This document shows positions 1-64,000 of a DNA stretch of 64,000 bases, one piece after another. The stretch lies in IMG/VR virus record IMGVR_UViG_3300044632_001003, positions 141,010 through 205,009 of that record; one strand, 5' to 3'. Positions within the stretch are counted from its first letter, which is position 1. Every line of letters begins with the position of its first letter. Both the position numbers and the translations under genes were made by a program. The notes under the pieces are model-generated. The model did not search any database, was not told the DNA's origin, and worked only from the letters and a program-made list of their open reading frames with translations.

Positions 1-1745
1 TATTGAAGATTTGTGTTTGACCATGGAAAATCACCAGTATTTTGGTTTTCTGCCAGGAGTTGATCAAGTGAAGTAAATCTATGGTAAGATTGCACACCAA
101 CACCATAAATCATTCCCGTACTTCTCTGTTTAATAAACAATCTTGGATTATTCTGGTCATTACTTAGCCAAAAATCTTCAACATCATTGTATAAGTCTGT
201 AATATTCCATAAGCTCCTAAGACCAGATCCTGACACCTCAAGAGATCTAGCTCTATCCCACCAAACTTTTTGCATTGGAGAAAATCCTGTTCCACCATTT
301 GGCTCATCCCCATCGTATGAACCAGAACTATAAAGGTTGGAACCAATCCAATTAAGAAGTCCAGCCATGTGCAAAACACCATCATTTGTAAGGACAACTG
401 TAGTATAGTAAGTATTATATCCAGCAGTTGCTATTTTTTTAATTCCGCCATGCTTTTCCCAATTATATAAAACTTTTCTTGGAGCACCAGTGTATTGGTC
501 ATTACCAACACCAAGTTGGTCATTACCATTCCATCCCCAACCCCATAGATTGCCATCTTCATCTTGAGCAAACCCATACTGATAGTTACCACCAGCTAAC
601 CAAAAATCTAAAAGTTTTCGGTTATCAAAATATTGCTGAGGAATTCTAGCTGGAACATAGCTATTAAACCAGTTATTATTATACCTAAAGTTTCTACCTA
701 GTCCAGAGTATCCGTTATATCCCCAAGTCCATAGCCGACCATCAATATCCAGAGCACCATTAACACTACTTGAGTTGTTAGCATTAGACGAAGAACTTGT
801 TCCAATCTTAATTGCCTGAATATCCCTTAAAAATCCCTGACCTCTACTCCCTTGAGAAGCCTGATACTGTTGAATTTGTTGGTTATAATCGAAACCACCA
901 CCAGTATTGTTTGTTCGACCAACTCTTCTCGAATAATATCTGTTAGTTGTTCCACCATCACCATGCTCCCCTGAACCCATCCAACCAGCCCAGAAAACTT
1001 CTCCATTATCAAATAAGAATCCATACATGTGTTGGTCATCACCAACGATTTGAATACATCTTGGTCTTGACCAAGTTGTACCCTGAGTTACACTAGAGTT
1101 TCTATAATTATCATAGTGGTCCCACCACTGGAATGTTGATTCAGCTGGATTATGTTGAGACGCACCAACTCCATATTCAGACCCACCATATCCATAGCTA
1201 CTATGGCGACCTATATGAACTGCTTCAAACTCACCATTAATAAACGAATATCCCTGGTTAGATAAAGCACCATTATCTATTCTTCCAGGAATATGCCCCA
1301 TATTTCTATCATTCCAACCCATAGGGTTGCGATTATTAAATTGTAGGATTCTATTTTCTTTATTCTGATTTGAACTAGCACTAATTCTTTGCCAATATGT
1401 TGTTGCTGATGTTCTTTCGTAGATAGGATGAATCATCCTACCATGCTTCATACAAACATAACGATCGCCATTATAATTTACTACATCTCCTGGATAGTAA
1501 GTTCCATTCTCCATCCACTGACCAGTCCACATATAACCAGAGGAATATCTATCCCATCCCTGCGTATCATTTTCTGGTTTATATTTTTCACCATATAAAT
1601 TATTTTCAGCATACTTATCGGTTTTACAAATATAAGCGGCACCATTAACTCTTATAACATCATTTTTAGTATAAGAAACTCCTTCTCTCCACTCTCCACG
1701 GTAATTTAGAGTTAAATTATTAGCAAGACTAGTTAGCTTTTCCAT
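1..1745 (-). CDS. RCC1-repeat putative tail/receptor-binding protein, partial (runs off the left edge)
   Basis: Not in the ORF track (no stop in window). Manual translation from ATG 1745 gives MEKLTSLANNLTLNYRGEWREGVSYTKNDVIRVNGAAYICK, with later WTWGYNGYSGLG and WGWGWNGNDQLG RCC1-type repeats. Paralogous to the genes at 2496 and 5014. Confidence 0.8.
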   Translation of the reverse strand, partial: MEKLTSLANNLTLNYRGEWREGVSYTKNDVIRVNGAAYICKTDKYAENNLYGEKYKPENDTQGWDRYSSGYMWTGQWMENGTYYPGDVVNYNGDRYVCMKHGRMIHPIYERTSATTYWQRISASSNQNKENRILQFNNRNPMGWNDRNMGHIPGRIDNGALSNQGYSFINGEFEAVHIGRHSSYGYGGSEYGVGASQHNPAESTFQWWDHYDNYRNSSVTQGTTWSRPRCIQIVGDDQHMYGFLFDNGEVFWAGWMGSGEHGDGGTTNRYYSRRVGRTNNTGGGFDYNQQIQQYQASQGSRGQGFLRDIQAIKIGTSSSSNANNSSSVNGALDIDGRLWTWGYNGYSGLGRNFRYNNNWFNSYVPARIPQQYFDNRKLLDFWLAGGNYQYGFAQDEDGNLWGWGWNGNDQLGVGNDQYTGAPRKVLYNWEKHGGIKKIATAGYNTYYTTVVLTNDGVLHMAGLLNWIGSNLYSSGSYDGDEPNGGTGFSPMQKVWWDRARSLEVSGSGLRSLWNITDLYNDVEDFWLSNDQNNPRLFIKQRSTGMIYGVGVQSYHRFTSLDQLLAENQNTGDFPWSNTNLQ

Positions 1746-1754
1746 AGATTATTG

Positions 1755-2483
1755 TTATTCTGGAGATGAAGTTGGAGACCATCTAGTAAAGTTAATCATA
1801 TCATTAGGATCAGATGGTGGTGGTATATCTTCTACTTTTGTTATTTGTAAAATAGTTTGCTCTTCACTGGAAGGAGTTGTTGATATACCCAAGTAGTTTA
1901 GATATTCTGGGTCTTCAAAGTATTTATCCCTAATATTAGGATTACGCTGTAGTATTCTACGACAATAATCATCACCTAAAGATTCAGATAGTGACTCTGA
2001 AGTTTCAAATCTTATATCAAATAATTCTTCTTCAGTTGTATTAGAAAGTATTTCCAAATCACCACTATATCTTTCTTGTTCTGGATTATCTGGATCCATA
2101 ATCGCATCCACATCTGGAATATAAAATGCGGTTTTCAAAATATCCATTGTATAGTTTGGATGAATCGAATAATAACTCCTTTGTTCTGTATTTGGAGATG
2201 TTTGTGCAACGATTGTTGTATTAGCAACTCCAATCATGTTGCCAGATCTAAGTAATAAAATAACCTCAGGCTCAATCTGAAAATCTGGGTCTCTGACTTC
2301 AATTTCAGTTTTTTGCATTTCTTCTCCAATCTTTTCACCACCCTCATCAAAAATATAACAACATACATAATCGGTTCTGATACCAATAATAGGAGGTTCC
2401 TTTGGAAGACCAATATCGGGCCAGTTCATTGCATCATATGCTGAATTAATGGATATAATTTTTCTTTCAGTATTGATAGCCAT
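1755..2483 (-). CDS. Hypothetical acidic protein in the fibre cluster
   Basis: 242-aa ORF with GGAGG RBS, packed between RCC1-repeat genes. Confidence 0.7.
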   Translation of the reverse strand: MAINTERKIISINSAYDAMNWPDIGLPKEPPIIGIRTDYVCCYIFDEGGEKIGEEMQKTEIEVRDPDFQIEPEVILLLRSGNMIGVANTTIVAQTSPNTEQRSYYSIHPNYTMDILKTAFYIPDVDAIMDPDNPEQERYSGDLEILSNTTEEELFDIRFETSESLSESLGDDYCRRILQRNPNIRDKYFEDPEYLNYLGISTTPSSEEQTILQITKVEDIPPPSDPNDMINFTRWSPTSSPE

Positions 2484-2495
2484 TTTGTTTCCTCC

Positions 2496-5000
2496 TTAAC
2501 CTGCCCAATTCAATGATGGAACTGTCCCATAAACGGTTCCACGATAAGAAGCGAATCCCCAGTCATAGTTACGTCCTGTTTGCATTACTTCTCCATTATC
2601 AAATAAGGTTTGACTTCTAACATTATGATTCACTCCAAGAGTTCCCTCATAATCTCCTGTGCTACTTATATCTATACAAGCGGACCCACCCCAAGGATGA
2701 GAATCATATGCTGTCATTGGATTTGCCATATAATATGGAGCATGGATTTTTCTTGCAACAGCGTATTGTGATTGTCCATTTTGTTGGTGCCTTGCATTAT
2801 TGTTTGCGATTGTAGAATCTCTACCAATTCCACCAACACCATATCCATTCCAACCTGTTGCATAGACATAACCCTTTTGATCAAGGAAGTGTTGTGTCGT
2901 GCCACCCGATCTACCAGCAGAAGACATACAAACAATATTTGTAAGTGCTTGTGTTGAAGTATTTCCTGGACCAAGAATAATGTTTGGAGATGTTCTAGAA
3001 GATGGTGCAGAACCTGTAGTTAAATTGTAATGACCATCATAACCAACACCATAAGTATTTCCATTCTGAGTTCTATACCAAATATGCCCATATCCACCAT
3101 CATCAATATCTACCCATACATTTACAATTTGTGCAGCACCAGTCCATGATGTTCTTCTTGTAATTGTTGAAGAGTTACTGTTATTCGTTGTAGTGCCATC
3201 ACCCAATTGACCATATCCATTGTATCCACATGTCCAAACGTATCCTTGACCATCAAGAAGTGCGATGGTATAAAGATTTTCTGAAGAAGCAACAACAAGT
3301 TTTTGAATACCACCATAAGTGTTCCAATTGACGGGAACTTTGAGAGGAGTATATGAGCGGTCAGAATCCCTGAATCCACTGTTTGTTGGATACATCAATT
3401 GACCTTGATGATTGTATCCCCAAGACCAAAGGTTTCCTGCTTCATCAAGTGCGTATGAAGTTCTATGTCCAGCCCAAATATCTACGATTCTATTTCCACC
3501 GAAGAAGAAATCTTTATTCATTGTATGAATCAACCAGGCACGGTTGTTCACACCCATACCATTATCTTCAAAATAATAAATGTCTGGAGAATTACCACTA
3601 CCAGAAGTGGTTCCAGAGTCAGAAGAAATACCACACTGACCTGTATCGTTTCTACCCCAGCAGTGAATCTCACCATATTCATCAAGAGCAATACAATGGG
3701 CATCACCGTCTCTAGATTGATGTCCACCAGTTACAAGTTTTACGATTGAACGATTCTTGAATGCTTTTCTAGGAATTGTAAATGCAGCTTGAGTTGCCTG
3801 ACCATCATCGTTGGAGTAACCGTCACGACCATGGTTTGACTGACCTGAAACATGAACTCCGCCATCAGAAGTTAGGTGCCACCTATTATCATTCCAAGCT
3901 TGCATAGATTGGATAATTCTAGGTGTTCTTCTCGTCATATGGAATGGGTTATTTCCAAAGTTTGCCCATTCACCACTGTTAAAATCAATGTGATATGGTA
4001 CATCATTTTCTTGAGCCTCGATGTGAGCACCACCATCACTATGCATATAAGCATTACTAGTTCCACTCTCAGCCATAATGACGCCCTCGCCATTAATAAA
4101 CTGCTCAGAGTTTCTATATGACATATGACCTTTATTCCATCCTGGATTCCATCTCCAGGCATGGACTGAAGTTGATCCGATTCCTAAAGATGTATTCCAA
4201 GGAATATTTCCATTCCATCTATTAACCGTTCCCCATTGTGGTCCAAGAATATATGGATGACCTTTCCATCCAAAAGGTTGGTTATTGACAAATCCAAGGC
4301 AACGGTCTGATGGCATTAAGTCATCACCTCTTGAAAATACTTCCCATGCGCCAAGATGATCAAATAAGGGATCAACGTTTGAATGTCCTACACCACAAAT
4401 GTAAGATGAATTCCTTCTCTTAACAATATCTCCAGGATAATATGTGGTTCTTTGTGACCATGTTCCAACATGAGCTGTTCCATCAGAATATAAGTCCCAA
4501 TCAACTTCATTGGTTGCAATCTCATATTGACCCATCATTCTTCTTGGTCCAAGAACAATTGGGTCATTAGTTACAACTGCAGTATTGAGCCCAACACTCG
4601 TTAGATATAGGACAGCAGTTGTTGAGGTAACTGTACCAATTGAGGTAATCCCAGCATAAGTATCAAAGTGTTTTGAGTAAAGTCTTAAACCTGTTCTAGG
4701 AGACTGATTCCATGGACCTTTTGGTGCCTCGGGATAATATGATGTTACAATTCCTGCTGTTTGAGTTTGAGGATTAAATCCTGTAAAAGTAACAGTAACA
4801 ATGCTTGTTTGAATCCCCAAACTAGCAATTGATCCATTTAAAGTTGGAAGTACAATTGGAGCATGTGCTTTGGGGACATCATTTTTGTAGATATAAAGTC
4901 TATCTTCAAAGGTTACAATGTCACCTTTGCTATAAGTTGTAGCAGGAACGTATGCTCCTCTATGAACAAATTTAACTTTTCCTAGTGTTACGACGGCCAT
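2496..5000 (-). CDS. RCC1-repeat (beta-propeller) protein with N-terminal CBM5/12-like repeats; putative tail protein
   Basis: CWGRNDTGQCG, WSWGYNHQGQL and WTCGYNGYGQLGDG repeats; N-terminal RGAY..TTY.KGDIV motif. Confidence 0.8.
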   Translation of the reverse strand: MAVVTLGKVKFVHRGAYVPATTYSKGDIVTFEDRLYIYKNDVPKAHAPIVLPTLNGSIASLGIQTSIVTVTFTGFNPQTQTAGIVTSYYPEAPKGPWNQSPRTGLRLYSKHFDTYAGITSIGTVTSTTAVLYLTSVGLNTAVVTNDPIVLGPRRMMGQYEIATNEVDWDLYSDGTAHVGTWSQRTTYYPGDIVKRRNSSYICGVGHSNVDPLFDHLGAWEVFSRGDDLMPSDRCLGFVNNQPFGWKGHPYILGPQWGTVNRWNGNIPWNTSLGIGSTSVHAWRWNPGWNKGHMSYRNSEQFINGEGVIMAESGTSNAYMHSDGGAHIEAQENDVPYHIDFNSGEWANFGNNPFHMTRRTPRIIQSMQAWNDNRWHLTSDGGVHVSGQSNHGRDGYSNDDGQATQAAFTIPRKAFKNRSIVKLVTGGHQSRDGDAHCIALDEYGEIHCWGRNDTGQCGISSDSGTTSGSGNSPDIYYFEDNGMGVNNRAWLIHTMNKDFFFGGNRIVDIWAGHRTSYALDEAGNLWSWGYNHQGQLMYPTNSGFRDSDRSYTPLKVPVNWNTYGGIQKLVVASSENLYTIALLDGQGYVWTCGYNGYGQLGDGTTTNNSNSSTITRRTSWTGAAQIVNVWVDIDDGGYGHIWYRTQNGNTYGVGYDGHYNLTTGSAPSSRTSPNIILGPGNTSTQALTNIVCMSSAGRSGGTTQHFLDQKGYVYATGWNGYGVGGIGRDSTIANNNARHQQNGQSQYAVARKIHAPYYMANPMTAYDSHPWGGSACIDISSTGDYEGTLGVNHNVRSQTLFDNGEVMQTGRNYDWGFASYRGTVYGTVPSLNWAG

Positions 5001-5013
5001 GATTTATACCTCC

Positions 5014-7512
5014 TTACATGTGTGTATATCTAATGTGATTTATATTGCCTCTACCACCTTGTGATACAAGTCCTCCACAATATCCATTATTACCTGTATT
5101 ACCATTTTGTGTCCCAAATACTTGACCAGTTCTAAGGTCTGCATAGAATCCATTCTTTGAAGCAGATGTTCCAGATACATCATAGAACCAGTTGCCCCAT
5201 GCAGCATAAGGCTCATACATATTATTTTTTAGTCGAAAGTTGGCATCAATTCTGTTTGGATCTTGGTCACCTCTTGCATTATAAGAATCATTTTGACAGT
5301 TGCCAGATACACCATTATCAAATCCACCATGGAACCATTGACCAAGATTGTTCTTGGCTCTAGCAGCAAATGTTGAGTCATAACGATAAATTGCAACTTG
5401 AATGTGTGAACTGCTATGACCTTGATTAGAAGTCACAGACATTACATTTGTTGCGTTACTTCCATTATTAATTTGAACGTTTTGAAGTGTTGATTGATTG
5501 GTTGTACTGTTTTGAGAAATACTTAAATTATAATATCCATTATAACCACAAGAGTATAAAGTATTGTTGATAATCGAACTTCCCCTTGTGAGGTACATGA
5601 ACATGTGACTGTTTCCACCTAGTTGCCAAACATCAATACAGTCAGTAAATGCAGTTCCTTGTCCTGTACCTTTGTTTCCTGATGTGCTAACAGGGTTTGA
5701 TGCACCAGAGTACCCACTTGTTCTTACCTGAACAGGAACATATGTATTGAAGGTATGGTTGTGCCCTAGACCCCCATAACCATTATATCCCCAAGTAAAG
5801 ACTGTGCCATTACCTTTGAGTAGAGCACAAGTTCCATGAGAACCACCACCGTTTATACTGAACTTTCTAACCCTACCGTTGGTTCCAGTTAATGTTCCAA
5901 TATCATTGGCATCAACACGAACGAGAACTGATTGGTTTGTTGTGTTTCCATTTCCAATTTGTCCATATCCATTGTATCCACATGCATACAAGTGGCCCAG
6001 ATCAGTTAGAACATACAGTTGTCCATAGTTTCCACCAGTTGCCCAGATTGAAACAACTCTACCATAAACACCAGCACTAAAAGTAATCTGAGTTGGAACC
6101 TGTCTGTTAGTGGTATCATTAAGACCTAATTGACCATAACCATTGTATCCCCATGACCAGATTTCTCTACTTCCGTCAGTGGGATTTTCAATCAGTGCAT
6201 ACATTGCATGGGATTCGTTGTTATCTCCACCAGATGCAGCAGCAATACGAATTGCTCTCTTACCCCTCAAAGCAGTGGTTCCAGAAATATTAATATTGAA
6301 ATATCCACATCTTACTGGTTGTTGCGTGAAATTATTAGTATAGTTACCTCCACTATTTCCATTACCATTATATCCCATATAATGAACTTCGCCATTATTA
6401 AAAAGAACTAATGTATTATATCCACCACTTTCAACTTGAATAACTTTTGGATATTCACCATCTGGAGTTGGTAAGACACCATCAAGATAATCAAGATTCA
6501 CAAACTGAGCCATTGCCAACATATTATCGGTTGGACTCTGACCATCTGTGGAAGTGCCTCCAGATGTATAAACACTTTCTCCAATATTTACGAATTGATG
6601 TCTGCGATTTACATATCGCATATTGTATCTACACTGGTGCGTTCCATACGCCTTAGCAGGTCCAATACTATCACCCATTCCAACTAAAACTGTTCTTCCT
6701 GTTGCACCATCAGTTGAGTTAGTCGTGACGTTACAACCAAATGTTGGTAATGCACCACCACCATAAACACCAGTGTATCCTGTAACAGTTGTATCTACAC
6801 TGATGGTTGGAGTTGAAGTATAACCACTTCCAGGATCAATAATATCACATTGAAAAACAGCTAGAGTTGCAGCATTAACATGGGCAACACCAACAAACCC
6901 ACTTCCACCACCACCAGAAGCAGTCAATCTTAACATAGCAGTGCTTGGACTTCCTGTTCTACCATTAACAGTATTTGTTTCTCTAATTAAAGACCCTGCA
7001 GTGTTGTAGAAAACGGTATTGATTGTTCCAATAACTGACTGACTTCTTGCATTCCACAGTGGCTTGTAGGGTGGAGTATATCCCTCATTCATCCCCGCGA
7101 GGAATGCATTCTTTCGATACATTCCACCTTCAGATAATAATGCCCATTGAGTACCATCGTTTGTCAGTGGGTTATAGTTTGTATTTGCTTGCTTACAAAT
7201 ATAAGTATAGGTATCATAGTATTTCCATATAGAGTTGTATGCATATTCTGGATATACAGTTACAATATCATTTAATTGATATGCCGTTCCAGAATTCCAT
7301 TCGCCCCTTTCTCTTGTCAAACCAGAAAGTTTTTCCCAAATTGCTGAAGAAGCAACTCCTGGAACTTGAGAACCACTAGAGTTTGCTGTCTTACAAAGAT
7401 ATTGGGAACCAACATAAGTTACGATATCATCTACGGTATATGATGATGAGGTATTATATTCACCTCTAACATTATACCTAACTTTTCCAATAATACTTGT
7501 TGTAATTGCCAT
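5014..7512 (-). CDS. RCC1-repeat protein with N-terminal CBM5/12-like repeats; putative tail protein
   Basis: WSWGYNGYGQLG, ACGYNGYGQIG and FTWGYNGYGGLG repeats; RGEY/RGEW...Y...DIV N-terminal repeats. Confidence 0.8.
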   Translation of the reverse strand: MAITTSIIGKVRYNVRGEYNTSSSYTVDDIVTYVGSQYLCKTANSSGSQVPGVASSAIWEKLSGLTRERGEWNSGTAYQLNDIVTVYPEYAYNSIWKYYDTYTYICKQANTNYNPLTNDGTQWALLSEGGMYRKNAFLAGMNEGYTPPYKPLWNARSQSVIGTINTVFYNTAGSLIRETNTVNGRTGSPSTAMLRLTASGGGGSGFVGVAHVNAATLAVFQCDIIDPGSGYTSTPTISVDTTVTGYTGVYGGGALPTFGCNVTTNSTDGATGRTVLVGMGDSIGPAKAYGTHQCRYNMRYVNRRHQFVNIGESVYTSGGTSTDGQSPTDNMLAMAQFVNLDYLDGVLPTPDGEYPKVIQVESGGYNTLVLFNNGEVHYMGYNGNGNSGGNYTNNFTQQPVRCGYFNINISGTTALRGKRAIRIAAASGGDNNESHAMYALIENPTDGSREIWSWGYNGYGQLGLNDTTNRQVPTQITFSAGVYGRVVSIWATGGNYGQLYVLTDLGHLYACGYNGYGQIGNGNTTNQSVLVRVDANDIGTLTGTNGRVRKFSINGGGSHGTCALLKGNGTVFTWGYNGYGGLGHNHTFNTYVPVQVRTSGYSGASNPVSTSGNKGTGQGTAFTDCIDVWQLGGNSHMFMYLTRGSSIINNTLYSCGYNGYYNLSISQNSTTNQSTLQNVQINNGSNATNVMSVTSNQGHSSSHIQVAIYRYDSTFAARAKNNLGQWFHGGFDNGVSGNCQNDSYNARGDQDPNRIDANFRLKNNMYEPYAAWGNWFYDVSGTSASKNGFYADLRTGQVFGTQNGNTGNNGYCGGLVSQGGRGNINHIRYTHM

Positions 7513-7516
7513 ATTA

Positions 7517-10500
7517 TTATACCGCTGTCGTTACTTGTAAGTATCCAGTCGAACTGATGGACATTGATATGGATGCTGTAAGAGCAAAGAAATCGGCAAG
7601 GATTGGTGCTCTTGTATCACGAACAAGTGGGTTAGTGTCATTTGCTTCATAAGTATCAGAACCTGTAATTGCAGTCAATCTGAGGTTTCCATAATCAGAA
7701 ACATCATTCTTATCAGTATTTATAGCCAAATAATGATAGGCGTTTGTGCCCGTATTATTTACCCAAACGGTTCCCGTTCCCGTTGAGGATAGAAGTTGTC
7801 CTGAAGTTCCTGCACTGTTTGTTCCATCACGAAGTCTATTCTTGAGTTGGATATTTTGTTCAATAATAGTATCACCAGCATTATCCATGGTAACTGCAAG
7901 AGTTCCCCCTGGAGTTGTATTGCTTGTAATATCACTTGTGTTGTTTGTATAGAATCTAAATCTACCTCCAACTGCTGTTCTACCAGCAACAAGGTAGTTG
8001 TCACCATTATTTCCAAAAGCAATACCATTCCACCAGAAGGTTCCAGAGTAACTATTATCCGCTGAAGTATATGCGACTCTATGGAAAGATCCACCTACAG
8101 GTTGCCCAAAATTACCAGAAGAAGTTAATAAACCAAGTGTTGTGTAAGAAAGTGATCTACCAGCAGATCCTGCAGCAGCATTATAGAATGTAAATCCTTG
8201 GTTGAATAGTAAATATGAGGAGGTATCGGTTCCTGGAGCAATATAAGATCCACTAGTTGTAGTATGCCTTACGTTATAACCAATACCACCATAAGAACCA
8301 CCAGAATAACCAGCGACAAGACCACGACCTTCAGTGCCACCAGAACCTAAGTTAATATTGTAAGTTCCAGTGAAGTCATAGTGGTTTGATGCAGCAATGT
8401 TAGCAACACTCAAAACATTAGTGCTTGCATTAAACGCAAATGCAGTCGCAGTTGATCTACTCTTAGGTGTTGCATTAGACCCAAGAGTTGAGACCATGAC
8501 AGGATATAGAGTCGTGGTCGAAGTATCATCTATCGATAGAATTGCATTCGAAGGTCCAATTAGACCTTGAGTGCCCTGAGTTCCTTGAGTTCCATTATTA
8601 CCTTGAATACCCTGAGGTCCTGTGGTCCCCTGAAAACCTTGAATTCCCTGCCGACCCTGAATACCTTGAGTCCCTTGAGGACCTGTAATTCCTTGGATAC
8701 CTTGAGCACCAGTAATACCCTGAGTACCCTGAACACCTTGAATACCTTGCGAACCCATAGGTCCAAAGGCAAGATTATTGAATGCAAGGTTTGAAGTATA
8801 AATTGAGCTATCAAGGAATAAAGCACTTCCTGGAGAGCGATTAACTTGTCTCAGTAGAGTTCCATTCAGATAATAGCGAACGGTTGTTCCATCATAAAGA
8901 ACGTATGCAGTATCCGTAGCAGTGTATGTTCCTGACGAATAAACAGAAGTTCCACCCTCATAAATTGAGACTGTTCCATTATCAAAGTAGAAAGCATAAT
9001 CAATCGATGAGAAACTAGTATCAGTTGTTGGGTCTGAGTTAAGACCAAACATTGCAAAACCAGTTGTTGAAGATATTCTTGCGGTTGCATAGACACCAAG
9101 AACATATCCCTGAACAGAATAGACTGAGGAATCCCAAGAAGCGTTTGTGCCACCAGTCTTTGTGAATGTTGAAGAGTCTGTAGTAGATTGAGTTACATTA
9201 ACAAGAACAGGAGTCCAATCGGAACCACCACGAGTTCCAGTAATACCTTGTACTCCTTGAGAACCAGTGGTTCCTTGCGTTCCTTGAGAACCAGTGGTTC
9301 CTTGTGTTCCAGTTGTGCCTTGAATACCTTGCCTACCCTGAATACCTTGAGCACCCTGAGTTCCCAAAGTTCCAGAAATACCCTGAATACCCTGAGTACC
9401 TTGAGTTCCAGTCTGTCCCTGAATACCCTGAGTACCTTGAGTTCCAGTCTGTCCCTGAATACCCTGAGTTCCTTGAACTCCCTGGATTCCTTGACGACCT
9501 TGAACACCCTGAGCACCAGTTGCACCATCAATACCCTGTCTGCCTTGTAATCCTTGAGAACCTTGGGTGCCATTTGCACCAGCAGTTCCTTGAGCACCTA
9601 AGACGCCTTGAATACCCTGAACACCTTGATTTCCAAGTGTTCCCTGAACACCTTGAACACCCTGCTCACCAGTAGTTCCTTGTGTGCCTTGACGACCTTG
9701 AACACCTTGGAATCCTTGAGAACCATCAGTTCCCTGAGTACCTTGGCGACCTTGAACACCCTGAGCTCCAGTATCTCCAGTGATACCCTGAAGACCCTGG
9801 CGACCCTGAATACCTTGATCACCTTGAACACCTTGAACACCTTGAGTTCCTTGAATACCCTGACCACCAACTGTACCCTGAGTTCCAACTGTTCCTTGAG
9901 AACCTGTTACACCTTGGAATCCTTGAATACCTTGAGCTCCTGTGGTTCCTTGGGCACCTGTAATTCCCTGAACACCTTGCTCACCTTTAATACCTTGAGC
10001 ACCCTGCTGACCAGTCGTTCCTTGGATGCCCTGAATACCCTGACCACCAGTGGTTCCTTGTGTTCCCTGCTGACCTACTGTACCTTGAGTACCTAATAGA
10101 CCCTGAACACCTTGAACACCTTGAATACCTTGACGACCTTGAGTGCCTTGCTCACCTTGGATTCCTTGAGCCCCCTGTCTTCCTTGAACACCCTGGATAC
10201 CTTGCTCACCTTGTGTCCCCTGAGTTCCCTGAACACCTTGTTCTCCAAAATTACCTTGAATACCCTGAATACCTTGACGACCTTGTGTGCCTTGGACACC
10301 TTGAATTCCTTGCTGACCAAGATCACCTGTTCTACTAAATTCTACAGAAAGTAGTTCATTGTTAGAAGGTAAAGTTCCAGAAATAAAGGTAACACCAATA
10401 GTATAGTAACCAGTACTATTAGTTACTGAATCAATTTGCCATACATTAACTATTGTTCCAGTTGGAGAAGCTGATGTAATTACTAAGTATCCCTTGACAG

Positions 10501-13500
10501 TACTTGTTGAATCATCCCAGATTCCATACCAACCAGTTTGTAAGTTTGAATAATAATCTTGGTTATCAATATAAATTGCATTTACTGATCCAATTGTTCC
10601 GCTGTTATACCTGATGAATCCAGTGCCTGGGTCAGAATTTGTTGTAGTTGTACTAAATTGATAATTAACACCACCCTTGTTTCCAGAAATACCTTGGATA
10701 CCTTGATATCCTTGAATACCTTGTGTCCCCTGTACTCCCTGCTCACCCTGAATGCCTTGAGTTCCTTGGTCTCCTACTGTTCCTTGAGTACCTTGGCGAC
10801 CTTGAACACCCTGAACACCTTGACGACCCTGAACACCTTGAGCACCATCAGTTCCTTGAGTACCTACATCACCCTGAATACCTTGGCGACCCTGAATACC
10901 TTGGCGACCCTGAAGACCTTGAGTTCCTTGTTCGCCTTGAAGACCCTGCTCACCTTGAGTTCCTTGAACACCCTGGATTCCCTGACGACCCTGAGTTCCT
11001 TGAATACCTTGAGTACCCTGAATACCCTGAGTACCTTGCTCACCCTGAACGCCTTGGATGCCTTGAGTACCTTGAGTACCTTGAGTACCTTGAACACCTT
11101 GGATACCTTGACGACCTTGAGTGCCTTGAACGCCCTGAACACCTTGAGCGCCAGTAATACCCTGAGTTCCTTGCTCACCCTGAATACCTTGAACACCTTG
11201 AGTACCTTGCTCACCCTGAATACCTTGAACACCCTGAGTACCTTGGGTTCCTTGAGTGCCTTGGACACCCTGACGACCTTGAAGACCCTGCTGACCTTGA
11301 ACGCCTTGAACACCCTGAACACCTTGAGTGCCTTGGACACCTTGAACACCCTGGCGACCTTGGAGAGCAACTTCTTCAATCAGCGACCAGGTTACTCCAA
11401 CTCCTGTAGAGGTAAGAACTGAAGTCGTTGTTCCAACTTGATTAACAGTATCATAAAGTGGTCCCTTAAATGCAACTCCACTAAAGGCAGTAATTAATCC
11501 AGCAGAACTAAACTGTGAAGCATGTAATACTGTAGTTGTTGTAATTCCAAGAGTGCTGATTCCACTGACATTTACTCCAGTGAGTTTTGGAGTTTGAGCA
11601 ACAGATACAATTCCCGAAGAAACCGTTAAATTAGTTGCATCAAATGCAGCAATACCTTTTGTAGTATCAGTTGCAAATGTATGAGTATTGCTTGTAATAA
11701 CGCCAGTTACTCTTCCATAAGAATCAACATTAATTTGAGTAACAAAAGAAGTATCACCGCTTGTTAGTGAAGACTTAGAAGTTGCAACAGTTGCTAAATC
11801 AATATCGTCAGCATTAACAACAATTCTTGATGTACTTGCTGTACCGACAGCCAGTTCAGTGACAAGACTATTATAAAGACCAGCACCAGCAAGAGTTTGA
11901 GTTGGAGCTGTGAATTGTGTCCATTCTAATGCCGATGTACCAACACCGACATTACCCCTTGTGATATGAACCCAACCAGTGCCGCCATTAATTACACCAT
12001 CACCAATGAATGTAAAGTCACCAGGAGCAATTTCAGCATCTTCATCATAATTTGCATCTCTGACTAATTCCCAAGAAGTAGATCCACTACCAGCTCTTGT
12101 GATGTTGTAAATACCATTTTCAAATAAATTCGTTTGATCTTTAACAAGAATTCTTTCATCAAATATAGATGTAACACCATCAACTATAAGTGTTCCAATC
12201 CCAACACCCCACAGCTTTGCTCCAACTCCAGCAAAACCATTATCATAATATGAAGAAAGATTTGAAGTCGTTGCAACAGACACAGACTTCTGAATTGTAA
12301 TCGCAGACTGGAAGTTGTCCAGATAGTTCTTCGTTACAAGTTCATTGGTTGCACTTGGAATGGTCTCAGTTGCAAAGAAACGATAACCATAAACATTACT
12401 TGAAATTCCAGCCTCACCATTTACGGTGAGGGTTCTGTTCATCACATTGGTTCCAACACCAACACGATTTGCTGCAGAATCATAAACAAGAGTTGCAGCA
12501 CCAGCAAAAATTCCGTTATCATTATATTGGACTTGCTGGTTACTACCTGCAGCAGTGGTTGCCTGAACAGTGATTGTTGAAATATTTCCAGAAGAGCTGG
12601 CAGTAATTCCACTACCAACGAAATTGACAATCGTTACAGCTCCAAGAGTTCCTACCTGAACACCTTCATCTTGAATTGTAATACCTGTGATTGCATTTGC
12701 AGGAGCACCATCTACCCAATCAATGCCATCTGCAGTTGAGATAAGAACCTGACCACTTGTTCCAGCTTGATTATTCTTATCGTAAAGTGCTCCCTGAAGT
12801 CTGATTGCACCAGCAACATCTAAATGTCTAGATGGTAATGTTGTATTAATACCAACATAACCAGTCAAACCTTCAACGAATACATCATCATTTAAGTTGA
12901 TATCAACATCAGATCCATCTCCAAGTTTTACATAATCTTGTGCTCCTTCAAAAATATCAACTAATTGAACTCCACCAGCATTGATTCTGATTCTATCTTC
13001 CGTTAATCTAATAAAAGTATCATCAGAAATATCTTGATAGCGATAAATGTATTGACCGACATAGATGTCTGTTCCGAATGTGGCAATACCAGTTACATTA
13101 AGAGATCCTCCAAGGGCATCAGAAATACTTACTCCAGCAAAAGTTGCATTAGAAAGAACAGTAAGATCTTGAGTTCTTACTTCTCCATAAACATCAAGTT
13201 CTGTAGTTGCAAGGCTTGTGCCAATACCAACTTTTCCATCCTGAAGAATTGAAATTGCTTCTACTTGAGCCCCAGTTTGGTTATCAGATAAAATTGAAAG
13301 TGACTTATTGTTACCACTTCTTGTTCCAAAATACTTAATATTAAATCCATAGTCTGCACTATTTCCACTTATACCATTAGCAAGACCATTGACTCTGAAA
13401 ATATCAACATCCTTTGATACTACAGAAGTTCTAATGATTGACCCAGTAGGAGTTGCTACCCCATAGTCAAATCTTAGTTCGTTATCACCAATATCAAGAT

Positions 13501-14638
13501 TATCAGCAAATGTTGAAACACCAGTAATTGAAAGTTGATTGGCAAACTGAGTTCCATAAACAGTCGAACCAGTTGCAACAGTTTCTAACTTTTTGGAATT
13601 ATCGTAATAGAGTTCTACTGATCCATTCCTTATGAATGAACCCATAGTTTCACCCTCAGTGGTTGCAATAACAACTGCAGCACCATTAGTTTCCAATCTT
13701 AAATTACCAGCACCAATATCCCTAATGTAGGATTGACCAGATGAATGATAAATATCCAAAGATGGAGTGTTTCCAAAATACAATCTATCATTATCACCAA
13801 AGTATGCAGAGGCACCAAATGATACGTTGCCAGAGAATGTGCTTAGACCAGATACAAAAATATTCTGTGCATCTAGTGCCTTACTTACAGTAAGACCACC
13901 ACCTAGAGTGGATACTCCACTTACTGACAGTCTTGTCAGATCTGCAATTCCACCAATAACAGAAGTTGAAATTCCAGATAGGGGAGCATAAGTTGCAATA
14001 CCAGCAACCTCAGCGTATGTTGCAATGCCAGCAACTTCAGAATACGTTGAGAATCCTGCTTGGCCCGAATATGTAGATACACCAGCTACAAAAGCATAGG
14101 TTGCCACACCTGCATTTGTGGCATAACCAGAAAACGTAGAGATTCCAGAAATTTGTGCGTAGGTTGAAAACCCAGCTTGACCAGAATATGTAGAGAATCC
14201 AGCCTTTGGTGCATAAGTTGCTACGCCAGCAGAAGCGGCATAAGTTGCTACACCAGCAGAAGTCGCATAATCAGAAAATGTAGCGATTCCAGAAACTTCA
14301 GAATAAGTGGAGAAACCTGCTTGACCAGAATACGTTGAGAATCCTGCGGTAGGAGTATAAGTTGCAATTCCAGCAGAAGAAGCATATGTAGAGACACCTG
14401 CTGTCTTTGCATATCCAGCAGTTGTTGCTTCACCCTCAAAAGATCCAACAAAAGAACTAGCGGTAACAATACCAGTGATTTCTGCACCACCTTTAACATA
14501 CAAGTCACTAGTTGCATTGGTTGTGCCAATACCGACTCTACCAGTTATTTGTAATACTGATCTACTTTCGGTATAATCAGGAATACCAATGCGTACAAGT
14601 TCGTTTCTACCGCTGAGATATCTTATTGGACCTGCCAT
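7517..14638 (-). CDS. Giant collagen-like tail fibre protein (2373 aa)
   Basis: Hundreds of Gly-X-Gln triplets; VGIGTT fibre motifs; N-terminal AG[IVF][AS]TY repeats. Confidence 0.85.
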   Translation of the reverse strand: MAGPIRYLSGRNELVRIGIPDYTESRSVLQITGRVGIGTTNATSDLYVKGGAEITGIVTASSFVGSFEGEATTAGYAKTAGVSTYASSAGIATYTPTAGFSTYSGQAGFSTYSEVSGIATFSDYATSAGVATYAASAGVATYAPKAGFSTYSGQAGFSTYAQISGISTFSGYATNAGVATYAFVAGVSTYSGQAGFSTYSEVAGIATYAEVAGIATYAPLSGISTSVIGGIADLTRLSVSGVSTLGGGLTVSKALDAQNIFVSGLSTFSGNVSFGASAYFGDNDRLYFGNTPSLDIYHSSGQSYIRDIGAGNLRLETNGAAVVIATTEGETMGSFIRNGSVELYYDNSKKLETVATGSTVYGTQFANQLSITGVSTFADNLDIGDNELRFDYGVATPTGSIIRTSVVSKDVDIFRVNGLANGISGNSADYGFNIKYFGTRSGNNKSLSILSDNQTGAQVEAISILQDGKVGIGTSLATTELDVYGEVRTQDLTVLSNATFAGVSISDALGGSLNVTGIATFGTDIYVGQYIYRYQDISDDTFIRLTEDRIRINAGGVQLVDIFEGAQDYVKLGDGSDVDINLNDDVFVEGLTGYVGINTTLPSRHLDVAGAIRLQGALYDKNNQAGTSGQVLISTADGIDWVDGAPANAITGITIQDEGVQVGTLGAVTIVNFVGSGITASSSGNISTITVQATTAAGSNQQVQYNDNGIFAGAATLVYDSAANRVGVGTNVMNRTLTVNGEAGISSNVYGYRFFATETIPSATNELVTKNYLDNFQSAITIQKSVSVATTSNLSSYYDNGFAGVGAKLWGVGIGTLIVDGVTSIFDERILVKDQTNLFENGIYNITRAGSGSTSWELVRDANYDEDAEIAPGDFTFIGDGVINGGTGWVHITRGNVGVGTSALEWTQFTAPTQTLAGAGLYNSLVTELAVGTASTSRIVVNADDIDLATVATSKSSLTSGDTSFVTQINVDSYGRVTGVITSNTHTFATDTTKGIAAFDATNLTVSSGIVSVAQTPKLTGVNVSGISTLGITTTTVLHASQFSSAGLITAFSGVAFKGPLYDTVNQVGTTTSVLTSTGVGVTWSLIEEVALQGRQGVQGVQGTQGVQGVQGVQGQQGLQGRQGVQGTQGTQGTQGVQGIQGEQGTQGVQGIQGEQGTQGITGAQGVQGVQGTQGRQGIQGVQGTQGTQGTQGIQGVQGEQGTQGIQGTQGIQGTQGRQGIQGVQGTQGEQGLQGEQGTQGLQGRQGIQGRQGIQGDVGTQGTDGAQGVQGRQGVQGVQGRQGTQGTVGDQGTQGIQGEQGVQGTQGIQGYQGIQGISGNKGGVNYQFSTTTTNSDPGTGFIRYNSGTIGSVNAIYIDNQDYYSNLQTGWYGIWDDSTSTVKGYLVITSASPTGTIVNVWQIDSVTNSTGYYTIGVTFISGTLPSNNELLSVEFSRTGDLGQQGIQGVQGTQGRQGIQGIQGNFGEQGVQGTQGTQGEQGIQGVQGRQGAQGIQGEQGTQGRQGIQGVQGVQGLLGTQGTVGQQGTQGTTGGQGIQGIQGTTGQQGAQGIKGEQGVQGITGAQGTTGAQGIQGFQGVTGSQGTVGTQGTVGGQGIQGTQGVQGVQGDQGIQGRQGLQGITGDTGAQGVQGRQGTQGTDGSQGFQGVQGRQGTQGTTGEQGVQGVQGTLGNQGVQGIQGVLGAQGTAGANGTQGSQGLQGRQGIDGATGAQGVQGRQGIQGVQGTQGIQGQTGTQGTQGIQGQTGTQGTQGIQGISGTLGTQGAQGIQGRQGIQGTTGTQGTTGSQGTQGTTGSQGVQGITGTRGGSDWTPVLVNVTQSTTDSSTFTKTGGTNASWDSSVYSVQGYVLGVYATARISSTTGFAMFGLNSDPTTDTSFSSIDYAFYFDNGTVSIYEGGTSVYSSGTYTATDTAYVLYDGTTVRYYLNGTLLRQVNRSPGSALFLDSSIYTSNLAFNNLAFGPMGSQGIQGVQGTQGITGAQGIQGITGPQGTQGIQGRQGIQGFQGTTGPQGIQGNNGTQGTQGTQGLIGPSNAILSIDDTSTTTLYPVMVSTLGSNATPKSRSTATAFAFNASTNVLSVANIAASNHYDFTGTYNINLGSGGTEGRGLVAGYSGGSYGGIGYNVRHTTTSGSYIAPGTDTSSYLLFNQGFTFYNAAAGSAGRSLSYTTLGLLTSSGNFGQPVGGSFHRVAYTSADNSYSGTFWWNGIAFGNNGDNYLVAGRTAVGGRFRFYTNNTSDITSNTTPGGTLAVTMDNAGDTIIEQNIQLKNRLRDGTNSAGTSGQLLSSTGTGTVWVNNTGTNAYHYLAINTDKNDVSDYGNLRLTAITGSDTYEANDTNPLVRDTRAPILADFFALTASISMSISSTGYLQVTTAV
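8562..11364 (-). repeat. 9-bp-period collagen-coding repeats (G-X-Q) in three tracts, interrupted by globular domains
   Basis: ccttga/ccctga recurring every 9 nt at about 8562-8750, 9240-10320 and 10680-11364. Confidence 0.9.
13960..14416 (-). repeat. Nonapeptide AG[IVF][AS]TY[AS]xx tandem repeats
   Basis: About 16 copies visible in the N-terminus of the 2373-aa protein; boundaries approximate. Confidence 0.8.
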
Positions 14639-14651
14639 TTTATTCTACGAA

Positions 14652-14993
14652 TTAGAGGTTAGAAGTTTCTAGAATACTAGTTAAAAATTTCAAATTCGTT
14701 GCATTACTACCAGAGGTAACCAGAGAGTCTCCAGTTTCTAATACTAATTTTCCTGCAAGTAGATTAACAGTGTCATTAGGTGCAATAGGAATATCCTTAA
14801 TTAAAGGAGTGTCAGATCCATCTCTGCGGAAATTTAATGTCATTGTATAAGTCGTAGCTCCCATATTTGTGCATTGAGCCAAAAGAACTACTCCTGTGTA
14901 TCCAACAGGAGCAGTATAAACTACTGCGTTTGAAGTTCCTACGGTTTGTGTTACCGTCTGAAAAGTATTTACTGCTGCCGATGCTGCTGCCAT
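14652..14993 (-). CDS. Small virion structural protein, cyanophage type
   Basis: 113 aa with VYTAP.GYT.VVLLAQ..N and KLVLETGD motifs, in the fibre operon. Confidence 0.65.
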   Translation of the reverse strand: MAAASAAVNTFQTVTQTVGTSNAVVYTAPVGYTGVVLLAQCTNMGATTYTMTLNFRRDGSDTPLIKDIPIAPNDTVNLLAGKLVLETGDSLVTSGSNATNLKFLTSILETSNL

Positions 14994-14997
14994 TTAA

Positions 14998-17529
14998 TTA
15001 ATCTCCTCCTAGAGCTAGAATGAATGGGGTAACCTGACTGAACAAACTCTTAACATAAATTGCTCCAGAAATTGTTCCTGTAGTTTGGTCGATTATAACA
15101 CCATCACCAATTCTGAAGTTACCATCTTGGTCAGTGCTCGTATAAATGACCTCACCACCATCAATCTTTACAACTTCATTTTCTTGAACTGTCACTCCAC
15201 CCTTAGAAGGTCTTGCAGTTTCAATTGCATTTCCAGCACCAATATACTCAAAAGAATGTGAAGAAGCGATTTGCAAACTTTGTCTAGCAAAATATGCAGT
15301 TAATCCTGCTCCAACATCATTATTTAGATTCTGTACCAGAGAGACTGTTGTGATTCCAGATGATGGAAGAGTTGCAGAATCAATCAAATAATAAATTGGA
15401 GATAGCACTGGTTCTGCAGTTGCTGTTACTCCACCACCAACAGGGGCAGCAATTGTAATTACTGGAGGACTATCTAACTCATACTGGAATCCAGTTGTAA
15501 GTATGTTAATACTATCAACTCCACCAAGAGAATTAAGATTTGCAGTAAGCTGAGCAGGAATTGCGTTACCAGGACCAGTTGGTGCAGTAACAGTAACCAA
15601 AGGTGGTGTTGAATATCCTGCTCCAGGATTTGTAACTGTTGCGGACTGAACTGAGTAATACTTCTTATCAAAATAAACTGATTGTCCAGAATAAGGTCTG
15701 AATGTACCAACCCCAGAGAGAACGACAACATTATCACCCCTTGTTGTCAGGGTTGTAAGTCCTGCGGTATATCTATCAGTTGATTTTGTAGTTTCATCAC
15801 CCACACCTTCAGATACAAGACCTTCTCTACCAAATGAAGAGTTAGAGTTTGTAAGGTCTAACTGTCCGCCTTGTCCAGTATAAATTGCACGGTCAGTACA
15901 AATAGTAAAGATAGAAACCAACTGAGCATAAGCACCGTTTGTGATGGAAACACCAATTCCACCTTGATTATATTGTGTATAGGAATCAACGTGGAATGCA
16001 CCCTGAATACCAATGTCTCCTTGGTCTCCTACTTCAGAGTTGAATCCATCAATTTTAGCTCCAATACTATTAGGAATAAAGTTGGTGCAGTTTCTAACAT
16101 AAGGTCCTTTTGTAACTGGACCAGTTCCTTGCAGAGGACTTAATGAAGATGTTAGAATTCCTGAGTTAATTGCACCATTATTACCAGGATAGTTTGTATT
16201 GATTCCACTTGCAGAAAGTCCGACATCAATAATAGTAGTAACAATCCCAACGCAAGAATAAATTGCAGATACAACGTTAGCACAACTATTCACACTATTA
16301 TTAAATCCAGTTAGAGGATCAGCTTGCATTGATAGATCCTTTACCTGAGTAAATTCATTCTGATAATTTGTATATTTCTCAACTGTTCCACCAGACGTAT
16401 AGAAGTGGTCCAATGTGGATACACCAACCACAACTTCAAACGTATTAACTCCAACAACACTCTTGACTGGGAAAATATATCCGAAAGAACCATCTGGATA
16501 AATGACTGTTCCAGGTCCAGAATTACAAGTAAATCCTAGACCGATAATTTTTACAGGATCATCCTTTAAAAGTCCGTGATTTGCTACGGTAATTGTTGTA
16601 ACACCAGTTGTTCTATCATAAGTTGCATTAGTAACTGATAGACTTCCAATACCAGCAGACTTACTACCCCAAGTAGCGTTATTGATAATCGATCTAACAA
16701 TGCCTGCAGAGTATTGAATTGCATCAATCGTTTCTGTCTTTACACCAACAATATGTTGAATTGCACCACCATTGTAATATGACTTACCTGCACCTACACA
16801 CTTGGAGTTGCCACCTCTGGTAATGTCGTGGCAAACACAATTCCAAATTGAACGAATATCTTCGATACAATTATTGACTGTTCCAATTCCGATATTGAAT
16901 GCAGGATTTCTATAATCTGTGCTTGTAATATACCCTACTGTTTCTCTAGCAATAAATTCAATATTATTACGAATCATTCGAGCAGCATCAAAATATCTGT
17001 CTGCTGCAGTTCCTAATAGTGGTCTTAGTGAAACAACCGCCGCACCATTTGTCGATGGTTGCCCCATAAAACTGATGTTTGTTATATGGCAACCATTGCC
17101 CATATAAAACAAATCTTTTGATGGGTCAGATGGAGTAACTATACAGTTTCTAAGTTCTGCACCTTCGATTCCAAGGTTATCACACATGTTGATAGGATTA
17201 CTCTCAACATATGTTCCAGGGAAAATCCTTATCGTATCATATGGACCAGAAGCAGAAACTGCGGCACCAATTGTCCTTTTTGAATCAATTTGGTTCAGAC
17301 CAGTATTATCATCCGAACCATTCATTGTAACGAATAGTGTCTTACCAGCGGTTGTTGCTGCACCAGCTTCTACAATTCTGGTGCCAATCCCAACCCCGTT
17401 TCTATCCTGCTTTAAAAGAATTCTACCGTCATATGTGTTAATGGCTAGCTCACCTAGAGGAAGTTGCTCTAAAGTTGGCTTCTTACCAGGGACTGCTGAT
17501 CTTTTAAACCTAATAATTGGATCGGCCAT
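14998..17529 (-). CDS. Tail fibre/tailspike-like protein with a pectin-lyase-like region
   Basis: N-terminal IRFKRSAVPGKKP...GELAINTYDG fibre-anchor motif; FV..NGSD.N.G...TI.AA and PGTY.E beta-helix entry motif; GPYVRNCT. Confidence 0.7.
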   Translation of the reverse strand: MADPIIRFKRSAVPGKKPTLEQLPLGELAINTYDGRILLKQDRNGVGIGTRIVEAGAATTAGKTLFVTMNGSDDNTGLNQIDSKRTIGAAVSASGPYDTIRIFPGTYVESNPINMCDNLGIEGAELRNCIVTPSDPSKDLFYMGNGCHITNISFMGQPSTNGAAVVSLRPLLGTAADRYFDAARMIRNNIEFIARETVGYITSTDYRNPAFNIGIGTVNNCIEDIRSIWNCVCHDITRGGNSKCVGAGKSYYNGGAIQHIVGVKTETIDAIQYSAGIVRSIINNATWGSKSAGIGSLSVTNATYDRTTGVTTITVANHGLLKDDPVKIIGLGFTCNSGPGTVIYPDGSFGYIFPVKSVVGVNTFEVVVGVSTLDHFYTSGGTVEKYTNYQNEFTQVKDLSMQADPLTGFNNSVNSCANVVSAIYSCVGIVTTIIDVGLSASGINTNYPGNNGAINSGILTSSLSPLQGTGPVTKGPYVRNCTNFIPNSIGAKIDGFNSEVGDQGDIGIQGAFHVDSYTQYNQGGIGVSITNGAYAQLVSIFTICTDRAIYTGQGGQLDLTNSNSSFGREGLVSEGVGDETTKSTDRYTAGLTTLTTRGDNVVVLSGVGTFRPYSGQSVYFDKKYYSVQSATVTNPGAGYSTPPLVTVTAPTGPGNAIPAQLTANLNSLGGVDSINILTTGFQYELDSPPVITIAAPVGGGVTATAEPVLSPIYYLIDSATLPSSGITTVSLVQNLNNDVGAGLTAYFARQSLQIASSHSFEYIGAGNAIETARPSKGGVTVQENEVVKIDGGEVIYTSTDQDGNFRIGDGVIIDQTTGTISGAIYVKSLFSQVTPFILALGGD

Positions 17530-17578
17530 TTAACACATTCGGTATCTACCAGAAGGAACAGTATTTACTATTCTGGTT

Positions 17579-17586
17579 TATTTATA
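17579..17586 (-). promoter_or_regulatory. T4-type late promoter TATAAATA for the fibre operon
   Basis: Exact TATAAATA about 50 nt upstream of ATG 17529. Confidence 0.7.
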
Positions 17587-17591
17587 AAAAT

Positions 17592-17963
17592 CTACGAAGC
17601 ATTATTTCTTCTTGGTCTGTATTTAAACAGATTAAGAGGAGGGTCTGGTTTCATCCATTCTTCTATTTTATTAAATCTTTCTTCACTATAAAAGTCTTGC
17701 TGAACAAACCATAATTTCCAGTGCTCATGTCCCTTCGACTGGTTACAATCATGACAGCAACAGACTACGTTTTTTGTAAAGTCTGCTCCACCTTTTGATT
17801 GAGGGATAATGTGATCAATTGTGAGTCTCTCCTCCGACCCACAATAAGCACATTGATGATTCCACTGTTCTTTTATATGTTGCCTCCACATTCGTTTCGC
17901 CTCCCCAGAACTTGTTGCGTGTAACTGAAACAAGTATTCTTTTGGAGAGTGTAGAGGTCCCAT
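17592..17963 (-). CDS. HNH endonuclease
   Basis: CAYCG...LTIDHIIPQSKGG...NVVCCCHDCNQSKG. Confidence 0.9.
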   Translation of the reverse strand: MGPLHSPKEYLFQLHATSSGEAKRMWRQHIKEQWNHQCAYCGSEERLTIDHIIPQSKGGADFTKNVVCCCHDCNQSKGHEHWKLWFVQQDFYSEERFNKIEEWMKPDPPLNLFKYRPRRNNAS

Positions 17964-17985
17964 AAGCGATTGCGATTTGAATTAT

Positions 17986-18573
17986 TTATCCAACATACTC
18001 AATAATGTAAAGACCCCTTAGAGATTCGATTACGTGGGTCTTCTTAATAATGTGGCGGTTATCATAAACAAATCTTTGGGCAGCATCTCTACCACTCCTT
18101 TCACTAAAGAAGTCACTAACCAATACAACTCTTGCCTTACCTTTAGTTAATTCAAGGTCATGATATCTTCCTTCAAAAGTTGTATCGCCATCAATATGAA
18201 TCAGATAATAACTATCGTCTAAAGATTCTAGTTCTTGACTATTAATTGTTTCGACTCTTATATCAATATTTTCTGCAAGAGATTCTGTCAAATTCTCTTC
18301 AGTCCGAGTAGCAGATTCACTATCCAGTTCATATCCAACAATTTTATTTAAAGTGGTCGAACCCAAAGATAAAGAATAAAGACTGTATCCATTTCTTGTT
18401 CCGATTTCTAAAATACTATCTGGGTCATAATATTTTGAAATAGCATAGAAGAGTTCATAATGACTCCCAGAATTGATATAATCACTATGACCTTCTTCTT
18501 CTCTTTCAAAGAAGAATTCCTCATCACCAACTTCAAATATTGATGCTGGTTTTAAACTATAAATCTCTTCCAT
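17986..18573 (-). CDS. Class I SAM-dependent methyltransferase (Methyltransf_24-like)
   Basis: ILEIGTRNGYS motif I; LIHIDG. Confidence 0.7.
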   Translation of the reverse strand: MEEIYSLKPASIFEVGDEEFFFEREEEGHSDYINSGSHYELFYAISKYYDPDSILEIGTRNGYSLYSLSLGSTTLNKIVGYELDSESATRTEENLTESLAENIDIRVETINSQELESLDDSYYLIHIDGDTTFEGRYHDLELTKGKARVVLVSDFFSERSGRDAAQRFVYDNRHIIKKTHVIESLRGLYIIEYVG

Positions 18574-18594
18574 CTGAATACAGACTCTTTAAAA

Positions 18595-18717
18595 TTATTT
18601 ATTCTTTGATCCAATAACAAAAACAAGTTCCTTCAGTGTTATAAAAATATAATGGATCTCATCGTAATAAGTAATGTCTTGATCTCTTTCAAGAAAGTGT
18701 TGTATCTTTTTTAGCAT
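18595..18717 (-). CDS. Small hypothetical protein (40 aa)
   Basis: Manual translation MLKKIQHFLERDQDITYYDEIHYIFITLKELVFVIGSKNK; fills the gap exactly. Confidence 0.45.
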   Translation of the reverse strand: MLKKIQHFLERDQDITYYDEIHYIFITLKELVFVIGSKNK

Positions 18718-18718
18718 T

Positions 18719-19015
18719 TTACACAACCACTGGTTCTGCTTGACTTTCTGGAAGTTTGATTTGTGGCAGTTCTTTCACTTCCCAAGAACCGCCAACTCCA
18801 CCATCCATATTCACAACAATCTCATTAGTTGGTAATGCCTTTGGAATCTCAACATCCACAACAGGTCCCATCAGAAACTTATTACGAGTATAAGTTCTGT
18901 TATGTGGATCAAAGGAAACCATTTCAAGAGCATCAGACTCTTCGCCACAGTCCAGAATCTTTCTTCCAGTTCTTTTATCAATCACTGAAAAATACTCATC
19001 ACGATACTTGTTCAT
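18719..19015 (-). CDS. Hypothetical protein
   Basis: 98-aa ORF in tight operon context. Confidence 0.6.
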   Translation of the reverse strand: MNKYRDEYFSVIDKRTGRKILDCGEESDALEMVSFDPHNRTYTRNKFLMGPVVDVEIPKALPTNEIVVNMDGGVGGSWEVKELPQIKLPESQAEPVVV

Positions 19016-19124
19016 CTTTTATTTCCTTTTCTTCATTATAAGATGGTTCTGGTTTTCTGTAAAGACCTGGCCAAGTATCACGAATAATCTCTGCGAGTTT
19101 ATAGGGTGTTTCTGATGTTATCAT
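18999..19124 (-). CDS. Small cyanophage hypothetical protein (41 aa)
   Basis: MITSETPYKLAEIIRDTWPGLYRKP...; ATGA overlap with the upstream stop. Confidence 0.6.
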   Translation of the reverse strand: MITSETPYKLAEIIRDTWPGLYRKPEPSYNEEKEIKDEQVS

Positions 19125-19786
19125 TCTTCAAAGTACATATTACGACGATAGTTTTCTCCAGGACAGTTTTCAATATGTTCAACTTCTTCTTGTGGTAAGA
19201 AATGAACACCACCAAGAAGTTTGGCACCAACAAAAATCTCAGCAGACTTCTCACACATCAAACTTGCAGATGCACAATCTTTCTGATAAGGAGATGCTGT
19301 AATGATGCCGTGATTTTTGAGAAGAATTAGTTTAGGAAAATATCCTTCCTCATTCACAAACTTGGTTACATATTCCTCAACCAATGCAAGAATTCTTTCT
19401 CCAGGAGGAGCATAAGGAACTAAACAAGACTTAGGACCATTTCTTACAATTTGATCTGGAAACCAACGATGATTCGCAAAATCATCTGCTGCATCAGAAC
19501 AAAGAATCTGTGTGGTATATGGTGGATGACTATGAGCGATATAGTTAATCTCTGGAAAAGTTTTCATAATCCAAGCGTGAAACAGTGTCTCAATACTTGG
19601 TTTCTTATGACTTAATTCTATCTGTGCTCCATTTGTATTACATAAGGTCAAATCTTCTTCGGAGAGTGTATGAAGACTTGTACCACTTGCCTTAATTAAA
19701 AAAGTATCTTTATCAACTCTTTCAGATACATTACCTTCCCCACAAATCGTATAATCTGCAATCGTATGTGCCAGATCTAATATCAT
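19121..19786 (-). CDS. Class II aldolase/adducin family protein
   Basis: GEGNVS, IKASG, PSIE..FH, AHSHP and LKNHG metal-binding motifs. Confidence 0.85.
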   Translation of the reverse strand: MILDLAHTIADYTICGEGNVSERVDKDTFLIKASGTSLHTLSEEDLTLCNTNGAQIELSHKKPSIETLFHAWIMKTFPEINYIAHSHPPYTTQILCSDAADDFANHRWFPDQIVRNGPKSCLVPYAPPGERILALVEEYVTKFVNEEGYFPKLILLKNHGIITASPYQKDCASASLMCEKSAEIFVGAKLLGGVHFLPQEEVEHIENCPGENYRRNMYFEE

Positions 19787-19875
19787 AGTTTATAGAACAA
19801 AACCTTGAAATTTTATTTATTAAAACATAACTTAATGGTTGTCTGGAAATCAATACAAAATACTTAAAAGGACAT

Positions 19876-19902
19876 AAAAAAGGAGGAGTCAAGCCCCTCC
19901 TT
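19876..19902 (-). terminator. Intrinsic terminator downstream of psbD
   Basis: AAGGAGGGG-CTTGA-CTCCTCCTT followed by a T-run. Confidence 0.8.
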
Positions 19903-20023
19903 GTGAATATGCAGGTTGCAGGATTCCTCCATCTTGGTCATCATCGTCATCGTGGTCTTCAGTAAAAATAACGATAAGTGCGAATGCGAAGATGACCAAG
20001 TATAGAAGATACTGTGCGGTCAC
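19889..20023 (-). CDS. Small membrane protein with acidic tail (44 aa)
   Basis: GTG start overlapping the psbD stop; one TM helix followed by [18 protein letters not shown]. Confidence 0.55.
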
Positions 20024-21081
20024 AGTGCGTTGCCTCTTGGTAGAACTTCCTCTGGGAACACAAAGTTCTCATGAGGTTGATCTACTGGTGCCATCCACGC
20101 TCTAAGTCCCTCATTAAGGAGGATATTCTTCGTATAGAACGTCTCAAACTCTGGATCCTCTGCCGCTCTAATCTCCTGAGATACAAAGTCGTAAGCACGG
20201 AGGTTAAGAGCAAGACCGATGATGCCGATAGAAGAAGTCCAGAGACCCATAACTGGAACGAAAAGCATAAAGAAGTGCAACCAACGCTTATTACTAAAAG
20301 CAATACCGAAGATCTGAGACCAGAATCGGTTCGCAGTAACCATAGAATACGTCTCTTCCTCTTGAGTTGGTTCAAATGCTTTGAAAGTGTTTGCTTGATC
20401 ACTATCTTCAAATAACGTGTTTTCTACTGTTGCTCCATGAATCGCACAGAGTAGTGCTCCACCCAGAATACCAGCAACTCCCATCATATGGAAGGGGTTG
20501 AGAGTCCAGTTGTGGAAACCCTGAAGAAACAGAAGGAACCTGAAGATAGCAGCAACTCCAAAAGAAGGTGCGAAGAACCAACTGGATTGACCAAGAGGAT
20601 ACATCAAGAATACAGAAACGAATACTGCGATGGGACCAGAGAATGCGATTGCGTTATAAGGACGGATACCTACAAGACGGGCAATCTCAAACTGACGAAG
20701 CATAAACCCTATAAGAGCGAAGGCTCCGTGGAGTGCCACAAAAGGCCAGAGTCCCCCAAGTTGGCACCACCTGACGAAATCCCCTTGAGCCTCAGGACCC
20801 CAGAGCAGAAGAAGAGAATGACCCATAGCGTCTGCTGGAGTACTAACTGCCGCAGTAAGAAAGTTTGCACCCTCAAGATAGGAACTTGCCAACCCGTGAG
20901 TATACCAACTCGTAACGAAAGTTGTCCCAGTAAGCCAACCACCAAGAGCAAGGTAAGCAGTGGGAAAAAGAAGAAGTCCAGACCAGCCAACAAAAACGAA
21001 ACGGTCTCTCTTAAGCCAGTCGTCGAGTACATCGAACCATCCCCTTTGTTGAATTGGTTTTGAAAGTGTAGAAGAAGTCAT
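20020..21081 (-). CDS. psbD: Photosystem II D2 protein
   Basis: Canonical sequence from [22 protein letters not shown] to [10 protein letters not shown]. Confidence 0.99.
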
Positions 21082-21103
21082 AGCCTCCTTTTGTTATTTC
21101 TCA

Positions 21104-21137
21104 TATTTATCTTAACATTTTTTAACAAAGAGGTCAA
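21104..21137 (-). promoter_or_regulatory. psbD promoter: sigma70-like, late ATAAATA and HLR1-like repeat
   Basis: TTGACC-17-TAAGAT; ATAAATA at 21104-21110; TTAACATT-TT-TTAACAAA on the plus strand at 21112-21129. Confidence 0.6.
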
Positions 21138-21143
21138 TGAGTA

Positions 21144-21581
21144 TTAGTGCTCATCCCTATGCCGTTTAACATACTCAATCATATTTCTAATTAATTCAAC
21201 ATCTTCATTTACATAACCAATAGTTCTGTTGCAGACATTGCAGAGAAGTCCACGAACCTCACCAGTTTTATGATTGTGGTCAACATAAAAAACATCTACT
21301 CCACCACCTCTACCAGATTTTCTACCTTTCGGGTCAGTGGAATTGCAAATAGCACACTTATGCCCTTGCTTTTCTAACAGAGTATTATATTCCTCAATAC
21401 CAATACCATAAACTCTTTTCAAATTTTCATCCCTCTTTTTTACTGGGTCATAATTTTCTTGTTGCTTTTTTACATAACATTTTTTACATTTTCCGTGATG
21501 CCCATATGGACTACCATTTCTTACAGTTTGATAAAAGTCTGTAAGTGGTTTTAACTGATTGCAGATTTTACAAGTTTTCAT
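21144..21581 (-). CDS. Free-standing endonuclease VII-family homing endonuclease (F-CphI-like)
   Basis: CAIC...VDHNHKTGEVRGLLCNVCN EndoVII motif with an N-terminal CxxC...CxxC; lies directly downstream of psbA, as F-CphI does in S-PM2. Confidence 0.85.
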   Translation of the reverse strand: MKTCKICNQLKPLTDFYQTVRNGSPYGHHGKCKKCYVKKQQENYDPVKKRDENLKRVYGIGIEEYNTLLEKQGHKCAICNSTDPKGRKSGRGGGVDVFYVDHNHKTGEVRGLLCNVCNRTIGYVNEDVELIRNMIEYVKRHRDEH

Positions 21582-21633
21582 AGTCGGTTTATTTGTTAAA
21601 GTTATTATACCATAACTTTAAGTATTTAGCAAT

Positions 21634-21656
21634 AAAAAAGACCCCTTTCGGGGTCT
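21634..21656 (-). terminator. psbA intrinsic terminator
   Basis: AGACCCC-GAAA-GGGGTCT followed by a T-run. Confidence 0.9.
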
Positions 21657-21677
21657 CCGTTAGAAAATTCTAACTTA

Positions 21678-22760
21678 TCAACCAATCGCAGGAGCAGTCA
21701 AGGCAACAGGAGTTGCTTCGGCAGCAGCGAGGTCCAGAGGAAAGTTATGGGCGTTTCTCTCATGCATCACTTCCATTCCGAGTCCAGCACGGTTCAGGAC
21801 ATCTGCCCAAGTGTTGAGCACACGACCCTGACTATCCAGGATACTCTGATTGAAATTCAGTCCGTTGAGATTAAAAGCCATCGTGGAAACACCAAGAGCG
21901 GTGAACCAGATGCCTACAACAGGCCAGGCAGCAAGGAAGAAGTGCAGCGAACGTGAGTTATTGAACGAAGCATATTGGAAAATAAGGCGTCCAAAGTAAC
22001 CGTGAGCAGCAACGATGTTATAGGTCTCTTCTTCTTGACCAAACTTGTAACCATAGTTCTGGGACTCGTTCTCAGTGGTTTCACGAACCAGCGAGGAAGT
22101 AACCAGAGAACCGTGCATTGCACTGAACAGAGAACCACCGAAGACACCAGCAACTCCAAGCATATGGAAGGGGTGCATCAGGATGTTGTGCTCTGCCTGG
22201 AACACAAGCATGTAGTTGAAAGTACCAGAGATACCCAGAGGCATCGCATCAGAGAACGAACCTTGACCGAAAGGATAGACCAGGAACACTGCACTCGCAG
22301 CAGCAACAGGTGCGCTATAAGCAACACAGATCCATGGACGCATACCAAGACGGTAGGAAAGTTCCCACTCACGACCCATATAAGCATAGATACCGATCAG
22401 GAAGTGGAACACAACCAGTTGGAAAGGACCACCGTTGTAAAGCCACTCATCTAGGGAAGCAGCTTCCCAGATGGGGTAAAAGTGCAGTCCAATAGCATTG
22501 GACGAAGGAATCACAGCACCAGAGATGATGTTGTTTCCGTACATGAGTGAACCAGCAACGGGTTCACGGATACCATCGATATCCACAGGGGGAGCACCGA
22601 TGAATGCGATGATGAAGCAAGTCGTAGCAGCAAGCAGACAGGGAATCATCAGAACGCCAAACCAACCCACATAGAGGCGGTTATCGGTTGAAGTAACCCA
22701 GTTGCAGAACTGTTCCCAAATATTCGATTGTGATTTTTGACGTGAAAGAGTAGCAGTCAT
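21678..22760 (-). CDS. psbA: Photosystem II D1 protein (intronless)
   Basis: Canonical 360-aa D1 ending [14 protein letters not shown]...APAIG. Confidence 0.99.
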
Positions 22761-22770
22761 TTGTAATAAA

Positions 22771-22880
22771 CAGGTAGTAAGACCATCAGGGAAATGGTGG
22801 AGATACTATGCTCCCCGCACCCTTAGCGGGGATATGAGAGACGTAATTTATACACCCATAGGTCTCGGTTAGCGGGTGTT
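22771..22880 (-). ncRNA. PhotoRC-II-like structured psbA leader
   Basis: ACCGAGACCTATGGGTG...CGTCTC, CCCCGC-TAAGGGT-GCGGGG and ACCAT-TTCCCTG-ATGGT elements upstream of a phage psbA; family name recalled, not searched. Confidence 0.7.
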
Positions 22881-22921
22881 GCAAACATTAAGGATTTGTT
22901 ACATTCTTTAACGTGTTGATG

Positions 22922-22962
22922 TATTTATATTAACACAAAAAAACACCCCCGTCAAGGGGGTG
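22922..22962 (-). promoter_or_regulatory. Composite terminator, sigma70 promoter and late promoter for psbA
   Basis: Hairpin ACACCCCC-TTGAC-GGGGGTGT plus T-run; TTGACG-17-TAATAT; TATAAATA at 22922-22929. Confidence 0.75.
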
Positions 22963-22981
22963 TGCCAGTTTTGGAATTGTC

Positions 22982-23194
22982 CTACTTGCTATAGACTCCT
23001 CTTGGGAACACTTGTCCTGTTTGAGGTCTTCTTCCTGTTAAGAATCCAGGTCTTGTTTCATTAAAACTAATATCTCTATTTTCCTGAACTGGAATACTAT
23101 TATTTACGGTAAAAGTTGTCTGAACTCCAACTGGAGAAGTTGAAGCAAATCCAACAACAGCAGTTCCTAGATTAGGAATTGAAAAATCTGCCAT
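22982..23194 (-). CDS. Small hypothetical (probably virion) protein
   Basis: 70 aa; C-terminal GFLTGRRP.TGQVFPRG; start overlaps the upstream stop. Confidence 0.65.
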   Translation of the reverse strand: MADFSIPNLGTAVVGFASTSPVGVQTTFTVNNSIPVQENRDISFNETRPGFLTGRRPQTGQVFPRGVYSK

Positions 23195-24741
23195 CAGACC
23201 TTCCTCGCACAGAAGAGAATTCCAGCGGTCTCATTGGACTTGTTATAAGAACCAGTAATCACAGTATAAACTTCAGAACCACTGATTGTGATTGTATCTC
23301 CCTGTTTGATATCTTGTCCCGATGCAGTTAGTTTGAAATCAATCAATACAAAATCATCAGGCATATAATAAGGACAAGGAATTAGATTTCCATTAATAGG
23401 AATACCTTTAATTACAGATGCATATGTTGTAATTGGATATCTATTTCCATAAGTTCTTGTGGAACTCTCAATGGTTAAAGTTCCTGTATTTTTAAAACTA
23501 CTATTCCTTGAAAAGATTGTTGCTTCATTAGAACTAGGATCTTCATAGTCATTACCAGCAGTTCCACCTCCAGTCGAATTTGTATATGACGTTTGAGATG
23601 ATGCTATTGAATAATTTTGAGCAGCCAGTCCATAGCGACTATTTTCACTATAAATCTGAGACCATCCTGCTTCTGCTGATCTTAAGCTTATATTCTGTTC
23701 AGTAAGATACTTCATTCCAGTTAGATAAGTTCTAAATCCAAGATGAGCAGAATCTCCACCATTTGTATTAATAGAAGGTCTAGGCATAACAACAGTAAGT
23801 CCAGCAGAAAATACTTCATCAAAATTATATAAACTTGAAGTGAAATTATGGACAATAAATGTTGAAAACGTACTATCGTTCAGTGTTCCAGAGACTGTTG
23901 GTTGTGAATAGGAAAGAACGGCAAAATTAGGATCAATACCAGAACGATAAATGTTTAGATTAAGGTCATGAGTTGTTGGTGAGTTTAATGTTGCAAATCT
24001 AAAAACATCTTCATATTGTGCAGAAATTTGTGCATAAGCATCATTGGATCGATCCAATGATGTCTGAGTACCTAGCGATTCTCTAGAGATATCTAAAAAT
24101 TCTGTTCCCCTAAAAGAATCTCTATAGTATCCACCTCTATTGTTAACGTTATCTACATTGTATGGGAAAAATGATGATCCAGCAACTAATGTCATTTGAT
24201 AGTTACTATAAACCTTAAATCCCCTATAGGTTACTCCAAATCTTTTGTTTGTATCAAAGTCCTGTTTTAATACTCCCCAAGGACGAGTGCTATCATTAGA
24301 AGGTGTGAAGTTTTTATCAAAAAATTGATTGGTTGATCCATATCCAACTGGAGATGCACCACCATCAACATTTACAGTAATTCCTATCGCAACCGCAGAT
24401 CCGCCACCAATATCAGCAGCAGATAGAGTTACATATTCTCCTTGAACATAATTTTCTCCTGGACGATTGACATAAACAGCAGATATTGAACCACTAGTTC
24501 TACTAATATCAAATGTTGCTCCTGTCCCAATACCAGTTGTAGTTGCGACAGGAACATCATAATAATATGTACCAGAAGATCCAACCGTTCCACCACCACT
24601 ATAAGAACTAATACTGGTCACAAGTCCTGATATCTGAGTTCCGTGCAATTCTAACCAAGTGAATGCTTGCTCCAACTGATCAATCACATCAGTTCTTGCC
24701 CATCCTACTGATTTTGTAAATGTTGTAGTCGTAATAGCCAT
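23194..24741 (-). CDS. Putative virion structural/fibre protein
   Basis: 515 aa, S/T/G-rich; GTGATF...V..PG..Y repeat type; C-terminal PCPYYMPDDFV. Confidence 0.65.
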   Translation of the reverse strand: MAITTTTFTKSVGWARTDVIDQLEQAFTWLELHGTQISGLVTSISSYSGGGTVGSSGTYYYDVPVATTTGIGTGATFDISRTSGSISAVYVNRPGENYVQGEYVTLSAADIGGGSAVAIGITVNVDGGASPVGYGSTNQFFDKNFTPSNDSTRPWGVLKQDFDTNKRFGVTYRGFKVYSNYQMTLVAGSSFFPYNVDNVNNRGGYYRDSFRGTEFLDISRESLGTQTSLDRSNDAYAQISAQYEDVFRFATLNSPTTHDLNLNIYRSGIDPNFAVLSYSQPTVSGTLNDSTFSTFIVHNFTSSLYNFDEVFSAGLTVVMPRPSINTNGGDSAHLGFRTYLTGMKYLTEQNISLRSAEAGWSQIYSENSRYGLAAQNYSIASSQTSYTNSTGGGTAGNDYEDPSSNEATIFSRNSSFKNTGTLTIESSTRTYGNRYPITTYASVIKGIPINGNLIPCPYYMPDDFVLIDFKLTASGQDIKQGDTITISGSEVYTVITGSYNKSNETAGILFCARKV

Positions 24742-24748
24742 TTGTTAC

Positions 24749-25906
24749 TTATGCCTCCAGTTGAAGAAGTGTTAGATTTACAGAAATACTTGAAGTGACT
24801 CCAGAAAGATTCGTGATTGCTGCATAAACTGTAGTATCAGCAGGGTTATTCAAATTACCACCCATTACAAAAGGAGATATGATTTGCGTTGTTGAAATGC
24901 CTGTGGTGATAACCTCAGCAATCACTCCACTTCCAGGTGATGGATCAATACCAATCGAACGAGAGGCATCAGCAGAGCGAGATGCACTATCAGTATATAG
25001 TCTCAACCAACCTGCAGTAGAAAGACCAACCTTCATTAATGAGTAAGACTTAAATCCAGTAATATTAGTATTGCCAATTCCATTATTTGGAATTGATGTT
25101 GTAACTCCAGATACTATTGTCCTTGATTTAAGAGTATTAGATCCAGAGAATGATGTTGCTGTGACTACACCAGTAAAGGATGCTTGAGTTCCAAATAAAG
25201 ACGCAGAATGAGTGGCAATTCCAACAAATGTAGAAACACCAGAAACACTTAATTGGTTGGTAAAGGTAGTTCCATTGATTGTTACACCAGCACCGAGAGT
25301 TTCAAACTTTTTAACATCATCATAATAAAGTTCGTTGGCACCATTCGCAACAAATCTTGCAATACCACCACCAGTTGAAGCATTACTAATATAAAATTCT
25401 GCATTATCAAGTAATTGATATATAACTCGACTTCCTCCAGTTCCACCAGTCTGTTGAAAATTGAAAGTTACATCATCATTAGCAGCACTATATGAGAGTG
25501 AAAAAACATTTTCATCAGTAGGTGTTTTTAATGATAAAATTCCATTGTAAATATCGACATTAGTTCTAAATGTAGAAACACCAACAACATCCAGTTGCTT
25601 AGAAAATAAAGTAGATCCAGTAACTGTAGTGATTCCAGCAAATGTAGAAACACCAGAAACATTTAGATTACTTAAATTTGTCTGTCCTCTAACATCCAAG
25701 TCCCCTGTTGGAACTGTCGTGCCTATACCAATTGATTTTCCAGTTCCAACAATAATATTGGAGGTTACCTGACCACCAATGGTTACATCTGTGCTGATTG
25801 CGACAGTGACAGCATTAAGATTTAAATTATTAGGACTAGTTAAGTTTGGAGTGCCAGAAGCACCAATCAGATCTATCTGTTTTACTCCAAATTTCTTATC
25901 TGCCAT
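24749..25906 (-). CDS. Tail fibre-like protein
   Basis: IGIGTT, VSGVSTF and ELYYD..KKFET motifs shared with the 2373-aa fibre. Confidence 0.7.
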   Translation of the reverse strand: MADKKFGVKQIDLIGASGTPNLTSPNNLNLNAVTVAISTDVTIGGQVTSNIIVGTGKSIGIGTTVPTGDLDVRGQTNLSNLNVSGVSTFAGITTVTGSTLFSKQLDVVGVSTFRTNVDIYNGILSLKTPTDENVFSLSYSAANDDVTFNFQQTGGTGGSRVIYQLLDNAEFYISNASTGGGIARFVANGANELYYDDVKKFETLGAGVTINGTTFTNQLSVSGVSTFVGIATHSASLFGTQASFTGVVTATSFSGSNTLKSRTIVSGVTTSIPNNGIGNTNITGFKSYSLMKVGLSTAGWLRLYTDSASRSADASRSIGIDPSPGSGVIAEVITTGISTTQIISPFVMGGNLNNPADTTVYAAITNLSGVTSSISVNLTLLQLEA

Positions 25907-25923
25907 TTCTCTTTTTTAAGTAT

Positions 25924-27981
25924 TTAGGATTGGGTGAATAAAATGCCAGACATCTGGACACCAGAAATTGAACTCTGCTGATTAGTTGCAAAAGGGTTTC
26001 GAAGGACTTTCTTAGGAGCACCTCTCAAACTACCATTACCACGAACATTATAAGAATCATTAGTACTAGATGCAGAATCAAAAGTAGCATTATAAGTCTG
26101 TGACCAATATCCCGTAGAATTTGGGTCTGGATATGGATCTGACAAATTGATTTCTACACTTCCATGTCTATCTAACCACTCATGTACATCTGCTTGCGTT
26201 GCTTTTCGATTTGATTCAAGATACAAAGCAATTGCTGAACAAGTATTTGGTCCTGCAGAGCTGGTGCCATTAAACCAAGTATCATAAAAAGTTATATTAT
26301 CCTGTCTCGCAAAATCTTCATATGTGGATGTATATCCTGCAGCCATGGTCATTTCTGCAGGTGCCCAAACATTAATCATTGGACCAGAGTTAGAATAACA
26401 AACTCTCCTGATTGCATATGGAGTAGATCCTTGCTTTGAATCTGCTGGCTCTACAGAACAATCTAAAGCACCCACTCGTATAGTTCCTTTTTTCCTCTCA
26501 TGAATGCCAGTGAATCCTCTACTAACCCCCCCACAACGATTAACATAATTCGTTGTGGAACTATACCAATTATTAAAATCTACATCAGTTTCATCAGAAA
26601 ACTTTTGATTTTGATTTCCTGCAGATGTTACAACGATACATCCAGCAGCAATGGCATTTTCTGCTGAAGCACTTGTTGTTGCAGAATGTGGAGTATATTC
26701 ACCGCTGCCAGAATAAGCAGATAAAGCGGTTCCCCCACCAGTATTATAAGTAAAAGATTTTGTATTTCTGCAAGCACCAGCATTTGCCTGAACAGTGAAA
26801 CTACTTCCATTGCCAGTATAACTTAATGTTGCACCTCGATATCCATGACTATATGGAGTACCATTTGTATTACCAGTTGTTGAAGTCTGACCCCAACTAT
26901 TATTAATAATCGTAGGATCTGGATTTCCATTCTGAGCAATTCTTTTTGCCTGGTGCCAAATAGTACAAATATCCAGTGCTGATGACCCAGCAATATATCC
27001 ACCTACTCCACTAAGAGAAATTCTAATATTCCATAAGTTGCACTCAAATGCTAATCCAAAAGATTTACCACCGATTTGAGAAGCACAAGCAGTCCCATGA
27101 CCATCAACCAATTGATTACTACTCGCATTAGAAGTTTTAGTTGCTACATGAGGAACAGTATATAAAGCAGTTACCGAAACTGTTCCTAAACTTTGAAACG
27201 CAGCAGAGCGACTAGCTGCAGTGCTCCACCATGCAGCAGCTGCAGTTGTCACAATACCAACTCCAAGATTCACGCCATCCACAATCTTAGTATAAGTTAA
27301 ACCCCTACTTGTAAAGTAATCAGGATCAACTTTATATGGACCATCAAGAATTACATCTTTAACTCTATAAGTTCCATCTGGACTTTGAAATTCTGGATGC
27401 AAATGAGCAACTCCAGAATCAATAATGACTGCATCAACTCCTCTACCCGTCAAAGAATATTCAACATCACTCTCAGCATACGTTGTGCTAGTAACACCAA
27501 CTCCTTTAAATGGCAAACTCGTGGGATTAGTAACAAATAAGTGAGACCAATTAGAACGAGTCTCATTTAGAAAATAAGTTGTCTCAGTATCAAAAGCAGC
27601 GACTAATTCAGGTTTATTAAATGCAATTGGTTTTTTATATCTTAGAGTATCGGTCGATTGTGGTTGCGGATACTTTTCTGGATTCAATTCCACACTTTCA
27701 ATTTTAGGATGAGACTTGAGAACTTCTGCCTCTTCCTGACTCATCAAATAAATCGAAGTTCTAAGAGAATGTTCTTGAGTGTTTATGCAGGGTATTGCCC
27801 TATTTGGAATTCCATCAATCTCATTTTCATTGATGATGTAACCATGAATCTCTTCCCAATCTCCAGCATCCTCAACAACAACAATATATTCATCAATAGG
27901 GTCTGGAGAATACTCTATGACAGGAGTTTCTGGAGATAGAACAATCTCAACATCTTCTGATATGGGAAGTAATCGTGTCAT
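25924..27981 (-). CDS. S8 (subtilisin-like) serine protease with N-terminal prodomain
   Basis: Catalytic motifs VIIDSG, GHGTACAS, SAGN and NGTSSAGP. Confidence 0.85.
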   Translation of the reverse strand: MTRLLPISEDVEIVLSPETPVIEYSPDPIDEYIVVVEDAGDWEEIHGYIINENEIDGIPNRAIPCINTQEHSLRTSIYLMSQEEAEVLKSHPKIESVELNPEKYPQPQSTDTLRYKKPIAFNKPELVAAFDTETTYFLNETRSNWSHLFVTNPTSLPFKGVGVTSTTYAESDVEYSLTGRGVDAVIIDSGVAHLHPEFQSPDGTYRVKDVILDGPYKVDPDYFTSRGLTYTKIVDGVNLGVGIVTTAAAAWWSTAASRSAAFQSLGTVSVTALYTVPHVATKTSNASSNQLVDGHGTACASQIGGKSFGLAFECNLWNIRISLSGVGGYIAGSSALDICTIWHQAKRIAQNGNPDPTIINNSWGQTSTTGNTNGTPYSHGYRGATLSYTGNGSSFTVQANAGACRNTKSFTYNTGGGTALSAYSGSGEYTPHSATTSASAENAIAAGCIVVTSAGNQNQKFSDETDVDFNNWYSSTTNYVNRCGGVSRGFTGIHERKKGTIRVGALDCSVEPADSKQGSTPYAIRRVCYSNSGPMINVWAPAEMTMAAGYTSTYEDFARQDNITFYDTWFNGTSSAGPNTCSAIALYLESNRKATQADVHEWLDRHGSVEINLSDPYPDPNSTGYWSQTYNATFDSASSTNDSYNVRGNGSLRGAPKKVLRNPFATNQQSSISGVQMSGILFTQS

Positions 27982-27982
27982 A

Positions 27983-30820
27983 TTAGAGTAGTGTAGTTCT
28001 TACAAATCTATAGGTTGTTAATCCTGTAACACCTGCCTCTGGAGTTGCTTGTAATTTACACACTCCAGCAGAGACTGTAGCTCCAACAGAAACAACAATC
28101 GATGGGTCATACATGATTGCATATTCTTGTGAATATGCGGTGGTTCCGTTTTGCATGACAAGAACTTTCTGAGATTGAATATAAGTTCCATATCCAACAT
28201 GGAGTGTATATTCTGCTGTCTTAAAGTCAGTTGTTGCGATTGTAAAGCTATCAATATCAGTTGCAACTCCAACAGTAGAATTGAAGGTTCCAAATCCTGT
28301 TGATACTCCGTATCTCTCAACTTGTAGTTTTGATACTGGATTTGTTGTAGCAATGCCAACATTGGAAAGTGTATGAATGCCAACGCCAGTTGCTACCCAG
28401 TAAGATTCTCCACCCCCACCACCAGCTCCTGCAGGTCCTTGAACACCCTGAATTCCTTGGGCGGCGGCAGAACCTGCTATACCCTGTGTTCCCTGGGATC
28501 CAGTAATACCTTGAATTCCTTGTGTTGCTGTTCCAGTAGTTCCCTGAACACCTTGAGTTCCTTGAGTTCCTGCTCCAGTAATACCTTGGATACCTTGAGT
28601 TCCCTGAGTTCCTTGAATACCTTGAATACCTTGAATACCTTGAGAACCTTGTGTCCCTGCACCAGCGATGCCCTGAATACCCTGAGTTCCTTGAGTTCCT
28701 GTTCCAGAAATACCCTGGATTCCCTGAGTTCCTTGAACACCCTGAATACCTTGAGTTCCTGCTCCAGTAATACCTTGGATTCCTTGAATACCTTGGATAC
28801 CTTGAGTTCCCTGTGAAGCTTGTGTTCCTTGGACACCCTGAACACCTTGGGTTCCCTGAATACCTTGAGAAGCAAAGGCACCATCATTTCCCTGAATACC
28901 CTGAGCACCAGGTCCTCCAGTTGCCCCACCAGTTCCCTGAGAACCTTGAATCCCTTGACTTCCAGTTCCAGTTGTACCCTGAGTTCCATTAGAACCCTGA
29001 GTACCTTGAATACCTTGAACCGTCGCATCAGAACCCTGAACACCTTGAGTCCCTTGAACACCTTGCCCACCAACAACACCTTGAATACCTTGATATCCTT
29101 GGGCAGCTGCTTCACCTGATATTCCCTGATTTCCCTGAGTTCCATTAGACCCAGCGACACCTTGAATACCTTGATATCCCTGGAAAGTTGCAGATCCATC
29201 ATTTCCCTGGACACCTTGACCACCTTGAAGACCCTGGTTACCCTGAACACCTTGAGAACCAGTTGCACCATTGGCACCTTGGATTCCCCCAGAACCTTGA
29301 GTTCCACCCTCACCCTGAACACCCTGAGTTCCTTGAGTTCCTGCCCCTATAGTGCCCTGAATACCCTGAACACCTTGACGACCTTGTGTTCCTTGAGTTC
29401 CACCGTATCCCTGAACACCCTGAATACCCTGGCGTCCTTGTGACCCCTGAGTACCTTGAGTTCCTCCAGAACCTTGAGTTCCTGCTGTACCTTGAGCTCC
29501 AGACCCAGTAACACCTTGAATACCTTGAGTTCCTTGAGTACCGCTATCCCCCTTATCACCAGTTCTAGCAAAAGTAATAATTACATCTTCATCGTTAGAA
29601 AATGAAGAAGCACTTGCGGTGCTTATACCACAAGGAATTTTAAAATATCCTGTTCCTTCTACACTTGACCCAGTAATAACAAATAAAGCAAAATCAGAAG
29701 CGTTTGATTTATTTGTTATTCTAAAATGACCCTTTATTGATGAAGTAGAATCATCAATCGTTCTTAGATAATCCTGAATATCAGTAGCATTATCATCCTG
29801 GTCATCAATATAAAGTTCGGTTGCTATACCGACAGAAGCATTGTTTAACTTTAATCTACCAGATCCAGGGTCTGTATCTGAAGTATTAGAGTCAAAAGTA
29901 AAGTCAAATGTTACGCCACCAAAATTACCAGTAGTTCCCTGAATACCCTGAACACCTTGAGTTCCTTGAATTCCTTGAACTGTTGATGCACTACCTTGGA
30001 TACCCTGAACACCTTGAGATCCATTTGTTCCACCTACACCTTGGATACCCTGAACACCTTGAGTTCCATTTGTTCCATTTGCGCCATCTACACCTTGGAT
30101 ACCTTGAATACCTTGAGTCCCTGGACCACCGCCACCTACTACTGTCTCAAATACAAATTTTCCTAAAGTATGATCATACTTTAAATACTTACCATCATAA
30201 GCAGAAGCATTTGTTGCAATACCAACAACGTCATCAAGATACTTTAGTTTAGTTTCACCACCGCCACCAACTGTAGCAATTTGCTCCTGAATACGATTGA
30301 TGAATAAATTATAGTGCTTATTCAGGTCTTCAATCGTTACAAAATTTTGATCTAATGGTGTCAGTGGATCTGTAGTAACTGTTTCTGGTGGTTGATTTAA
30401 CAAACCCTCTTGAAGGTCATTATAAATTCTTAAGACCTTATCTACTTTCTTTTCAATACTTGGAATATTAAAAAGAAAATTTTCAGATATCTCATCAAAA
30501 ATTTGCTTTCTCAATAAAGAAAGTTCTTCTTCTACAGAATTAATATGCCCCTTTACCTTCTTAATTGAATTATTATTTACCTTTGATTCTCTTACAACAG
30601 AAATTTCTTCCGTTAGAATATCATTTTTTGCAGGAACAGCATCCTCTCTCCAACTATATTTTACAACTTCATTCTCCTTATTTTTTTGCTCATACAAAAA
30701 ATTCTTGTCACTGTCATTAACGGCAACATCGGTCTTTTTTAATTCAGATTCCAACATCTTAAGTTTTTCATCCAAGTTGGAACCCTTGGAATGTCTTATA
30801 CTCTTCTTAAAAATACCCAT
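27983..30820 (-). CDS. Collagen-like fibre protein (945 aa) with coiled-coil N-terminus
   Basis: Long G-X-Q tracts; GGGGETKL.YLDDV motif; VGIATT C-terminal domain. Confidence 0.8.
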   Translation of the reverse strand: MGIFKKSIRHSKGSNLDEKLKMLESELKKTDVAVNDSDKNFLYEQKNKENEVVKYSWREDAVPAKNDILTEEISVVRESKVNNNSIKKVKGHINSVEEELSLLRKQIFDEISENFLFNIPSIEKKVDKVLRIYNDLQEGLLNQPPETVTTDPLTPLDQNFVTIEDLNKHYNLFINRIQEQIATVGGGGETKLKYLDDVVGIATNASAYDGKYLKYDHTLGKFVFETVVGGGGPGTQGIQGIQGVDGANGTNGTQGVQGIQGVGGTNGSQGVQGIQGSASTVQGIQGTQGVQGIQGTTGNFGGVTFDFTFDSNTSDTDPGSGRLKLNNASVGIATELYIDDQDDNATDIQDYLRTIDDSTSSIKGHFRITNKSNASDFALFVITGSSVEGTGYFKIPCGISTASASSFSNDEDVIITFARTGDKGDSGTQGTQGIQGVTGSGAQGTAGTQGSGGTQGTQGSQGRQGIQGVQGYGGTQGTQGRQGVQGIQGTIGAGTQGTQGVQGEGGTQGSGGIQGANGATGSQGVQGNQGLQGGQGVQGNDGSATFQGYQGIQGVAGSNGTQGNQGISGEAAAQGYQGIQGVVGGQGVQGTQGVQGSDATVQGIQGTQGSNGTQGTTGTGSQGIQGSQGTGGATGGPGAQGIQGNDGAFASQGIQGTQGVQGVQGTQASQGTQGIQGIQGIQGITGAGTQGIQGVQGTQGIQGISGTGTQGTQGIQGIAGAGTQGSQGIQGIQGIQGTQGTQGIQGITGAGTQGTQGVQGTTGTATQGIQGITGSQGTQGIAGSAAAQGIQGVQGPAGAGGGGGESYWVATGVGIHTLSNVGIATTNPVSKLQVERYGVSTGFGTFNSTVGVATDIDSFTIATTDFKTAEYTLHVGYGTYIQSQKVLVMQNGTTAYSQEYAIMYDPSIVVSVGATVSAGVCKLQATPEAGVTGLTTYRFVRTTLL

Positions 30821-30855
30821 TAATATAAAGGTTTTCTTTTTAATAATAGTATTTA

Positions 30856-31020
30856 TTATACCCTGTATTCCTCTATTTTATCAAGAACTTTGTTGAGATA
30901 ATGATGGGCTAACCACTTAGGATCATATCCAGACTTATTCATCCACTCTTTATCCAAGTCTGCCTTTAATTTAATAACCTCACACTTGATAATATCTTTG
31001 GTCAGGTGTCCGCGTGGCAT
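30856..31020 (-). CDS. Small cyanophage hypothetical protein (54 aa)
   Basis: MPRGHLTKDIIKCEVIKLK...YLNKVLDKIEEYRV; TAAATA upstream. Confidence 0.6.
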   Translation of the reverse strand: MPRGHLTKDIIKCEVIKLKADLDKEWMNKSGYDPKWLAHHYLNKVLDKIEEYRV

Positions 31021-31079
31021 AATACTAAAAAACTCTGCTGCTTATTTAGCAACAGAGTTAAATATTATGAAGTCTTATA

Positions 31080-31607
31080 TCAAACAGTAGTGCCAACCTT
31101 CACATTTGCTGACACATACTCTAGAACATTTTCTGGAGTAGTCTGCTCATAAGGGTCGGTGTCGGCGTTGTCCCGTTGCCCCACTTCCACGAATAGTTTC
31201 TCGATGACTCCGTTATCCACGACCGCAGCATAACGCCAAGAGCGATCACCGAAACCAAGGTTAGACTTGCTGACAAGCATTCCCATAGAACGTGTGAAGT
31301 AAGCATTGCCGTCTGGGATGAGTTTGACATTAGCAATATTCTGGTCCTTAGCCCAGGCATTCATTACAAACCCATCATTAACAGAGATGCAATAAATGTC
31401 ATCAATGCCAAGTCCAATAAAATCTTCGTACTTCTCTTCAAATCCAGGCAGCTGATAAGCAGAGCAAGTAGGAGTGAATGCACCAGGCAGACTGAAAATA
31501 ACCACACGCTTACCATCAAAAAGTTCCGAAGTTGTACGATTTACAAACTCACCAGACTCACGAAAGGTGAATTGAACTTGAGGAACTTGATATCCTTCGC
31601 TACGCAT
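31080..31607 (-). CDS. Peroxiredoxin, Prx5/type II family
   Basis: FSLPGAFTPTCS, SVNDGFVMNAW, RSWRYA; start placed at MRSEG after a GGAGG RBS. Confidence 0.92.
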   Translation of the reverse strand: MRSEGYQVPQVQFTFRESGEFVNRTTSELFDGKRVVIFSLPGAFTPTCSAYQLPGFEEKYEDFIGLGIDDIYCISVNDGFVMNAWAKDQNIANVKLIPDGNAYFTRSMGMLVSKSNLGFGDRSWRYAAVVDNGVIEKLFVEVGQRDNADTDPYEQTTPENVLEYVSANVKVGTTV

Positions 31608-31618
31608 TTTAACCTCCA

Positions 31619-31738
31619 TCACCAAACACCAGGAATTACTTGACCAGTGAAAGCATAAGAGGCAACAGCTGCAACGAAACCAAGCATTGCCAGACGAGAA
31701 TTGAGGATTTCTGCCTCAGGGGTAAAACCGAATTTCAT
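31619..31738 (-). CDS. hli: High-light-inducible protein (39 aa)
   Basis: [39 protein letters not shown], containing the ExxNxRLAM motif; absent from the ORF track. Confidence 0.92.
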   Translation of the reverse strand: MKFGFTPEAEILNSRLAMLGFVAAVASYAFTGQVIPGVW

Positions 31739-32010
31739 TTTTTTTCTCCTTGATAGGGGTGTTGTTGTTTAAGTTCTGGATTGGGTTGGGAGAAGACCAT
31801 AGGACTTCTGGTTTTATTCTTGATAACAATAAAAGCGTCGTTCTGATAGGTTACGGTTCCAAATGGCTTCGCCCACTTTGCATTTGCGTCTGGGTGAGTC
31901 GCAGTTCCAGTTACTGCTACTCCACCAATCTCAACAGAGAGTTCATCATTCATATCCCACCCAAGTTCTTGAAGGGCAAGTGCAAACTGCCCAAGCATTC
32001 CAGCGGTCAC
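31735..32010 (-). CDS. Cyanophage hypothetical protein
   Basis: 91 aa, overlapping petF and hli at both ends. Confidence 0.65.
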
Positions 32011-32297
32011 AGGTTTTCCTCTTGCTCAGTGAGAATCACACAATCGCTAGTAGGATAGGCAACACATGTGAGTACCCAACCGTCAGCAATTTGGTCATCA
32101 TCCAGGAAAGACTGTTCTTCATTATCGACGGTGCCACTAATCAGTTTTCCAGCACAGGCAGAGCAAGCACCTGCCTTACAGGAGGAAGGAAGATCGACAC
32201 CTGCGTCTTCTGCTGCTTCAAGAATGTACTGATCACCTTCACACTGGATGGTGGTCTCAGTGCCATCGGGAGAGCGGAGAGTAACATTATAAGCCAT
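32007..32297 (-). CDS. petF: Plant-type [2Fe-2S] ferredoxin
   Basis: [15 protein letters not shown]...VLTCVAYP. Confidence 0.97.
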
Positions 32298-32300
32298 AGT

Positions 32301-32387
32301 TTAATAAGTTTCTGATAGTTGATTTACGGAGTGTGCCAGTAATACGAGAAAGGCAACACTAGTAATTGTAAAGATAATTGAAGTCAT
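32301..32387 (-). CDS. 28-aa single-TM microprotein
   Basis: MTSIIFTITSVAFLVLLAHSVNQLSETY fills the gap between hli and petF. Confidence 0.5.
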   Translation of the reverse strand: MTSIIFTITSVAFLVLLAHSVNQLSETY

Positions 32388-32400
32388 TGTCAATCAATTG

Positions 32401-32595
32401 TCAGAAGATTCCGAAGAAGAACTTGTCAGTGAGAGCATAAGAAATAAACCCAGCAATAATGCCGACCATTGCCCAACGCCCATTAGTTTTCTCCTTTACT
32501 TGATTGGGCGTATCCATCCCATAATTTTCATAGTACATTACGGGCTCTTTAGCAAACATATTTTGCTGCCCATACTCATTCGTTGTTACAGTCAT
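32401..32595 (-). CDS. hli: High-light-inducible protein
   Basis: NMFAKEP...EKTNGRWAMVG...FFGIF. Confidence 0.92.
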   Translation of the reverse strand: MTVTTNEYGQQNMFAKEPVMYYENYGMDTPNQVKEKTNGRWAMVGIIAGFISYALTDKFFFGIF

Positions 32596-32596
32596 C

Positions 32597-32660
32597 GTTA
32601 CATTCGTTAAGAATTGTTACACAATTATATAGCAAAAATAAAGGGGCGTCAAGCCCCCTT
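32597..32660 (-). promoter_or_regulatory. Terminator of the glycan operon fused to the hli promoter, with HLR1-like repeats
   Basis: Hairpin AAGGGGGC-TTGAC-GCCCCTT; TTGACG-17-TATAAT; GTTACATT/GTTAAGAA/GTTACACA repeats at 32597-32623. Confidence 0.7.
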
Positions 32661-32697
32661 TGTTACGGTTTCCCGATTTATTAAGTATAAATGCTTA

Positions 32698-33489
32698 CTA
32701 TTTGCCTTCCCAACCAGGTGGAAGAGTTCCATAGTAAGGATTCAATTCGAAAAATTGATTCCAATCATCAATCTTATTGGATTCGTTTTTCCAAAAATCC
32801 CACAGACCATCATAACTTGATTTATGAAATACATCTACATGTTCTGTATGGATTGTTGATCCAAGTTCAATCTTATAAAGAAATAAAGGGATTGCATAAG
32901 TATTGCCAGAGTTATAAATCAAGTCATCTGCAACTGCCCTTGGCTTAACTCCATTATCCAGTTTATATTTGTCACCTCTAACATGCAGTTCAATTAACTT
33001 TTGTGCGTGACGACGAGTAATCAAATAACATGCCGTAGAAAAATCATTTACAAAACGACGATGAATTGGAATATTAATTTGTGCTGGATTAATAATCGCA
33101 AGTTGAACCACATCATAAGCATACGGAATTTTGGAAAAGAAATCTTTCCAAGTAAATGGCCAATATGAAACTGTGGAAATATCACAATCATCCTCCATGA
33201 TTAAAGCACATGGAGCATCAGAGGTCTCAACAAAATGCTTAAGAACTTTCAGGTGAGAAGTTACACATCCAACCTCTCCCGAATTCATCATGTCAGGATA
33301 TCGACCTTTTAGAATTGAACCTAGATCATCTTCTCTACCATCATAAGCAGAGATTCTCTCAAAGTTTTCAATTTCCCAGTACTTAAACTGACCTTCCATA
33401 TATTGTGCCCTTTCTGGTTGCCCATCAAGATTGATATAATAGATGGGAGGAAGACCTTTAAGTTTATACGCTGCTTTATTCTTGTCCAT
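32698..33489 (-). CDS. Glycosyltransferase family 25
   Basis: YYINLD...R, RISAYDG, GEVGCVTSH, LIMEDD. Confidence 0.85.
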   Translation of the reverse strand: MDKNKAAYKLKGLPPIYYINLDGQPERAQYMEGQFKYWEIENFERISAYDGREDDLGSILKGRYPDMMNSGEVGCVTSHLKVLKHFVETSDAPCALIMEDDCDISTVSYWPFTWKDFFSKIPYAYDVVQLAIINPAQINIPIHRRFVNDFSTACYLITRRHAQKLIELHVRGDKYKLDNGVKPRAVADDLIYNSGNTYAIPLFLYKIELGSTIHTEHVDVFHKSSYDGLWDFWKNESNKIDDWNQFFELNPYYGTLPPGWEGK

Positions 33490-34195
33490 GGTTCAATATG
33501 TTGTTTAAAATTTCGACCTTTTGATTGAATACATTTACCTTACCATCCCATAAAGTTCCACCTCTAAAGTGAAGAAACTTCCCATTCATAAAAGTTTCCA
33601 TATTAATAAGAGTTTGACCACGATAATCACCCTCAAATACACAGTCTATAGATTCTGGGGTAATATTATTTTCGTTTAAAAAGTTATAAGATTCTCCACC
33701 AGTATCACACAGTTGCCCACCAAACGATCCTGGAAAAAATCTTGGTCTCCCAGACATCTCTTTTAATTTAGGCATATTTAAAAGAGTAAATCCTGGCCAA
33801 AGATAATTAACATCTTCTCGACTTTGCATATATGAAGATATAACTTTATCTTCCATATAATTGACCATATCAAACTTTTCCATCAAAAAGCAATCACTAT
33901 CCACAAGGAAAACAACATCATCCATACAAGACCTATAGATGATATTATCAAGTGCATATTGAATTGCATTTGCGTGAGATGCCGAAGGTCCAGCAACATC
34001 TGAATTCATATTCTTGATGTATGTTGCATCATACATCTCACAAATTCTCATGAACTCATTGCTAATATCTGGATCCTTTGAATCATCTATTGCAAAAAGA
34101 CGATAATCACACGTCAGATTTTCTTGGAACTGAATGCATTGCAATTCCAAGAACTGAGGAAAATTAACAACTGGAGAAAAAATACTTAGTTTCAT
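33476..34195 (-). CDS. Putative GT-A fold glycosyltransferase
   Basis: IDDS, DSD (DxD) motif, DTGG, HFRGG. Confidence 0.55.
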   Translation of the reverse strand: MKLSIFSPVVNFPQFLELQCIQFQENLTCDYRLFAIDDSKDPDISNEFMRICEMYDATYIKNMNSDVAGPSASHANAIQYALDNIIYRSCMDDVVFLVDSDCFLMEKFDMVNYMEDKVISSYMQSREDVNYLWPGFTLLNMPKLKEMSGRPRFFPGSFGGQLCDTGGESYNFLNENNITPESIDCVFEGDYRGQTLINMETFMNGKFLHFRGGTLWDGKVNVFNQKVEILNNILNHGQE

Positions 34196-34911
34196 TTCTT
34201 CTGGAGAACTACCTGATATTCGTCCATTACCAATTCAAATCCATTATCAATCAGATAAGGAATTGAATATTTTGCCTTACCATAATCAGATTCATCTTCA
34301 GCAATAATCTTAGGAGTTGTATTCCTAACATCATCAATCAGAATAATTCCTTTGTCGCTGATTAAATCCCTTTCAACGATAATCTTAGATTCTCTCAAAT
34401 GAAGTTCTGCAGTTGGTTCAATGGGAGTCATATCCCCAGTGTCCATGTACAGAAAATCAATCTTACCTTCACCGAGTTCTAGAAACTCCTCAGAGGACAT
34501 AACAACATGCTCAATGTTATCAAGACCTTCAGTTACAACTTTACTTCTACGAATATGACGTGGTTCCAAATCAACAGTGATGAAATCAATATCTGTTCCC
34601 TGAATTAATTCACCAACAACACGGGTGAAGCAACCCGCTGCCCAGTCCCACACATCAGGATTTTCTGGTTGCCAAAACTTAATATCATCACTATTGCATC
34701 CAGGAAACTTACCATCAACAAAACTGCGAGTTGTTCCAAGTTCAACAATTGTAGTAAAACCATTCTCTACAACTTGGTCCCAGCAATACTTCATTGTATC
34801 GTAACGGAACTTAGGAACTCTTCCGTAATACTTTTTAAATTCTTCATCAGTAGTATATTTTGCGTGAGCATTATCCATATACTCTTTATACTTTTCTAAT
34901 GCATTAGACAT
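34192..34911 (-). CDS. Putative SAM-dependent methyltransferase
   Basis: IVELGT, IDFLYMD, ILIDD. Confidence 0.7.
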   Translation of the reverse strand: MSNALEKYKEYMDNAHAKYTTDEEFKKYYGRVPKFRYDTMKYCWDQVVENGFTTIVELGTTRSFVDGKFPGCNSDDIKFWQPENPDVWDWAAGCFTRVVGELIQGTDIDFITVDLEPRHIRRSKVVTEGLDNIEHVVMSSEEFLELGEGKIDFLYMDTGDMTPIEPTAELHLRESKIIVERDLISDKGIILIDDVRNTTPKIIAEDESDYGKAKYSIPYLIDNGFELVMDEYQVVLQKK

Positions 34912-35926
34912 TATAGATTTTCCTCCATTGTTGTAGGGTTTTTTCCTTATGGGTTTTACTGCATTCTAACATTATAGCACAAATCTCTTCTCTGTGTGAA
35001 ACAACAGTTCGAAATGCTTCTGGTATTTCAGAGAAGTCATCAATATAAACTGCAAACTTATCAAAGTATTCATTATACCATTCACATGTCTGAACAGTAT
35101 TCTGATAGAGACCGCTACCAAACCAATAATTTGGTTGTCTCGAAAGTTTAAATATCAAATCCTCAGATGGAAGAATGACAGGCAATCCAATGCCCATCAT
35201 TTCAAATGCTGCAAGTTTAGAATACTGCTCTGGTAAAATAAAATATGCTTGATATTTCTTTGCAAGTTCAACAAGTCCAGAGTACCCCCTGTACTTACAA
35301 ACATCTGCAACTAAATTATAGGAATCAAATAATTTTATACTATCTTGAAAAATTGTGTCATTATGATAGCGAGATATAAGCACATCTCCACCTTTCAATT
35401 CATCTCCGTAATCCCCACCAAATCCGATTAATTTCAAATCATCTTCATCAGAAAGCGAAGTATCAATTGAATAACCAATAGGTCTCACAACTTCTTCAGT
35501 GATATTCACTCCAAAGTGCTTTGCCCACACTCTTTCAAATTCAGTATATGGAATCACTTTTACATTATCCATTGTTGTTGCTTGAGCGAACAAGGTATGA
35601 TAATCACTATCACCTTGCATATCATAATTAAATCGATTACAGACCCAGATAATCAATTGGCCAGTAAATTCTTGAATATTCTCAAGAAAAATTCGTGAAA
35701 GTGGAGCAGTGTCTGAGGTAATTACAAAATCAAAAGAATTAAAGTATTCTTTGTTCTTTTGCCAAACAGAGTTTGCATAATCTTTACTAATCACATAATG
35801 ATCTCTCTCAAGGATTTGGTTCCAAATTGAAAGTTTATTGGTTAAATCCAAACCCAATTCATTACAAACATATTGATGGTCCTTCAGGCAACCATAATGG
35901 TGTGATAGATGTAGAACTTTTTTCAT
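34904..35926 (-). CDS. Putative GT-B-like glycosyltransferase or hypothetical protein
   Basis: FE.MG.GLPVILP resembles the GT-B signature; operon context. Confidence 0.5.
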   Translation of the reverse strand: MKKVLHLSHHYGCLKDHQYVCNELGLDLTNKLSIWNQILERDHYVISKDYANSVWQKNKEYFNSFDFVITSDTAPLSRIFLENIQEFTGQLIIWVCNRFNYDMQGDSDYHTLFAQATTMDNVKVIPYTEFERVWAKHFGVNITEEVVRPIGYSIDTSLSDEDDLKLIGFGGDYGDELKGGDVLISRYHNDTIFQDSIKLFDSYNLVADVCKYRGYSGLVELAKKYQAYFILPEQYSKLAAFEMMGIGLPVILPSEDLIFKLSRQPNYWFGSGLYQNTVQTCEWYNEYFDKFAVYIDDFSEIPEAFRTVVSHREEICAIMLECSKTHKEKTLQQWRKIYNV

Positions 35927-36822
35927 TGCTCAGAAATCCAATCCTCAAGTTTTATACTCGATTGCCACCCATAAACTCTCTTTATCTTAGATACATTTGC
36001 CAAACTCTGCCTTGCTTCCGCAGGTCTTGGTGGAATGTGTGTAATATCACTGGAAATCATCTCAGCAATTTTTTTAATCGTTGTAGCCTTACCAGTTCCA
36101 ACATTATAGACTTGTCCATAAGTCTCAACATCCTTTTCAGCAACAGTAAGGTTTGCTGAGGCAATATCAGATACATGAATAAAGTCTCTAGTTTGTCTGC
36201 CATCACCAACAACAGTCAAGGTTTTTCCATCCTTTCTCTGATCTAGAAAAATTCCCATCACAGGAGCGTATTGACCCGTCTTTGGTTGGCGTGGTCCATA
36301 GACATTAAAGTATCTAAGAGTTACTGTCTTCACATTATATAAGTCAGCATACATCTTCATCAAATATTCACCAGACAACTTAGAAACTGAATAAGGATTC
36401 AAAGGGTCTGGGGTATCAGTCTCTAAGCAAATTTTATCAGTCAGACCGTAGATTGCTGCTGTAGATGAAAATACAACTTTATCAACCTTAGCAACTCTTG
36501 CTGCTTCCAAAACGTGACAAAGACTTGATACATTATTGAGATATGCTTTGTCTGGATTCTCAATACAATAAGGAATGGAAACATCAGATGCTAGATGAAA
36601 AATGTAATCACATCCCCTACACATTTCTGTTAGAGTTCCAAGATTATCAGGAGAACTTAAATCAAACTGATAGTTTCTAGCACCAGGATTCCAATAATAC
36701 TCATCATGACTATTGGCAGATTCATTGTCTATGACCATTACGTCGTAGTCATTTGCCAATAGTAAATCTACCAGATTAGATCCAATAAATCCTGCACCAC
36801 CTGTAACTAATGCTTTTTTCAT
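35923..36822 (-). CDS. NAD-dependent epimerase/dehydratase (WcaG/GalE-like)
   Basis: VTGGAGFIGS, YSVSK, RYFNVYGP, RDFIHV. Confidence 0.92.
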   Translation of the reverse strand: MKKALVTGGAGFIGSNLVDLLLANDYDVMVIDNESANSHDEYYWNPGARNYQFDLSSPDNLGTLTEMCRGCDYIFHLASDVSIPYCIENPDKAYLNNVSSLCHVLEAARVAKVDKVVFSSTAAIYGLTDKICLETDTPDPLNPYSVSKLSGEYLMKMYADLYNVKTVTLRYFNVYGPRQPKTGQYAPVMGIFLDQRKDGKTLTVVGDGRQTRDFIHVSDIASANLTVAEKDVETYGQVYNVGTGKATTIKKIAEMISSDITHIPPRPAEARQSLANVSKIKRVYGWQSSIKLEDWISEQ

Positions 36823-37755
36823 AAGATTGCAAACATGTCCTTTAATCTACTTACATAGGTATGCCCATCTCTAATGAAGGACATCGCACTTCTCATTTTC
36901 TCTTCAGTGCAGTTTCTAGAATCTTCAACCAGTTTCTGATATAGATTTTCTAGATTGGAATCGGTTAAAGTGTTCTCCAAAAACATCGGCAATTTCTGGA
37001 TGATTTGAACCCGTCCATCTACCATAACTAATGTTCTTAAATAATCTACAAGGATAATATCTACCCTGCACCAAATGGGGAGCATCTCGTATATCAACTG
37101 AAATATAAGAGTCTCTTACCATCTGAATGTTTTGATTGATGTCTGGAGCACTGTTAGAGTAAATACCAGACCATCCACCAGGATTCCTAAAATACTTTCC
37201 GTGCCTTTCACAGATATTTTTAAACTCTAGGATATTCTGCCCGTTTGGAGTTCCGATAAAATAAATGCTATCTCTCGACTCATCAAACAATTCAGGTTCA
37301 ACTTGATCGATTTCATCGGGCAGTAAATCAGTTGCCCACATCGTTGTAATTGTCTTCGTCTTTGGATGAAAATAATGGTGCAAACTTATCTTCTGCAACT
37401 CATCATCACTTGACCAAGTAATATTATCTGCAGGATTCCAACGATCTGCAAAATAAACAAAGTTAAAATACCTTGGATGCGTTAAGCGATATGGAGTATC
37501 TCTATCAGAAAGCCCAAAAGGCAAATCTGCATTGTGATTAAAATACACACAGTCATCTAAAACTGGCATATTCTTACAAACATTATGCTCAGTAATAAAA
37601 ATAGATTCAGAAAAATCTACATTACTCACATCGTCATCATCATCAAACCATTCAACTTCATATCCAAGATAATCTGCTGCCCGCCAATATCCGAAATGTA
37701 CATAAGAGTGAGTATGAGTTCCAATCTTATGTCCCCATATTACTACCTTTTTCAT
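36819..37755 (-). pseudogene. Glycosyltransferase-like gene split by a frameshift near 36966
   Basis: The 276-aa ORF ends abruptly; another frame carries a plausible C-terminus (...IRDGHTYVSRLKDM) whose stop overlaps the next ATG. Confidence 0.6.
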
Positions 37756-38396
37756 TCTTTAACCCTCAATGGTAACCAAAAACGTTGGTCGGGAGACATA
37801 AACTCTACTGAAGGATAATCTGTCAATTTACCATCCGTTCCGTTAGAACTGGTTTGATAGAACATAGGTTCATCAAAAGCATATACATCATAATACTTTT
37901 GAACATCAGCAAATCCAATATCATGATGATCGGAAATCAAATACCCATGATAGGCAATTCGCTTGCACAAATCAACGTAGTCAGGATTGATATAGAGAAT
38001 TGCATGGGCACTAACCATATTATAAATGCGAACTAAATCATCATACCCCTCTACTTTGTCCCACTGAACACAAGGTCCAGAGTGAGAGTTCATTCTTCCC
38101 CATGAAGAAATTCCTAGATAAACAGCATCTGCCTCATCAGGAATCTCAATCTCATCTACAAAGTTAAGAGGAATGCAATCATCCTCTAAAACAATAAAGG
38201 GAGAATCTACTTCCTCCAATGCCAAAGCATGGGAATAAGCACATCCCCTTTTACCTATTGGGTCTTTGAATGCAGAAACCCTAATAACATTTTTGAATCC
38301 TAGTTTTTCTAGATTCTCTTCCATCAACTCCCGCCTACGGGATTGTTCATCTAAGTTAATATAAACAACTGGTAGTTCTGTCAGTTTTAACTTCAT
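37752..38396 (-). CDS. Glycosyltransferase family 25-like
   Basis: VYINLD...RR, GCAYSH, IVLEDD, SAHAILY. Confidence 0.8.
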   Translation of the reverse strand: MKLKLTELPVVYINLDEQSRRRELMEENLEKLGFKNVIRVSAFKDPIGKRGCAYSHALALEEVDSPFIVLEDDCIPLNFVDEIEIPDEADAVYLGISSWGRMNSHSGPCVQWDKVEGYDDLVRIYNMVSAHAILYINPDYVDLCKRIAYHGYLISDHHDIGFADVQKYYDVYAFDEPMFYQTSSNGTDGKLTDYPSVEFMSPDQRFWLPLRVKE

Positions 38397-39253
38397 ACTT
38401 CACCTCTAAGGGCTCTCAATATACCTTCTTCTAAAGAAATTTTAGGAGTGTAAAAACTTAGCATTTTTGATGGATCACAAACCCGATATTGAACTCCAAC
38501 AGGAGCAGTTGGAATATGATTCGGAGTTGGACTATATCCTTTCAATGAAGTGACTAAAGAAAACAGTTCATTGAAAGAAGTAGCAATGCCCCAACCAAGA
38601 TTTACAGGACCTTGAATATCCTCTTTGATTGCAGTATCTACTGCTTCAATTATATCATGCATATGAATAAAATCCCTAACCTGATTTCCATCTCCCCATA
38701 TATCAAATGGGTCTGCAAGATTTCTAGCTCTATTAATATAAGATGGGAAAGGATAATCTAAATCTTGGTCGGTTCCATATCCACTAAAAGGTCTAAAGAC
38801 ATTAATCTTTATACCTTCTGCTTCTAAAAACTGCATCAAAAATTCACCCGTCAATTTAGACCAACCATAAGTCATATCAGGGTTATTGATATCTGATAAA
38901 TCAATATCAGTTTCCTTTAATTGATACTTCTGTGTCTGCAGTTTGGTTGGATAGGCAGCAGAAGATGAAAAGTAAATAATGCGTGTTGGTTTAGTTCGAA
39001 GTGCCCACTGACACATTTCGGAATCAATAGAAAGGTCAGTTGCTACTGATAAAGGATTATGTTCGATTGTCTGACGACCACCAACGATTGCTGCTAGATG
39101 GACTACTAAATCAAACTTATCCTCTGAAGTCTTGAAGTAATCTCTACAATCATTGCCATCTTTAATATCGATACCAACAATATCATGATCAACATACTTC
39201 CTCATGAAGTATTTTCCGACAAATCCTTTATGTCCTGTGATTAATATTTTCAT
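38393..39253 (-). CDS. NAD-dependent epimerase/dehydratase
   Basis: ITGHKGFVG, YGWSK, RDFIH. Confidence 0.9.
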   Translation of the reverse strand: MKILITGHKGFVGKYFMRKYVDHDIVGIDIKDGNDCRDYFKTSEDKFDLVVHLAAIVGGRQTIEHNPLSVATDLSIDSEMCQWALRTKPTRIIYFSSSAAYPTKLQTQKYQLKETDIDLSDINNPDMTYGWSKLTGEFLMQFLEAEGIKINVFRPFSGYGTDQDLDYPFPSYINRARNLADPFDIWGDGNQVRDFIHMHDIIEAVDTAIKEDIQGPVNLGWGIATSFNELFSLVTSLKGYSPTPNHIPTAPVGVQYRVCDPSKMLSFYTPKISLEEGILRALRGEV

Positions 39254-39945
39254 GCTCTGAGTTCAGAATGATTTTTCTTTAGGGCAATAATTTTAGGAGC
39301 AAAGGGATAATCTGGATTTCCCATTTGTTCTTCGGCAAAACAATACGAAGGTGTCAGACTCAAAGTGGGTGGATTATCAATCAGGTAACGATTCATCTGT
39401 GACTCATCATGCCACAAAGCAATCACACCATTCTCAAGGTCTTTAGTCACACGGTCTGCAAGAACCTCTGCCATCTCAAGAAATCTTTTAGTAGATCCAC
39501 CATTGAATCCACCAGCGTAATAGTCCTCTCCTTCCTCACCCACAGGGACGTATGCCAGCGACTGTGGGTTTCTATCGTAAGACCTCTGCTCCTTAGGATA
39601 GAAGGACTGGTAGGGGTGCTGAGTGGCAACCAGGTCGCTTAGAACCTCATCACCAACCTTATCTACCAGACCCATATCCACATCAAAGTAGAAGCAATAA
39701 TCAAACTGAGAGATAAACTCTTTTTCTTTTACAAAGTAGTTGTATCTCTTCAGAGTTGGCATTGGCCAAGGTTCGTGGTCAATCTGACAAACTCGCACAT
39801 TGTCAGATGCTTCAACTTCATGGTCTGTGAAAAGCAAACACTCAATCTCATGTCCATTGAGAAAGTTCTCTTCAATATTATCAAGAAGTCTTTCAACGAA
39901 CTGAATATACTTGTTTGTTGCAATGGTCAGGATACAGATTTTCAT
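39250..39945 (-). CDS. Glycosyltransferase family 6 (ABO/alpha-1,3-Gal(NAc)T-like)
   Basis: IATNKY, FTD, DVD, YYAGGFNGG, WHDES.MNRY and IIALKK motifs; start placed at MKICIL. Confidence 0.88.
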   Translation of the reverse strand: MKICILTIATNKYIQFVERLLDNIEENFLNGHEIECLLFTDHEVEASDNVRVCQIDHEPWPMPTLKRYNYFVKEKEFISQFDYCFYFDVDMGLVDKVGDEVLSDLVATQHPYQSFYPKEQRSYDRNPQSLAYVPVGEEGEDYYAGGFNGGSTKRFLEMAEVLADRVTKDLENGVIALWHDESQMNRYLIDNPPTLSLTPSYCFAEEQMGNPDYPFAPKIIALKKNHSELRA

Positions 39946-39946
39946 C

Positions 39947-40675
39947 TTACACCTCAATATAATTTACATTATCAAAAACAAAAAATCCCTTGTCTTTATG
40001 TTCTTGAACGGTTCCATGTAAAAAGCAATTGAGATTTACTTCGGAACCATACTTATATTTAATCGCTGCTGCCATGGAGTTTCCTCCAGAGTAGAGACAG
40101 AAATAATCCTTTGCACTATGAATGATATCAGCATACTGGAAAATACTCTCAATCTCAAGAGGATTATTTTCAAATTCAAATCCACCTGAAAGTGAAAGTG
40201 AATTTACATTTTTAAAAGTTACCAATAATGCATCATCAGGAATAGAAGATTCTACCAATGAAAATAATTTATCAGCATCATAAAATTCACCGACATCATT
40301 CTTCAATAAAGTATGTGCAGACAAATCAACAATCGTCTTATCTCTATATTCCTCTAAAAGATTTGGTTGATAATAGATTTCAGGATATCTACCGTCACCT
40401 GCAAATCCATGCCGAATTTCTGCAGCAGAAACAATGTTGTCTGTTGTTCCATTTTTAAGATCGGGAGCACATGAACCAATGTTTGCATGATTGGTTGCAA
40501 CACCTTTTACATAAGGATTGTCTCTCCAACAAAATTCATAAATCTCAGGGTTTCTATATGTATTGTCAGCACTGATATAAAAATTATATCCCTTTTCTGC
40601 ATACAATTTAGGTAGGGTAGTGAATTGAAGATTGTCACCTAATCCACCCCAAGGTTGTCCAAAAAATACGTTCAT
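39947..40675 (-). CDS. Hypothetical glycan-modifying protein (GT9/GT11-like N-terminus)
   Basis: GGLGDNL motif; operon context. Confidence 0.5.
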   Translation of the reverse strand: MNVFFGQPWGGLGDNLQFTTLPKLYAEKGYNFYISADNTYRNPEIYEFCWRDNPYVKGVATNHANIGSCAPDLKNGTTDNIVSAAEIRHGFAGDGRYPEIYYQPNLLEEYRDKTIVDLSAHTLLKNDVGEFYDADKLFSLVESSIPDDALLVTFKNVNSLSLSGGFEFENNPLEIESIFQYADIIHSAKDYFCLYSGGNSMAAAIKYKYGSEVNLNCFLHGTVQEHKDKGFFVFDNVNYIEV

Positions 40676-41364
40676 TTTCCTTTATTTACAAAGATAAAAT
40701 CTGTTCCGAAATGAACTCCAGTATTTCCATAAGCCCTATAGAAATTGTGAGTTTTCAAAAAATTATTTACATCATCAAAAAGACACTGCCCATCATACAT
40801 TGGATTAATCTCCAACTCTGTATGAATCACCTGAACAGTTGAAAGAAGTTTTTCGCCCATTGATTCTAATGCAATTAACTCAGCACCCTGAAGGTCCATC
40901 CACATCAAATCAATATTCTCAATTCCATTTTCTTCACAAAAAGAATCTAGTCTCACACAATCAACTTCCAATTCTTTTTGGACGTATTTTTCAATATGGT
41001 CATATGTGCCATTTGCTTTATAAAGACTAGATGCACCTCTATTTCCATCAAACCAAGGAGTAACAGTTTTCTCAGGGTCAATAGGATAAAAAGTGCATAT
41101 TCCATTGTAACTATTCACAGCTTTATTAATGACTGTAATGTTATCAATGTCTTTGGTATTCTCTAAACAAACTTGATAAGAATCTGGGTTTGCTTCAAAT
41201 GCAAATATCCTTGCATTCTTATATCGTTTGGAGAATTCAATAGACTCCAAACAATGCAAAGAACCAACATCAAAAATTACAGAAACCTCATTTGGATCTC
41301 TGAATTTTTGGTTGGCAAAAGTATAAAATGTATCTAAAGATGAGACTTGGTACTGGGTTGTCAT
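40672..41364 (-). CDS. FkbM-family methyltransferase
   Basis: IFDVGS, AFEANP, RLD, MDLQGAEL. Confidence 0.88.
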   Translation of the reverse strand: MTTQYQVSSLDTFYTFANQKFRDPNEVSVIFDVGSLHCLESIEFSKRYKNARIFAFEANPDSYQVCLENTKDIDNITVINKAVNSYNGICTFYPIDPEKTVTPWFDGNRGASSLYKANGTYDHIEKYVQKELEVDCVRLDSFCEENGIENIDLMWMDLQGAELIALESMGEKLLSTVQVIHTELEINPMYDGQCLFDDVNNFLKTHNFYRAYGNTGVHFGTDFIFVNKGK

Positions 41365-41690
41365 TTAAAAAAGTCTTTGTCCGAAATTGCTTTATCATCA
41401 ATATAATAATCACCGAAGGGTTTCCCTAACATAAGATTAGTAAATTTACAACCCCAGGAAACTAACTGATCATATGTTTCATTATAACATGCATCATATG
41501 CTATTCTAACAGAGTTTTTACCTCTGCCCATACCTCTTGCAGTGAAGTATATAATAGTATGCCCATCATCATACAATGAATTAACTTTAGCAATCCTATC
41601 ATAGAAAGGTTCTGCTAAAGAATAATCACCATATGTTTGAGTGCATATGGTGTTATCAATATCTACAATATATGTTTTCAGTTCAGCCAT
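41361..41690 (-). CDS. HAD-superfamily phosphatase (capsule biosynthesis phosphatase type)
   Basis: DIDNTIC, FTARG, GKP..DYYIDDKA. Confidence 0.8.
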   Translation of the reverse strand: MAELKTYIVDIDNTICTQTYGDYSLAEPFYDRIAKVNSLYDDGHTIIYFTARGMGRGKNSVRIAYDACYNETYDQLVSWGCKFTNLMLGKPFGDYYIDDKAISDKDFFK

Positions 41691-42349
41691 GCAGAGAAGT
41701 CCTTATCAAAGCGTTCGATTGCTTCAGTGCTCTTAGGATGCTCAACCATCTCAAGAATAACGGGAAGACCAGTCGTTACGATATCGGCACCTTCTTTCCA
41801 AGCATCAGAAACATCAGTTTGAGTACGGATACTGCCAGCGATAATCTCACAATCTAGGGCGTTCTCATAAATGTAATTCTTGGTTCGGTCAAGAACCTTT
41901 GCAACATCTCCACCATGCTGCTTCAGGCGGCAGTAAAAGAGAGAAACGTAATGAGCACCAGCAGAAGCACACAGTTGCAGTTGCTGCTCACTGTAGCAAG
42001 CAGTGGCATTGATTTGCACACCTGCCTTGGAAACAGTTTTGATTGCACGAAGACCATCAAATCCAACTGGAATTTTCACATGAAACTTATTGCAAAGAGG
42101 ATAAAACCTTTCATACATTTCACTTGCTTGACGAACCATGCCCTCATAATCTAGGGCAAACACTTCAGCACTCAGAGAAAGATCTTCACTACCACAATAC
42201 TCAGCAAGTTTTTGAATTAGTGCATCAAAACTTCCCTTTGGTTCTTTAGCAATAATGGAAGGGTTGGTTGTTACACCTTGAATGGCACCCATTTCATTTG
42301 CTTTAATAATTTCATCAAGATTAGCTGTATCAGCAAAAAGATAGTTCAT
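41678..42349 (-). CDS. Transaldolase family protein (divergent TalC type)
   Basis: FADTA, GVTTNPS, SAEV, VKIP (Schiff-base Lys), INAT, GSIR. Confidence 0.88.
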   Translation of the reverse strand: MNYLFADTANLDEIIKANEMGAIQGVTTNPSIIAKEPKGSFDALIQKLAEYCGSEDLSLSAEVFALDYEGMVRQASEMYERFYPLCNKFHVKIPVGFDGLRAIKTVSKAGVQINATACYSEQQLQLCASAGAHYVSLFYCRLKQHGGDVAKVLDRTKNYIYENALDCEIIAGSIRTQTDVSDAWKEGADIVTTGLPVILEMVEHPKSTEAIERFDKDFSAWLN

Positions 42350-42783
42350 TCGTCCTCTTTAAATACGTAGGTTTTTCCATCTTCAACGATGTTTGAATCT
42401 TCATCATCGTCTTTATTTGACCATTCTACCACAATAGTATCCTCCAATGCAATACGCATATGCATCAAACCAGGAGGAATATGAAATACATCTCCTGCTT
42501 CTAAAATGATAGATTTATTTTTGGCACGACCAATTCTCATACCAACTTTAAGTTTTCCAGATTGAATATAATAATATTCATCTTTAGTGACGTGATACTC
42601 CATACTACTTTGAGTACCCGCTTTCATAAAGACTTCTTTTAAGGTAAAGTCATCAGTAGCAAATACGGTAGTGATGTATCCCCAATACTTCTCTCTTTTT
42701 TCTTCACACTTAAGTACAAGAGGAAGTTCTTGCCTCCCGTAACTATTGTCCGTAGTATTTGTTGATTCCATTCTTTCGTTCAA
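42346..42783 (-). CDS. Cupin-fold sugar isomerase/epimerase
   Basis: KYWG, SMEYH..KDE, FHIPPG.MH. Confidence 0.75.
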   Translation of the reverse strand: MNERMESTNTTDNSYGRQELPLVLKCEEKREKYWGYITTVFATDDFTLKEVFMKAGTQSSMEYHVTKDEYYYIQSGKLKVGMRIGRAKNKSIILEAGDVFHIPPGLMHMRIALEDTIVVEWSNKDDDEDSNIVEDGKTYVFKEDE

Positions 42784-43438
42784 AATGTTTTTTATACAAG
42801 TCTCTACTCAATCTACATGGTTGAATATGTGGATTGATTGAGGTGGTGTAGTAAGCCATTTCAGCAATTTCCTCTAACACTATAGCACATTCTAGTGTTC
42901 TTTTAGATGAATCTGAGAATACCATAACACCATGCCCAGGCAAAAGGATGGCAGGTATGTTAAGTGGATTTATTTTCTTAGATTGATAAAAATCAACTAC
43001 GCACTGTCCCAGATTCTTTTCATATTCATCAAGTTCAAACTTTTCTAGTTGTCTAGCAACTGGAATATCAGATAGAAAGTAATCGGCGTGAGTTGTCCCT
43101 AAAATAGGAATTGGTTTAAGTGCCTGTGCCCATGAAGTTGCAAACTTTGAATGACTATGAATAACTGATTTAATCTCTGGAAATGCCTTATAAATTTCCA
43201 AATGAATTGCTGTATCGACAGAGGGTTTCATACCAGAAATTAATTTTCCAGTATAAAGTTCGACAATACAAAGTTGGCTAAACGTAAGTTTATCAAACTC
43301 AATCCCAGAAGGTTTAATAACAATATGCTTACCATCTTCAGTAAGCACACTGGCATTTCCCCAAGTTAGTTTGACTAAACTGTTTTCCTTTAAACTTTTG
43401 TTCAGAGATAAACAATCTTCAATTGCCTTATTCATGTA
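42743..43438 (-). CDS. L-ribulose-5-phosphate 4-epimerase (AraD)-like class II aldolase
   Basis: LTWGNAS, IKPSG, PSVDT..H, HSHS.FATSWAQ, GTTHADYF; start placed at MNKAIE. Confidence 0.88.
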   Translation of the reverse strand, partial: YMNKAIEDCLSLNKSLKENSLVKLTWGNASVLTEDGKHIVIKPSGIEFDKLTFSQLCIVELYTGKLISGMKPSVDTAIHLEIYKAFPEIKSVIHSHSKFATSWAQALKPIPILGTTHADYFLSDIPVARQLEKFELDEYEKNLGQCVVDFYQSKKINPLNIPAILLPGHGVMVFSDSSKRTLECAIVLEEIAEMAYYTTSINPHIQPCRLSRDLYKKHFERKNGINKYYGQ

Positions 43439-44204
43439 ATGGTTTAGATACAAATTCAGCGGCGACTTGGTTAGCAAAAACTGGGTCACCAGTTGCTAGA
43501 AGAGCTGCATAAAAACAATCTCCTGCACCAATAGTATTTACCACATTTTCCACAGGCGTTGCTGGATAATTAACACCGTTCATCATGCAACCATCTGCAC
43601 CTTTTGTTACACAGATATTTGTTACCCGATCTACGTGTTTTGCTTCCTCTTGATTACAGACTAAGTAATCAACCGCCCAATACCTATCATAGTTTGATGT
43701 CTTACTCGATACCTGAGAAGAGGCATATGTAATTTTTCCAGAATCAGTTGCATGTTTGATGAATGATTCTGTAATAAATCCACAACGGTAATCAGCAAAA
43801 GCAATGATATCAAACTCATCAATATCAAAATTTTCTAAGAACGATTTTGAAAACTCATTATTGACATCATTAACTTGTAGATGATTGTATCGACTATCTC
43901 CATGATTAACCCAGTATCTTGTTTTAGTATTATTACGACCCTGGAAAAAACTTTTTACTGGGAGATCATAATGCAACTCAAAAGTATCACAGTCTTTATC
44001 AGACATTGATGTTGCAAATGTTACGTCTCTACCAAATCCACGAAGAAACTTGGCAACATTAGCAGCGCCACCAAAATCATAACTGTGCTCTTCAATTACC
44101 GTTTTGATTGTTGGAGACTCTAGTGATAGTCCGATTGCCCTAAGTTCTAGAGTTTCATCAATGATGGTATCACCAACAATTAGATACTTTAAATTTTCTC
44201 GCAT
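43428..44204 (-). CDS. PfkB-family sugar kinase (HldE/RfaE domain I-like)
   Basis: VGD.IIDE, GGAANVA, KTRY, NTIGAGD. Confidence 0.85.
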   Translation of the reverse strand: MRENLKYLIVGDTIIDETLELRAIGLSLESPTIKTVIEEHSYDFGGAANVAKFLRGFGRDVTFATSMSDKDCDTFELHYDLPVKSFFQGRNNTKTRYWVNHGDSRYNHLQVNDVNNEFSKSFLENFDIDEFDIIAFADYRCGFITESFIKHATDSGKITYASSQVSSKTSNYDRYWAVDYLVCNQEEAKHVDRVTNICVTKGADGCMMNGVNYPATPVENVVNTIGAGDCFYAALLATGDPVFANQVAAEFVSKPLHE

Positions 44205-45049
44205 GTTTCAAGTTCTCTAATTTTTTGCATGGTATTGGTTGTGGAATAGTCTCCAACCAAAGGATAAACTTTAACTTGTATAGACTCTGGAATACAGTCT
44301 CTGCTTCTTACTTCATCAGCAGTCCATTCAGAACCCTTAACAATTACATCTGGAGAGAGTGTTTGATAGAATTCTTGAAGTTCTTCAGTTGAATCAAAAA
44401 TGATGACTTCATCAACATAACGATTTGTCTCAAGAACCCTTCTACGATCTTCTTCATTATTAACAGGTCGATTGTCACCTTTGAGTTGTTTTACTCTGCG
44501 GTCAGAATCAATAGCAACAATCAGTTTTGTTCCCTGCAATCTAGCAAACTTCAAAAGTTCAATATGGCCCTTATGAAGGATATCAAAAACTCCATTTGTT
44601 AAAACAATGCCAGTATGTGAATCAATCTTTTCAACACGCTTGACATGACGACCTTCTCCCCATGCTTCATCTAACCACATTTTGCTCATCTCTCTCATTT
44701 CAATCTGAGAAGACAACCACGTACCCAAACAAAGAACATTGGAATCATTATGCTCTCTAGACTTAACCGCAGTGAGTTCATTATGAGCTAGAACAGCACG
44801 GACACCAGCAAAACGATTTGCAACGATACTCATACCAACACCAGTTCCACAGATAAGGATACCTCGGTCCGCCTCACGATTACTCACAATTGTAGATAAC
44901 TGAGCTGCATAATCAACATAATCGACACTCACATCAGAAGTATAAGGTCCAATATCAATAACCCGATATCCTTCTCCCTTAAGATACATCTTTAGTTGTT
45001 CTTTGTTCTCGACCCCATTATGGTCAGAAGAAATAATGATCGTTTTCAT
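44189..45049 (-). CDS. Fusion of RpiB/LacAB sugar-phosphate isomerase and RfaE domain II-like nucleotidyltransferase
   Basis: SDHNG, ICGTGVG, REHNDSNVLCLG, then TNGVFDILHKGH, KGDNRP, YSTT. Confidence 0.88.
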   Translation of the reverse strand: MKTIIISSDHNGVENKEQLKMYLKGEGYRVIDIGPYTSDVSVDYVDYAAQLSTIVSNREADRGILICGTGVGMSIVANRFAGVRAVLAHNELTAVKSREHNDSNVLCLGTWLSSQIEMREMSKMWLDEAWGEGRHVKRVEKIDSHTGIVLTNGVFDILHKGHIELLKFARLQGTKLIVAIDSDRRVKQLKGDNRPVNNEEDRRRVLETNRYVDEVIIFDSTEELQEFYQTLSPDVIVKGSEWTADEVRSRDCIPESIQVKVYPLVGDYSTTNTMQKIRELETCEKI

Positions 45050-45846
45050 AGAAATTCAAAGTTACCAAATGGATAATCAACTGTTGATTTATTATAGCAT
45101 TCTCCACCAAACCAATTTTTGGGGGCAATTACTTTTTTACTTTTTGCTAACCATGCACCCCACCAAGAGAATGATGAATTTGCAATGATGTGATAATCGC
45201 ATAATGACATTAAGCAAAGATCAGCATCGGTTGTGTTTTCTTCTGATATCAAAAACCTATCATCTTTAAATAAATCCTGCTCTTTACACCAAGATTCATC
45301 ATCAGAAAAAACAATAACAGGAAGTTCTGGTAGTTTAGAAAGTGCTTCCTGATAATAACTAATTGGTTGCACAGGATGATTTGGATTAGAGGTATAATCT
45401 CCTCTACGAATATGTAAAGAGATTACTTCACTATCAAAATTTTCTTTAAGAAATTCTTTACAATTAGAATACAACTCTTCATTAAATCTAAAGTCTTCTC
45501 GTATCTCATCTTCAATATGCTTGAAGTATTTTTCGGTTTGAAAGTATCCCATTAAATCTACATTATCTGGGCAATTGATGAATAATTCCTCATCAAATTC
45601 ATGCTTTCTTTCCCAAAAAGTATTGGCATCCTGTAGAGCACAATCATTATTTTTTTCTATATTTTCAAAAACATCGTATAAAATAACATCAGAATTTTTG
45701 ACATTATCATCATGCTGCCCAAAAACATATCTAGGTGGAATGATAAATCCATATCCCCTATTTCTAGCAATTCCTTTTAAAGAAGCATATTGAAACATTT
45801 GATTGGCAAGTCTTCCAAGATTGCCAATATGATTGAGTGATATCAT
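45046..45846 (-). CDS. Glycosyltransferase family 11 (alpha-1,2-fucosyltransferase-like)
   Basis: GRLANQMFQY, GYFQ, HIRRGDY, IANSSFSWWGAWL. Confidence 0.92.
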   Translation of the reverse strand: MISLNHIGNLGRLANQMFQYASLKGIARNRGYGFIIPPRYVFGQHDDNVKNSDVILYDVFENIEKNNDCALQDANTFWERKHEFDEELFINCPDNVDLMGYFQTEKYFKHIEDEIREDFRFNEELYSNCKEFLKENFDSEVISLHIRRGDYTSNPNHPVQPISYYQEALSKLPELPVIVFSDDESWCKEQDLFKDDRFLISEENTTDADLCLMSLCDYHIIANSSFSWWGAWLAKSKKVIAPKNWFGGECYNKSTVDYPFGNFEFL

Positions 45847-46430
45847 ACTTTATAATTAAATGAAATAGTAACTCTTGGATCAGTATTAAGACCAGGAGGA
45901 ACCATATGAACAGTGGATGATTGAAAAATTAACAAAGAACGTTCAACTGGTTCTATAGAATATGAATCTGAATTATACTCATTTCTGATAGAATGTGGGG
46001 TACAGTAATAAAAATTAGGATGGTGAAATACTATAGGTGCAGATCCCTCTGGTCTTTTACAGAAATATACTCCACTAATAGAAGATGGTAAATGATGATG
46101 AAACTCTTGACTGTTTTTATTAGTATAAACATTCCACCACCACTCACTTAAAAAGAATTTATGATGGTCACAATTTAAAAATTTTGCGTATTCATTAACT
46201 TTAGTATTGATTCTTTCAAATAGTAAGTCAAAAATTTTATTCTCATACCCAATATTAAATGAATTTTGTGGGCTATTTGCTCCCGAATACCAGGAGTCTA
46301 TCCCTCTACCTTTAACAACATCCTTTTCTTTTAGAATGTGTTGATATATTCTCATATTTTCTTCTTCAGAAATGAGATCGTATGACCGATAAACTGAAGT
46401 TGGAAACAATAAATGAATATTATCCTGCAC
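45843..46430 (-). CDS. Putative 2OG-Fe(II) oxygenase (TIGR02466-like)
   Basis: LFPT, WWN, HHH...ISGVY, H.V, R.TISFN; start moved to GTG 46430, downstream of the promoter. Confidence 0.75.
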   Translation of the reverse strand: MQDNIHLLFPTSVYRSYDLISEEENMRIYQHILKEKDVVKGRGIDSWYSGANSPQNSFNIGYENKIFDLLFERINTKVNEYAKFLNCDHHKFFLSEWWWNVYTNKNSQEFHHHLPSSISGVYFCKRPEGSAPIVFHHPNFYYCTPHSIRNEYNSDSYSIEPVERSLLIFQSSTVHMVPPGLNTDPRVTISFNYKV

Positions 46431-46454
46431 AAATATATCACAATATATCAAATT

Positions 46455-46490
46455 ATTATAATAAAAAAGGGAGTTGTTGTCAACTCCCTT
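46455..46490 (-). promoter_or_regulatory. Terminator hairpin overlapping a perfect sigma70 promoter for the glycan operon
   Basis: AAGGGAGTTG-ACAA-CAACTCCCTT plus T-run; TTGACA(46478-83)-17-TATAAT(46455-60). Confidence 0.85.
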
Positions 46491-46499
46491 GATTCTTTT

Positions 46500-46896
46500 C
46501 AGGCTCGCCACCAATTCTTTGACTGGAAATTGGAAACCAGGCGGGAGAGAGTCCCATCCGCACCACTTGCTTTTTTATGGGAAAGCAAGAAACCAGAAGG
46601 GGTCAAATTTGACTCCACCACTTGGTTTTAAGAAACCAAGAAAAGTTGGGTTAACTTTGATATTTCGGTGATACCAAAGAATGCTATCAGAAATAGCACA
46701 TCCCAGAGTTTGAGTTTGATAGCAAAAGGAATACCGAGTAGTCCCCCAATAAACTTTATTATCAAACCATTTTTGAAATCTCCCCACAACATGATTTGAT
46801 AACCAAGTAGGAGAAGAAAGTTCCCGATATACCTCAGGATACTTGTTTTAGACATAAGGGGTTTGCTCCCGACCAGTGCTGTTATAGACCATCCGT
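46500..46896 (-). ncRNA. manA/wcaG-like cyanophage structured RNA, interrupted by an ORF
   Basis: 5' block ACGGATGGTCTATAACAGCACTGGTCGGGA; three TTTC-hairpin-TGGYG units at 46500-46645; upstream of sugar genes; family names recalled, not searched. Confidence 0.65.
46628..46855 (-). CDS. Small multi-TM membrane protein (75 aa)
   Basis: Three hydrophobic segments; P..IK.KLWD motif. Confidence 0.65.
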   Translation of the reverse strand: MSKTSILRYIGNFLLLLGYQIMLWGDFKNGLIIKFIGGLLGIPFAIKLKLWDVLFLIAFFGITEISKLTQLFLVS

Positions 46897-47136
46897 GTCT
46901 TCTTCATCGTCTCTTACATAACAAGGAACTCTATCTGGATCTAACCATTTCGCATACTCAATATCCTCCATTGCAGTAGAACATTGTAGAACATTATCAA
47001 AAAGATAAATGTCATTCCAGCGTTTGGTATAGTAATTTTGCTTTTGCAAACGATAATCTGGTTTGCCGTTTATCTCAAGAATACCTGCTTCAATAAAGCG
47101 ATATCCTTCACGTTCCAGAAGAACTTTGGTTTTCAT
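46882..47136 (-). CDS. Cyanophage hypothetical protein
   Basis: 84 aa; ATGA coupling with the upstream gene. Confidence 0.7.
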   Translation of the reverse strand: MKTKVLLEREGYRFIEAGILEINGKPDYRLQKQNYYTKRWNDIYLFDNVLQCSTAMEDIEYAKWLDPDRVPCYVRDDEEDTDGL

Positions 47137-47348
47137 GCAACCTCAACAGATTCAAGATCGCTGGCGACATACTCCATGAGCATTTCGTAGTCGTCAAGAG
47201 GGTCACCAGAAAATACGACACCTTCATTTTCATAAAAGCGACGAACTTTTTTATAAAGTTTCGGATTCTTTACATCAAGGTAGATTTCCCCGTTAGCAGC
47301 AAGGCGAAGAGTGCTAACATCTTTCTTGAATTTTGCGGTCAGAGACAT
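47133..47348 (-). CDS. Cyanophage hypothetical protein
   Basis: 71 aa, LDVKNPKLYKKVRRFYENEGV; has its own promoter. Confidence 0.7.
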   Translation of the reverse strand: MSLTAKFKKDVSTLRLAANGEIYLDVKNPKLYKKVRRFYENEGVVFSGDPLDDYEMLMEYVASDLESVEVA

Positions 47349-47371
47349 TGTTTTGTGTTGTTTGCTCTAGT

Positions 47372-47423
47372 ATTATAAGGTGTTGAGACTTTTCTGTCAA
47401 GTGTGCCAGTCTATGAACTGGTT
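47372..47423 (-). promoter_or_regulatory. Sigma70-like early promoter with upstream ACTGGCAC motif
   Basis: TTGACA(47395-400)-17-TATAAT(47372-77), preceded by CCAGTTCATAGACTGGCAC. Confidence 0.8.
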
Positions 47424-48072
47424 ATGTTATATAGTCACTAAAATCTTTTGCACAAAGATACATATTTCCAGATATAGAAATCCTGTTACTATCAGATGTA
47501 TAAAATGGATAAACACAATGATTAACTCTAGATGGAAACACGATAATTTCCTTCTCGAAAGTAGAATCCAATTCTATTAAATGCTCTTCCATATCACCGA
47601 TTGCATTTGGATAATAAAATGCAAAAGATCCAGGACACTTATTATTTGAATTCTTACATAAGTCTTGATCAAATTCATTCCTAAAGTCATAGGGTATTTT
47701 TACCCATATAACAAAACTATAAAGACCAGTATGATGATGGACAGGATTGAACTCGTATTTCTTTTGATAATTTACCCACAATCTTTTAAGTTCAAGATTG
47801 TATCCATCAGCAATAACTGATTTTTCATATCTCATCAAATTATACTGCCTTTCATATTTGGCACATAATTTTACAAGGTATTCTTCAACAAAGATAAAAT
47901 CTTCTTGTGACAAATTAATATCATAAGATTCTTCTATATTTCCAGCTAGGGTATTAACAGCTCTATTATTATTTTCTTTTGCATCCAATGCACTATTGAC
48001 AAGACGATCAAAGATAGCGTCGGGAACTCTATCTTTAATAAATCCAATGCTATAAAATGGTATAGATTCCAT
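47422..48072 (-). CDS. Putative 2OG-Fe(II) oxygenase
   Basis: WVNYQKKYEFNPVHHHTG.YSFVIW, FPS...H.VYPF, RISISGN. Confidence 0.8.
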   Translation of the reverse strand: MESIPFYSIGFIKDRVPDAIFDRLVNSALDAKENNNRAVNTLAGNIEESYDINLSQEDFIFVEEYLVKLCAKYERQYNLMRYEKSVIADGYNLELKRLWVNYQKKYEFNPVHHHTGLYSFVIWVKIPYDFRNEFDQDLCKNSNNKCPGSFAFYYPNAIGDMEEHLIELDSTFEKEIIVFPSRVNHCVYPFYTSDSNRISISGNMYLCAKDFSDYIT

Positions 48073-48089
48073 AATTAAATATAGACTAA

Positions 48090-48165
48090 TCGGAGTATTC
48101 GGATTTGAACCGAAATTATTCCGCTTCCCAAAAGCGGTGCCATGACCAAGTTAGGCGATACTCCG
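48090..48165 (-). tRNA. tRNA-Pro(TGG), atypical D-arm
   Basis: Acceptor stem CGGAGTA/TACTCCG; anticodon arm CCGCT-TTTGGGA-AGCGG; GGTTCAAATCC. Confidence 0.8.
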
Positions 48166-48507
48166 TAGTTCCAACTCACCAGAATGAACTGCTGCGTGGC
48201 AACAAGCACATAATAGCACACATTCCTTTATTTCGTCAATAATACGTTCGTGACTCCATCCACGAATCCCATGAAATTTAGCGTCTTTTTGAGATGGATC
48301 TAAATGATGAACTTGAAGTGCTGATGAATATTTATCATAACCACAAGAAACACACTTACCTCCCATTTCTTCAAGAATAAAATTTCTTTTTTTCTGTCCC
48401 AACTCTAATGTATATTTGTTATGACAAGCACCACAAACACTTTTTTTATGCCCATAAAACTTAGATGGATCAGTTTCTCCACAATGCCCACACTTATGCG
48501 TTCTCAT
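48151..48507 (-). CDS. HNH homing endonuclease
   Basis: N-terminal CxxC...CxxC; GGKCVSCGY...LQVHHLDP...LLCACCH. Confidence 0.85.
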   Translation of the reverse strand: MRTHKCGHCGETDPSKFYGHKKSVCGACHNKYTLELGQKKRNFILEEMGGKCVSCGYDKYSSALQVHHLDPSQKDAKFHGIRGWSHERIIDEIKECVLLCACCHAAVHSGELELRSIA

Positions 48508-48533
48508 TTTCGGTAGAATAAGTTTATCTACCG

Positions 48534-48683
48534 TTATTTATGTTTTTTATCAAATGGAGCCCAGTGCTGCCATTCGTATTTGTGTATTGCCCAGATACCC
48601 ATAATAGGAAGCACAATCAAAATGTATCCAAGAAATCCAAGAGTATAGGGGTTTTCTAGAACCCATCGAGCAAAATGTCCCAT
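48534..48683 (-). CDS. Small membrane protein (49 aa)
   Basis: MGHFARWVLENPYTLGFLGYILIVLPIMGIWAIHKYEWQHWAPF... Confidence 0.6.
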   Translation of the reverse strand: MGHFARWVLENPYTLGFLGYILIVLPIMGIWAIHKYEWQHWAPFDKKHK

Positions 48684-48904
48684 CAGTATCCTCTCCAGGT
48701 CTTAAACTCATAATAAAAGTATTGATCCACTACCCTATCATCTAATGGGGCATTTTCAGTTCTATGTGCCCATACCTCACAAAATTCTACGATGCGACGA
48801 TCGTGTAATGAACTATGTCCCCACATTCTTACAAATGCTGATGCGGCAAAGTGATACCGCTGTCTAATGTGCGGTTCCGTTTCCTTTATACTTTTCGGTG
48901 TCAT
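48683..48904 (-). CDS. Cyanophage hypothetical protein
   Basis: 73-aa ORF ending DQYFYYEFKTWRGY. Confidence 0.6.
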   Translation of the reverse strand: MTPKSIKETEPHIRQRYHFAASAFVRMWGHSSLHDRRIVEFCEVWAHRTENAPLDDRVVDQYFYYEFKTWRGY

Positions 48905-48986
48905 AATATCCCCCTTTTGTTCCGAAGTAAAGAGTTGTTAATACGAAAGGAATTGAAACAAATAAAAGTGCTTTTGCTAATAACAT
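48864..48986 (-). CDS. ndhP: NDH-1L subunit NdhP homologue (40 aa)
   Basis: MLLAKALLFVSIPFVLTTLYFGTKGGYYDTEKYKGNGTAH matches the NdhP pattern FGTxxGxYDTxxYxGNGxAH; absent from the ORF track. Confidence 0.85.
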   Translation of the reverse strand: MLLAKALLFVSIPFVLTTLYFGTKGGYYDTEKYKGNGTAH

Positions 48987-49486
48987 CAGATCATCTCCAT
49001 TGCTCGTTCTAGTTCAATATAATGGTTCATTTCATCCACTGCGATCTCTGCAATCTTTGCATCATCCTGATGATCCCAGAAGTAATCTAGGTATGTTTCT
49101 GTTGCATGAAACTCAATACCTGAGTTCAGATGATAAGCGAAAACAGGAGCAAGAAAATAATAACCCACCATAATCCAATAATAGATGAGAACCAAATGAT
49201 AAGCGAAAAAGCGATCAACCCAGCGATCTGCTCCGCCACGCGACTCCATTTCTCTGAGGTGTTCGGTTTCATTAATTGTCTGTGCGAAGTGTTCTTTCAT
49301 TAAGTAGTAATGTTCTTCTGTTCGGAGACCTAGTGATTCTCTGAGATGAAGAACACTGAGAAAAGCGAAGTAAGGTGCTCTGGCGATTGTTTCCAGCACC
49401 CAGAATCTTTGGATTGGTAGATCACGGTAGAGGAAGTCAATGATGGCTACCGTAATTGATAGAACTGCATCATTGAACTTTCTCAT
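48986..49486 (-). CDS. ptox: Plastoquinol terminal oxidase (alternative oxidase family)
   Basis: RFWVLETIARAPYF, NETEH, EFHATETY and DEMNH di-iron motifs; start placed at MRKFND. Confidence 0.93.
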   Translation of the reverse strand: MRKFNDAVLSITVAIIDFLYRDLPIQRFWVLETIARAPYFAFLSVLHLRESLGLRTEEHYYLMKEHFAQTINETEHLREMESRGGADRWVDRFFAYHLVLIYYWIMVGYYFLAPVFAYHLNSGIEFHATETYLDYFWDHQDDAKIAEIAVDEMNHYIELERAMEMI

Positions 49487-49650
49487 AGGAATACTCCTGG
49501 TTGATAATTTACTAACTTTTGAATCTCGGTAAGAAGTGCTCCATACTCCCTGAACTTTCTGTCTCCAGCAATATGGTGTCTTTGTCTGACCCACACTGCG
49601 TCTGCAATCAGACGAAGTTCATATTCTGAAAAATCTTTAAATCGTTCCAT
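49483..49650 (-). CDS. Small cyanophage hypothetical protein (55 aa)
   Basis: MERFKDFSEYELRLIADAVWVRQRHHIAGDRKFREYG...; GGAGA RBS; ATGA overlap with ptox. Confidence 0.65.
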   Translation of the reverse strand: MERFKDFSEYELRLIADAVWVRQRHHIAGDRKFREYGALLTEIQKLVNYQPGVFL

Positions 49651-49661
49651 TGATAATCTCC

Positions 49662-50696
49662 TTATCTAACGTGATGACCACCAAACATAAATCTCATGCC
49701 ATTCAGGATTTTTGCTCCGAAAGATCCGAGATTGCGTGAATTAAATCGCTCAAATAGGGCAGTAGTAATAACAGGAGCGGATATCCCCAAATCCACAGCG
49801 GCAGAAACAGTCCAACGACCCTCACCGCTGTCGGATACCCCACCAGAGAACTGTTTAAGCTCACTGTTGCCGCGTAACACATCAGCAGTAAGATCAAGTA
49901 ACCAACTACCAACCACGCTACCACGACGCCATAACTCAGCCACCTCAGCAACATCAATATCATAGCAATAGGATTCGGGGTCTGCCATTGGGGCGACTTC
50001 TGCATCTCCTTCTCTAACATACTGAGCACCTGCGTTTGCGTTTTTGATGATGTTGAATCCTTCAGCGTATGCTTGCATGATGCCATATTCAATACCATTA
50101 TGCACCATCTTTACAAAGTGACCAGCACCAGGACCACCACAATGCAACCAACCGTGCTCTGCAGAAGTTACGTCTGAGTCAAATTGAGTCCTGGGGGCAG
50201 CACTGATTCCTGGGGCAAGGGCATCAAAAATGCGCGAACAAGAGGCGACCGCAATATTTCCCCCACCAACCATAAGACAGTATCCACGATCCAAACCATA
50301 AACACCGCCGCTAGTGCCACAATCAATATATTGGATACCCATCTTTGCCAAACGTTCTGCTCTTTTCCGACTGTCTTTAAAATTGCTATTGCCATGATCA
50401 ATAATAATATCTCCCTCACTACAAAATCGTAATAACTCATTGATTGTCTCCTCTACTGTTTCTGCTGGCACAACCATTTGGAAGATTCCTGGTTGTATTC
50501 CCCCGTTTTTTGTTTGTTTAACTACTTGAACAAGATTTTGAATAGTAGTTGTAACTCCATTAACAAATCCCTTTTCATAAGCTTCCTGAGCCTTTTCATA
50601 ATTTCTCCTGTAACCCCAGACTTCAATTCCTGCCTTCATCATGCGGCGAGACATTCCTTCTCCCATTCGCCCCAGTCCAATTAATCCTACTCTCAT
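49662..50696 (-). CDS. gnd: 6-phosphogluconate dehydrogenase (short form)
   Basis: GLIGLGRMG, DHGNS, GHFVKMVHNGIEYG, DSGEGRW, FGGH. Confidence 0.96.
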   Translation of the reverse strand: MRVGLIGLGRMGEGMSRRMMKAGIEVWGYRRNYEKAQEAYEKGFVNGVTTTIQNLVQVVKQTKNGGIQPGIFQMVVPAETVEETINELLRFCSEGDIIIDHGNSNFKDSRKRAERLAKMGIQYIDCGTSGGVYGLDRGYCLMVGGGNIAVASCSRIFDALAPGISAAPRTQFDSDVTSAEHGWLHCGGPGAGHFVKMVHNGIEYGIMQAYAEGFNIIKNANAGAQYVREGDAEVAPMADPESYCYDIDVAEVAELWRRGSVVGSWLLDLTADVLRGNSELKQFSGGVSDSGEGRWTVSAAVDLGISAPVITTALFERFNSRNLGSFGAKILNGMRFMFGGHHVR

Positions 50697-50705
50697 AACT
50701 CTCCC

Positions 50706-50798
50706 CTAATATTGTGGATATGCGTGTGTAAGTCCCCAATAAACAAATAACCCAATGGAACTAAAAAGTAACAATGAAGAAATAAAAAGGTTATTCAT
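50706..50798 (-). CDS. NdhQ-like single-TM microprotein (30 aa)
   Basis: MNNLFISSLLLFSSIGLFVYWGLTHAYPQY; C-terminal W.L..AY resembles NdhQ. Confidence 0.5.
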   Translation of the reverse strand: MNNLFISSLLLFSSIGLFVYWGLTHAYPQY

Positions 50799-50904
50799 CG
50801 TCTTCGTCCTCATAAGTAGATGGTTCTTCAAATAGTTCTTCTATTTTTTGTTGTGTAACTCTTCTTTGGAGTTCTTTTAAATCTTCTTCTGTAAGAGAGA
50901 TCAT
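50791..50904 (-). CDS. Small acidic hypothetical protein (37 aa)
   Basis: MISLTEEDLKELQRRVTQQKIEELFEEPSTYEDEDDE. Confidence 0.55.
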   Translation of the reverse strand: MISLTEEDLKELQRRVTQQKIEELFEEPSTYEDEDDE

Positions 50905-51080
50905 TTGTCCTTGAGTAAGTCTTCTATTCTTTTACGCATATTTGAACTTTCCTGTTTCATATAGTCTCGGAGAGAATATCCTCTTTGACCTCTCATAATA
51001 CAAGTGCCTTGATAGAACATCGTGGCGGCAAATACTAACAGGAAAACAATACCGATTAGTTCAGGGTAATGTTGAGCCAT
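50901..51080 (-). CDS. Small membrane protein (59 aa)
   Basis: TM helix followed by YQG...GQRGYS; coupled overlaps with neighbours. Confidence 0.55.
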   Translation of the reverse strand: MAQHYPELIGIVFLLVFAATMFYQGTCIMRGQRGYSLRDYMKQESSNMRKRIEDLLKDK

Positions 51081-51259
51081 GGTAATACAGGCGGAATAAC
51101 ACCTACAAGTCGGAGGAGTCCTTCAGCAAATAAAGCAAGAACCACCCAACCGACGCACATGCTAATGATAGAAGCATTACGGTTGTGTCGTCGTATAGCA
51201 GCATCAATCATCTCCTGAACTTCAGAACGGCTTACAAACTCGTCTTGAGGTTCCATCAC
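51056..51259 (-). CDS. Small membrane protein of cyanobacterial type
   Basis: EVQEMIDAAIRRHNRNASIISM..G...LALFAEGLLRL.G.IPP. Confidence 0.7.
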   Translation of the reverse strand: MMEPQDEFVSRSEVQEMIDAAIRRHNRNASIISMCVGWVVLALFAEGLLRLVGVIPPVLPWLNITLN

Positions 51260-51405
51260 TTCTCATCTCCAAGAAACTTCGCAAGTGGGTCTTTTCTGGT
51301 CTTTACGATTTCAACTGATCTTTTGTAGAACATATTGTCCGTATTACCAGACGTTTCAAACGTCTCCTTGATCTTCACCCAATTGTCGTAGGTGCGTTGA
51401 TCCAT
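51256..51405 (-). CDS. Small hypothetical protein (49 aa)
   Basis: MDQRTYDNWVKIKETFETSGNTDNMFYKRS...DPL. Confidence 0.65.
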   Translation of the reverse strand: MDQRTYDNWVKIKETFETSGNTDNMFYKRSVEIVKTRKDPLAKFLGDEK

Positions 51406-51520
51406 AGGGTTTTAGATTGAATATTATTAGTTATACTAGTGAGTACTTTTACTATGTCAACTATGTGTTGATACAAAAATATAGATTAAGAAAATCTAAA
51501 ACTTTGTAATATTTGTAACA

Positions 51521-51606
51521 AGGAAGATCAGGGATTCGAACCCTGGAACGCTATTAACGTTATTAGTTTTCAAGACTAACGCCATCAACCACTCGGCCAA
51601 TCTTCC
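51521..51606 (-). tRNA. tRNA-Ser(TGA)
   Basis: GGAAGAT/ATCTTCC; TTAGT-CTTGAAA-ACTAA; long variable arm; GGTTCGAATCC. Confidence 0.92.
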
Positions 51607-51646
51607 GATTATGTTATAATATACACTATCTATTCAATTTCGTCAA

Positions 51647-52255
51647 GTGCTTATCACCCCATCAACAAAAAGAATTGAGTTTGAAAGACTACTCAAAAAA
51701 CTTGGATATCGTGATAGGTCTCCAGTTTATCCAAAAGAAAATAAAAGATATCAACAAGTCAATTTTAAATGTGAGGATGGCGCTCTAGCAATTTATACAT
51801 TTATAATACTTTATCAAACTAAAAAAAGTTACTTATACTTAGAGTTTGAAGACCATTATAACTCACCACAGTTAGAAGAAAAAATAAAAACTTTAGCAGA
51901 AAGAATTTATTTTCATGAAAAAACCAGAGTTGCAGAGGTTGGTTATGAAGTCAAATATACTAAGCAACCAAACGAATTTTCATTAGAAGAAAGGAAAAAA
52001 ATCTTCTATAACTTTATGAAATATACTTATAAAAATTTAGAAGAGGGTATGGTCAAACTTTCTCCAAGACCTGGAGATGTTTTAGTTGCAAAACCACATG
52101 GACCAAAACTAAACGATGGTTTTACAGAGTCTTCACTGGTTATTGGAAAACACCAACGTTCTTTGGTTGCTCGCAGATTTGGTTTTGGAAAACTAAATGA
52201 TGATGGATTTCAGTATGCACGTTATGATGAAAATACTATACTAAGACCTATCTAA
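51647..52255 (+). CDS. Hypothetical protein (isolated plus-strand gene)
   Basis: 202-aa open frame in AT-rich sequence with no competing minus-strand ORF. Confidence 0.65.
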   Translation: MLITPSTKRIEFERLLKKLGYRDRSPVYPKENKRYQQVNFKCEDGALAIYTFIILYQTKKSYLYLEFEDHYNSPQLEEKIKTLAERIYFHEKTRVAEVGYEVKYTKQPNEFSLEERKKIFYNFMKYTYKNLEEGMVKLSPRPGDVLVAKPHGPKLNDGFTESSLVIGKHQRSLVARRFGFGKLNDDGFQYARYDENTILRPI

Positions 52256-52499
52256 CTTCAAAATCTAAACGTCTTACTTTTCTATTTCTACGAGCATTTT
52301 GATATTCTAGGTCTTCATTGGAAAAGACACTTGATTTTTGATTTGAAGCATTAGAAGATACCATTACAATTTTAGACAAATCTAAAGCAGTAATAGTTTC
52401 CCCTCTAACTGTGGTCATATTAGAACACCCACAGCACCTTGTTTTTGTAGGGTGGCTAGTCAATTCGACTCCACACTCTTTACATCTAATTACAATCAT
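52248..52499 (-). CDS. Small zinc-binding cyanophage protein
   Basis: CKEC...CCGC.N; C-terminal RKVRRLDFEVR. Confidence 0.7.
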   Translation of the reverse strand: MIVIRCKECGVELTSHPTKTRCCGCSNMTTVRGETITALDLSKIVMVSSNASNQKSSVFSNEDLEYQNARRNRKVRRLDFEVR

Positions 52500-52521
52500 G
52501 GTTTAAAAATAATTAACTTTA

Positions 52522-53082
52522 TTATTCTGGAATTACTTCTTCAATTGGTTCTTCGACTGACTCAGTTTGTACAGGTGCTTGTTGAGGAACTTCTACTTCT
52601 ACTTGGATATCTTCTAGTGCCGCAGATGCCGATCTGGCAGTCTCTGAGATAGACCTCAACATCCACACATATTTGCCATGAGACTCCATTAAGTCCTGAA
52701 GAATATTTGCTGTAGCAAGACTCTCAATTCTTTCAGCAGAATTGGAAGCATCAATTAGCATATCAATAAGTGTTTGATTATCACCAAGAAGTTGCTTCAC
52801 CATCATCTTAGCGTTGATTCCCTGAGCACTATTTGATGCTTGTTCAATATGAGTGACTTCAGTGATTCTAGTTAGTGTGCTCACTGGTTTCATACCAAGA
52901 AATCTCATATGTTCAGTCAGACGATCGATCTCTTCAAACATTGCAGTATATTGCTCACCGAAGAGAGTATGTAGTTGGTGAAAATCAGGTCCTACAACAT
53001 TCCAATGATAAATCCATGTCTTATGAAACAAGACAAACAAAGATGCCTGAATATCACTCAATTGTTTGAAAAGTTTTTCCAT
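52522..53082 (-). CDS. dps: Dps (DNA-binding ferritin-like) protein
   Basis: HWNVVGPDF..LH.LF.EQY...ID...E ferroxidase motif; K..WML. Confidence 0.92.
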   Translation of the reverse strand: MEKLFKQLSDIQASLFVLFHKTWIYHWNVVGPDFHQLHTLFGEQYTAMFEEIDRLTEHMRFLGMKPVSTLTRITEVTHIEQASNSAQGINAKMMVKQLLGDNQTLIDMLIDASNSAERIESLATANILQDLMESHGKYVWMLRSISETARSASAALEDIQVEVEVPQQAPVQTESVEEPIEEVIPE

Positions 53083-53100
53083 TATACTTCTTTTTTGAAG

Positions 53101-53108
53101 TATTTATA
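53101..53108 (-). promoter_or_regulatory. Late promoter TATAAATA upstream of dps
   Basis: Exact match 18 nt upstream of the ATG. Confidence 0.7.
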
Positions 53109-53111
53109 AAG

Positions 53112-53183
53112 TGGGCGATGACGGATTCGAACCGCCGACCAATTGCGTGTAAAGCAACTGCGCTACCGCTGCGCTAATCGCCC
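53112..53183 (-). tRNA. tRNA-Val(TAC)
   Basis: GGGCGAT/ATCGCCC; GTTGC-TTTACAC-GCAAT. Confidence 0.93.
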
Positions 53184-53190
53184 AATCAAT

Positions 53191-53355
53191 TCAATGTTTA
53201 TCCATAATGTATTCTACAGTATTTGCTACATCATTCATAGCATCACGTAGATGTTTTTGTTGTCCAGATTCTTGTCTGACAATTGGACGATGATCATCAG
53301 TCAAAGTCCAACGCCAGAGGTTCATATCTTTACAATACCAGAGATTAATTTTCAT
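53191..53355 (-). CDS. Small cyanophage hypothetical protein (54 aa)
   Basis: MKINLWYCKDMNLWRWTLTDD...QESG...LRDAMNDVANTVEY. Confidence 0.65.
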   Translation of the reverse strand: MKINLWYCKDMNLWRWTLTDDHRPIVRQESGQQKHLRDAMNDVANTVEYIMDKH

Positions 53356-53557
53356 TCTTGAAGTATTCCAAACGAACCCAGTTAAGAAGAGTATTTAACT
53401 CATACAGTTCTTGTTTATATGTAGTATATTCTGGATAGTTTGAATCTCCAACTAAGTCAGAATCTTCAATAAAAGAAATTTCACTTTTAAGAAAATCCGC
53501 ATAATGCTCAAAGGCAGTAATAGCAAGTTGTCTATCGAGTTGTGAAAGAAGAGACAT
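53345..53557 (-). CDS. Hypothetical protein
   Basis: 70 aa, downstream of a promoter. Confidence 0.6.
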   Translation of the reverse strand: MSLLSQLDRQLAITAFEHYADFLKSEISFIEDSDLVGDSNYPEYTTYKQELYELNTLLNWVRLEYFKNEN

Positions 53558-53578
53558 AAACCACCTGACTCGTTACTT

Positions 53579-53614
53579 ATAATACATTAAAAAGGGGGTT
53601 TTGTCAACCCCCCT
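53579..53614 (-). terminator. pstS terminator with embedded -35 box (TTGACA-17-TATTAT)
   Basis: GGGGGGTT-GACAA-AACCCCC followed by TTTTT. Confidence 0.8.
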
Positions 53615-53619
53615 ATGTA

Positions 53620-54597
53620 TCACTTCTCGCCCAGACCGACTTGTTGAACTTTCAGACGGGCACGGTTCAGGACCGAACCAGCAAGAGGAACATAACCCAG
53701 GTCATCAGCAATCGACTGTGCCTTAGAACTCAGAGCATAGTTCAGAGCATCACGAACAGCAGATGCCTTACCAGGAGCATAACCACTCTTATAGGCAAGA
53801 ATCCAAGTCAGAGTGGAGATAGGATAGGCACGGGCACCTGCAGGATTGGGATCTTCTCCAGCAAGGGTCACGGGGTCCAGTTTGATGCCATTCAGAGCGG
53901 CAGCACCAGTCACAGCAGAAGGTCCAACAAACTTACCTGCCTTGTTCTGAAGCACAGCAGCCTGGAGTTTGTTAGCACGAACGAATCCAGTGTTCAGATA
54001 ACCGATACCGCCAGGAGTGTTAGAAAGGGTTCCAGCAACGCCTTCGTTACCTTTAGCACCAACACCAGTAGGCCAGTTGATTGACTTACCAACACCCGCA
54101 GTCCAACCACCAAAAGCATCCAGAGAATTAGTGAATGCATAGGTAGTTCCAGAACCGTCTGAACGATGGACAACTCTGATAGAACCAGCAGCACAACCAA
54201 CTTCCTTCCAGTCCTTGATGTGTCCCATAAAGATATGGACAACTTGTTTCTGAGTCAGTTTCAGTTTGCATCCAGGCTTGTTATAGGCAACAGCAATAGT
54301 TCCACCGACCATAGGAATCTGAACGACACCACGCTTTACTTTTGCTGCTTCCTTTGCTTTGATAGGTTCATCAGTAGCACCAAAATCAACAGTTCCAGCA
54401 ACGAACTGGCGAACGCCAGCACCAGAACCAACGGACTGATAATTGACTTTTTCACCAGTGGTGGAAGAATAATCAACGAACCAACGCTGGTAGATAGGTG
54501 CAGGGAAGGTAGCACCAGCACCATTAATAGCAGGTCCAGCAAATGCGGTAGCGGGAGCAAGAGCGAGACCGATTGTAGCAATATGTTTGAGTTTCAT
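53620..54597 (-). CDS. pstS: Phosphate ABC transporter substrate-binding protein
   Basis: GAGATFPAP, YQSVGSGAG, RSDGSGTT, YPI...TW. Confidence 0.97.
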   Translation of the reverse strand: MKLKHIATIGLALAPATAFAGPAINGAGATFPAPIYQRWFVDYSSTTGEKVNYQSVGSGAGVRQFVAGTVDFGATDEPIKAKEAAKVKRGVVQIPMVGGTIAVAYNKPGCKLKLTQKQVVHIFMGHIKDWKEVGCAAGSIRVVHRSDGSGTTYAFTNSLDAFGGWTAGVGKSINWPTGVGAKGNEGVAGTLSNTPGGIGYLNTGFVRANKLQAAVLQNKAGKFVGPSAVTGAAALNGIKLDPVTLAGEDPNPAGARAYPISTLTWILAYKSGYAPGKASAVRDALNYALSSKAQSIADDLGYVPLAGSVLNRARLKVQQVGLGEK

Positions 54598-54619
54598 GAG
54601 AATTAAAAACTTCTTTGTA

Positions 54620-54652
54620 ATTGTACTCGATTAAGTTTAAGAGAAAGTTAAA
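54620..54652 (-). promoter_or_regulatory. Pho-box-like promoter of pstS
   Basis: TTTAACTT-TCT-CTTAAACT (11-bp period) followed by -10 TACAAT, with no -35 box. Confidence 0.65.
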
Positions 54653-54666
54653 TGTCGCCAAACACC

Positions 54667-54691
54667 AAAAAACCTCCCCGAAAGGAGGTTT
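54667..54691 (-). terminator. Porin gene terminator
   Basis: AAACCTCC-TTTCGG-GGAGGTTT followed by TTT. Confidence 0.85.
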
Positions 54692-54709
54692 AGAGGTATA
54701 AAGATACTA

Positions 54710-56212
54710 TCAGAAGCGGAAGGTCGTCTGAATCACACCACCATAATTGTCCGAAGCTTGCTTCAGACCTTGGTTGTTGGACACATAGAAGACCGCAGGA
54801 GTCACGCTAATCGCATCGCTAACCTTGTAACGATAGAAGGCTTCCCACATAATTGCCTTTTGGTCATCATTCAGAGTAGCAGCATTACCAGGAGCACCGA
54901 TGGCGAAACCAGCGGCATTACCCTTCACAAACACATCGCTCCACTGAAGACCTGCCATCCAAGTTTGTGAATCGGTAGCAGCATTAGGAGTCGTGCGGTT
55001 GTTAGACAGACTTACGGTGTTCCAACCATAAGCAGCACTCACAGAAGGAATGATGCCCGACTTCTTGGGTTGCCAGTAAGCATTAATCGCATAACCATTG
55101 GAGGTTTGGTTAGCAGCAAGGTTACCAGAACCACCACCCAGAGCGTTGAAGTTACGGACGCGAGTTCCTTCAGTGCCGTAGCGGTAACCGAAAGCAATAC
55201 CATACTGAGGAGCACGATACCCAACTTGAGCAAGAGTGTTCAGAGAACCATCTTCATCAAACTGACCTTTGGTAGAATCGTTACCGCTCTGGGCAACATA
55301 GTTCAGGTTAGCAACGAAACCACCTTTACCCTTCTTGGTGGGTTGTACCCACTCTACACCGAAACCAGAACCAGTTGCCTTGTTATAGACACCAGGAGCA
55401 CCAGCAACGGAGAAGAAGTCAAGGATGTCCGACTTATATGCGGTAGGAACCCATGCCATCTCAGTGTTACGAACCTGAGCACCAGCGGTCAGATAAACGC
55501 CCTTAGCAAGTGCAGGGAAGCGATAGTAGAGACGGTCAAGCGTCATCGTGTTCGCATAGGTTTCTGCCTTGTCCAGTTTGAACAGTGACGAGGAAGAACC
55601 GAAAGGTTGCGATGAGAAGTTACCCGAACGCAGACGGGTCTTGAGCAGATCCTTACCAGTGAAGGAAGTATCAAAACTCAGACGGAGGTCATAGTTGAAA
55701 GCAGTGTTTCCAACGTTGGTACTGTTAGCAAGACGGGCGCCTTCTACACCACCCAGAACGAAGGTTGCTTCACCCTTGAGTTTGGTAGTAGTGGAAAACT
55801 GTTGTGCCTGAAGAGCAGCAGACTGCTTCTCCAGTTTGGCAACGCGACCACGAAGAACTTGAAGTTCATTGGCGAACTCAGTAGCAAGACGCTGGAGTTC
55901 ATCGGTAACTTCAGTTACGCGATCCAGACAAGCATTCAGAAGAGCAGCGGCTTCAAAACGGGTCATGGACTTACCACCAAGGTAAGTTCCGTTTTCATAA
56001 CCAGCAACGCAACCATAACGCTCAACCAGATTGCTGAGTGCCTGATAAGCCCAATCCGTAGGACGGACATCAGACAGTTGTGTGACGCTAGAAACTTGTT
56101 CTGTGGAAGTGTATTGGTTGACTGCTGCAATATTCAGGTCTGCGGCATTCGCAGCAACAGGAGCAACCATTCCAAAAGCAACAGGTGCAAGCATCAGTTG
56201 TTTGAATTTCAT
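54710..56212 (-). CDS. Cyanobacterial-type outer-membrane porin (SLH domain plus OprB-like barrel, Som family)
   Basis: Signal peptide; SDV.PTDWAYQAL..LVERYGC; QFSTTTKL.GE; terminal TTFRF. Confidence 0.93.
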   Translation of the reverse strand: MKFKQLMLAPVAFGMVAPVAANAADLNIAAVNQYTSTEQVSSVTQLSDVRPTDWAYQALSNLVERYGCVAGYENGTYLGGKSMTRFEAAALLNACLDRVTEVTDELQRLATEFANELQVLRGRVAKLEKQSAALQAQQFSTTTKLKGEATFVLGGVEGARLANSTNVGNTAFNYDLRLSFDTSFTGKDLLKTRLRSGNFSSQPFGSSSSLFKLDKAETYANTMTLDRLYYRFPALAKGVYLTAGAQVRNTEMAWVPTAYKSDILDFFSVAGAPGVYNKATGSGFGVEWVQPTKKGKGGFVANLNYVAQSGNDSTKGQFDEDGSLNTLAQVGYRAPQYGIAFGYRYGTEGTRVRNFNALGGGSGNLAANQTSNGYAINAYWQPKKSGIIPSVSAAYGWNTVSLSNNRTTPNAATDSQTWMAGLQWSDVFVKGNAAGFAIGAPGNAATLNDDQKAIMWEAFYRYKVSDAISVTPAVFYVSNNQGLKQASDNYGGVIQTTFRF

Positions 56213-56422
56213 AAAAGTTTGTTTTTAGTACTAAACGACATTGTACCAGAGATACAGATATACCTCAAGTATTATGGGTCACATATAGACGCGAGTAGTT
56301 GGGGCGTCTGCTATGCGGGAGTATTTAGAGTGACTTAACCAAATCTTAAAAGATAATTAAGTTGGTGGTATCATAGCATAACCGTATCGGTTGTGTCAAT
56401 TAAGATACGGTTAAGATTATTG

Positions 56423-57037
56423 TTAGGGAACAAAAACATCAAAATTCAAAACAATACGTTCATTGTACTTTGGAATTCCAGCAGCATGATAATGTGCTCC
56501 ATCAAAAACCACAACTCTTCCTTGTTTTGGAGTAACTCTTTCTAAGATTTCAATGTGTGCATCATCAGTAATCAAACCCTTTGGATTATGCCAGTTTGGA
56601 TTACCTGCTGTTGAATCATCATCTTCGTCTTTACCATACTCAAATTTATTTTTCAGAATAACCGTATCTCCATCAGAATCATTCACATAATATAAGAATA
56701 CGGTATGAGGAACTTCAATATCATCAATATGAAAAAAGTCATGGTCCTTTTCATTCATTGATGGCAGTTGAAAAAATGTTCTAGCTCTTATTACATGGTC
56801 ATAATTTACACCAGATTTATTAGAAACTTCATAAATTAGAGGTGAAAAAAAATCATAGTACTTACTGTTCATCTCTGGTCTGGTTTCACACAACCAATGA
56901 GTAAATCCAGAAGCACTCCCATAATTATCAGAAGTTAATAGACGATTATAATGCCAATCAAAAACTTTACCAAAAAGAGTGGCTTTTATTTCTTCTTGAT
57001 ATCTTTTTCCAATAACATTATCAATTACTTTTATCAT
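56423..57037 (-). CDS. Putative 2OG-Fe(II) oxygenase
   Basis: HID, LYYVNDSDGDT, PKQGRVVVFDG..YH, R..LNF. Confidence 0.8.
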   Translation of the reverse strand: MIKVIDNVIGKRYQEEIKATLFGKVFDWHYNRLLTSDNYGSASGFTHWLCETRPEMNSKYYDFFSPLIYEVSNKSGVNYDHVIRARTFFQLPSMNEKDHDFFHIDDIEVPHTVFLYYVNDSDGDTVILKNKFEYGKDEDDDSTAGNPNWHNPKGLITDDAHIEILERVTPKQGRVVVFDGAHYHAAGIPKYNERIVLNFDVFVP

Positions 57038-57041
57038 ATGA

Positions 57042-57581
57042 CTACTCCCATGAAAAACTTAATGTAATTCTAGGACCAGTTACAACTGGTTCATGATATG
57101 TACCTTTTGGAATGAAAAGACTATCTCCAACATTCAATTTATAAGTAATACCTTCACAGATATATGACATTGTTCCCTTTGCTTGCAATATCAAAACATC
57201 GACCGTATCTTTATGATCACCAAAAGTTAAGTTATCACGTCCAAATGAAAAATAAACATGCATGACCTTTAATCCTTGCTTTGCAGAAACTTCTTGAAAA
57301 ATTTGATTTAAAGTTCCTGGACGATAATCACTATGCAAAACAAAAGTTGGTGGATTAGTGAATTGTCTATGAATAGTTTTACGGAGTTTTACTTTTTCAT
57401 GTGGATTTACTGAGGAATGTATCTCATAATCATTCCAGATAACAATACCAGTAAAAGGTGGTACTGATAACTCAGAAGATGCCTTATCCATAACATCATC
57501 CCAAGTCACATCCTTAACTGAAGGATAATGATTTCTGGTTAATTTTATACTATCTAAATGCTGGTCCACCATACCACCCAA
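57042..57581 (-). CDS. Cupin/JmjC-like protein
   Basis: H.D..DV..LQ..G, GD.LFIPKG.YH, R.TLSF. Confidence 0.75.
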   Translation of the reverse strand: MGGMVDQHLDSIKLTRNHYPSVKDVTWDDVMDKASSELSVPPFTGIVIWNDYEIHSSVNPHEKVKLRKTIHRQFTNPPTFVLHSDYRPGTLNQIFQEVSAKQGLKVMHVYFSFGRDNLTFGDHKDTVDVLILQAKGTMSYICEGITYKLNVGDSLFIPKGTYHEPVVTGPRITLSFSWE

Positions 57582-58119
57582 CTAAAGAAATTCTTTTACC
57601 ACTTTTTAATCGACGTACTCTATGTATTATATCTGAAGGGAATATGATTACGTCACCAACATCCATTGAAATTGTTTTCATATTTCTCGGACCAGACATG
57701 AGTTGAAATTCTCCACCTTCATAGTCATCCTTTGATGATAAGCAAAGAGATATGCTTAGTTTTCTTATTATACCAGGATTGTACTGTTCAGTAGTAAAAT
57801 CACTGTGCCAAGCATAATGAGAACCTTTTCCCTCATAGACTGTAAATTGAATTTGATCGTGCCAAGATGTTAAATCATAATTAAAAAGATTTAAGTTTGC
57901 ACAGTTAATAAAGTGTGCCATCATACCAGCAACCCAATGGTCTGTTGGTATCCAAAAATTTTTACTTTTTCTTATATCAGAGTCAATGGCAGATTGAGAA
58001 TCTTGAAGTCTAATCGTTGAGGATGTTAAAGATTCTTGTCCAAATTCTTTTTGTATTAGACTACAAAATTCTTTTTTAATGCCAGAAGGAATATAGTAAT
58101 AATTATTGTATATGCTCAT
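57550..58119 (-). CDS. PKHD-type 2OG-Fe(II) oxygenase
   Basis: Y.WHSD, RKLS, YEGGEF, FPS...HRV, R.SLVGW. Confidence 0.88.
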   Translation of the reverse strand: MSIYNNYYYIPSGIKKEFCSLIQKEFGQESLTSSTIRLQDSQSAIDSDIRKSKNFWIPTDHWVAGMMAHFINCANLNLFNYDLTSWHDQIQFTVYEGKGSHYAWHSDFTTEQYNPGIIRKLSISLCLSSKDDYEGGEFQLMSGPRNMKTISMDVGDVIIFPSDIIHRVRRLKSGKRISLVGWYGGPAFR

Positions 58120-58136
58120 TTTTACTACTTCGTAAG

Positions 58137-58208
58137 AGCGGAGTATCGGAATCGAACCGACGACATCTAACTTGGAAGGATAGCGTTCTACCGCTGAACT
58201 AACTCCGC
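58137..58208 (-). tRNA. tRNA-Gly(TCC)
   Basis: GCGGAGT/ACTCCGC; loop CTTCCAA; GGTTCGATTCC. Confidence 0.9.
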
Positions 58209-58210
58209 AA

Positions 58211-58287
58211 TGGTGGGGATTTACCCAGCCTCAGAGTTTCCTCTTCACAGGCACGGAACCCCAGCGCATCTTCGCTTCACACGGACT
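58211..58287 (-). ncRNA. Unannotated kink-turn-containing small RNA ending in CCA
   Basis: GCC-UGU-GA-AGAG-GAAA-CUCU-GA-GGC; outer GGGG/CCCC stem; starts at the predicted TSS of a perfect promoter. Confidence 0.55.
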
Positions 58288-58292
58288 AAAAT

Positions 58293-58321
58293 ATTATAAA
58301 GCATAATGAGTATTATGTCAA
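58293..58321 (-). promoter_or_regulatory. Perfect sigma70 promoter
   Basis: TTGACA(58316-21)-17-TATAAT(58293-98). Confidence 0.85.
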
Positions 58322-58767
58322 GCCCTTTTTTTATTTCCCCAAGTATCTGTCTGAGAGTGGCAATTTGGACATAAAAATCTTAAATTTTCTACTCGGTTGT
58401 CGTTATTTACACCATTAATATGGTCTATTTGTAGTGATATTGGATTTCCCATCCATTCAGATATACCACACTTTAAACATTCATACTTTAATATATCATC
58501 TTTCAATATTCTCTTTTTTAAATCTTTTCTATCATAAGTAGAAAATTCGCAAAAAATTTCAGAGTGAGTTTTCTTTTTGGTGCTTTTACCACCCTTCCTA
58601 AAAATAGGAAGTTTAATTCCTCTATTATCAAGGTCTTTTTTTACAATATCATAAGTAGTTCCGCTTTTATTAGTATATCCAAGTTTTTTACAAAACTGCC
58701 AAAAAGAAGAACTTTCTAAAAGAAAAGATTTTATTTCCTCATCAGAATATAAATTTTTAATAGACAT
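58318..58767 (-). CDS. HNH homing endonuclease in the tRNA cluster
   Basis: C..CGI.EW.G..I.LQIDHING...DNR.ENLRFLCPNCHSQT. Confidence 0.92.
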   Translation of the reverse strand: MSIKNLYSDEEIKSFLLESSSFWQFCKKLGYTNKSGTTYDIVKKDLDNRGIKLPIFRKGGKSTKKKTHSEIFCEFSTYDRKDLKKRILKDDILKYECLKCGISEWMGNPISLQIDHINGVNNDNRVENLRFLCPNCHSQTDTWGNKKRA

Positions 58768-58827
58768 ATAAAAAGTTTATCTATTAGTATTTATACACTT
58801 CCTTATTTAGGAAGTGTATATTGTAAG

Positions 58828-58900
58828 AGCCCCCGACAAGACTTGAACTTGCGACATCGGCTTTACAAAAGCCGCGCTCTACCAGCTGAGCTACAAGGGC
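58828..58900 (-). tRNA. tRNA-Thr(TGT)
   Basis: CGGCT-TTTGTAA-AGCCG; GTTCAAGT T-loop. Confidence 0.92.
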
Positions 58901-58990
58901 GAAACAGGGGAGGCCATCCCCCTGACCTAGAAATATTCTAGGTTTTAGTTGGAAGGAGTGCTCTTGAGGTTATCGCAGGATCACTTCCAA

Positions 58991-59062
58991 CTCCCCCTCC
59001 TGGATTCGAACCAGGGACCCTACGATTAACAGTCGTTTGCGCTACCGCTGCGCCAAGGGGGA
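58991..59062 (-). tRNA. tRNA-Asn(GTT)
   Basis: TCCCCCT/AGGGGGA; ACGA-CTGTTAA-TCGT. Confidence 0.92.
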
Positions 59063-59093
59063 ATACTAACGGGGGTGTTGCCACCCCACTATT

Positions 59094-59291
59094 TTATTTG
59101 GAACTTACAAAAGTATTGATTTTATCAGCAAGTGCTTCAACCTCTTCATATGTAGGAAACTCTGGATAATCCATTTTTACATTTCTATCCCTATTCCACA
59201 TTTCTGCAAGATTATAGTTTGCGTGAAACTCATCTTGCGCCTGACCGTAAGCTTGCTTAAAAATTTCAAAGCGCAGTTCGTAAGGTGTCAT
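59094..59291 (-). CDS. Cyanophage hypothetical protein
   Basis: MTPYELRFEIFKQA...YPEFPT...A.KIN.FVS; AAGGAG RBS; the ORF-track start lies inside tRNA-Leu and was moved. Confidence 0.7.
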   Translation of the reverse strand: MTPYELRFEIFKQAYGQAQDEFHANYNLAEMWNRDRNVKMDYPEFPTYEEVEALADKINTFVSSK

Positions 59292-59340
59292 TGTTTTACT
59301 CCTTGTGTGTTTGTGTGTGTATGGAGAATAAAATCTCCAA

Positions 59341-59420
59341 TGCCCGAGAGAGGACTCGAACCTCCACTCCGAAGAACATGATCCTAAGTCATGCGTGGCT
59401 ACCAATTACACCACTCGGGC
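59341..59420 (-). tRNA. tRNA-Leu(TAG)
   Basis: GCCCGAG/CTCGGGC; CATGA-CTTAGGA-TCATG; variable arm. Confidence 0.93.
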
Positions 59421-59497
<77 letters not shown>

Positions 59498-59581
59498 AAG
59501 AGACCTCCCATCTTTATCGACCCAGTGGGCAAGGAGGGGCAGGTCTTATACGGAGTTTGAACCCCCGCCGCCTATGAGACA

Positions 59582-59610
59582 ATCATACCAGATACGGTGC
59601 GAATCGTCAA
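59582..59610 (-). promoter_or_regulatory. Sigma70 promoter of the tRNA operon
   Basis: TTGACG-17-TATGAT with extended TGn. Confidence 0.8.
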
Positions 59611-60128
59611 GATCCAAAAATTTGAATCGAAATTCTTGGTTCTGGTAAATAATTTGAGACTAATGTTACGACATGACCTTCATGAATATCATTCAAAACT
59701 AAAGACCTACATTCTGGAACTAGGGCTTTCATGATAGAACTACCATCCTCTTGCTCTTCTTGCCACACAAATAATCCACCATGATTAATATGCCATTCTT
59801 TGTTTAAGTATATAGTTGCACCAAATTTATGATTAGAATCATCATGAAGTGCGATACCACCGTTAGGTAGCGTTACATGATAATTCATGGATATTTTATT
59901 ACAATAGGGTAAAATATCTTTAATTTCTTCGAGTATTTCTAATCTCAATTCTGGATTTACTTTTCTGAATAGACAGTTTCCAGAAATACCCAGTGTTGCA
60001 TACCTTGGCCAAGCAAAGGTACTAACTTTCCAACTATCGGAGAGATTGGAATTAACATCATCAAGACATTTTTTCCACAAATCTAAACTAATACTATCTT
60101 TAAATACTTTCATTTGAACAATTTTCAA
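59607..60128 (-). CDS. 2OG-Fe(II) oxygenase (prolyl-4-hydroxylase-like)
   Basis: I.LHDD, ATIYLN.EW....GGLF, H.V, R.SIQIF. Confidence 0.8.
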   Translation of the reverse strand: MKIVQMKVFKDSISLDLWKKCLDDVNSNLSDSWKVSTFAWPRYATLGISGNCLFRKVNPELRLEILEEIKDILPYCNKISMNYHVTLPNGGIALHDDSNHKFGATIYLNKEWHINHGGLFVWQEEQEDGSSIMKALVPECRSLVLNDIHEGHVVTLVSNYLPEPRISIQIFGS

Positions 60129-60522
60129 TCCAAGGAGAGCAAATCCTCATGGGAGGAGCAAGTTTTTTACATTCATCAGTATAGCACACTGAATCGTCAT
60201 TTTTTTCTTCAATATACTGAGGTTGATATCTTTTATTTGATTCAGAAATAATGCGATCATACTCAGGTGTGACTTCATCAATTGCTCGATCTATATCACG
60301 CTTGACTCTGCGTTCTACCGCGTGAGGATCTTGCAAAATAAGTTCATTCAAAATCCCGTTCGGGAAATATTTACGTTGAACTTCATCCAATAAGTCCCAA
60401 AGTGCGTGATCGGGAATTTTTGTACATTGTGAAAGTGCTGCAATAAGACTTGATAATACGACACCAACTATGAGCAGTTGTTTCTTATCAGTTTTCTTCT
60501 TACCGAAGTTAAAGTTAAACAT
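60100..60522 (-). CDS. Hypothetical membrane-anchored protein
   Basis: N-terminal TM segment; C-terminal Cys cluster. Confidence 0.65.
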   Translation of the reverse strand: MFNFNFGKKKTDKKQLLIVGVVLSSLIAALSQCTKIPDHALWDLLDEVQRKYFPNGILNELILQDPHAVERRVKRDIDRAIDEVTPEYDRIISESNKRYQPQYIEEKNDDSVCYTDECKKLAPPMRICSPWIENCSNESI

Positions 60523-60557
60523 AAGAAAGGGGAGTTCTGCAGCACTCCCCTTATATA

Positions 60558-61178
60558 TTAAACTTCTACCGTGATCAGTCGGTTGGCATAATCATGAGCA
60601 TACGAAGTGCGAGCACCATGATGCCCCCAACCAATCCAACTATACGCATAGTCCATGTAGCGGTTAATTGATTTACCAGGAGTCTTCATACGCTCCTCAA
60701 TCTCTTTCCACTGGACTTCATTTGTTAGATAACGAAGTTGCGTGTGAAGATTTGATGGCGAACCACCAAACTTCTTAGCAAAATCACCCAATCCATAATA
60801 ACGGTTGGCAGATGTCCATTGAATCAGTCCGTAACCGCGTCCGCAGTTACCCCAACTGGTTCTGCTACCTCCTTCGCAAATATTAGGCACGAATGTTGAT
60901 TCTTGTCTAATATTGCCCATGATGGTAGCAAGGGCGTTTCTGTCTTTAATACCACGATCCTGGAAATATGCCAGGGTAGCATTCTCATTTTCATTACACC
61001 CTTTACAAATTAGCCTTTTCTCTTTTGGCTTTTCAGGTTGAGCAACCTCTCTGGTCGCTGTCTCTTCAACTACAGGGGGCGGAGGACCGTCCATTTTGTA
61101 GTTTACGAATGGCAGTGTTGCCGTCGATGTTGTAACCGTTGCCAGGAGAGGCAGGGCTACTGTAAAGATATTTTGCAT
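60558..61178 (-). CDS. Phage tail-type lysozyme (Phage_lysozyme2-like) with signal peptide
   Basis: A.IMGNI.QES, GYGLIQWT...R, QL.Y. Confidence 0.78.
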   Translation of the reverse strand: MQNIFTVALPLLATVTTSTATLPFVNYKMDGPPPPVVEETATREVAQPEKPKEKRLICKGCNENENATLAYFQDRGIKDRNALATIMGNIRQESTFVPNICEGGSRTSWGNCGRGYGLIQWTSANRYYGLGDFAKKFGGSPSNLHTQLRYLTNEVQWKEIEERMKTPGKSINRYMDYAYSWIGWGHHGARTSYAHDYANRLITVEV

Positions 61179-61189
61179 TAAATTTGATT

Positions 61190-61256
61190 GAACTCTACAT
61201 CCGTATAGGGAAAGCGCACTTCCCTCTTCTCAGAGGGCAGACCCCACGGCTCTAAT
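61190..61256 (-). ncRNA. Structured leader upstream of the lysozyme-like gene
   Basis: CCGT...ACGG and GGGG/CCC stems enclosing CCCTCT-GAGA-AGAGGG. Confidence 0.45.
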
Positions 61257-61395
61257 TGTCACGTCAAGGACTAATAATAAGAAACCCGCCATTTTGTAGC
61301 GGGTTTGTACATAATAAGTTAATATTTAGGTTTTGTCAAGGTGCCAATTAAAGAAGTGTCTTACTAAATACAAATAGTTCATCACCACTAGAACA

Positions 61396-61857
61396 ATGAA
61401 AAGATTAGCACTTATCTTTTCGTTATTCCTTACTACTCCTGCTTTTGCTGGCGAAATCACATCAAAAATCACTGACTCAATTCAATTAAGCGTTCAGGGT
61501 GCGGCGGTTCAATCAGAAAGAGTAGGAGCTTCCTACGCTGTCTCTGGCACAAACATTAATGTAACAACTCTTGGAGGAGTTGGCGGCGCAGGTTCCTATG
61601 CGATCAACACAAACGGACAAGCATTTAGTTTCTCTGAAACATCAATTACTGCAGATACTGATGTTACCAGTCAGTCGGCAGCTTCTGGAACAATTGCTTC
61701 TCCCAACCTTTATAGCAACTCTACTACTCAGTTAGGTGGAGATAAAGGTTCTCTGGCAGGTACTCTGAGTGGAACTGGTGTTCCTACAGTCACTGCTGGT
61801 GGTCCTGGAAGCAGCGCAACAGCACAAAGAACCATTGAGTTAAGCGTATTCAAGTGA
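61396..61857 (+). CDS. Secreted-type hypothetical protein
   Basis: Signal peptide; S/T/G-rich; CTAAATA late promoter at 61364-61370. Confidence 0.75.
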   Translation: MKRLALIFSLFLTTPAFAGEITSKITDSIQLSVQGAAVQSERVGASYAVSGTNINVTTLGGVGGAGSYAINTNGQAFSFSETSITADTDVTSQSAASGTIASPNLYSNSTTQLGGDKGSLAGTLSGTGVPTVTAGGPGSSATAQRTIELSVFK

Positions 61858-62216
61858 GACACATAACTCCCGTTTTGCTGGCAGCAGCGGGACTTATATC
61901 TCCCTGCTATGCTGCGCCCCTCACTCCTAACTTTACGAGTGGCACAATTACTTCTGAGACTAAAACTCGTACTGAAGTGATTGAAGTTATCAAACAAATA
62001 GAATATACCACTGGGACATCTTATACAGTCACTGGTACTAATATCAACATCCCTGGAACACCTGCTCCAGGAGCGAACTACACCATCATCAATCAAGGTG
62101 CTCCGTTCCAGTTTAGTGAAACACACTTGACTCCTGGAATTGCGAAAGAAACATGGATAGATCGCAAAACTACCGAAGAATCGGTAACAAATTCTATATC
62201 TGTCTTTACACAATAA
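61854..62216 (+). CDS. Secreted-type hypothetical protein, paralogous to the upstream gene
   Basis: Shares Y.V.GTNIN and G..F.FSET with 61396..61857. Confidence 0.75.
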   Translation: MRHITPVLLAAAGLISPCYAAPLTPNFTSGTITSETKTRTEVIEVIKQIEYTTGTSYTVTGTNINIPGTPAPGANYTIINQGAPFQFSETHLTPGIAKETWIDRKTTEESVTNSISVFTQ

Positions 62217-62740
62217 TCGGTTTAGCGGCACCTGCATTTGCAGAAGCACCATCTAATACGAATATTGCAGGACCCTCAGCATCTGCGACTGGTAATGTAA
62301 CCAACCAGGCAGTACAGGTGCTTCAGGGTCCTTTTTCTGTGAATACTTATGGTTCTGGTGTTTCTTGCCAGGGACCTACACTGAACTTACAGACCTTTGG
62401 ATACAATAGTCTATCTGGTAGCACCGACCCAACAACTTATCAACAAAACTCTCTGAACACTGGTTTATCAGCAGGATTTTCCATCCCTCTTGATGGTTCA
62501 TTTCAAGAACTCTGTAAAGCAAGGGTTCGTACAGAGATTACAAGACAACAAGCAGAAGCAGATAAAGCACGTTTGGACTTTGAGTTAGTCAGATTATTAA
62601 AGTGTGGTGAAGCAATGAAGAATGGAATTTCATTTCACCCAGAAAGTCCTTATGCGAAAATTTGTGCTGATGTCGTTGTGAAGTATCCACGAGTACAGGA
62701 TGTAGCAAATGGAAATCAGACCAATCCAAATAAGAAGTAA
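62153..62740 (+). CDS. Cyanophage hypothetical protein
   Basis: A.P.A...G.VTNQAVQ, CQGPT, RLDFEL.RL..CG; start uncertain. Confidence 0.7.
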   Translation: MDRSQNYRRIGNKFYICLYTIIGLAAPAFAEAPSNTNIAGPSASATGNVTNQAVQVLQGPFSVNTYGSGVSCQGPTLNLQTFGYNSLSGSTDPTTYQQNSLNTGLSAGFSIPLDGSFQELCKARVRTEITRQQAEADKARLDFELVRLLKCGEAMKNGISFHPESPYAKICADVVVKYPRVQDVANGNQTNPNKK

Positions 62741-63383
62741 TCCTCCACCGATTATTCCAACTATAGAACCTCCTGTGACTCGCAGAACGGGTAGAACTAT
62801 TATACCCGAAATTAATATGCCCATCATTAATATGCCTGATACAACTATCAAATATCCAATAATTGATGTGCCGACTCAAGAAGAGTTTGATGCTGCAGTA
62901 AGGGCAGAGCAAAAGAAACAGCAGGAAGAGAAAGAAGAAAAGACCAGAGGACTTCCTGATGCTACCCCTACCCCTCAACTGCCTCCATCTGTTCAAACCC
63001 CCCAGGATAATCGGATTATTTCCGATGATGCACCCAAAACTAGTAACTTAGGAGTGCCCGTCATTGAAGTACCAATCGTCGGAGAAGTCCCTATCCCACC
63101 TAAAGAGCAGGTTATTCTTGCTGGCACCACTGCTACTGCTTCTGTTGCTGCGGCTCTTGTTGGGAAATCTTTGGTGGAATGGATGGTAGGTAAGATGAAA
63201 CCTATTGTTCAACAGATATTTGTAAGGGGTAAGAAACTCTTAAGCAGAGACCTTACCCCCTATGAACTTCAAGTTTATTTTGCGTTTGAAAAAAGTCAGT
63301 CTCTTAAAAAAGTAAATAAGTTACTGAAGAAAGAACAGAAGAATCAAAAGAAAGAACAATACAAAAAGTTTCACTCAAAGTGA
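62709..63383 (+). CDS. Pro-rich membrane-associated hypothetical protein
   Basis: Pro-rich N-terminus, AGTTA.ASVAA hydrophobic segment, basic C-terminus. Confidence 0.7.
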   Translation: MEIRPIQIRSNPPPIIPTIEPPVTRRTGRTIIPEINMPIINMPDTTIKYPIIDVPTQEEFDAAVRAEQKKQQEEKEEKTRGLPDATPTPQLPPSVQTPQDNRIISDDAPKTSNLGVPVIEVPIVGEVPIPPKEQVILAGTTATASVAAALVGKSLVEWMVGKMKPIVQQIFVRGKKLLSRDLTPYELQVYFAFEKSQSLKKVNKLLKKEQKNQKKEQYKKFHSK

Positions 63384-63797
63384 TTACTTCTTACGCTTCT
63401 CTAACAATACACTAAAGTTTTTATCTTTTGTTCCCCCATCATAAGCAAGAGCATAACCTTCGTCAATCATTTGATTATTCAATGAGGTCTCTTGTCCATT
63501 AATAAACAAATGCCCGATGATTCTTCCATACTTCTCTGTACTGTCTGGAAGTTCGGTCTTGATAATAATATCTTTAGCACCTTCAAGTTTTTTTTTCAAC
63601 CATTCTTTTGATTCAAGACCCATTGCCTTCTCTTTGAGATCCGTTGTTCTACTTTCGGGAGTATCAACCCCAGCAAGACGAATACGTTTAGTGAGAGATA
63701 TATCAAACCCTAAATCAATATCCGCATCAATCGTATCCCCATCGACTACTTTATGAATCTCACGAATTCTGTAAATATATGGATCTTTATTTTCCAT
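63384..63797 (-). CDS. Staphylococcal nuclease (thermonuclease) family protein
   Basis: VVDGDTID, RIRLAGVDTPE, KYGRIIG, GYA..Y.GG. Confidence 0.9.
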   Translation of the reverse strand: MENKDPYIYRIREIHKVVDGDTIDADIDLGFDISLTKRIRLAGVDTPESRTTDLKEKAMGLESKEWLKKKLEGAKDIIIKTELPDSTEKYGRIIGHLFINGQETSLNNQMIDEGYALAYDGGTKDKNFSVLLEKRKK

Positions 63798-64000
63798 CAG
63801 AAAGGTAACTTGAACTTCTCAGTATTTAGTTTGGGGATAGGAAGTTTCTCAAATGCTTTGCTGACTTGCTTCTCTACAACAGCACCGACGAACTCTTCTG
63901 GGTTGTCCAGAATCTTCTGTGCTTTCTGATAAGTCACATAAGCACCATAGCATAGTGCTCCACTCACCGCCAGACTTGCCGCTGATAAAATAAGTGCTAG
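63797..64000 (-). CDS. Partial membrane-anchored hypothetical protein (start beyond the window)
   Basis: ...LALILSAASLAVSGALCYGAYVTYQKAQK...KFKLPF*; stop overlaps the nuclease ATG. Confidence 0.6.
   Translation of the reverse strand, partial: LALILSAASLAVSGALCYGAYVTYQKAQKILDNPEEFVGAVVEKQVSKAFEKLPIPKLNTEKFKLPF

What the first reader, a model, noticed from the sequence alone, without database searches (positions are those of the whole stretch)
41361..45049. Phage-encoded, self-contained pathway for an unusual high-carbon (heptose/octose-type) NDP-sugar
Seen in sequence: six overlapping genes inside a glycosyltransferase operon. They encode an RpiB isomerase fused to an RfaE-II nucleotidyltransferase, an HldE-I-like PfkB kinase, an AraD-like epimerase, a cupin, a transaldolase and a HAD phosphatase. 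Established: ADP-heptose synthesis uses isomerase (GmhA), kinase, HAD phosphatase (GmhB) and nucleotidyltransferase, and lincosamide octose synthesis adds a dedicated transaldolase (LmbR) in front. Here no GmhA-like gene is visible and an RpiB domain or cupin could take its place. The transaldolase is divergent (YVSLFYCR rather than YVSPFVGR) but keeps the Glu/Phe transaldolase signature. Inference: this is not the usual talC gene that boosts the pentose phosphate pathway. It is more likely a module that builds a non-standard C7/C8 sugar from epimerised pentose phosphates to glycosylate virions or the host surface.
Basis: partly seen in the sequence, partly recalled or inferred. Interest (0 to 1): 0.82.

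Follow-up and report, generated by a model that had tools for sequence, protein, structure and literature searches.

The report
Mobile cassette for an unusual activated sugar
A freshwater cyanophage carries a six-gene cassette, also found in marine phages, SAR11-like bacteria and tiny archaea, that very probably makes a nucleotide-activated, non-standard sugar for a surface glycan; which sugar it makes is still unknown.

Summary
The six genes are at the stated coordinates and have the stated domains. They sit in a roughly 14-kb glycan operon of a freshwater T4-like cyanophage. The block RpiB-nucleotidyltransferase / PfkB kinase / AraD-type 4-epimerase / cupin / transaldolase is collinear in 18 viral contigs, another T4-like phage, alphaproteobacterial O-antigen-like loci and DPANN archaeal MAGs, and it is under purifying selection. 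The transaldolase forms its own clade (100/100), apart from canonical cyanophage TalC, with catalytic and phosphate-binding residues intact and clade-specific changes beside the active site. Metagenomes hold a bicupin-transaldolase fusion. The kinase is closest to heptose-7-P kinase HldA and the nucleotidyltransferase to a putative cytidylyltransferase (5x9q). The small HAD belongs to the family that a 2026 paper assigns to phage arabinose-1,5-bisphosphate phosphatases. GT9 (heptosyltransferase-family) genes flank the cassette in cellular loci. So an NDP-sugar (probably ADP-sugar) pathway is well supported, and it is not a pentose-phosphate-boosting talC. The claim of a C7/C8 sugar is plausible but unproven. 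An L-pentose product, or ordinary heptose made with a cupin in place of GmhA, is not excluded. "Self-contained" is overstated, because there is no Rpe or transketolase. I found no description of this cassette in the searched literature.

The parts
44189..45049 (-). Fusion protein of 286 aa. The N-terminal part is ribose-5-phosphate isomerase B (residues 4-144, about 44618-45040). The C-terminal part is an HldC/RfaE-II-like nucleotidyltransferase (residues 148-279, about 44213-44608).
   Evidence: RpiB passes the NCBIfam equivalog cut-off and has the CGTG and GRHxxR motifs. The NT has the HxGH motif (HKGH) and the STT motif. Its best PDB match is 5x9q (76 bits), ahead of TagD (54 bits). The fusion is conserved in all cassette loci.
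43428..44204 (-). PfkB-family sugar kinase of 258 aa, closest to the anomeric heptose-7-phosphate kinases HldA / HldE-I.
   Evidence: rfaE_dom_I, 52 bits. A profile of 8 orthologues matches HldA (4e84) over its full length with E = 1e-10; the next best is ribokinase, over the C-terminus only. The GAGD motif is invariant.
42743..43489 (-). AraD-type L-ribulose-5-phosphate 4-epimerase (class II aldolase fold). The likely start is the ATG at 43435, giving 230 aa.
   Evidence: The match to E. coli AraD (1JDI) is 169 bits. N28, K42, S44, G45, S74, D76, H95, H97, T116, D120, H171, H218 and Y229 are all conserved; only S75 is changed, to V.
42346..42783 (-). Metal-binding single-domain cupin of 141-145 aa, a putative sugar(-phosphate) isomerase or epimerase. 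It is the most conserved gene of the cassette.
   Evidence: W34, K49, H64, E69, H108, E120 and D129 are invariant. There are weak matches to PMI C-terminal and D-lyxose isomerase families. The AF2 model has pLDDT 92. Foldseek gives CapF cupin, KdgF, D-lyxose isomerase and PMI, all at E about 1e-7, so it does not discriminate.
41678..42349 (-). Transaldolase of the small TalC/FSA-type subfamily (223 aa), belonging to a distinct cassette-linked clade.
   Evidence: D7, E62, K92 (Schiff-base lysine), N114, T116, S136, F138, R141, S173 and R175 are invariant. Clade-specific residues are C118, L137 and Y139. The clade has 100/100 support and is separate from canonical cyanophage TalC.
41361..41690 (-). 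Small cap-less HAD phosphatase of 109 aa (motifs DxDxT, T/S, K, DD) of the 1XPJ / TIGR01689 family.
   Evidence: PDB matches are 9iqw (52 bits) and 1xpj (26 bits). It is 33-40% identical to the small HAD of T4-like Straboviridae that sits next to NDP-sugar pyrophosphorylase genes. PMC13326640 assigns that family to Araf-1,5-P2 5-phosphatase.
45046..45846 (-). GT11-family glycosyltransferase directly upstream, overlapping by 4 nt.
40672..41364 (-). FkbM-type methyltransferase directly downstream, overlapping by 4 nt. FkbM-type genes recur near the cassette in other loci.
32698..40675 (-). The rest of the glycan island. It holds a conserved unknown ORF (39947-40675), GT6 (39250-39957), an SDR epimerase (38393-39253), a GT25-like gene (37752-38396), an unknown ORF (36925-37755), an SDR (35923-36822), a probable GT-B transferase (34904-35926), a methyltransferase (34192-34911), an unknown ORF (33476-34195) and GT25 (32698-33489).
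46455..46483 (-). Perfect sigma-70 consensus (TTGACA-17-TATAAT) at the head of the island, embedded in a hairpin at 46467-46490.
   Evidence: This is a pattern match only.
32640..32660 (-). GC-rich hairpin plus T-run just after the last gene of the island; the likely operon terminator.
   Evidence: This is a pattern match only.

Best explanation
The six genes are one horizontally mobile cassette that turns pentose-phosphate-pathway intermediates into a nucleotide-activated (most likely ADP-beta-linked) non-standard aldose. The surrounding glycosyltransferases then add this sugar to a glycan on the infected cell or the virion.

Back end (well supported): an aldose omega-phosphate is phosphorylated at the anomeric carbon by the HldA-like PfkB kinase. 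The small HAD removes the terminal phosphate. The NT domain couples the sugar-1-phosphate to a nucleotide.

Front end (inferred): RpiB interconverts Ru5P and R5P. The AraD-type enzyme interconverts D-xylulose-5-P and L-ribulose-5-P. The dedicated transaldolase transfers a dihydroxyacetone unit from F6P or S7P to a phosphorylated aldose acceptor, giving a C7 or C8 ketose phosphate. The PMI/lyxose-isomerase-like cupin, which is always adjacent to the transaldolase and in some metagenomes fused to it, converts that ketose phosphate to the aldose.

The product would then be a heptose- or octose-type sugar, in the manner of the lincosamide octose front end joined to an ADP-heptose-type back end. 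The exact sugar and the order of the front-end steps are not determined.
For: The gene content and intact catalytic motifs are shown.

The genes overlap by 4-29 nt and sit in an operon bounded by a consensus promoter and a terminator.

The five-gene block is strictly collinear in 18 IMG/VR loci with differing flanks. It is also collinear in a second T4-like phage (L116), in O-antigen-like loci with Wzy, DegT or PglB (L024, L117), and in Woesearchaeota- and Pacearchaeota-labelled MAGs (L025, L118). GC content of these contexts ranges from 0.27 to 0.49.

dN/dS is 0.03-0.39 for all six genes.

The transaldolase clade is separate from TalC with 100/100 support and a stem length of 1.35, and has clade-specific invariant residues beside the active site. 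Fusions of bicupin with Tal and of cupin with HAD exist, and the order AraD-bicupin-Tal-HAD recurs.

The kinase profile's best PDB hit is HldA. The NT's best PDB hit is 5x9q, and it matches rfaE_dom_II.

GT9 genes of three mutually divergent lineages lie beside the cassette.

The cupin's neighbours carry PMI and Lyx_isomer matches.

Short contigs from a metatranscriptome cover the HAD, the Tal/cupin junction and AraD of a close relative. This is weak evidence.
Against: No product has been observed. The AraD active site is that of a pentulose-5-P epimerase, yet no route with canonical stereochemistry places L-Ru5P, RpiB, the transaldolase and a single cupin in one linear path, so at least one enzyme must have a new specificity. 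The HAD's relatives are assigned to pentofuranose bisphosphate phosphatases (PMC13326640). The fold and profile searches for the cupin do not separate an isomerase from an NDP-ketosugar epimerase such as CapF. No GT9 is found in the phage loci. The kinase and NT score far below the NCBIfam heptose equivalog cut-offs. Some of the 'cellular' MAG contigs could be mis-binned viruses: L021 has a phage-like exonuclease.
Confidence: 0.45

Rival explanations
1. The product is an activated L-pentose (or another pentose). Host Xu5P is converted to L-Ru5P by the AraD-type enzyme. The cupin, like PMI or L-ribose isomerase, makes L-ribose-5-P (or L-arabinose-5-P). The kinase, HAD and NT then run the same 5-P to 1,5-P2 to 1-P to NDP-sugar sequence that phages use for UDP-arabinofuranose. 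RpiB and the transaldolase only channel hexose and pentose phosphates towards Xu5P.
For: The AraD site is fully conserved for a pentulose-5-P. AraD and the cupin are always adjacent. The HAD belongs to the family assigned to Araf-1,5-P2 5-phosphatase. There is a phage precedent for this logic on a pentose (PMC13326640). RpiB and AraD score close to their canonical families, so no new specificity is needed for them.
Against: A mere feeder role does not explain a separate, long-branched transaldolase clade that is co-inherited with the cassette across phages, bacteria and archaea, nor the cupin-Tal fusion. The feeder route is incomplete without Rpe and transketolase. The kinase and NT are closest to heptose-type enzymes, and GT9 genes are neighbours.
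Confidence: 0.25
2. [quoted passage not shown] The transaldolase supplies sedoheptulose-7-P. The cupin replaces GmhA (a PMI-like isomerisation to the manno configuration). The PfkB kinase, small HAD and NT replace HldA, GmhB and HldC. RpiB and AraD are accessory.
For: The kinase is closest to HldA, and the NT matches rfaE_dom_II with 5x9q as its best PDB hit. GT9 neighbours are present. The cupin + kinase + HAD + NT core exists without Tal, AraD or RpiB in S-T4, S-SM2 and S-CAM1. The cupin has PMI-like matches.
Against: An AraD-type epimerase has no role in this route, yet it is invariably present and under strong constraint. Cyanobacterial hosts already make S7P, so a dedicated and divergent transaldolase would be superfluous. 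All heptose equivalog cut-offs are missed by a wide margin.
Confidence: 0.15
3. The transaldolase and RpiB are ordinary pentose-phosphate-boosting auxiliary metabolic genes that merely happen to lie next to sugar-nucleotide genes.
For: Cyanophages commonly carry talC, and the window also carries gnd. No second talC was found in the 64-kb window.
Against: The transaldolase lies outside the canonical TalC clade. RpiB is fused to the NT. The block is collinear in bacterial and archaeal glycan loci. A cupin-Tal fusion exists.
Confidence: 0.04
4. The activated sugar is used to hypermodify phage DNA, as arabinosyl-hydroxycytosine is in RB69-like phages, and not to build a glycan.
For: The HAD family is shared with those phages. 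The closest isolate, S-SRM01, has an AfhE-like NT-kinase plus SIS plus HAD at the same position.
Against: The cassette lies in O-antigen-type loci with Wzy, GT9 and PglB in cells. In the phage it sits among GT6, GT11 and GT25 transferases and sugar methyltransferases. No base-hydroxylating ThyA-like gene was seen in the island, although I did not search for one specifically.
Confidence: 0.04

Closest known systems
ADP-heptose pathway of Gram-negative LPS (GmhA, HldE or HldA+HldC, GmhB; GT9 heptosyltransferases)
   Same: The logic is the same: ketose-P to aldose-P, anomeric phosphorylation by a PfkB kinase, removal of the terminal phosphate by a HAD enzyme, and a cytidylyltransferase-fold NT. 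The best PDB match of the kinase is HldA. The NT matches rfaE_dom_II and the HldE C-terminal region. GT9 genes flank the cassette in cellular loci.
   Different: There is no SIS-type GmhA. The HAD belongs to another subfamily. The NT is fused to RpiB, not to the kinase. An AraD-type epimerase, a dedicated transaldolase and a cupin are added. All equivalog cut-offs are missed.
Lincosamide octose pathway (LmbR transaldolase, LmbN isomerase, LmbP kinase, LmbK phosphatase, LmbO nucleotidyltransferase giving GDP-octose). This is from my own knowledge; papers PMC4351081 and PMC5854111 mention LmbR, transaldolase and octose.
   Same: A dedicated transaldolase sits in front of an isomerase / kinase / phosphatase / NT series, and ribose-5-P is the likely acceptor (an RpiB is present).
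   Different: Homology to LmbR could not be tested. The isomerase here is a cupin, not a SIS enzyme. The back end is of the ADP-heptose type. The setting is a surface-glycan operon of phages, bacteria and archaea, not an antibiotic cluster. An AraD-type epimerase is added.
Phage UDP-arabinofuranose pathway for arabinosyl-5-hydroxycytosine (arabinose-5-P isomerase, AfhE, AfhF; RB69, DLP3, HY126), PMC13326640
   Same: The same four-step logic is encoded by a phage, and the small HAD is of the same family.
   Different: The kinase and NT belong to other families: PfkB and a cytidylyltransferase-fold NT here, against APH-like kinase and NTP_transferase in AfhE. The isomerase is not a SIS enzyme. 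The target here is probably a glycan, not DNA. The AfhE-like architecture occurs in S-SRM01, not in this window.
Canonical cyanophage TalC (auxiliary metabolic gene, T4-GC 239)
   Same: It belongs to the same small transaldolase subfamily and has the same catalytic residues, including the Glu/Phe signature.
   Different: Identity is only 28-35%. It forms a separate clade. The motif is SLFYxR in place of SPFVGR, and NxTxC in place of NVTL(V/I/C)F. It is embedded in a glycan cassette.
Cyanomyovirus 'LPS' island core, T4-GC 304-308 (NT, carbohydrate kinase, 'phosphoheptose isomerase' = HAD, 'cysteine dioxygenase' = cupin, epimerase) in S-SM2, S-T4, S-CAM1 and S-SSM7
   Same: The NT (47%), HAD (52-57%) and cupin (39-43%) are homologous and sit in the same kind of glycosyltransferase island.
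   Different: Those islands have no RpiB fusion, no AraD-type epimerase and no second transaldolase. S-SM2 instead has a different class II aldolase and a TPP-dependent E1/transketolase-like enzyme.

Membership tests
ADP-heptose biosynthesis (GmhA / HldE / GmhB) | SIS-type sedoheptulose-7-P isomerase GmhA | tested here: not met
   tblastn with E. coli GmhA finds nothing in the window or in any cassette locus.
ADP-heptose biosynthesis (GmhA / HldE / GmhB) | HldE-I / HldA heptose-7-P kinase at equivalog level | tested here: inconclusive
   TIGR02198 scores 52 bits against a cut-off of 345. A profile of orthologues has HldA (4e84) as its best and only full-length PDB match, with E = 1e-10.
ADP-heptose biosynthesis (GmhA / HldE / GmhB) | HldE-II / HldC heptose-1-P adenylyltransferase | tested here: inconclusive
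   TIGR02199 scores 127.8 bits against a cut-off of 181.5. The best PDB match is 5x9q at 76 bits. The HxGH and STT motifs are present.
ADP-heptose biosynthesis (GmhA / HldE / GmhB) | GmhB-type HAD phosphatase | tested here: not met
   There is no GmhB model hit. The HAD matches TIGR01689, 9iqw and 1xpj instead.
Canonical cyanophage TalC | Falls inside the cyanophage TalC clade | tested here: not met
   Separate clades with 100/100 and 100/99 support. Identity is 28-35%.
Transaldolase (as opposed to fructose-6-P aldolase) | Schiff-base Lys, Glu (not Gln) and Phe (not Tyr), and phosphate-binding Arg / Ser-x-Arg | tested here: met
   K92, E62, F138, R141 and S173/R175 align with T. maritima and B. 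subtilis transaldolases and are invariant in the clade.
L-ribulose-5-phosphate 4-epimerase (AraD / SgbE / UlaF) | Zn ligands H95/H97/H171, catalytic D120 and Y229, and phosphate pocket N28/K42/S44/G45/S74 | tested here: met
   All are conserved in the alignment to 1JDI; only S75 is changed, to V. The NCBIfam subfamily score of 236 bits is just below the cut-off of 257.
Ribose-5-phosphate isomerase B | Score above the equivalog cut-off, catalytic Cys/Thr (CGTG), and GRHxxR | tested here: met
   TIGR01120 scores 146.4 against a cut-off of 138.65, and NF004051 scores 158.1 against 135. The motifs are seen.
Lincosamide octose pathway (LmbR-type transaldolase) | Orthology of the transaldolase to LmbR / CcbR | not testable with these tools
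   No tool returned an LmbR sequence.
Phage UDP-arabinofuranose pathway (AfhE / AfhF) | AfhF-type small HAD | tested here: met
   33-40% identity to the small HAD of T4-like phages that sits next to NDP-sugar pyrophosphorylase genes. 1xpj is a shared structural relative. The link to AfhF itself is by annotation and by the paper, not by a direct alignment.
Phage UDP-arabinofuranose pathway (AfhE / AfhF) | Bifunctional NTP_transferase + APH-like kinase, and a SIS arabinose-5-P isomerase | tested here: not met
   Here the NT has the cytidylyltransferase fold and the kinase is PfkB. No SIS gene is present.

The most novel reading that the evidence does not exclude
The cassette makes a sugar that has not been described before: an ADP-activated octose, or a heptose/octose with an L-configured tail derived from L-ribulose-5-P. 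Its transaldolase clade would then be a new family of glycan-building transaldolases, a counterpart in primary metabolism of LmbR. This family would have spread by horizontal transfer among abundant aquatic cyanophages, SAR11-like Alphaproteobacteria and DPANN archaea, where it diversifies cell-surface glycans that phages recognise.
Probability: 0.35. Interest if true: 0.8.

Novelty: new variant of a known kind. Interest (0 to 1): 0.62.

Why it matters
Surface glycans decide which phages can attach to a cell. The gene islands that make them are the most variable parts of marine bacterial and cyanophage genomes, yet most of their chemistry is unknown.

This cassette is very common. The RpiB-NT fusion has 1774 relatives at E <= 1e-20, some of them on near-complete 190-226 kb phage contigs. 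Identical DNA occurs in at least 19 lake metagenome runs from 2016 to 2024. The cassette also crosses the boundaries between viruses, bacteria and archaea.

If its product is a new higher-carbon or L-configured sugar, three things would follow. A new branch would be added to nucleotide-sugar biochemistry. A large set of genes now mislabelled 'transaldolase', 'phosphoheptose isomerase' and 'cysteine dioxygenase' would get a function. Phage 'talC-like' genes in metagenomes could no longer all be counted as pentose-phosphate-boosting genes.

Tried and rejected
It returned mostly ordinary transaldolases and only one cassette locus (L025), so the bacterial distribution is under-sampled.
- Foldseek and profile searches for the cupin gave generic cupins and did not settle isomerase against epimerase.
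- Adjacency of Tal and GmhA in clostridial MAGs (L035, L036, L038) looked like a precedent for a heptose pathway. It turned out to be a catabolic Tal-ROK-SIS operon under an AraC-type regulator.
- Adjacency of Tal and AraD in Clostridia is in catabolic-looking arabinose loci, with ordinary enzymes.
- The unknown 340-aa ORF at 34904-35926 is not a GT9. It is probably another GT-B transferase.
- The island's SDRs are generic NDP-sugar epimerases and not clearly HldD.
- I could not determine whether the genome has a canonical talC elsewhere. There is none in the window. None is annotated in 100 kb of S-SRM01. The S-SRM01 paper never mentions talC.
- Four full-text searches that combined the cassette's parts (cyanophage, heptose, transaldolase, nucleotidyltransferase, 4-epimerase, cupin and similar terms) found no paper describing this gene combination.
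- Whether L021 ('Ca. Pelagibacter TMED166') is cellular or viral stays open.

Full report
OBSERVATION. The stretch 41361-45049 holds six ORFs on the minus strand, exactly as described. Pfam, NCBIfam and PHROG scans give the following.
- 44189-45049: a 286-aa fusion. Residues 4-144 are ribose-5-phosphate isomerase B, which passes the NCBIfam equivalog cut-off (146.4 against 138.65). Residues 148-279 are a cytidylyltransferase-fold nucleotidyltransferase closest to RfaE domain II (127.8 bits, below the cut-off of 181.5).
- 43428-44204: a PfkB kinase whose best named hit is RfaE domain I (52 bits, far below the cut-off).
- 42743-43489: an AraD-like class II aldolase-fold protein (236 bits against a cut-off of 257).
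- 42346-42783: a cupin.
- 41678-42349: a small TalC/FSA-type transaldolase.
- 41361-41690: a 109-aa HAD phosphatase.

Successive genes overlap by 4-29 nt. The AraD gene most likely starts at the ATG at 43435 and the cupin at the ATG at 42771. No GmhA homologue exists in the window.

SETTING. The window comes from a T4-like cyanomyovirus. Its nearest isolate is the freshwater Synechococcus phage S-SRM01, at about 81% nucleotide identity over a fifth of the flank. Identical DNA is present in at least 19 lake or freshwater metagenome runs dated 2016-2024. The six genes lie inside an island of about 14 kb that contains:
- GT11, GT6 and two GT25-type transferases, plus a probable GT-B transferase;
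- two SDR epimerases;
- FkbM-type and other methyltransferases;
- a 2OG-Fe(II) oxygenase.

The island is bounded by a 12/12 sigma-70 consensus at 46483-46455 and a strong hairpin-plus-T-run at 32660-32640 (pattern matches only). At the same genomic position S-SRM01 carries a different cassette with the same logic: a SIS isomerase, a bifunctional NTP_transferase-APH kinase and a small HAD. Cassettes of this kind therefore appear to be interchangeable within the island.

THE INDIVIDUAL ENZYMES.
- AraD-type epimerase. The alignment to E. coli AraD (1JDI, 169 bits) conserves the three Zn histidines, D76, the catalytic D120 and Y229, H218, and the phosphate pocket N28/K42/S44/G45/S74/T116. Only S75 is changed. 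From what is established about AraD, this is the site of a pentulose-5-phosphate 4-epimerase (D-xylulose-5-P to and from L-ribulose-5-P).
- RpiB domain. It has the Cys-type CGTG motif and GRHxxR.
- Transaldolase. It keeps D7, E62, the Schiff-base K92, N114, T116, S136, F138, R141 and S173-x-R175, that is, the Glu/Phe transaldolase signature and the phosphate site.
- Kinase. It keeps the GAGD motif, and a profile of eight orthologues finds heptose-7-phosphate kinase HldA (4e84) as its best and only full-length solved relative.
- NT domain. It has HxGH and STT motifs. Its best solved relative is 5x9q, which scores above TagD.
- HAD. It has all four HAD motifs. It matches PDB 9iqw ('capsule biosynthesis protein') and 1xpj. 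It is 33-40% identical to the small HAD that sits next to NDP-sugar pyrophosphorylase genes in T4-like phages of enterobacteria and Acinetobacter. A 2026 paper assigns that family (AfhF, RB69 gp51, DLP3 gp81) to arabinofuranose-1,5-bisphosphate 5-phosphatase (PMC13326640).
- Cupin. It is the most conserved gene of the cassette (86-94% identity among phage variants). W34, K49, H64, E69, H108, E120 and D129 are invariant. Its relatives carry weak PMI C-terminal and D-lyxose isomerase matches. A confident model (pLDDT 92) matches the CapF cupin, KdgF, D-lyxose isomerase and PMI about equally. The cupin is therefore a metal-dependent sugar isomerase or epimerase, but which of the two is not resolved.

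THE CASSETTE IS A UNIT.
- The order RpiB-NT / PfkB / AraD / cupin / Tal is identical in 18 IMG/VR loci at 52-100% protein identity. The flanking genes differ, and the HAD is either adjacent or a few kb away.
- The same block, followed by a 106-118-aa HAD, occurs in these places:
  - a second T4-like phage contig that carries gp45, gp44 and regA (L116);
  - loci with Wzy, DegT, PglF-like or STT3/PglB genes that look like bacterial O-antigen clusters (L024, L117);
  - a contig labelled Candidatus Pelagibacter (L021);
  - Woesearchaeota- and Pacearchaeota-labelled MAGs (L025, L118).
- GC content of these contexts runs from 0.27 to 0.49.
- Pairwise dN/dS is 0.03-0.39 for all six genes, although dS is saturated.
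- The RpiB-NT fusion has 1774 relatives at E <= 1e-20, some on contigs of 190-226 kb.
- No isolated phage in the GenBank collection has the AraD-type gene or the fusion.
- Metagenomes contain a bicupin-transaldolase fusion followed by a HAD and a GT2, a cupin-HAD fusion, and the order AraD-bicupin-Tal-HAD.

These facts argue that the transaldolase and the cupin act in successive steps of one dedicated pathway.

THE TRANSALDOLASE IS NOT talC. It is 28-35% identical to cyanophage TalC and scores higher against the Thermotoga maritima enzyme. I built a maximum-likelihood tree with 17 cassette-type sequences, five canonical phage TalCs, eleven bacterial or archaeal transaldolases and the two E. 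coli FSAs. In it the cassette clade has 100/100 support (stem length 1.35) and the TalC clade 100/99. The link between the two is unsupported (30/58) and was flagged as a possible long-branch artefact. Clade-specific invariant residues lie next to the active site: SLFYxR in place of SPFVGR, and NxTxC in place of NVTL(V/I/C)F. The window holds no second talC. S-T4 has both a canonical talC and a kinase/NT/HAD/cupin island with no second transaldolase.

HOW IT MOST LIKELY WORKS.

Back end (supported by homology and context). An aldose omega-phosphate is phosphorylated at C1 by the HldA-like kinase. The HAD removes the terminal phosphate. The NT activates the sugar-1-phosphate. By my knowledge of the LPS pathway, the PfkB-kinase plus cytidylyltransferase-fold-NT pair is the hallmark of the beta/ADP route. 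That fits with GT9 (heptosyltransferase-family) genes of three mutually very divergent lineages lying directly beside the cassette in L021/L022/L118, L117 and L025.

Front end (inferred). RpiB and the AraD-type enzyme remodel pentose phosphates. The transaldolase adds a C3 unit to a phosphorylated aldose. The cupin converts the resulting 3S,4R ketose phosphate into an aldose.

With canonical stereochemistry, three constraints apply (my reasoning from established enzyme specificities):
- RpiB handles only 3R ketoses;
- transaldolase products are 3S,4R;
- PMI/lyxose-isomerase-type cupins make 2S,3S (manno-type) aldoses.

The simplest complete route is therefore Ru5P to R5P to octulose-8-P to a manno-type octose-8-P to ADP-octose. 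That route leaves the AraD-type enzyme without a role. Routes that use L-Ru5P need a new specificity in either the cupin or the transaldolase. This gap is the main weakness of the explanation, and it is why I give the higher-carbon-sugar version only about 0.45. I would put the general statement, that the cassette makes an NDP-sugar for a glycan, at about 0.8.

RIVALS.
- An activated L-pentose made by AraD, cupin, kinase, HAD and NT, with RpiB and the transaldolase as feeders (0.25). For: the intact pentulose-5-P site and the HAD family. Against: the dedicated transaldolase clade and the cupin-Tal fusion.
- Ordinary ADP-heptose with the cupin in place of GmhA (0.15). This does not explain AraD.
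- Plain pentose-phosphate-boosting auxiliary genes (0.04), or a sugar donor for DNA modification (0.04). Both are poorly supported.

EXPRESSION. One aquatic metatranscriptome holds short contigs, 92-98% alike, over the HAD, the Tal/cupin junction, AraD and GT11. These come from a related strain, and DNA carry-over cannot be excluded, so this is only a weak sign of transcription.

KNOWN OR NEW. The four-step activation logic is known from ADP/GDP-heptose, from the lincosamide GDP-octose pathway and from phage UDP-arabinofuranose. The NT/kinase/HAD/cupin core is annotated, partly wrongly, in S-SM2, S-T4 and S-CAM1. The following appear to be new: the RpiB-NT fusion, the AraD-type epimerase and the dedicated transaldolase clade in one conserved cassette; its spread across viruses, bacteria and archaea; and its association with GT9. 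Four full-text searches for combinations of these parts found no description. I rate it a new variant of a known kind.

NOT DONE. There is no LmbR phylogeny, because no sequence could be obtained. I did not check for a canonical talC outside the window. The cellular or viral status of some MAG contigs is unresolved. No product is known.

Noticed in passing
L119 23178-27501 (S-SRM01, NC_070963.1 193177-197500): At the position syntenic with the window's island, the closest isolate carries GDP-mannose 4,6-dehydratase, an SDR, a 191-aa SIS isomerase, a 508-aa NTP_transferase+APH kinase (AfhE-like architecture) and a 113-aa HAD. This is a different sugar-activation cassette with the same logic.
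   Followed up: partly
window 39250-39957 and 45046-45846: The phage island encodes both a GT6 and a GT11 enzyme. These are the two families that build histo-blood-group-type epitopes. It also encodes two GDP-sugar-type SDRs.
   Followed up: no
window 54710-56212: A porin-like gene of 500 aa, 73% identical to the S-SRM01 'porin', lies in the most GC-rich stretch of the window (GC 0.477). It has no PHROG match.
   Followed up: partly
L112 138-1589 (protein P0193); also P0190 and P0230: Metagenomic fusion proteins involve this cupin family: bicupin+transaldolase, cupin+HAD_2, and RmlD-like SDR+cupin, the last resembling CapF in architecture.
   Followed up: partly
window 45843-46514, 47422-48072, 56423-57037, 57550-58119: Several 2OG-Fe(II) oxygenase-like genes flank the island. 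The first lies inside the putative operon, directly downstream of the consensus promoter.
   Followed up: no
window 48986-50696 and 53620-54597: Auxiliary metabolic genes lie next to the island: plastoquinol terminal oxidase, 6-phosphogluconate dehydrogenase (a source of Ru5P) and a phosphate-binding pstS-like gene.
   Followed up: no
window 46467-46490: A 10-bp-stem hairpin overlaps a perfect TTGACA-17-TATAAT promoter on the minus strand. A second 12/12 promoter match is at 47400-47372.
   Followed up: no
L033, L073, L080, L086, L095; L036 6957-10228: In Clostridia an ordinary transaldolase lies next to an ordinary AraD, in what look like arabinose catabolic loci. One MAG has a Tal-ROK kinase-SIS isomerase operon beside an AraC-type regulator.
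   Followed up: partly
L002 3719-4927 and 11045-11719 (S-SM2): The S-SM2 glycan island combines the same NT/HAD/cupin core with a TPP-dependent E1/transketolase-like enzyme, a non-AraD class II aldolase and a Zn alcohol dehydrogenase. This may be another unusual sugar skeleton.
   Followed up: no
window 7517-14638: A very large ORF of 2373 aa lies upstream in the structural region. I did not examine it.
   Followed up: no

What the first reader, a model, noticed from the sequence alone, without database searches (positions are those of the whole stretch)
48864..50798. Hidden electron-transport cassette: ndhQ-like, gnd, ptox, ndhP
Seen: two microproteins below the ORF-track cut-off flank gnd and ptox. 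One is a clear NdhP homologue (48864-48986) and the other a W.L..AY NdhQ-like peptide (50706-50798). Established: NdhP and NdhQ are specific to and stabilise NDH-1L (respiration and cyclic electron flow), PTOX oxidises plastoquinol, and Gnd makes NADPH. Inference: a co-transcribed unit that biases host NDH-1 toward the NDH-1L form and routes electrons to O2 for ATP rather than CO2 fixation, together with the phage petF.
Basis: partly seen in the sequence, partly recalled or inferred. Interest (0 to 1): 0.65.

Follow-up and report, generated by a model that had tools for sequence, protein, structure and literature searches.

The report
Cyanophage carries both NdhP and NdhQ
A freshwater-type cyanophage encodes small copies of both membrane peptides (NdhP and NdhQ) that hold the host's respiratory and cyclic-electron-flow complex NDH-1L together, placed on either side of its sugar-oxidation gene gnd and its plastoquinol oxidase gene; the NdhQ copy was not annotated in the four isolate records examined and was not reported for phages in the papers searched.

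Summary
On the minus strand, a 30-aa ORF (50706-50798) and a 40-aa ORF (48864-48986) bracket gnd, a 55-aa ORF and PTOX, in a run of genes that abut or overlap.

- **NdhP.** The 40-aa peptide is a clear NdhP. It matches the solved Thermosynechococcus NdhP at E 4e-9. Phage ndhP is already known, and I found it in 374 phage records.
- **NdhQ.** The 30-aa peptide is a genuine NdhQ homologue.
  - A profile of canonical NdhQ alone hits it as the only match in the 205-kb phage genome (E 3.5e-9). It scores 37.5 bits, against at most 13.6 bits in 20,000 shuffles.
  - Its closest cellular relatives are picocyanobacterial peptides that some records already name NdhQ.
  - It is under purifying selection (median dN/dS 0.28).
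  - It occurs in up to 320 viral contigs and, unannotated, in four cultured cyanomyoviruses.
  - Every phage copy seen lacks the N-terminal cytosolic segment of cellular NdhQ.
- **Island.** ndhQ and ndhP bracket a variable island of talC, zwf, gnd and PTOX.
- **Function.** That the peptides stabilise host NDH-1L during infection is inferred, not shown. A predicted complex with host NdhD1 gave only weak support (0.53; best control 0.00).

Verdict: a new phage auxiliary gene of a known kind, moderately interesting.

The parts
50706..50798 (-). Phage ndhQ: a 30-aa single-pass peptide, an N-terminally truncated NdhQ homologue with the core WGLTHAYP (coordinates include the stop codon).
   Evidence: The canonical NdhQ profile A4 gives its sole hit in the phage genome here, E 3.5e-9. 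It scores 37.5 bits against a maximum of 13.6 in 20,000 shuffles. hhalign probability is 97.8%. The alignment runs continuously with host and canonical NdhQ. Median dN/dS is 0.275.
49662..50696 (-). gnd: 6-phosphogluconate dehydrogenase, short form, 344 aa.
   Evidence: NF007161 373 bits (cut-off 271) and TIGR00872 332 bits. Pfam NAD_binding_2 plus 6PGD. phrog_1319. About 72-79% nucleotide identity to gnd of cultured cyanomyoviruses.
49483..49650 (-). 55-aa ORF of unknown function, usually found just upstream of PTOX.
   Evidence: phrog_2064, E 2.4e-17. It recurs between gnd and PTOX or ndhP in related viral contigs.
48986..49486 (-). ptox: plastoquinol terminal oxidase, 166 aa counted from the ATG that overlaps the orf55 stop (ATGA).
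   Evidence: phrog_4235, 262 bits, full length. Pfam AOX 49.3 bits, cut-off 22.7. Motifs of the form E, ExxH, E, ExxH can be read in the translation (LET, NETEH, IEF, DEMNH). Their assignment as di-iron ligands rests on my recall of the AOX/PTOX family and was not checked against an alignment.
48864..48986 (-). Phage ndhP: a 40-aa single-pass peptide ending ...YFGTKGGYYDTEKYKGNGTAH.
   Evidence: PDB 6khi_P (NdhP of NDH-1L) E 4e-9 and 6hum_P E 3.8e-8. phrog_2173 E 7.7e-21. tblastn finds it in 374 phage records.
48683..48904 (-). 73-aa ORF that closes the island in relatives. Its called start overlaps the 3' end of ndhP by 41 nt.
   Evidence: phrog_593, E 2.3e-14. It sits at the end of the island in 90 related loci.
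50791..51405 (-). Four small conserved ORFs (49, 67, 59 and 37 aa) that precede ndhQ without gaps. The 37-aa ORF ends YEDEDDE, and its last codons carry the GAGGA upstream of the ndhQ start.
   Evidence: ORF list. phrog_1953 and phrog_2505. The same order is seen in most related viral contigs and in phages DSL-LC03, DSL-LC02 and S-SRM01.
51433..51460 (-). Promoter-like site (TTGACA, 16 nt, TAGTAT) between tRNA-Ser and the first small ORF. A possible start of the transcription unit.
   Evidence: Consensus scan only. tRNA-Ser lies at 51521-51606. Not evidence of function.
32010..32297 (-). petF (ferredoxin). It is in the same phage but about 17 kb from the cassette.
   Evidence: tblastn with the S-H35 ferredoxin gives 95% identity over 96 aa.

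Best explanation
This is a cyanomyovirus auxiliary-metabolic island headed by a phage copy of ndhQ and closed by a phage copy of ndhP, with gnd, a 55-aa ORF and PTOX in between. NdhP and NdhQ are the two single-helix subunits found only in the NDH-1L form of cyanobacterial NDH-1, where they sandwich NdhD1. Loss of either one halves the amount of assembled NDH-1L, and loss of both nearly abolishes it. The most likely mechanism is that the genes are expressed together early in infection, while host gene expression is presumed to decline. The two phage peptides would then insert into the thylakoid membrane and occupy the NdhP and NdhQ sites on host NdhD1 (and NdhF1). That would keep NDH-1L assembled, so that ferredoxin-driven cyclic electron flow and respiration go on making proton-motive force and ATP. 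Gnd would supply NADPH from the pentose-phosphate route, and PTOX would drain an over-reduced plastoquinone pool to O2. Shown here: homology of both peptides, purifying selection, conserved gene order, and wide occurrence in phages. Inferred: co-transcription, incorporation into NDH-1L, and the effect on electron flow.
For: - NdhP matches solved NdhP chains at E 4e-9.
- A profile of canonical NdhQ only gives its single hit in the 205-kb phage genome at this ORF, E 3.5e-9. It also finds the ORF in S-SRM01, DSL-LC02 and DSL-LC03 at E 3e-6 to 7e-5.
- The shuffle control gives 0 of 20,000.
- The phage profile's best hits in 401 cyanobacterial genomes are a 38-40-aa picocyanobacterial peptide (E 2e-7 to 1e-5). 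In larger genomes it finds canonical NdhQ, including the PCC 7942 and PCC 6312 NdhQ sequences listed in PMC12038448.
- Some records name those host peptides 'NADH dehydrogenase subunit NdhQ'.
- The phage-plus-picocyanobacterial profile hits only NdhQ chains in the whole PDB (6khi_Q, E 5.9e-5).
- Median dN/dS is 0.275, and invariant residues are written with several different codons.
- ndhP is present in 77 of the 90 islands that could be read from ndhQ to orf73.
- The genes are tightly packed or overlapping.
- Predicted complex of host NdhD1, phage NdhP and phage NdhQ: ipSAE 0.53 against a best control of 0.00, the tool's verdict being 'weak support'. The runs agree in at least 97% of contacts and the partner's pLDDT is at least 78. 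The pass mark was reached by 58 of 80 solved complexes and 2 of 110 mismatches, but scores of 0.60 or under came from only 7 of those 80 and from both mismatches that passed.
- Subunit roles come from PMC6992706, PMC7021789, PMC11794437 and PMC4131877.
Against: - All of the roughly 90 distinct phage NdhQ variants seen (93 before duplicates between the two scans are removed) lack the N-terminal cytosolic segment that every cellular NdhQ aligned here keeps, in full or reduced form (NRGIMKF.GADSP in canonical NdhQ, a shorter ..SDSP/..SEST stretch in picocyanobacteria). The phage peptide may therefore not behave as a simple replacement.
- The complex prediction is only weak support and could reflect memory of solved NDH-1L structures.
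- No proteomic evidence or strand-resolved transcript evidence exists. The RNA-library contigs may derive from DNA.
- The two genes are not obligate partners. Three freshwater isolates have ndhQ but no detectable ndhP, and five marine isolates chosen for their gnd or ndhP matches lack ndhQ.
- gnd and PTOX are optional in the island.
Confidence: 0.62

Rival explanations
1. The truncated phage NdhQ (with or without NdhP) is a modifier or competitor rather than a replacement. Lacking the cytosolic N-terminus, it would displace host NdhQ on NdhD1 and change the stability, regulation or supercomplex contacts of NDH-1L. For example, it could free NDH-1M or hold NdhD1/NdhF1 away from it.
For: The N-terminal segment is missing from all phage variants seen, although it is conserved in cellular NdhQ. 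The peptide is still strongly conserved in the helix and in the WGLxxAYP end that defines the family.
Against: The peptide travels with a full-length, host-like NdhP in 77 of 90 closed islands, which fits stabilisation better. Picocyanobacterial hosts have themselves already lost most of the N-terminal segment, so that segment may be dispensable.
Confidence: 0.15
2. The peptides are homologues of NdhP and NdhQ but work elsewhere in the infected cell. They might serve as membrane anchors or partners for the neighbouring phage PTOX, or for another thylakoid complex, and not in NDH-1L.
For: They lie next to PTOX in this window. Small single-helix peptides can be recruited to new partners.
Against: ndhQ and ndhP occur together in many islands that have no PTOX: 24 with ndhP alone, 17 with gnd-ndhP, 6 with orf55-ndhP and 4 with gnd-orf55-ndhP. 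The motifs conserved in the phage copies are the same ones conserved in the cellular NDH-1L subunits.
Confidence: 0.08
3. The 30-aa ORF is not a gene. The W.L..AY resemblance would then be a chance match in a hydrophobic spacer between a 37-aa ORF and gnd.
For: Pfam, NCBIfam, PHROGs, a single-sequence PDB search and filtered tblastn all found nothing. Gene callers missed it: the exact sequence is not in the protein collection.
Against: Profile match at E 3.5e-9. 0 of 20,000 shuffles reach its score. dN/dS is 0.275 at a median dS of 0.77. It holds a conserved position, start codon and GAGGA in 160 viral loci.
Confidence: 0.02

Closest known systems
Cyanobacterial NdhQ (Thermosynechococcus NDH-1L chain Q in 6KHI, 6L7O and 6HUM; Synechocystis Norf6/ndhQ)
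   Same: Single transmembrane helix followed by the invariant W-[GA]-L-x-x-A-Y end. I15, W21, A26 and Y27 of the phage peptide are invariant across 36 phage, host and canonical sequences. Profile match at E 3.5e-9.
   Different: The phage peptide has 28-33 aa against 43-47. It lacks the whole N-terminal NRGIMKF.GADSP cytosolic segment. The single phage sequence, and the two-sequence phage profile, do not reach the T. elongatus chain in a PDB search.
Picocyanobacterial NdhQ (38-40 aa; named 'NADH dehydrogenase subunit NdhQ' for Synechococcus RS9915, A18-40 and A15-28 and, in UniRef, for Prochlorococcus marinus)
   Same: The closest cellular relatives (37-50% identity), with the same WGL(T/A/S)(N/H)AYP end. 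The Cyanobium/CBW1004-type hosts share the exact WGLTHAYP.
   Different: Host peptides keep about 10 N-terminal residues with a remnant (S/T)(D/E)S(P/T) motif and a GG-rich helix (LLGGIG). The phage helix is Ser-rich (FSSIG), closer to canonical NdhQ.
Cyanophage NdhP (reported by Schwarz et al. 2013 as cited in PMC6596454; P-TIM68 and S-SCSM2R in PMC12801897; gene cluster T4-GC 248)
   Same: The window's 40-aa peptide belongs to this family (phrog_2173; 374 phage records). As in many isolates, it sits next to gnd or zwf.
   Different: Nothing essential. Here it is paired with ndhQ. PMC12801897 calls ndhP uncommon in phages, which the tblastn count contradicts.
Other phage-borne photosynthetic electron-transport genes (psbA, hli, petE, petF, PTOX, ndhI, ndhD)
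   Same: The same logic: a virus carries copies of host thylakoid components (PMC12801897, PMC10452541).
   Different: ndhQ is not in the AMG lists of the two papers read (PMC12801897, PMC10452541), and a full-text search for ndhQ together with phage found no report.

Membership tests
NdhQ (NDH-1L small subunit) | Significant match to a profile built only from accepted NdhQ sequences. | tested here: met
   Profile A4 (14 canonical NdhQ, including the PCC 7942 and PCC 6312 sequences listed in PMC12038448) gives E 3.5e-9 and 34.7 bits as the only hit in the phage genome. hhalign probability 97.8%. 0 of 20,000 shuffles reach its score.
NdhQ (NDH-1L small subunit) | One transmembrane helix followed by the C-terminal W-[GA]-L-x-x-A-Y motif. 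| tested here: met
   W21, L23, A26 and Y27 align with invariant or nearly invariant columns of 36 sequences. They are invariant in 47 phage gene variants despite synonymous changes.
NdhQ (NDH-1L small subunit) | N-terminal cytosolic segment (NRGIMKF.GADSP, or its shortened picocyanobacterial form). | tested here: not met
   Absent from the window peptide and from all phage variants seen (about 90), which start 4-8 residues before the helix. No conserved in-frame upstream start adds it.
NdhQ (NDH-1L small subunit) | Physically part of NDH-1L, bound to NdhD1 and NdhF1. | tested here: inconclusive
   Predicted complex with host NdhD1 and phage NdhP: 0.53 against a best control of 0.00, 'weak support'.
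NdhP (NDH-1L small subunit) | Sequence match to NdhP chains of solved NDH-1L, including the C-terminal FGT(K/R)xG(F/Y)Y(D/N)..Y.GNG(S/T)AH motif. | tested here: met
   6khi_P E 4e-9 and 6hum_P E 3.8e-8, aligned to the last residue. The motif is shared with the host NdhP sequences listed in PMC12038448, supplement 5.
NdhP (NDH-1L small subunit) | Physically part of NDH-1L. | not testable with these tools
   Needs purification of the complex from infected cells.
PTOX / alternative oxidase (di-iron carboxylate quinol oxidase) | Family profile above threshold, and the E, ExxH, E, ExxH iron ligands. | tested here: met
   The profile part is met: Pfam AOX 49.3 bits above 22.7 and phrog_4235 262 bits. 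Motifs of the right form are readable in the translation, but I assigned them as ligands from recall and did not check them against an alignment.
6-phosphogluconate dehydrogenase (short, gnd_rel type) | Curated NCBIfam score above the cut-off. | tested here: met
   NF007161 373.2 bits (cut-off 271) and TIGR00872 332.3 bits (cut-off 297.2).

The most novel reading that the evidence does not exclude
Cyanomyoviruses carry a dedicated two-peptide 'NDH-1L lock'. A minimal, N-terminally truncated NdhQ plus a full NdhP would clamp host NdhD1/NdhF1 onto NDH-1M during infection. This would pull the shared NDH-1M core away from the CO2-uptake forms (NDH-1MS and NDH-1MS'), so one small island would both sustain cyclic and respiratory ATP production and help shut down carbon concentration and fixation. 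The neighbouring pentose-phosphate genes and PTOX would supply and vent the electrons. The truncation would be an adaptation, for example escape from host control of NdhQ or faster insertion, and not mere decay.
Probability: 0.2. Interest if true: 0.75.

Novelty: new member of a known kind. Interest (0 to 1): 0.55.

Why it matters
Cyanophages are known to carry host-like photosynthesis and carbon-metabolism genes, and ndhP is among them. A phage ndhQ does not appear in the papers searched, and it is unannotated in the four isolate genomes where I found it.

A virus that holds both of the only two NDH-1L-specific peptides, bracketing an island of gnd, zwf, talC and PTOX, points to NDH-1L stability as a specific viral target. 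NDH-1L carries cyclic electron flow and respiration.

This gives a simple experimental handle. The two tiny genes can be expressed in, or used to complement, existing ndhP and ndhQ mutants.

It also shows that a 30-aa auxiliary gene has been systematically missed by gene callers. And it corrects two published statements: that NdhQ is missing from marine picocyanobacteria, and that ndhP is rare in phages.

Tried and rejected
- **Family scans.** Pfam, NCBIfam and PHROGs found nothing for the 30- or 41-aa versions of the ndhQ ORF. None of these scans returned an NdhP or NdhQ model, so the blanks say little.
- **PDB searches.** The single phage NdhQ sequence and the two-sequence phage profile did not reach NdhQ in the PDB. 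Only the profile that also included host peptides did.
- **tblastn.** tblastn of the 30-aa phage peptide and of a 39-aa host NdhQ against the phage collection found nothing. The cause was probably the low-complexity filter, because profile searches of whole records then found the gene in four isolates.
- The 41-aa TTG-start version in the search for homologous proteins found one metagenome relative. I rejected the TTG start at 50831 because the N-terminal extension is not conserved, whereas the ATG and its GAGGA are.
- **Genome scan.** The single genome-contig scan, run with PTOX, returned one Nostocales locus. I used it only as a handle into cyanobacterial genomes.
- **Other single-helix subunits.** I considered Psb, Pet and Psa peptides from memory. 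I dropped them because no Pfam family matched and the NdhQ profile evidence is specific.
- **Unavailable paper.** Nowaczyk et al. 2011 (PMC3040284) is not held, so I could not check what it says about marine or phage homologues.
- **Promoter and terminator scan.** It is consensus-only and shows no operon boundaries.
- **Metatranscriptome contigs.** They cannot show strand, ends or true transcription.
Full report
**What is there.** The window is the last 64 kb of a 205-kb IMG/VR virus record, rated 96% complete. All genes around the finding run on the minus strand. In the 5' to 3' direction the order is:
- tRNA-Ser (51521-51606);
- four small ORFs of 49, 67, 59 and 37 aa (51405 down to 50791);
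- the 30-aa ORF (50798-50706);
- gnd (50696-49662);
- a 55-aa ORF (49650-49483);
- PTOX (49486-48986);
- the 40-aa ORF (48986-48864);
- a 73-aa ORF (48904-48683) and a 49-aa ORF (48683-48534).

Neighbouring ORFs overlap (ATGA, TGATG, ATGAATAA) or are separated by 11 nt or less. The 30-aa ORF starts at an ATG that overlaps the stop of the 37-aa ORF, with GAGGA eight bases upstream. gnd and PTOX are secure assignments. The nearest cultured relatives by DNA are Kyanoviridae cyanomyoviruses.

**NdhP.** The 40-aa peptide aligns to its last residue with the NdhP chain of solved Thermosynechococcus NDH-1L structures (6khi_P E 4e-9, 6hum_P E 3.8e-8). It belongs to phrog_2173. tblastn finds it in 374 phage records, usually beside gnd or zwf and mostly labelled hypothetical or not annotated at all. 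In the older cyanophage gene clusters it is T4-GC 248.

Phage ndhP is already in the literature: Schwarz et al. 2013 as cited in PMC6596454, plus PMC12801897 and PMC10452541. PMC12801897 states that it is uncommon and otherwise known only from P-TIM68. The count of 374 records does not fit that statement.

**NdhQ: is it real?** Standard scans gave nothing. The word search found one 31-aa metagenome relative in the same gene order.

I searched a two-sequence phage profile against 401 cyanobacterial genomes.
- In genomes of 1.7-3.7 Mb its best hit was one small ORF, at E 2e-7 to 1e-5.
- In larger genomes its best hit was an ORF of about 45-50 aa, at E 1e-3 to 0.1.

The translations show what these ORFs are.
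- The first group are 38-40-aa picocyanobacterial peptides ending ...LLGGIGxFIVWGL(T/A/S)NAYP.
- The second group are canonical NdhQ. They include sequences identical to the PCC 7942 and PCC 6312 NdhQ listed in the supplement of PMC12038448.

The joint alignment runs continuously from canonical NdhQ through the shortened picocyanobacterial form to the phage peptide. I15, W21, A26 and Y27 are invariant.

The decisive tests were these.
- A profile built only from 14 canonical NdhQ sequences gives a single hit in the whole 205-kb phage genome, exactly at this ORF (E 3.5e-9, 34.7 bits). It also ranks the picocyanobacterial peptides first in their own genomes (E 5e-10 to 8e-7).
- With the same profile the phage peptide scores 37.5 bits, against a maximum of 13.6 for 20,000 shuffles of its own residues.
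- hhalign of the phage profile against the canonical profile gives 97.8% probability over 27 columns.
- A phage-plus-picocyanobacterial profile finds only the three NdhQ sequences in the entire PDB (6khi_Q E 5.9e-5).

As an independent check, some NCBI and UniRef records already call the host peptides 'NADH dehydrogenase subunit NdhQ' (Synechococcus RS9915, A18-40 and A15-28; Prochlorococcus marinus). PMC12038448 lists no NdhQ for WH8102, WH5701 or CCMP1375, which is an oversight.

**NdhQ: is it a gene?** Two scans of IMG/VR found 202 and 118 viral contigs encoding relatives, and 160 loci were kept. At least three contigs appear in both kept sets, so the combined total is somewhat under 320. 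The kept loci hold about 90 distinct peptides (93 before duplicates between the two scans are removed), all 28-33 aa apart from a few whose start could not be placed. All start a few residues before the helix and carry WGLx(H/N)AY(P/S).

Over 47 distinct gene sequences the median dN/dS is 0.275 at a median dS of 0.77, and 97.5% of pairs fall below 1. Invariant residues are encoded by two or three different codons.

None of the phage copies has the N-terminal cytosolic segment that cellular NdhQ keeps. That feature of the family is therefore not met, and I describe the phage gene as a truncated NdhQ homologue.

**Distribution.** The gene is present but unannotated in four cultured cyanomyoviruses.
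- Three are freshwater isolates: DSL-LC03 and DSL-LC02 (Dishui Lake) and S-SRM01 (Serangoon Reservoir).
- One is marine: S-MbCM7/ACG-2014h, which infects Synechococcus WH7803. Its 29-aa ORF scores E 5e-9.

The gene was not found in S-RSM4, S-SM1, S-H35, S-RIM32 or P-SSM2. The three freshwater isolates gave no ndhP match.

The phage's WGLTHAYP end and its NdhP both resemble Cyanobium or estuarine Synechococcus (CBW1004-type) hosts. The public runs that hold near-identical sequence are labelled lake or aquatic metagenomes.

**The island.** In the 160 viral loci, ndhQ opens a variable island that the 73-aa ORF closes. Of the 90 islands that could be read to that end:
- 24 hold ndhP alone;
- 18 hold gnd-orf55-PTOX-ndhP, as in this window;
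- 17 hold gnd-ndhP;
- 8 hold nothing;
- the rest hold other combinations.

Further loci, not closed by orf73, carry talC and zwf. ndhP is present in 77 of the 90 closed islands. The stable frame is therefore ndhQ ... ndhP, and the pentose-phosphate genes and PTOX are optional cargo between them.

In this phage, petF lies 17 kb away (32010-32297) and talC at 41774-42340. Queries with zwf and petE from other phages found nothing.

**Function.** From the literature:
- NdhP and NdhQ sit on opposite sides of NdhD1 in NDH-1L, touch NdhF1, lipids and carotenoids, and are absent from NDH-1MS (PMC6992706, PMC7021789, PMC11794437);
- NdhP is unique to NDH-1L and needed for its assembly (PMC4131877);
- deleting either one dissociates about half of NDH-1L into NDH-1M, and deleting both dissociates nearly all of it (PMC11794437).

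The best-supported reading is that the virus supplies both peptides to keep host NDH-1L assembled during infection. This would sustain ferredoxin-driven cyclic flow and respiration, alongside NADPH production by Gnd and a PTOX overflow valve. It is inference.

A predicted complex of host NdhD1, phage NdhP and phage NdhQ scored 0.53, against 0.00 for the best of three controls, and the tool rates this weak support. The NdhD1 came from the CBW1004-like genome and was identified by 822 bits to 6hum_D. The three runs agreed in at least 97% of contacts, and the partner's pLDDT was at least 78. The pass mark was reached by 58 of 80 solved complexes and 2 of 110 mismatched pairs, but scores of 0.60 or under came from only 7 of the 80 and from both mismatches that passed. 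The result may also reflect the model's memory of solved NDH-1L structures.

Contigs from four metatranscriptomic libraries, at 90-99% identity, cover PTOX-end-ndhP-orf73 and orf37-ndhQ. This is compatible with transcription across gene borders, but contigs cannot show strand or ends, and such libraries can contain DNA.

**Novelty and verdict.** Phage ndhP, gnd and PTOX are known. Full-text searches for ndhQ together with phage or Prochlorococcus found no report of a phage ndhQ. The gene is not annotated in the isolate records examined, and the exact peptide is absent from a 15-billion-protein collection because gene callers skip it.

I rate this as a new member of a known kind: one more host-derived thylakoid gene in cyanophages. 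Two points are noteworthy. The virus holds both NDH-1L-specific peptides as the frame of its carbon and electron island, and the phage NdhQ is a minimal form consisting of the helix plus the end motif.

The physiological story is reasonable but untested.

Noticed in passing
Host loci L014-L033, L036, L048-L052 (for example L020:1471-1587:+): Marine and freshwater picocyanobacteria (Prochlorococcus, Synechococcus, Cyanobium-type genomes) all carry a 38-40-aa NdhQ that lacks the NRGIMKF part. PMC12038448 lists no NdhQ for WH8102, WH5701 or CCMP1375. In Synechococcus KORDI-49 and KORDI-52 the peptide is labelled 'thiamine-phosphate pyrophosphorylase', evidently a mis-annotation.
   Followed up: partly
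Phage records: S-MbCM7 NC_023587.1 103287-103376 (+); DSL-LC03 (L177:2503-2589, -); S-SRM01 (L178:2495-2581, -); DSL-LC02 (L179:2504-2596, -): Four cultured cyanomyoviruses carry an unannotated 28-30-aa ndhQ ORF in a gap between annotated genes. In DSL-LC03 it partly overlaps the start of an annotated hypothetical CDS.
   Followed up: yes
window 48864-48986, and 374 phage records: PMC12801897 states that ndhP is uncommon in cyanophages and known only from P-TIM68. tblastn finds it in 374 phage records, mostly labelled hypothetical or not annotated, typically between zwf and gnd.
   Followed up: partly
window 49483-49650 (-): A 55-aa ORF (phrog_2064, function unknown) sits directly upstream of PTOX, overlapping its start by ATGA. 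It recurs with PTOX or ndhP in related islands, so it may be a partner of one of them.
   Followed up: no
window 48683-48904 (-) against 48864-48986 (-): The 73-aa ORF (phrog_593) overlaps the last 41 nt of ndhP in another frame, and the same spacing recurs in related contigs. Either the overlap is real or the 73-aa ORF starts further downstream.
   Followed up: no
window 48090-48165, 51521-51606, 53111-53183 (all -): tRNA-Pro(TGG), tRNA-Ser(TGA) and tRNA-Val(TAC) genes are interspersed with the small-ORF arrays. tRNA-Ser sits just upstream of the promoter-like site that precedes the island.
   Followed up: no
whole phage genome G000; window 41774-42340 (-) and 32010-32297 (-): The phage has talC-like and petF genes. 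zwf and petE were not found using the S-SM1 and S-H35 proteins as queries, so its pentose-phosphate set appears to be gnd without zwf.
   Followed up: partly
window 48151-48507 (-): A 118-aa ORF rich in CxxC pairs follows the island and overlaps the tRNA-Pro gene at its 3' end. I did not examine it.
   Followed up: no

What the first reader, a model, noticed from the sequence alone, without database searches (positions are those of the whole stretch)
58211..58287. Undescribed kink-turn small RNA with a 3' CCA, co-transcribed with tRNA-Gly
Seen: a GC-rich 77-nt element starts at the predicted TSS of a perfect TTGACA-17-TATAAT promoter and ends CCCCACCA, 2 nt before tRNA-Gly. It contains GCC-UGU-GA-AGAG-GAAA-CUCU-GA-GGC: a C-stem, 3-nt bulge, tandem G.A/A.G pairs and a GNRA-capped stem, which fits the standard k-turn consensus. 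An outer GGGG/CCCC stem closes it. It has no anticodon arm or T-arm. Inference: RNase P processing of tRNA-Gly would release it as a discrete RNA, perhaps a tRNA-end mimic, a decoy, or a ligand for k-turn-binding proteins.
Basis: partly seen in the sequence, partly recalled or inferred. Interest (0 to 1): 0.7.

Follow-up and report, generated by a model that had tools for sequence, protein, structure and literature searches.

The report
Conserved k-turn RNA module before phage tRNAs
The element is real: it is a 50-base folded RNA cassette with a kink-turn-type hairpin that freshwater cyanophages place just upstream of a tRNA gene, it is more conserved than that tRNA and matches no described RNA family, but its "CCA end" is a coincidence and its function is still only inferred.

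Summary
A 12/12 TTGACA-17-TATAAT promoter is followed by a 77-nt leader that ends CCCCACCA 2 nt before tRNA-Gly(UCC).

The k-turn sequence pattern alone is not above chance: 27 loose matches in the window against 17±5 in shuffles. Comparative data make it real.
- The 50-nt core occurs in about 150 viral and metagenomic loci, as 41 sequence variants.
- 98.9% of cells pair, and five base pairs show compensatory changes.
- The tandem G·A/A·G is invariant, also in the set collected by promoter alone. Non-canonical pairs occur almost only at k-turn position 3b·3n.
- The core is 94% identical between phages whose tRNA-Gly is only 80% identical.

The core is a portable cassette, usually ending 3–9 nt before a tRNA: Gly, Met or Leu.
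- Relatives have a plain hairpin or a cloverleaf-like RNA in the same place.
- Phage S-CREM1 has the AbiF antitoxin RNA motif there.

The 3' CCA is not conserved. No Rfam family and no paper found describes the element.

Best reading: RNase P and tRNA 3' processing release it as a small RNA that binds a protein. This is inferred, not shown.

The parts
58316..58321 (-). -35 hexamer TTGACA of the tRNA-Gly promoter. The TGA stop of the upstream HNH gene overlaps it.
   Evidence: It is conserved in more than 110 related contigs.
58293..58298 (-). -10 hexamer TATAAT, 17 nt from the -35 box.
   Evidence: 12 of 12 matches. Relatives mostly have TATACT.
58302..58317 (-). Inverted repeat CATAAT-ACTC-ATTATG inside the promoter spacer. 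In relatives it is an 8-bp hairpin, GACAUAAU/AUUAUGUC.
   Evidence: many compensatory variants (GACGAAA/TTTCGTC, GACAGAA/TTCTGTC, GACAATCT/AGATTGTC) and G·U-type variants, which point to an RNA-level hairpin.
58264..58287 (-). Variable 5' leader, from the predicted start (A58287/G58286) to the cassette. It carries the family motif (GUCC)GUGUGAAG..AAG..GC.
   Evidence: It is 77% identical pairwise among relatives. It is absent where the cassette lies between two tRNAs.
58214..58263 (-). Conserved 50-nt RNA cassette ('class B'): a closing stem, two internal loops and a k-turn-type hairpin.
   Evidence: Alignments A1 and A2 with pair counts. The covariance model R1 finds one copy in the 205-kb phage genome.
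58259..58263 (-). 5' arm of the closing stem, UGGGG. It pairs with 58214-58218.
   Evidence: pairs UA/GC (16/21), GC/AU (36/2) and GC/AU/GU (21/14/4), so three compensatory pairs.
58214..58218 (-). 3' arm of the closing stem, CCCCA.
58250..58252 (-). k-turn C-stem, 5' strand GCC. It pairs with GGC at 58228-58230. Below it lie CC/GG (58255-58256 with 58224-58225) and an invariant GU/UG 2x2 loop.
   Evidence: invariant except G-C to G·U in 2 variants.
58247..58249 (-). Three-nucleotide bulge UGU (L1-L3). Some relatives have UAU.
58245..58246 (-). G(1b) and A(2b) of the tandem sheared pairs.
   Evidence: Invariant in all variants, including the 32 loci collected by promoter sequence alone.
58231..58232 (-). 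G(2n) and A(1n) of the tandem sheared pairs.
   Evidence: Invariant.
58233..58244 (-). NC stem AGAG/CUCU capped by a GAAA tetraloop (58237-58240).
   Evidence: two compensatory pairs. Stem variants are AGAG/CUCU, AGG/CCU, AGA/UCU and AGGA/UCCU. The 3b·3n position is A-U in 34 variants, A·A in 2, U·U in 2 and G·U in 1.
58209..58213 (-). Single-stranded tail CCAUU between the cassette and the RNase P site of tRNA-Gly.
   Evidence: The tail is usually 3-9 nt long, its sequence is not conserved, and U is common at -1.
58136..58208 (-). tRNA-Gly(UCC), whose 5' maturation would define the 3' end of the leader RNA.
58318..58767 (-). HNH homing-endonuclease gene inserted between tRNA-Thr and the promoter. 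In relatives the promoter abuts the tRNA-Thr 3' end.

Best explanation
The 77 nt are the 5' leader of a phage tRNA-Gly transcription unit in a freshwater T4-like cyanophage related to S-SRM01.

Behind a strong sigma-70-type promoter and a short variable leader sits a self-contained 50-nt RNA cassette. From the base upwards it consists of:
- a 5-bp closing stem;
- an asymmetric UU/UAAAU internal loop;
- a CC/GG step and a GU/UG loop;
- a standard-sequence k-turn: GCC/GGC C-stem, 3-nt bulge and tandem G·A/A·G;
- a 3-4-bp stem capped by GAAA.

The cassette ends a few nucleotides before a tRNA 5' end. RNase P cleavage of the tRNA therefore creates its 3' end. Where it lies between two tRNAs, 3' maturation of the upstream tRNA creates its 5' end.

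The released RNA would be about 75 nt here and about 52 nt between tRNAs. It most likely acts by binding a protein, for two reasons. Its loops are sequence-invariant. Its k-turn has a Watson-Crick 3b·3n pair, the type that does not fold in metal ions alone.

Shown: sequence, conservation, secondary structure, modular placement.
Inferred: transcription start, RNase P release, stability, k-turn geometry, protein partner.
For: Homologues:
- The promoter word occurs exactly in 111 viral contigs.
- Almost all of them read tRNA-Thr, promoter, leader, variable hairpin, tRNA-Gly.
- Among these loci, 53 have a plain hairpin, 32 have this cassette and 17 have a cloverleaf-like RNA.
- Pattern scans bring the total to 151 cassette loci with 41 distinct sequences.

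Structure:
- 98.9% of cells pair, against 91.1% in shuffles and 64% or less when partners are slid.
- Five pairs show compensatory changes.
- G·U variants fit only the minus strand.
- GA/GA is invariant.
- All four non-standard cells in the NC stem (A·A, U·U), plus one G·U, sit at 3b·3n.

Selection: in the set anchored on the promoter, the cassette is 94% identical, the adjacent tRNA-Gly 80% and the 5' leader 77%.

Portability:
- 112 loci: promoter, cassette, tRNA-Gly.
- 19 loci: tRNA-Ile(UAU), cassette, tRNA-Met(CAU).
- 3 loci: promoter, cassette, tRNA-Leu(UAA).
- The cassette ends 3-9 nt before the tRNA in 129 of 138 loci.

Same slot, other RNAs:
- S-CREM1 has the Rfam abiF motif 4 nt before its homologous tRNA-Gly.
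- The abiF motif lies 5 nt before tRNA-Arg in S-SRM01, and at the same kind of position before tRNA-Arg in 18 loci in all.
- That RNA neutralises the AbiF toxin in trans (PMC12373285).
- The phages searched have no Abi_2 gene.

k-turn type: a Watson-Crick 3b·3n pair prevents folding in ions alone (PMC4382518).

RNA libraries: lake metatranscriptomes contain contigs with the cassette.
Against: - There is no direct evidence for a stable RNA. The metatranscriptome contigs are low depth (2-9) and come from relatives. One runs upstream into the -10 box, so DNA carry-over or read-through cannot be excluded.
- About half of the related phages manage with a plain hairpin in this slot. GC-rich hairpins also precede tRNA-Thr, tRNA-Asn and tRNA-Arg in the window. 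A generic cis role would fit both facts.
- No L7Ae-family protein is encoded by the phage, and no partner is known.
- The NC stem varies between 3 and 4 bp, which argues against a precise tetraloop docking.
- The k-turn pattern by itself is common by chance.
- Part of the invariance in alignment A2 is imposed by the search patterns used.
Confidence: 0.5

Rival explanations
1. The element acts only in cis. A leader hairpin at a fixed distance from the tRNA would insulate tRNA folding, set RNase P or RNase E access, or protect the precursor's 5' end. The k-turn cassette would be just one lineage's elaboration of that hairpin, with no function after cleavage.
For: - The distance to the tRNA is nearly fixed, usually 3-9 nt.
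- 53 of 112 related loci have only a plain hairpin with the same stem base and an A-rich 3' loop side.
- Model R1 aligns the cassette's base with such hairpins.
- GC-rich hairpins also end 3-8 nt before tRNA-Thr, tRNA-Asn and tRNA-Arg in the window.
- U at -1 suits bacterial RNase P (own knowledge).
Against: - A spacer or insulator does not need invariant loops, or a sequence more conserved than the tRNA itself.
- The slot also holds the abiF antitoxin motif, which has a demonstrated trans activity.
- The cassette moves between unrelated tRNAs as a unit.
Confidence: 0.28
2. The element is a selfish or neutral passenger. The insert would be a partial duplication or mobile cassette spread by recombination or gene conversion around the homing-endonuclease hotspot in the tRNA cluster. 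Its high identity would then reflect recent spread rather than function.
For: - HNH genes sit at this exact locus, before the promoter in the window and after it in L037, L038, L084 and L108.
- The same cassette is found mosaically beside different tRNA-Gly alleles.
- The cassette's 5' strand (UCCGUG..UGAAGG) resembles the 5' leader motif.
Against: - 41 variants keep the fold through compensatory changes while the loops stay fixed. That is the signature of purifying selection on an RNA.
- The cassette occurs in three different tRNA contexts and in many lakes and estuaries.
Confidence: 0.1
3. One reading: a tRNA-end mimic whose 3' ACCA is presented like an acceptor end, for example as a decoy for CCA-recognising enzymes.
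For: - The window and its closest relatives end CCCCACCA(UU).
- The closing stem plus inner helix spans about 12 stacked layers, similar in length to an acceptor/T arm (inference).
Against: - The tail is CCAUU in 22 of 32 cassette loci anchored on the promoter, but ACAUU, CACCU, CACUU, AUUC, GUUU and UUUU elsewhere.
- The A is base-paired with U58263, and that pair covaries to G-C.
- Two further nucleotides follow before the RNase P site.
- There is no T-loop and no tRNA-model hit.
Confidence: 0.04

Closest known systems
Hairpin k-turns of the U4 snRNA 5' stem-loop and box C/D type
   Same: The layout is the same: a G/C C-stem (GCC/GGC), a 3-nt bulge, tandem G·A/A·G, a short NC stem and a loop. 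L3 is U. The 3b·3n pair is Watson-Crick or U·U, the class that needs a protein to fold (PMC4382518, PMC5689011). The 3' strand reads CUGA, like a D box.
   Different: The host is a bacteriophage of cyanobacteria. There are no guide regions. The Rfam C/D model sR9 scores only 16.6 bits, E = 1.7. The phage has no L7Ae, Snu13 or Nop homologue. The hairpin is embedded in a longer rod with invariant internal loops.
abiF RNA motif (Rfam RF03085), the RNA antitoxin of AbiF/Abi_2 HEPN toxins
   Same: It occupies the equivalent position in related cyanophages, 4-5 nt before a tRNA: tRNA-Gly in S-CREM1 and tRNA-Arg in S-SRM01. It is also a closing stem with a small 5' bulge, an apical stem-loop and an A-rich 3' internal loop (CAAAUC versus UAAAU).
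   Different: There is no detectable sequence or model similarity. RF03085 gives no hit at E<=10 on the window region or anywhere in the phage genome. The abiF motif has no k-turn.
Phage T4 small RNAs RNAC and RNAD from the tRNA gene region
   Same: They are small non-tRNA RNAs transcribed within a T4-like phage tRNA cluster, and their roles are unknown (PMC3014915).
   Different: No sequence relation was tested, since the T4 sequences were not in hand. They have a different size and host.
Functional RNAs made from tRNA precursors (E. coli 3'ETS-leuZ sponge; MALAT1/mascRNA, where RNase P makes the upstream RNA's 3' end)
   Same: An RNA that is not a tRNA gets its ends from tRNA-processing enzymes and then acts in trans. 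This comparison rests on my own knowledge and was not checked here.
   Different: Those RNAs work by base pairing or as long nuclear RNAs. Here a compact, protein-type structured cassette sits 5' of the tRNA.
Phage-encoded antitoxin or repeat mimics (pseudo-ToxI of phage phiTE; RNA anti-CRISPRs)
   Same: These are phage small structured RNAs that titrate a host defence protein. This comparison rests on my own knowledge. It is the analogy behind the most novel reading.
   Different: No host RNA or defence system that the cassette could mimic was found. The pattern scan of 185,579 prokaryote genomes gave only 2 chance hits in coding DNA.

Membership tests
Standard (simple) kink-turn | A three-nucleotide bulge flanked on its 5' side by a canonical C helix | tested here: met
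   GCC/GGC with a UGU (or UAU) bulge. The C-stem pairs are invariant or G-C to G·U in 39 variants.
Standard (simple) kink-turn | Tandem G·A and A·G directly after the bulge (1b·1n, 2b·2n), conserved | tested here: met
   G, A / G, A are invariant in all variants, including the 32 loci collected without reference to the hairpin. The sheared geometry itself cannot be seen from sequence.
Standard (simple) kink-turn | The NC helix continues after the G·A pairs, and 3b·3n tolerates non-Watson-Crick pairs | tested here: met
   Two covarying NC pairs. 3b·3n is A-U in 34 variants, G·U in 1, A·A in 2 and U·U in 2. This is the only NC-stem position with non-standard cells.
Standard (simple) kink-turn | Kinked three-dimensional geometry with cross-strand A-minor contacts | not testable with these tools
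   It needs FRET, gel mobility, probing or a solved structure.
Standard (simple) kink-turn | Binding by an L7Ae-family protein | not testable with these tools
   The complex job with A. fulgidus L7Ae was not folded. The phage genome has no PF01248 gene.
tRNA or tRNA-like acceptor mimic | A cloverleaf or T-arm recognisable by tRNA models | tested here: not met
   There is no ARAGORN call and no RF00005 hit at E<=10 on the element.
tRNA or tRNA-like acceptor mimic | A conserved single-stranded 3' NCCA | tested here: not met
   The tail sequence varies. The A is paired and covaries.
abiF RNA motif (RF03085) | A score at or above the 37-bit gathering threshold of the covariance model | tested here: not met
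   No hit at E<=10 in 57900-58600, in 58780-59660 or in the whole 205-kb genome. Relatives score 48-54 bits at the equivalent slot.
Box C/D sRNA | C (RUGAUGA) and D (CUGA) boxes with guide regions, and a family model score | tested here: not met
   The best hit, sR9, scores 16.6 bits against a gathering score of 36, E = 1.7. UGUGAAG is not a C box.
Intrinsic terminator or attenuator | A GC-rich hairpin followed directly by a U tract | tested here: not met
   The tail is CCAUU and the tRNA follows. The terminator scan lists nothing here.

The most novel reading that the evidence does not exclude
Cyanophage tRNA clusters serve as production lines for small counter-defence RNAs. Structured cassettes are parked a few nucleotides upstream of tRNAs, so that the host's own RNase P and tRNA 3' processing cut them out in large amounts early in infection. 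One occupant is an orphan AbiF antitoxin motif. The k-turn cassette in this window, and the cloverleaf-like cassette in relatives, would be further decoys that sequester still unknown host RNA-binding defence or regulatory proteins.
Probability: 0.15. Interest if true: 0.85.

Novelty: new variant of a known kind. Interest (0 to 1): 0.6.

Why it matters
If the cassette is released and binds a protein, it would be a new family of phage small RNA built around a protein-dependent k-turn. It would come from a group of organisms, cyanobacteria and their phages, where no k-turn-binding protein is known.

The wider pattern may matter more. Interchangeable structured RNAs occupy a fixed slot just upstream of phage tRNAs:
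- a plain hairpin;
- the k-turn cassette;
- a cloverleaf-like RNA;
- the AbiF antitoxin motif.

In relatives, wcaG RNA lies in or just ahead of tRNA leaders and manA RNA lies between two tRNAs. This points to tRNA processing as a general way for phages to make small RNAs.

It also gives a testable idea of why phages keep tRNA clusters: as platforms for anti-defence RNAs as well as for translation. Finally, it offers about 150 natural variants for studying k-turn sequence rules.

Tried and rejected
- **Rfam.** The whole window at gathering thresholds, and the locus at E<=10, gave only tRNA plus noise (sR9 at E = 1.7). The cloverleaf-like relative (class C) is not a tRNA or any other family. The plain-hairpin relative has no sub-threshold abiF hit.
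- **BLAST of the leader against 50,697 phage records.** Only S-SRM01 shares the promoter and leader. No cultured phage has the cassette.
- **Pattern scan of 185,579 prokaryote genomes.** It gave two matches, both in coding DNA with no closing stem and no tRNA, so they are chance.
- **Covariance model R1 over 84 related loci without the cassette.** It found only plain GC hairpins, E = 0.5-0.8.
- **Complex prediction of the RNA with A. fulgidus L7Ae.** The job was not folded and gives no evidence either way.
- **RNA-run contigs.** Present but low depth and from relatives, so they settle neither the start site nor stability.
- **Codon-anticodon idea.** I considered that GGA in the leader motif pairs with the UCC anticodon. 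I rejected it because GGA is not conserved: the window has AAGCGAAG and others have AAGUGAAG.
- **Ribozyme idea.** I considered hammerhead or another self-cleaving ribozyme. The core motifs are absent and there is no Rfam hit.
- **Small ORFs in the tRNA cluster** (window 59291-59094; S-CREM1 'pre-mRNA-splicing factor', which is DUF7219). Neither is an RNA-binding family.
- **Literature searches** for a description of the element found nothing.

Full report
**What is at the locus**

The finding lies on the minus strand. Read 5' to 3' on that strand:
- an HNH endonuclease ORF (58767-58318) ends with a TGA that overlaps a -35 box;
- TTGACA (58321-58316), a 17-nt spacer and TATAAT (58298-58293) form the only 12/12 promoter match in the region;
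- a purine start is expected at 58287 or 58286;
- the leader runs to 58209;
- tRNA-Gly(UCC) occupies 58208-58136.

Taken alone, however, it is not statistically remarkable. A loose k-turn sequence pattern occurs 27 times in the window against 17±5 in dinucleotide shuffles. The fold energy of the leader is ordinary, with z = -0.6 to -1.3.

The window is the end of a 205-kb, 96%-complete viral record. Its DNA is held by lake and freshwater metagenomes. Its nearest cultured relative is the freshwater Synechococcus myovirus S-SRM01.

**Homologues**

The 20-nt promoter word TTGACATAATACTCATTATG occurs exactly in 111 IMG/VR contigs. Nearly all have the same layout: tRNA-Thr(UGU), the promoter starting at or within 2 nt of the tRNA's last base, a purine-rich leader with the motif (GUCC)GUGUGAAG..AAGUGC, a hairpin, 4-6 nt, and tRNA-Gly(UCC).

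The hairpin comes in three forms that share the base of the stem:
- class A, a plain hairpin such as GGGAG-AGAAAU-CUCCC, in 53 loci including S-SRM01;
- class B, the window's element, in 32 loci;
- class C, a 75-nt four-way junction that folds like a cloverleaf, in 17 loci. Its fold has z = -3.85, but no tRNA model recognises it.

Further pattern scans of viral and metagenomic contigs raised class B to 151 loci with 41 distinct sequences. A scan of 185,579 prokaryote genomes gave only two chance matches inside coding DNA. The cassette occurs once in this phage's genome.

**Structure**

On 39 distinct variants, the structure I propose keeps 98.9% of cells paired. Shuffles give 91.1%, and sliding the partners gives 64% or less (the smaller set is).

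The proposed structure, from the base upwards, is:
- a 5-bp closing stem;
- a UU/UAAAU internal loop;
- CC/GG;
- a GU/UG loop;
- a GCC/GGC stem;
- a UGU bulge;
- GA opposite GA;
- a 3-4-bp stem;
- a GAAA loop.

Five pairs show compensatory changes, three in the closing stem (U-A to G-C, G-C to A-U) and two in the apical stem (AGAG/CUCU, AGG/CCU, AGA/UCU, AGGA/UCCU). G·U variants are compatible only with the minus strand.

The middle helix and all loop nucleotides are invariant. Part of that invariance is imposed by my search patterns. However, the 32 class B loci collected by promoter alone show the same invariance. In that unbiased set the cassette is 94% identical pairwise, the adjacent tRNA-Gly 80% and the 5' leader 77%. 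An RNA more conserved than the tRNA beside it, with changes confined to compensating stem positions, is under selection as an RNA.

**Is it a k-turn?**

At the sequence level every defining feature is met:
- a canonical G/C C-stem;
- a 3-nt bulge with L3 = U;
- invariant G·A and A·G;
- a continuing NC stem.

All four non-standard cells in the NC stem (A·A twice, U·U twice), plus one G·U, fall at the 3b·3n position. That is where k-turns, unlike ordinary helices, tolerate them.

The usual 3b·3n pair is Watson-Crick A-U. According to McPhee et al. (PMC4382518), such k-turns do not fold in metal ions alone and need a protein or a tertiary contact. The architecture is that of the U4 5' stem-loop or a box C/D hairpin.

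The three-dimensional kink and protein binding could not be tested. The complex job with L7Ae was not folded. The phage encodes no L7Ae-family protein. I therefore call it a k-turn-type hairpin of the protein-dependent class, with geometry unproven.

**The CCA and the tRNA-mimic idea**

The tail between the closing stem and the tRNA is CCAUU in the window's clade. Elsewhere it is ACAUU, CACCU, CACUU, AUUC, GUUU or UUUU. The A of 'ACCA' pairs with U58263, and this pair covaries to G-C. The CCA is therefore a lineage-specific coincidence. There is no T-arm and no anticodon arm.

**Context: a slot before tRNAs**

The cassette is portable:
- promoter, leader, cassette, tRNA-Gly(UCC) in 112 loci;
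- tRNA-Ile(UAU), cassette, tRNA-Met(CAU) in 19 loci, with no promoter and no 5' leader. In L125 the cassette fills the whole 54-nt spacer;
- promoter, leader, cassette, tRNA-Leu(UAA) in 3 loci.

The cassette ends 3-9 nt before the tRNA in 129 of 138 loci.

The same slot holds other RNAs:
- In the estuarine cyanophage S-CREM1, the homologous tRNA-Gly is preceded at 4 nt by the Rfam abiF motif (PMC9964418).
- In S-SRM01 the abiF motif lies 5 nt before tRNA-Arg(UCU). In the loci I hold, it precedes tRNA-Arg(UCU) 18 times and tRNA-Ile(UAU) 4 times.

The abiF RNA is the antitoxin that binds and neutralises the AbiF HEPN toxin, including in trans (PMC12373285). Neither S-SRM01, S-CREM1, this phage nor two further relatives encodes an Abi_2 protein, so the phage copies are orphan antitoxin motifs.

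The window's own tRNA-Arg leader (about 59575-59498) has the same two-hairpin layout, but the abiF apex is replaced and no model hit remains.

In marine relatives, wcaG RNA lies directly before the tRNA-Gly hairpin (S-CAM3, S-H9-1). In S-CREM1, manA RNA lies between two tRNAs.

**How it most likely works**

- Shown: a conserved promoter, a conserved structured cassette, and a nearly fixed short distance to a tRNA 5' end.
- Established knowledge: RNase P cuts every pre-tRNA at +1, so the upstream piece is necessarily released with a 3'-OH at U58209. Between two tRNAs, 3' maturation of the upstream tRNA frees the other end.
- Inferred: the released RNA persists and acts through a protein. It would be about 75 nt here, with a 5' triphosphate and a stable hairpin near its 3' end. 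The invariant loops and the protein-dependent k-turn point to a protein partner.

By analogy with the abiF occupant, a counter-defence decoy is the most interesting specific version, but nothing ties this cassette to a defence system.

The main rival is a purely cis role in precursor folding or processing. It is supported by the plain hairpins in half of the relatives and by similar hairpins before tRNA-Thr, tRNA-Asn and tRNA-Arg in the window. It does not explain the sequence invariance.

Metatranscriptome contigs from lakes contain the cassette. They are shallow and come from relatives, and one extends upstream of the predicted start. They therefore do not settle transcription or stability.

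**Novelty**

No Rfam family matches. No cultured phage carries the cassette. Literature searches found no description.

Known neighbours in concept are:
- T4's RNAC and RNAD from the tRNA region, whose function is unknown (PMC3014915);
- tRNA-spacer-derived sRNAs;
- phage antitoxin mimics.

I rate it a new variant of known kinds (a k-turn hairpin, and a small RNA derived from a tRNA cluster), with a potentially new principle in the modular slot.

Noticed in passing
window 58302-58321 (-), and the same place in L005-L115 and L117-L212: The promoter spacer contains an 8-bp inverted repeat that runs from the -35 box to just before the -10 box (GACAUAAU-ACUC-AUUAUGUC). It is kept through many compensatory variants (GACGAAA/TTTCGTC, GACAGAA/TTCTGTC, GACAATCT/AGATTGTC) and through G·U-type variants, which suggests an RNA hairpin. 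It directly follows tRNA-Thr and is followed by a U-rich stretch that includes the -10 box. It may be a tRNA-Thr trailer or terminator hairpin nested inside the next promoter.
   Followed up: partly
window 58318-58767 (-); L037, L038, L084, L108: An HNH homing-endonuclease gene is inserted between tRNA-Thr and the promoter, which abut in relatives. In other contigs a different HNH gene sits just after the same promoter. This recalls segB in the T4 tRNA cluster (own knowledge). The locus looks like a homing hotspot.
   Followed up: partly
window about 59498-59610 (-); L001:951-987; L213:1164-1200; L007:3825-3861; L095:3101-3137: A second promoter (TTGACG-17-TATGAT, 59610-59582) drives a two-hairpin leader before tRNA-Arg(UCU). 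In S-SRM01 and many contigs the second hairpin is a bona fide abiF antitoxin motif (48-54 bits), although the phages searched lack an Abi_2 gene. In this window the apex is replaced and no abiF hit remains.
   Followed up: partly
L016:2389-2467(-), L024:10123-10201(+) and 15 other loci: Class C occupies the same slot. It is a highly conserved 75-nt four-way junction with an 8-bp 'acceptor' stem, three hairpins and a truncated 'anticodon' arm (z = -3.85). No Rfam model recognises it, including the tRNA model. It is another undescribed RNA.
   Followed up: partly
window 58905-58924 (-), 59072-59087 (-): GC-rich hairpins end 4 nt before tRNA-Thr and 8 nt before tRNA-Asn. The isolated tRNA-Val, tRNA-Ser and tRNA-Pro genes (53183, 51606, 48165) have none.
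   Followed up: partly
L002:1389-1486, L004:1326-1420, L213:378-475 and 848-1062: In marine and estuarine cyanophages, wcaG RNA lies directly before the hairpin and tRNA-Gly (S-CAM3, S-H9-1) or 47 nt before tRNA-Met (S-CREM1). manA RNA is sandwiched between tRNA-Leu and tRNA-Asn with gaps of 0-1 nt. Known 'cis-regulatory' motifs therefore also sit in tRNA-flanked positions.
   Followed up: no
L007:3892-4086, L029:4978-5172(-): A group I intron (64.6 bits) lies just after the start of the tRNA-Arg gene that follows the abiF motif. ARAGORN does not call that tRNA.
   Followed up: no
window 58283-58270 versus 58256-58241 (-): The 5' leader motif (UCCGUG-UGAAG) resembles the 5' strand of the cassette (UCCGUGCC-UGUGAAG). 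This could be a partial duplication or a shared protein-binding site.
   Followed up: no
window 59094-59291 (-): A 65-aa ORF with a good Shine-Dalgarno-like AAGGAG lies between tRNA-Leu and tRNA-Asn. It matches no Pfam or PHROG family.
   Followed up: partly
window 46497-46597 (-), 22798-22891 (-): A wcaG RNA (100.7 bits) and a PhotoRC-II RNA (79.5 bits) are present, which is typical of cyanomyoviruses.
   Followed up: no
RNA runs X31 and X33: Metatranscriptome contigs show the cassette followed by more than 230 nt of AT-rich sequence instead of a tRNA. This context is rare or absent in the DNA collections. One metagenome locus also had no tRNA downstream.
   Followed up: no
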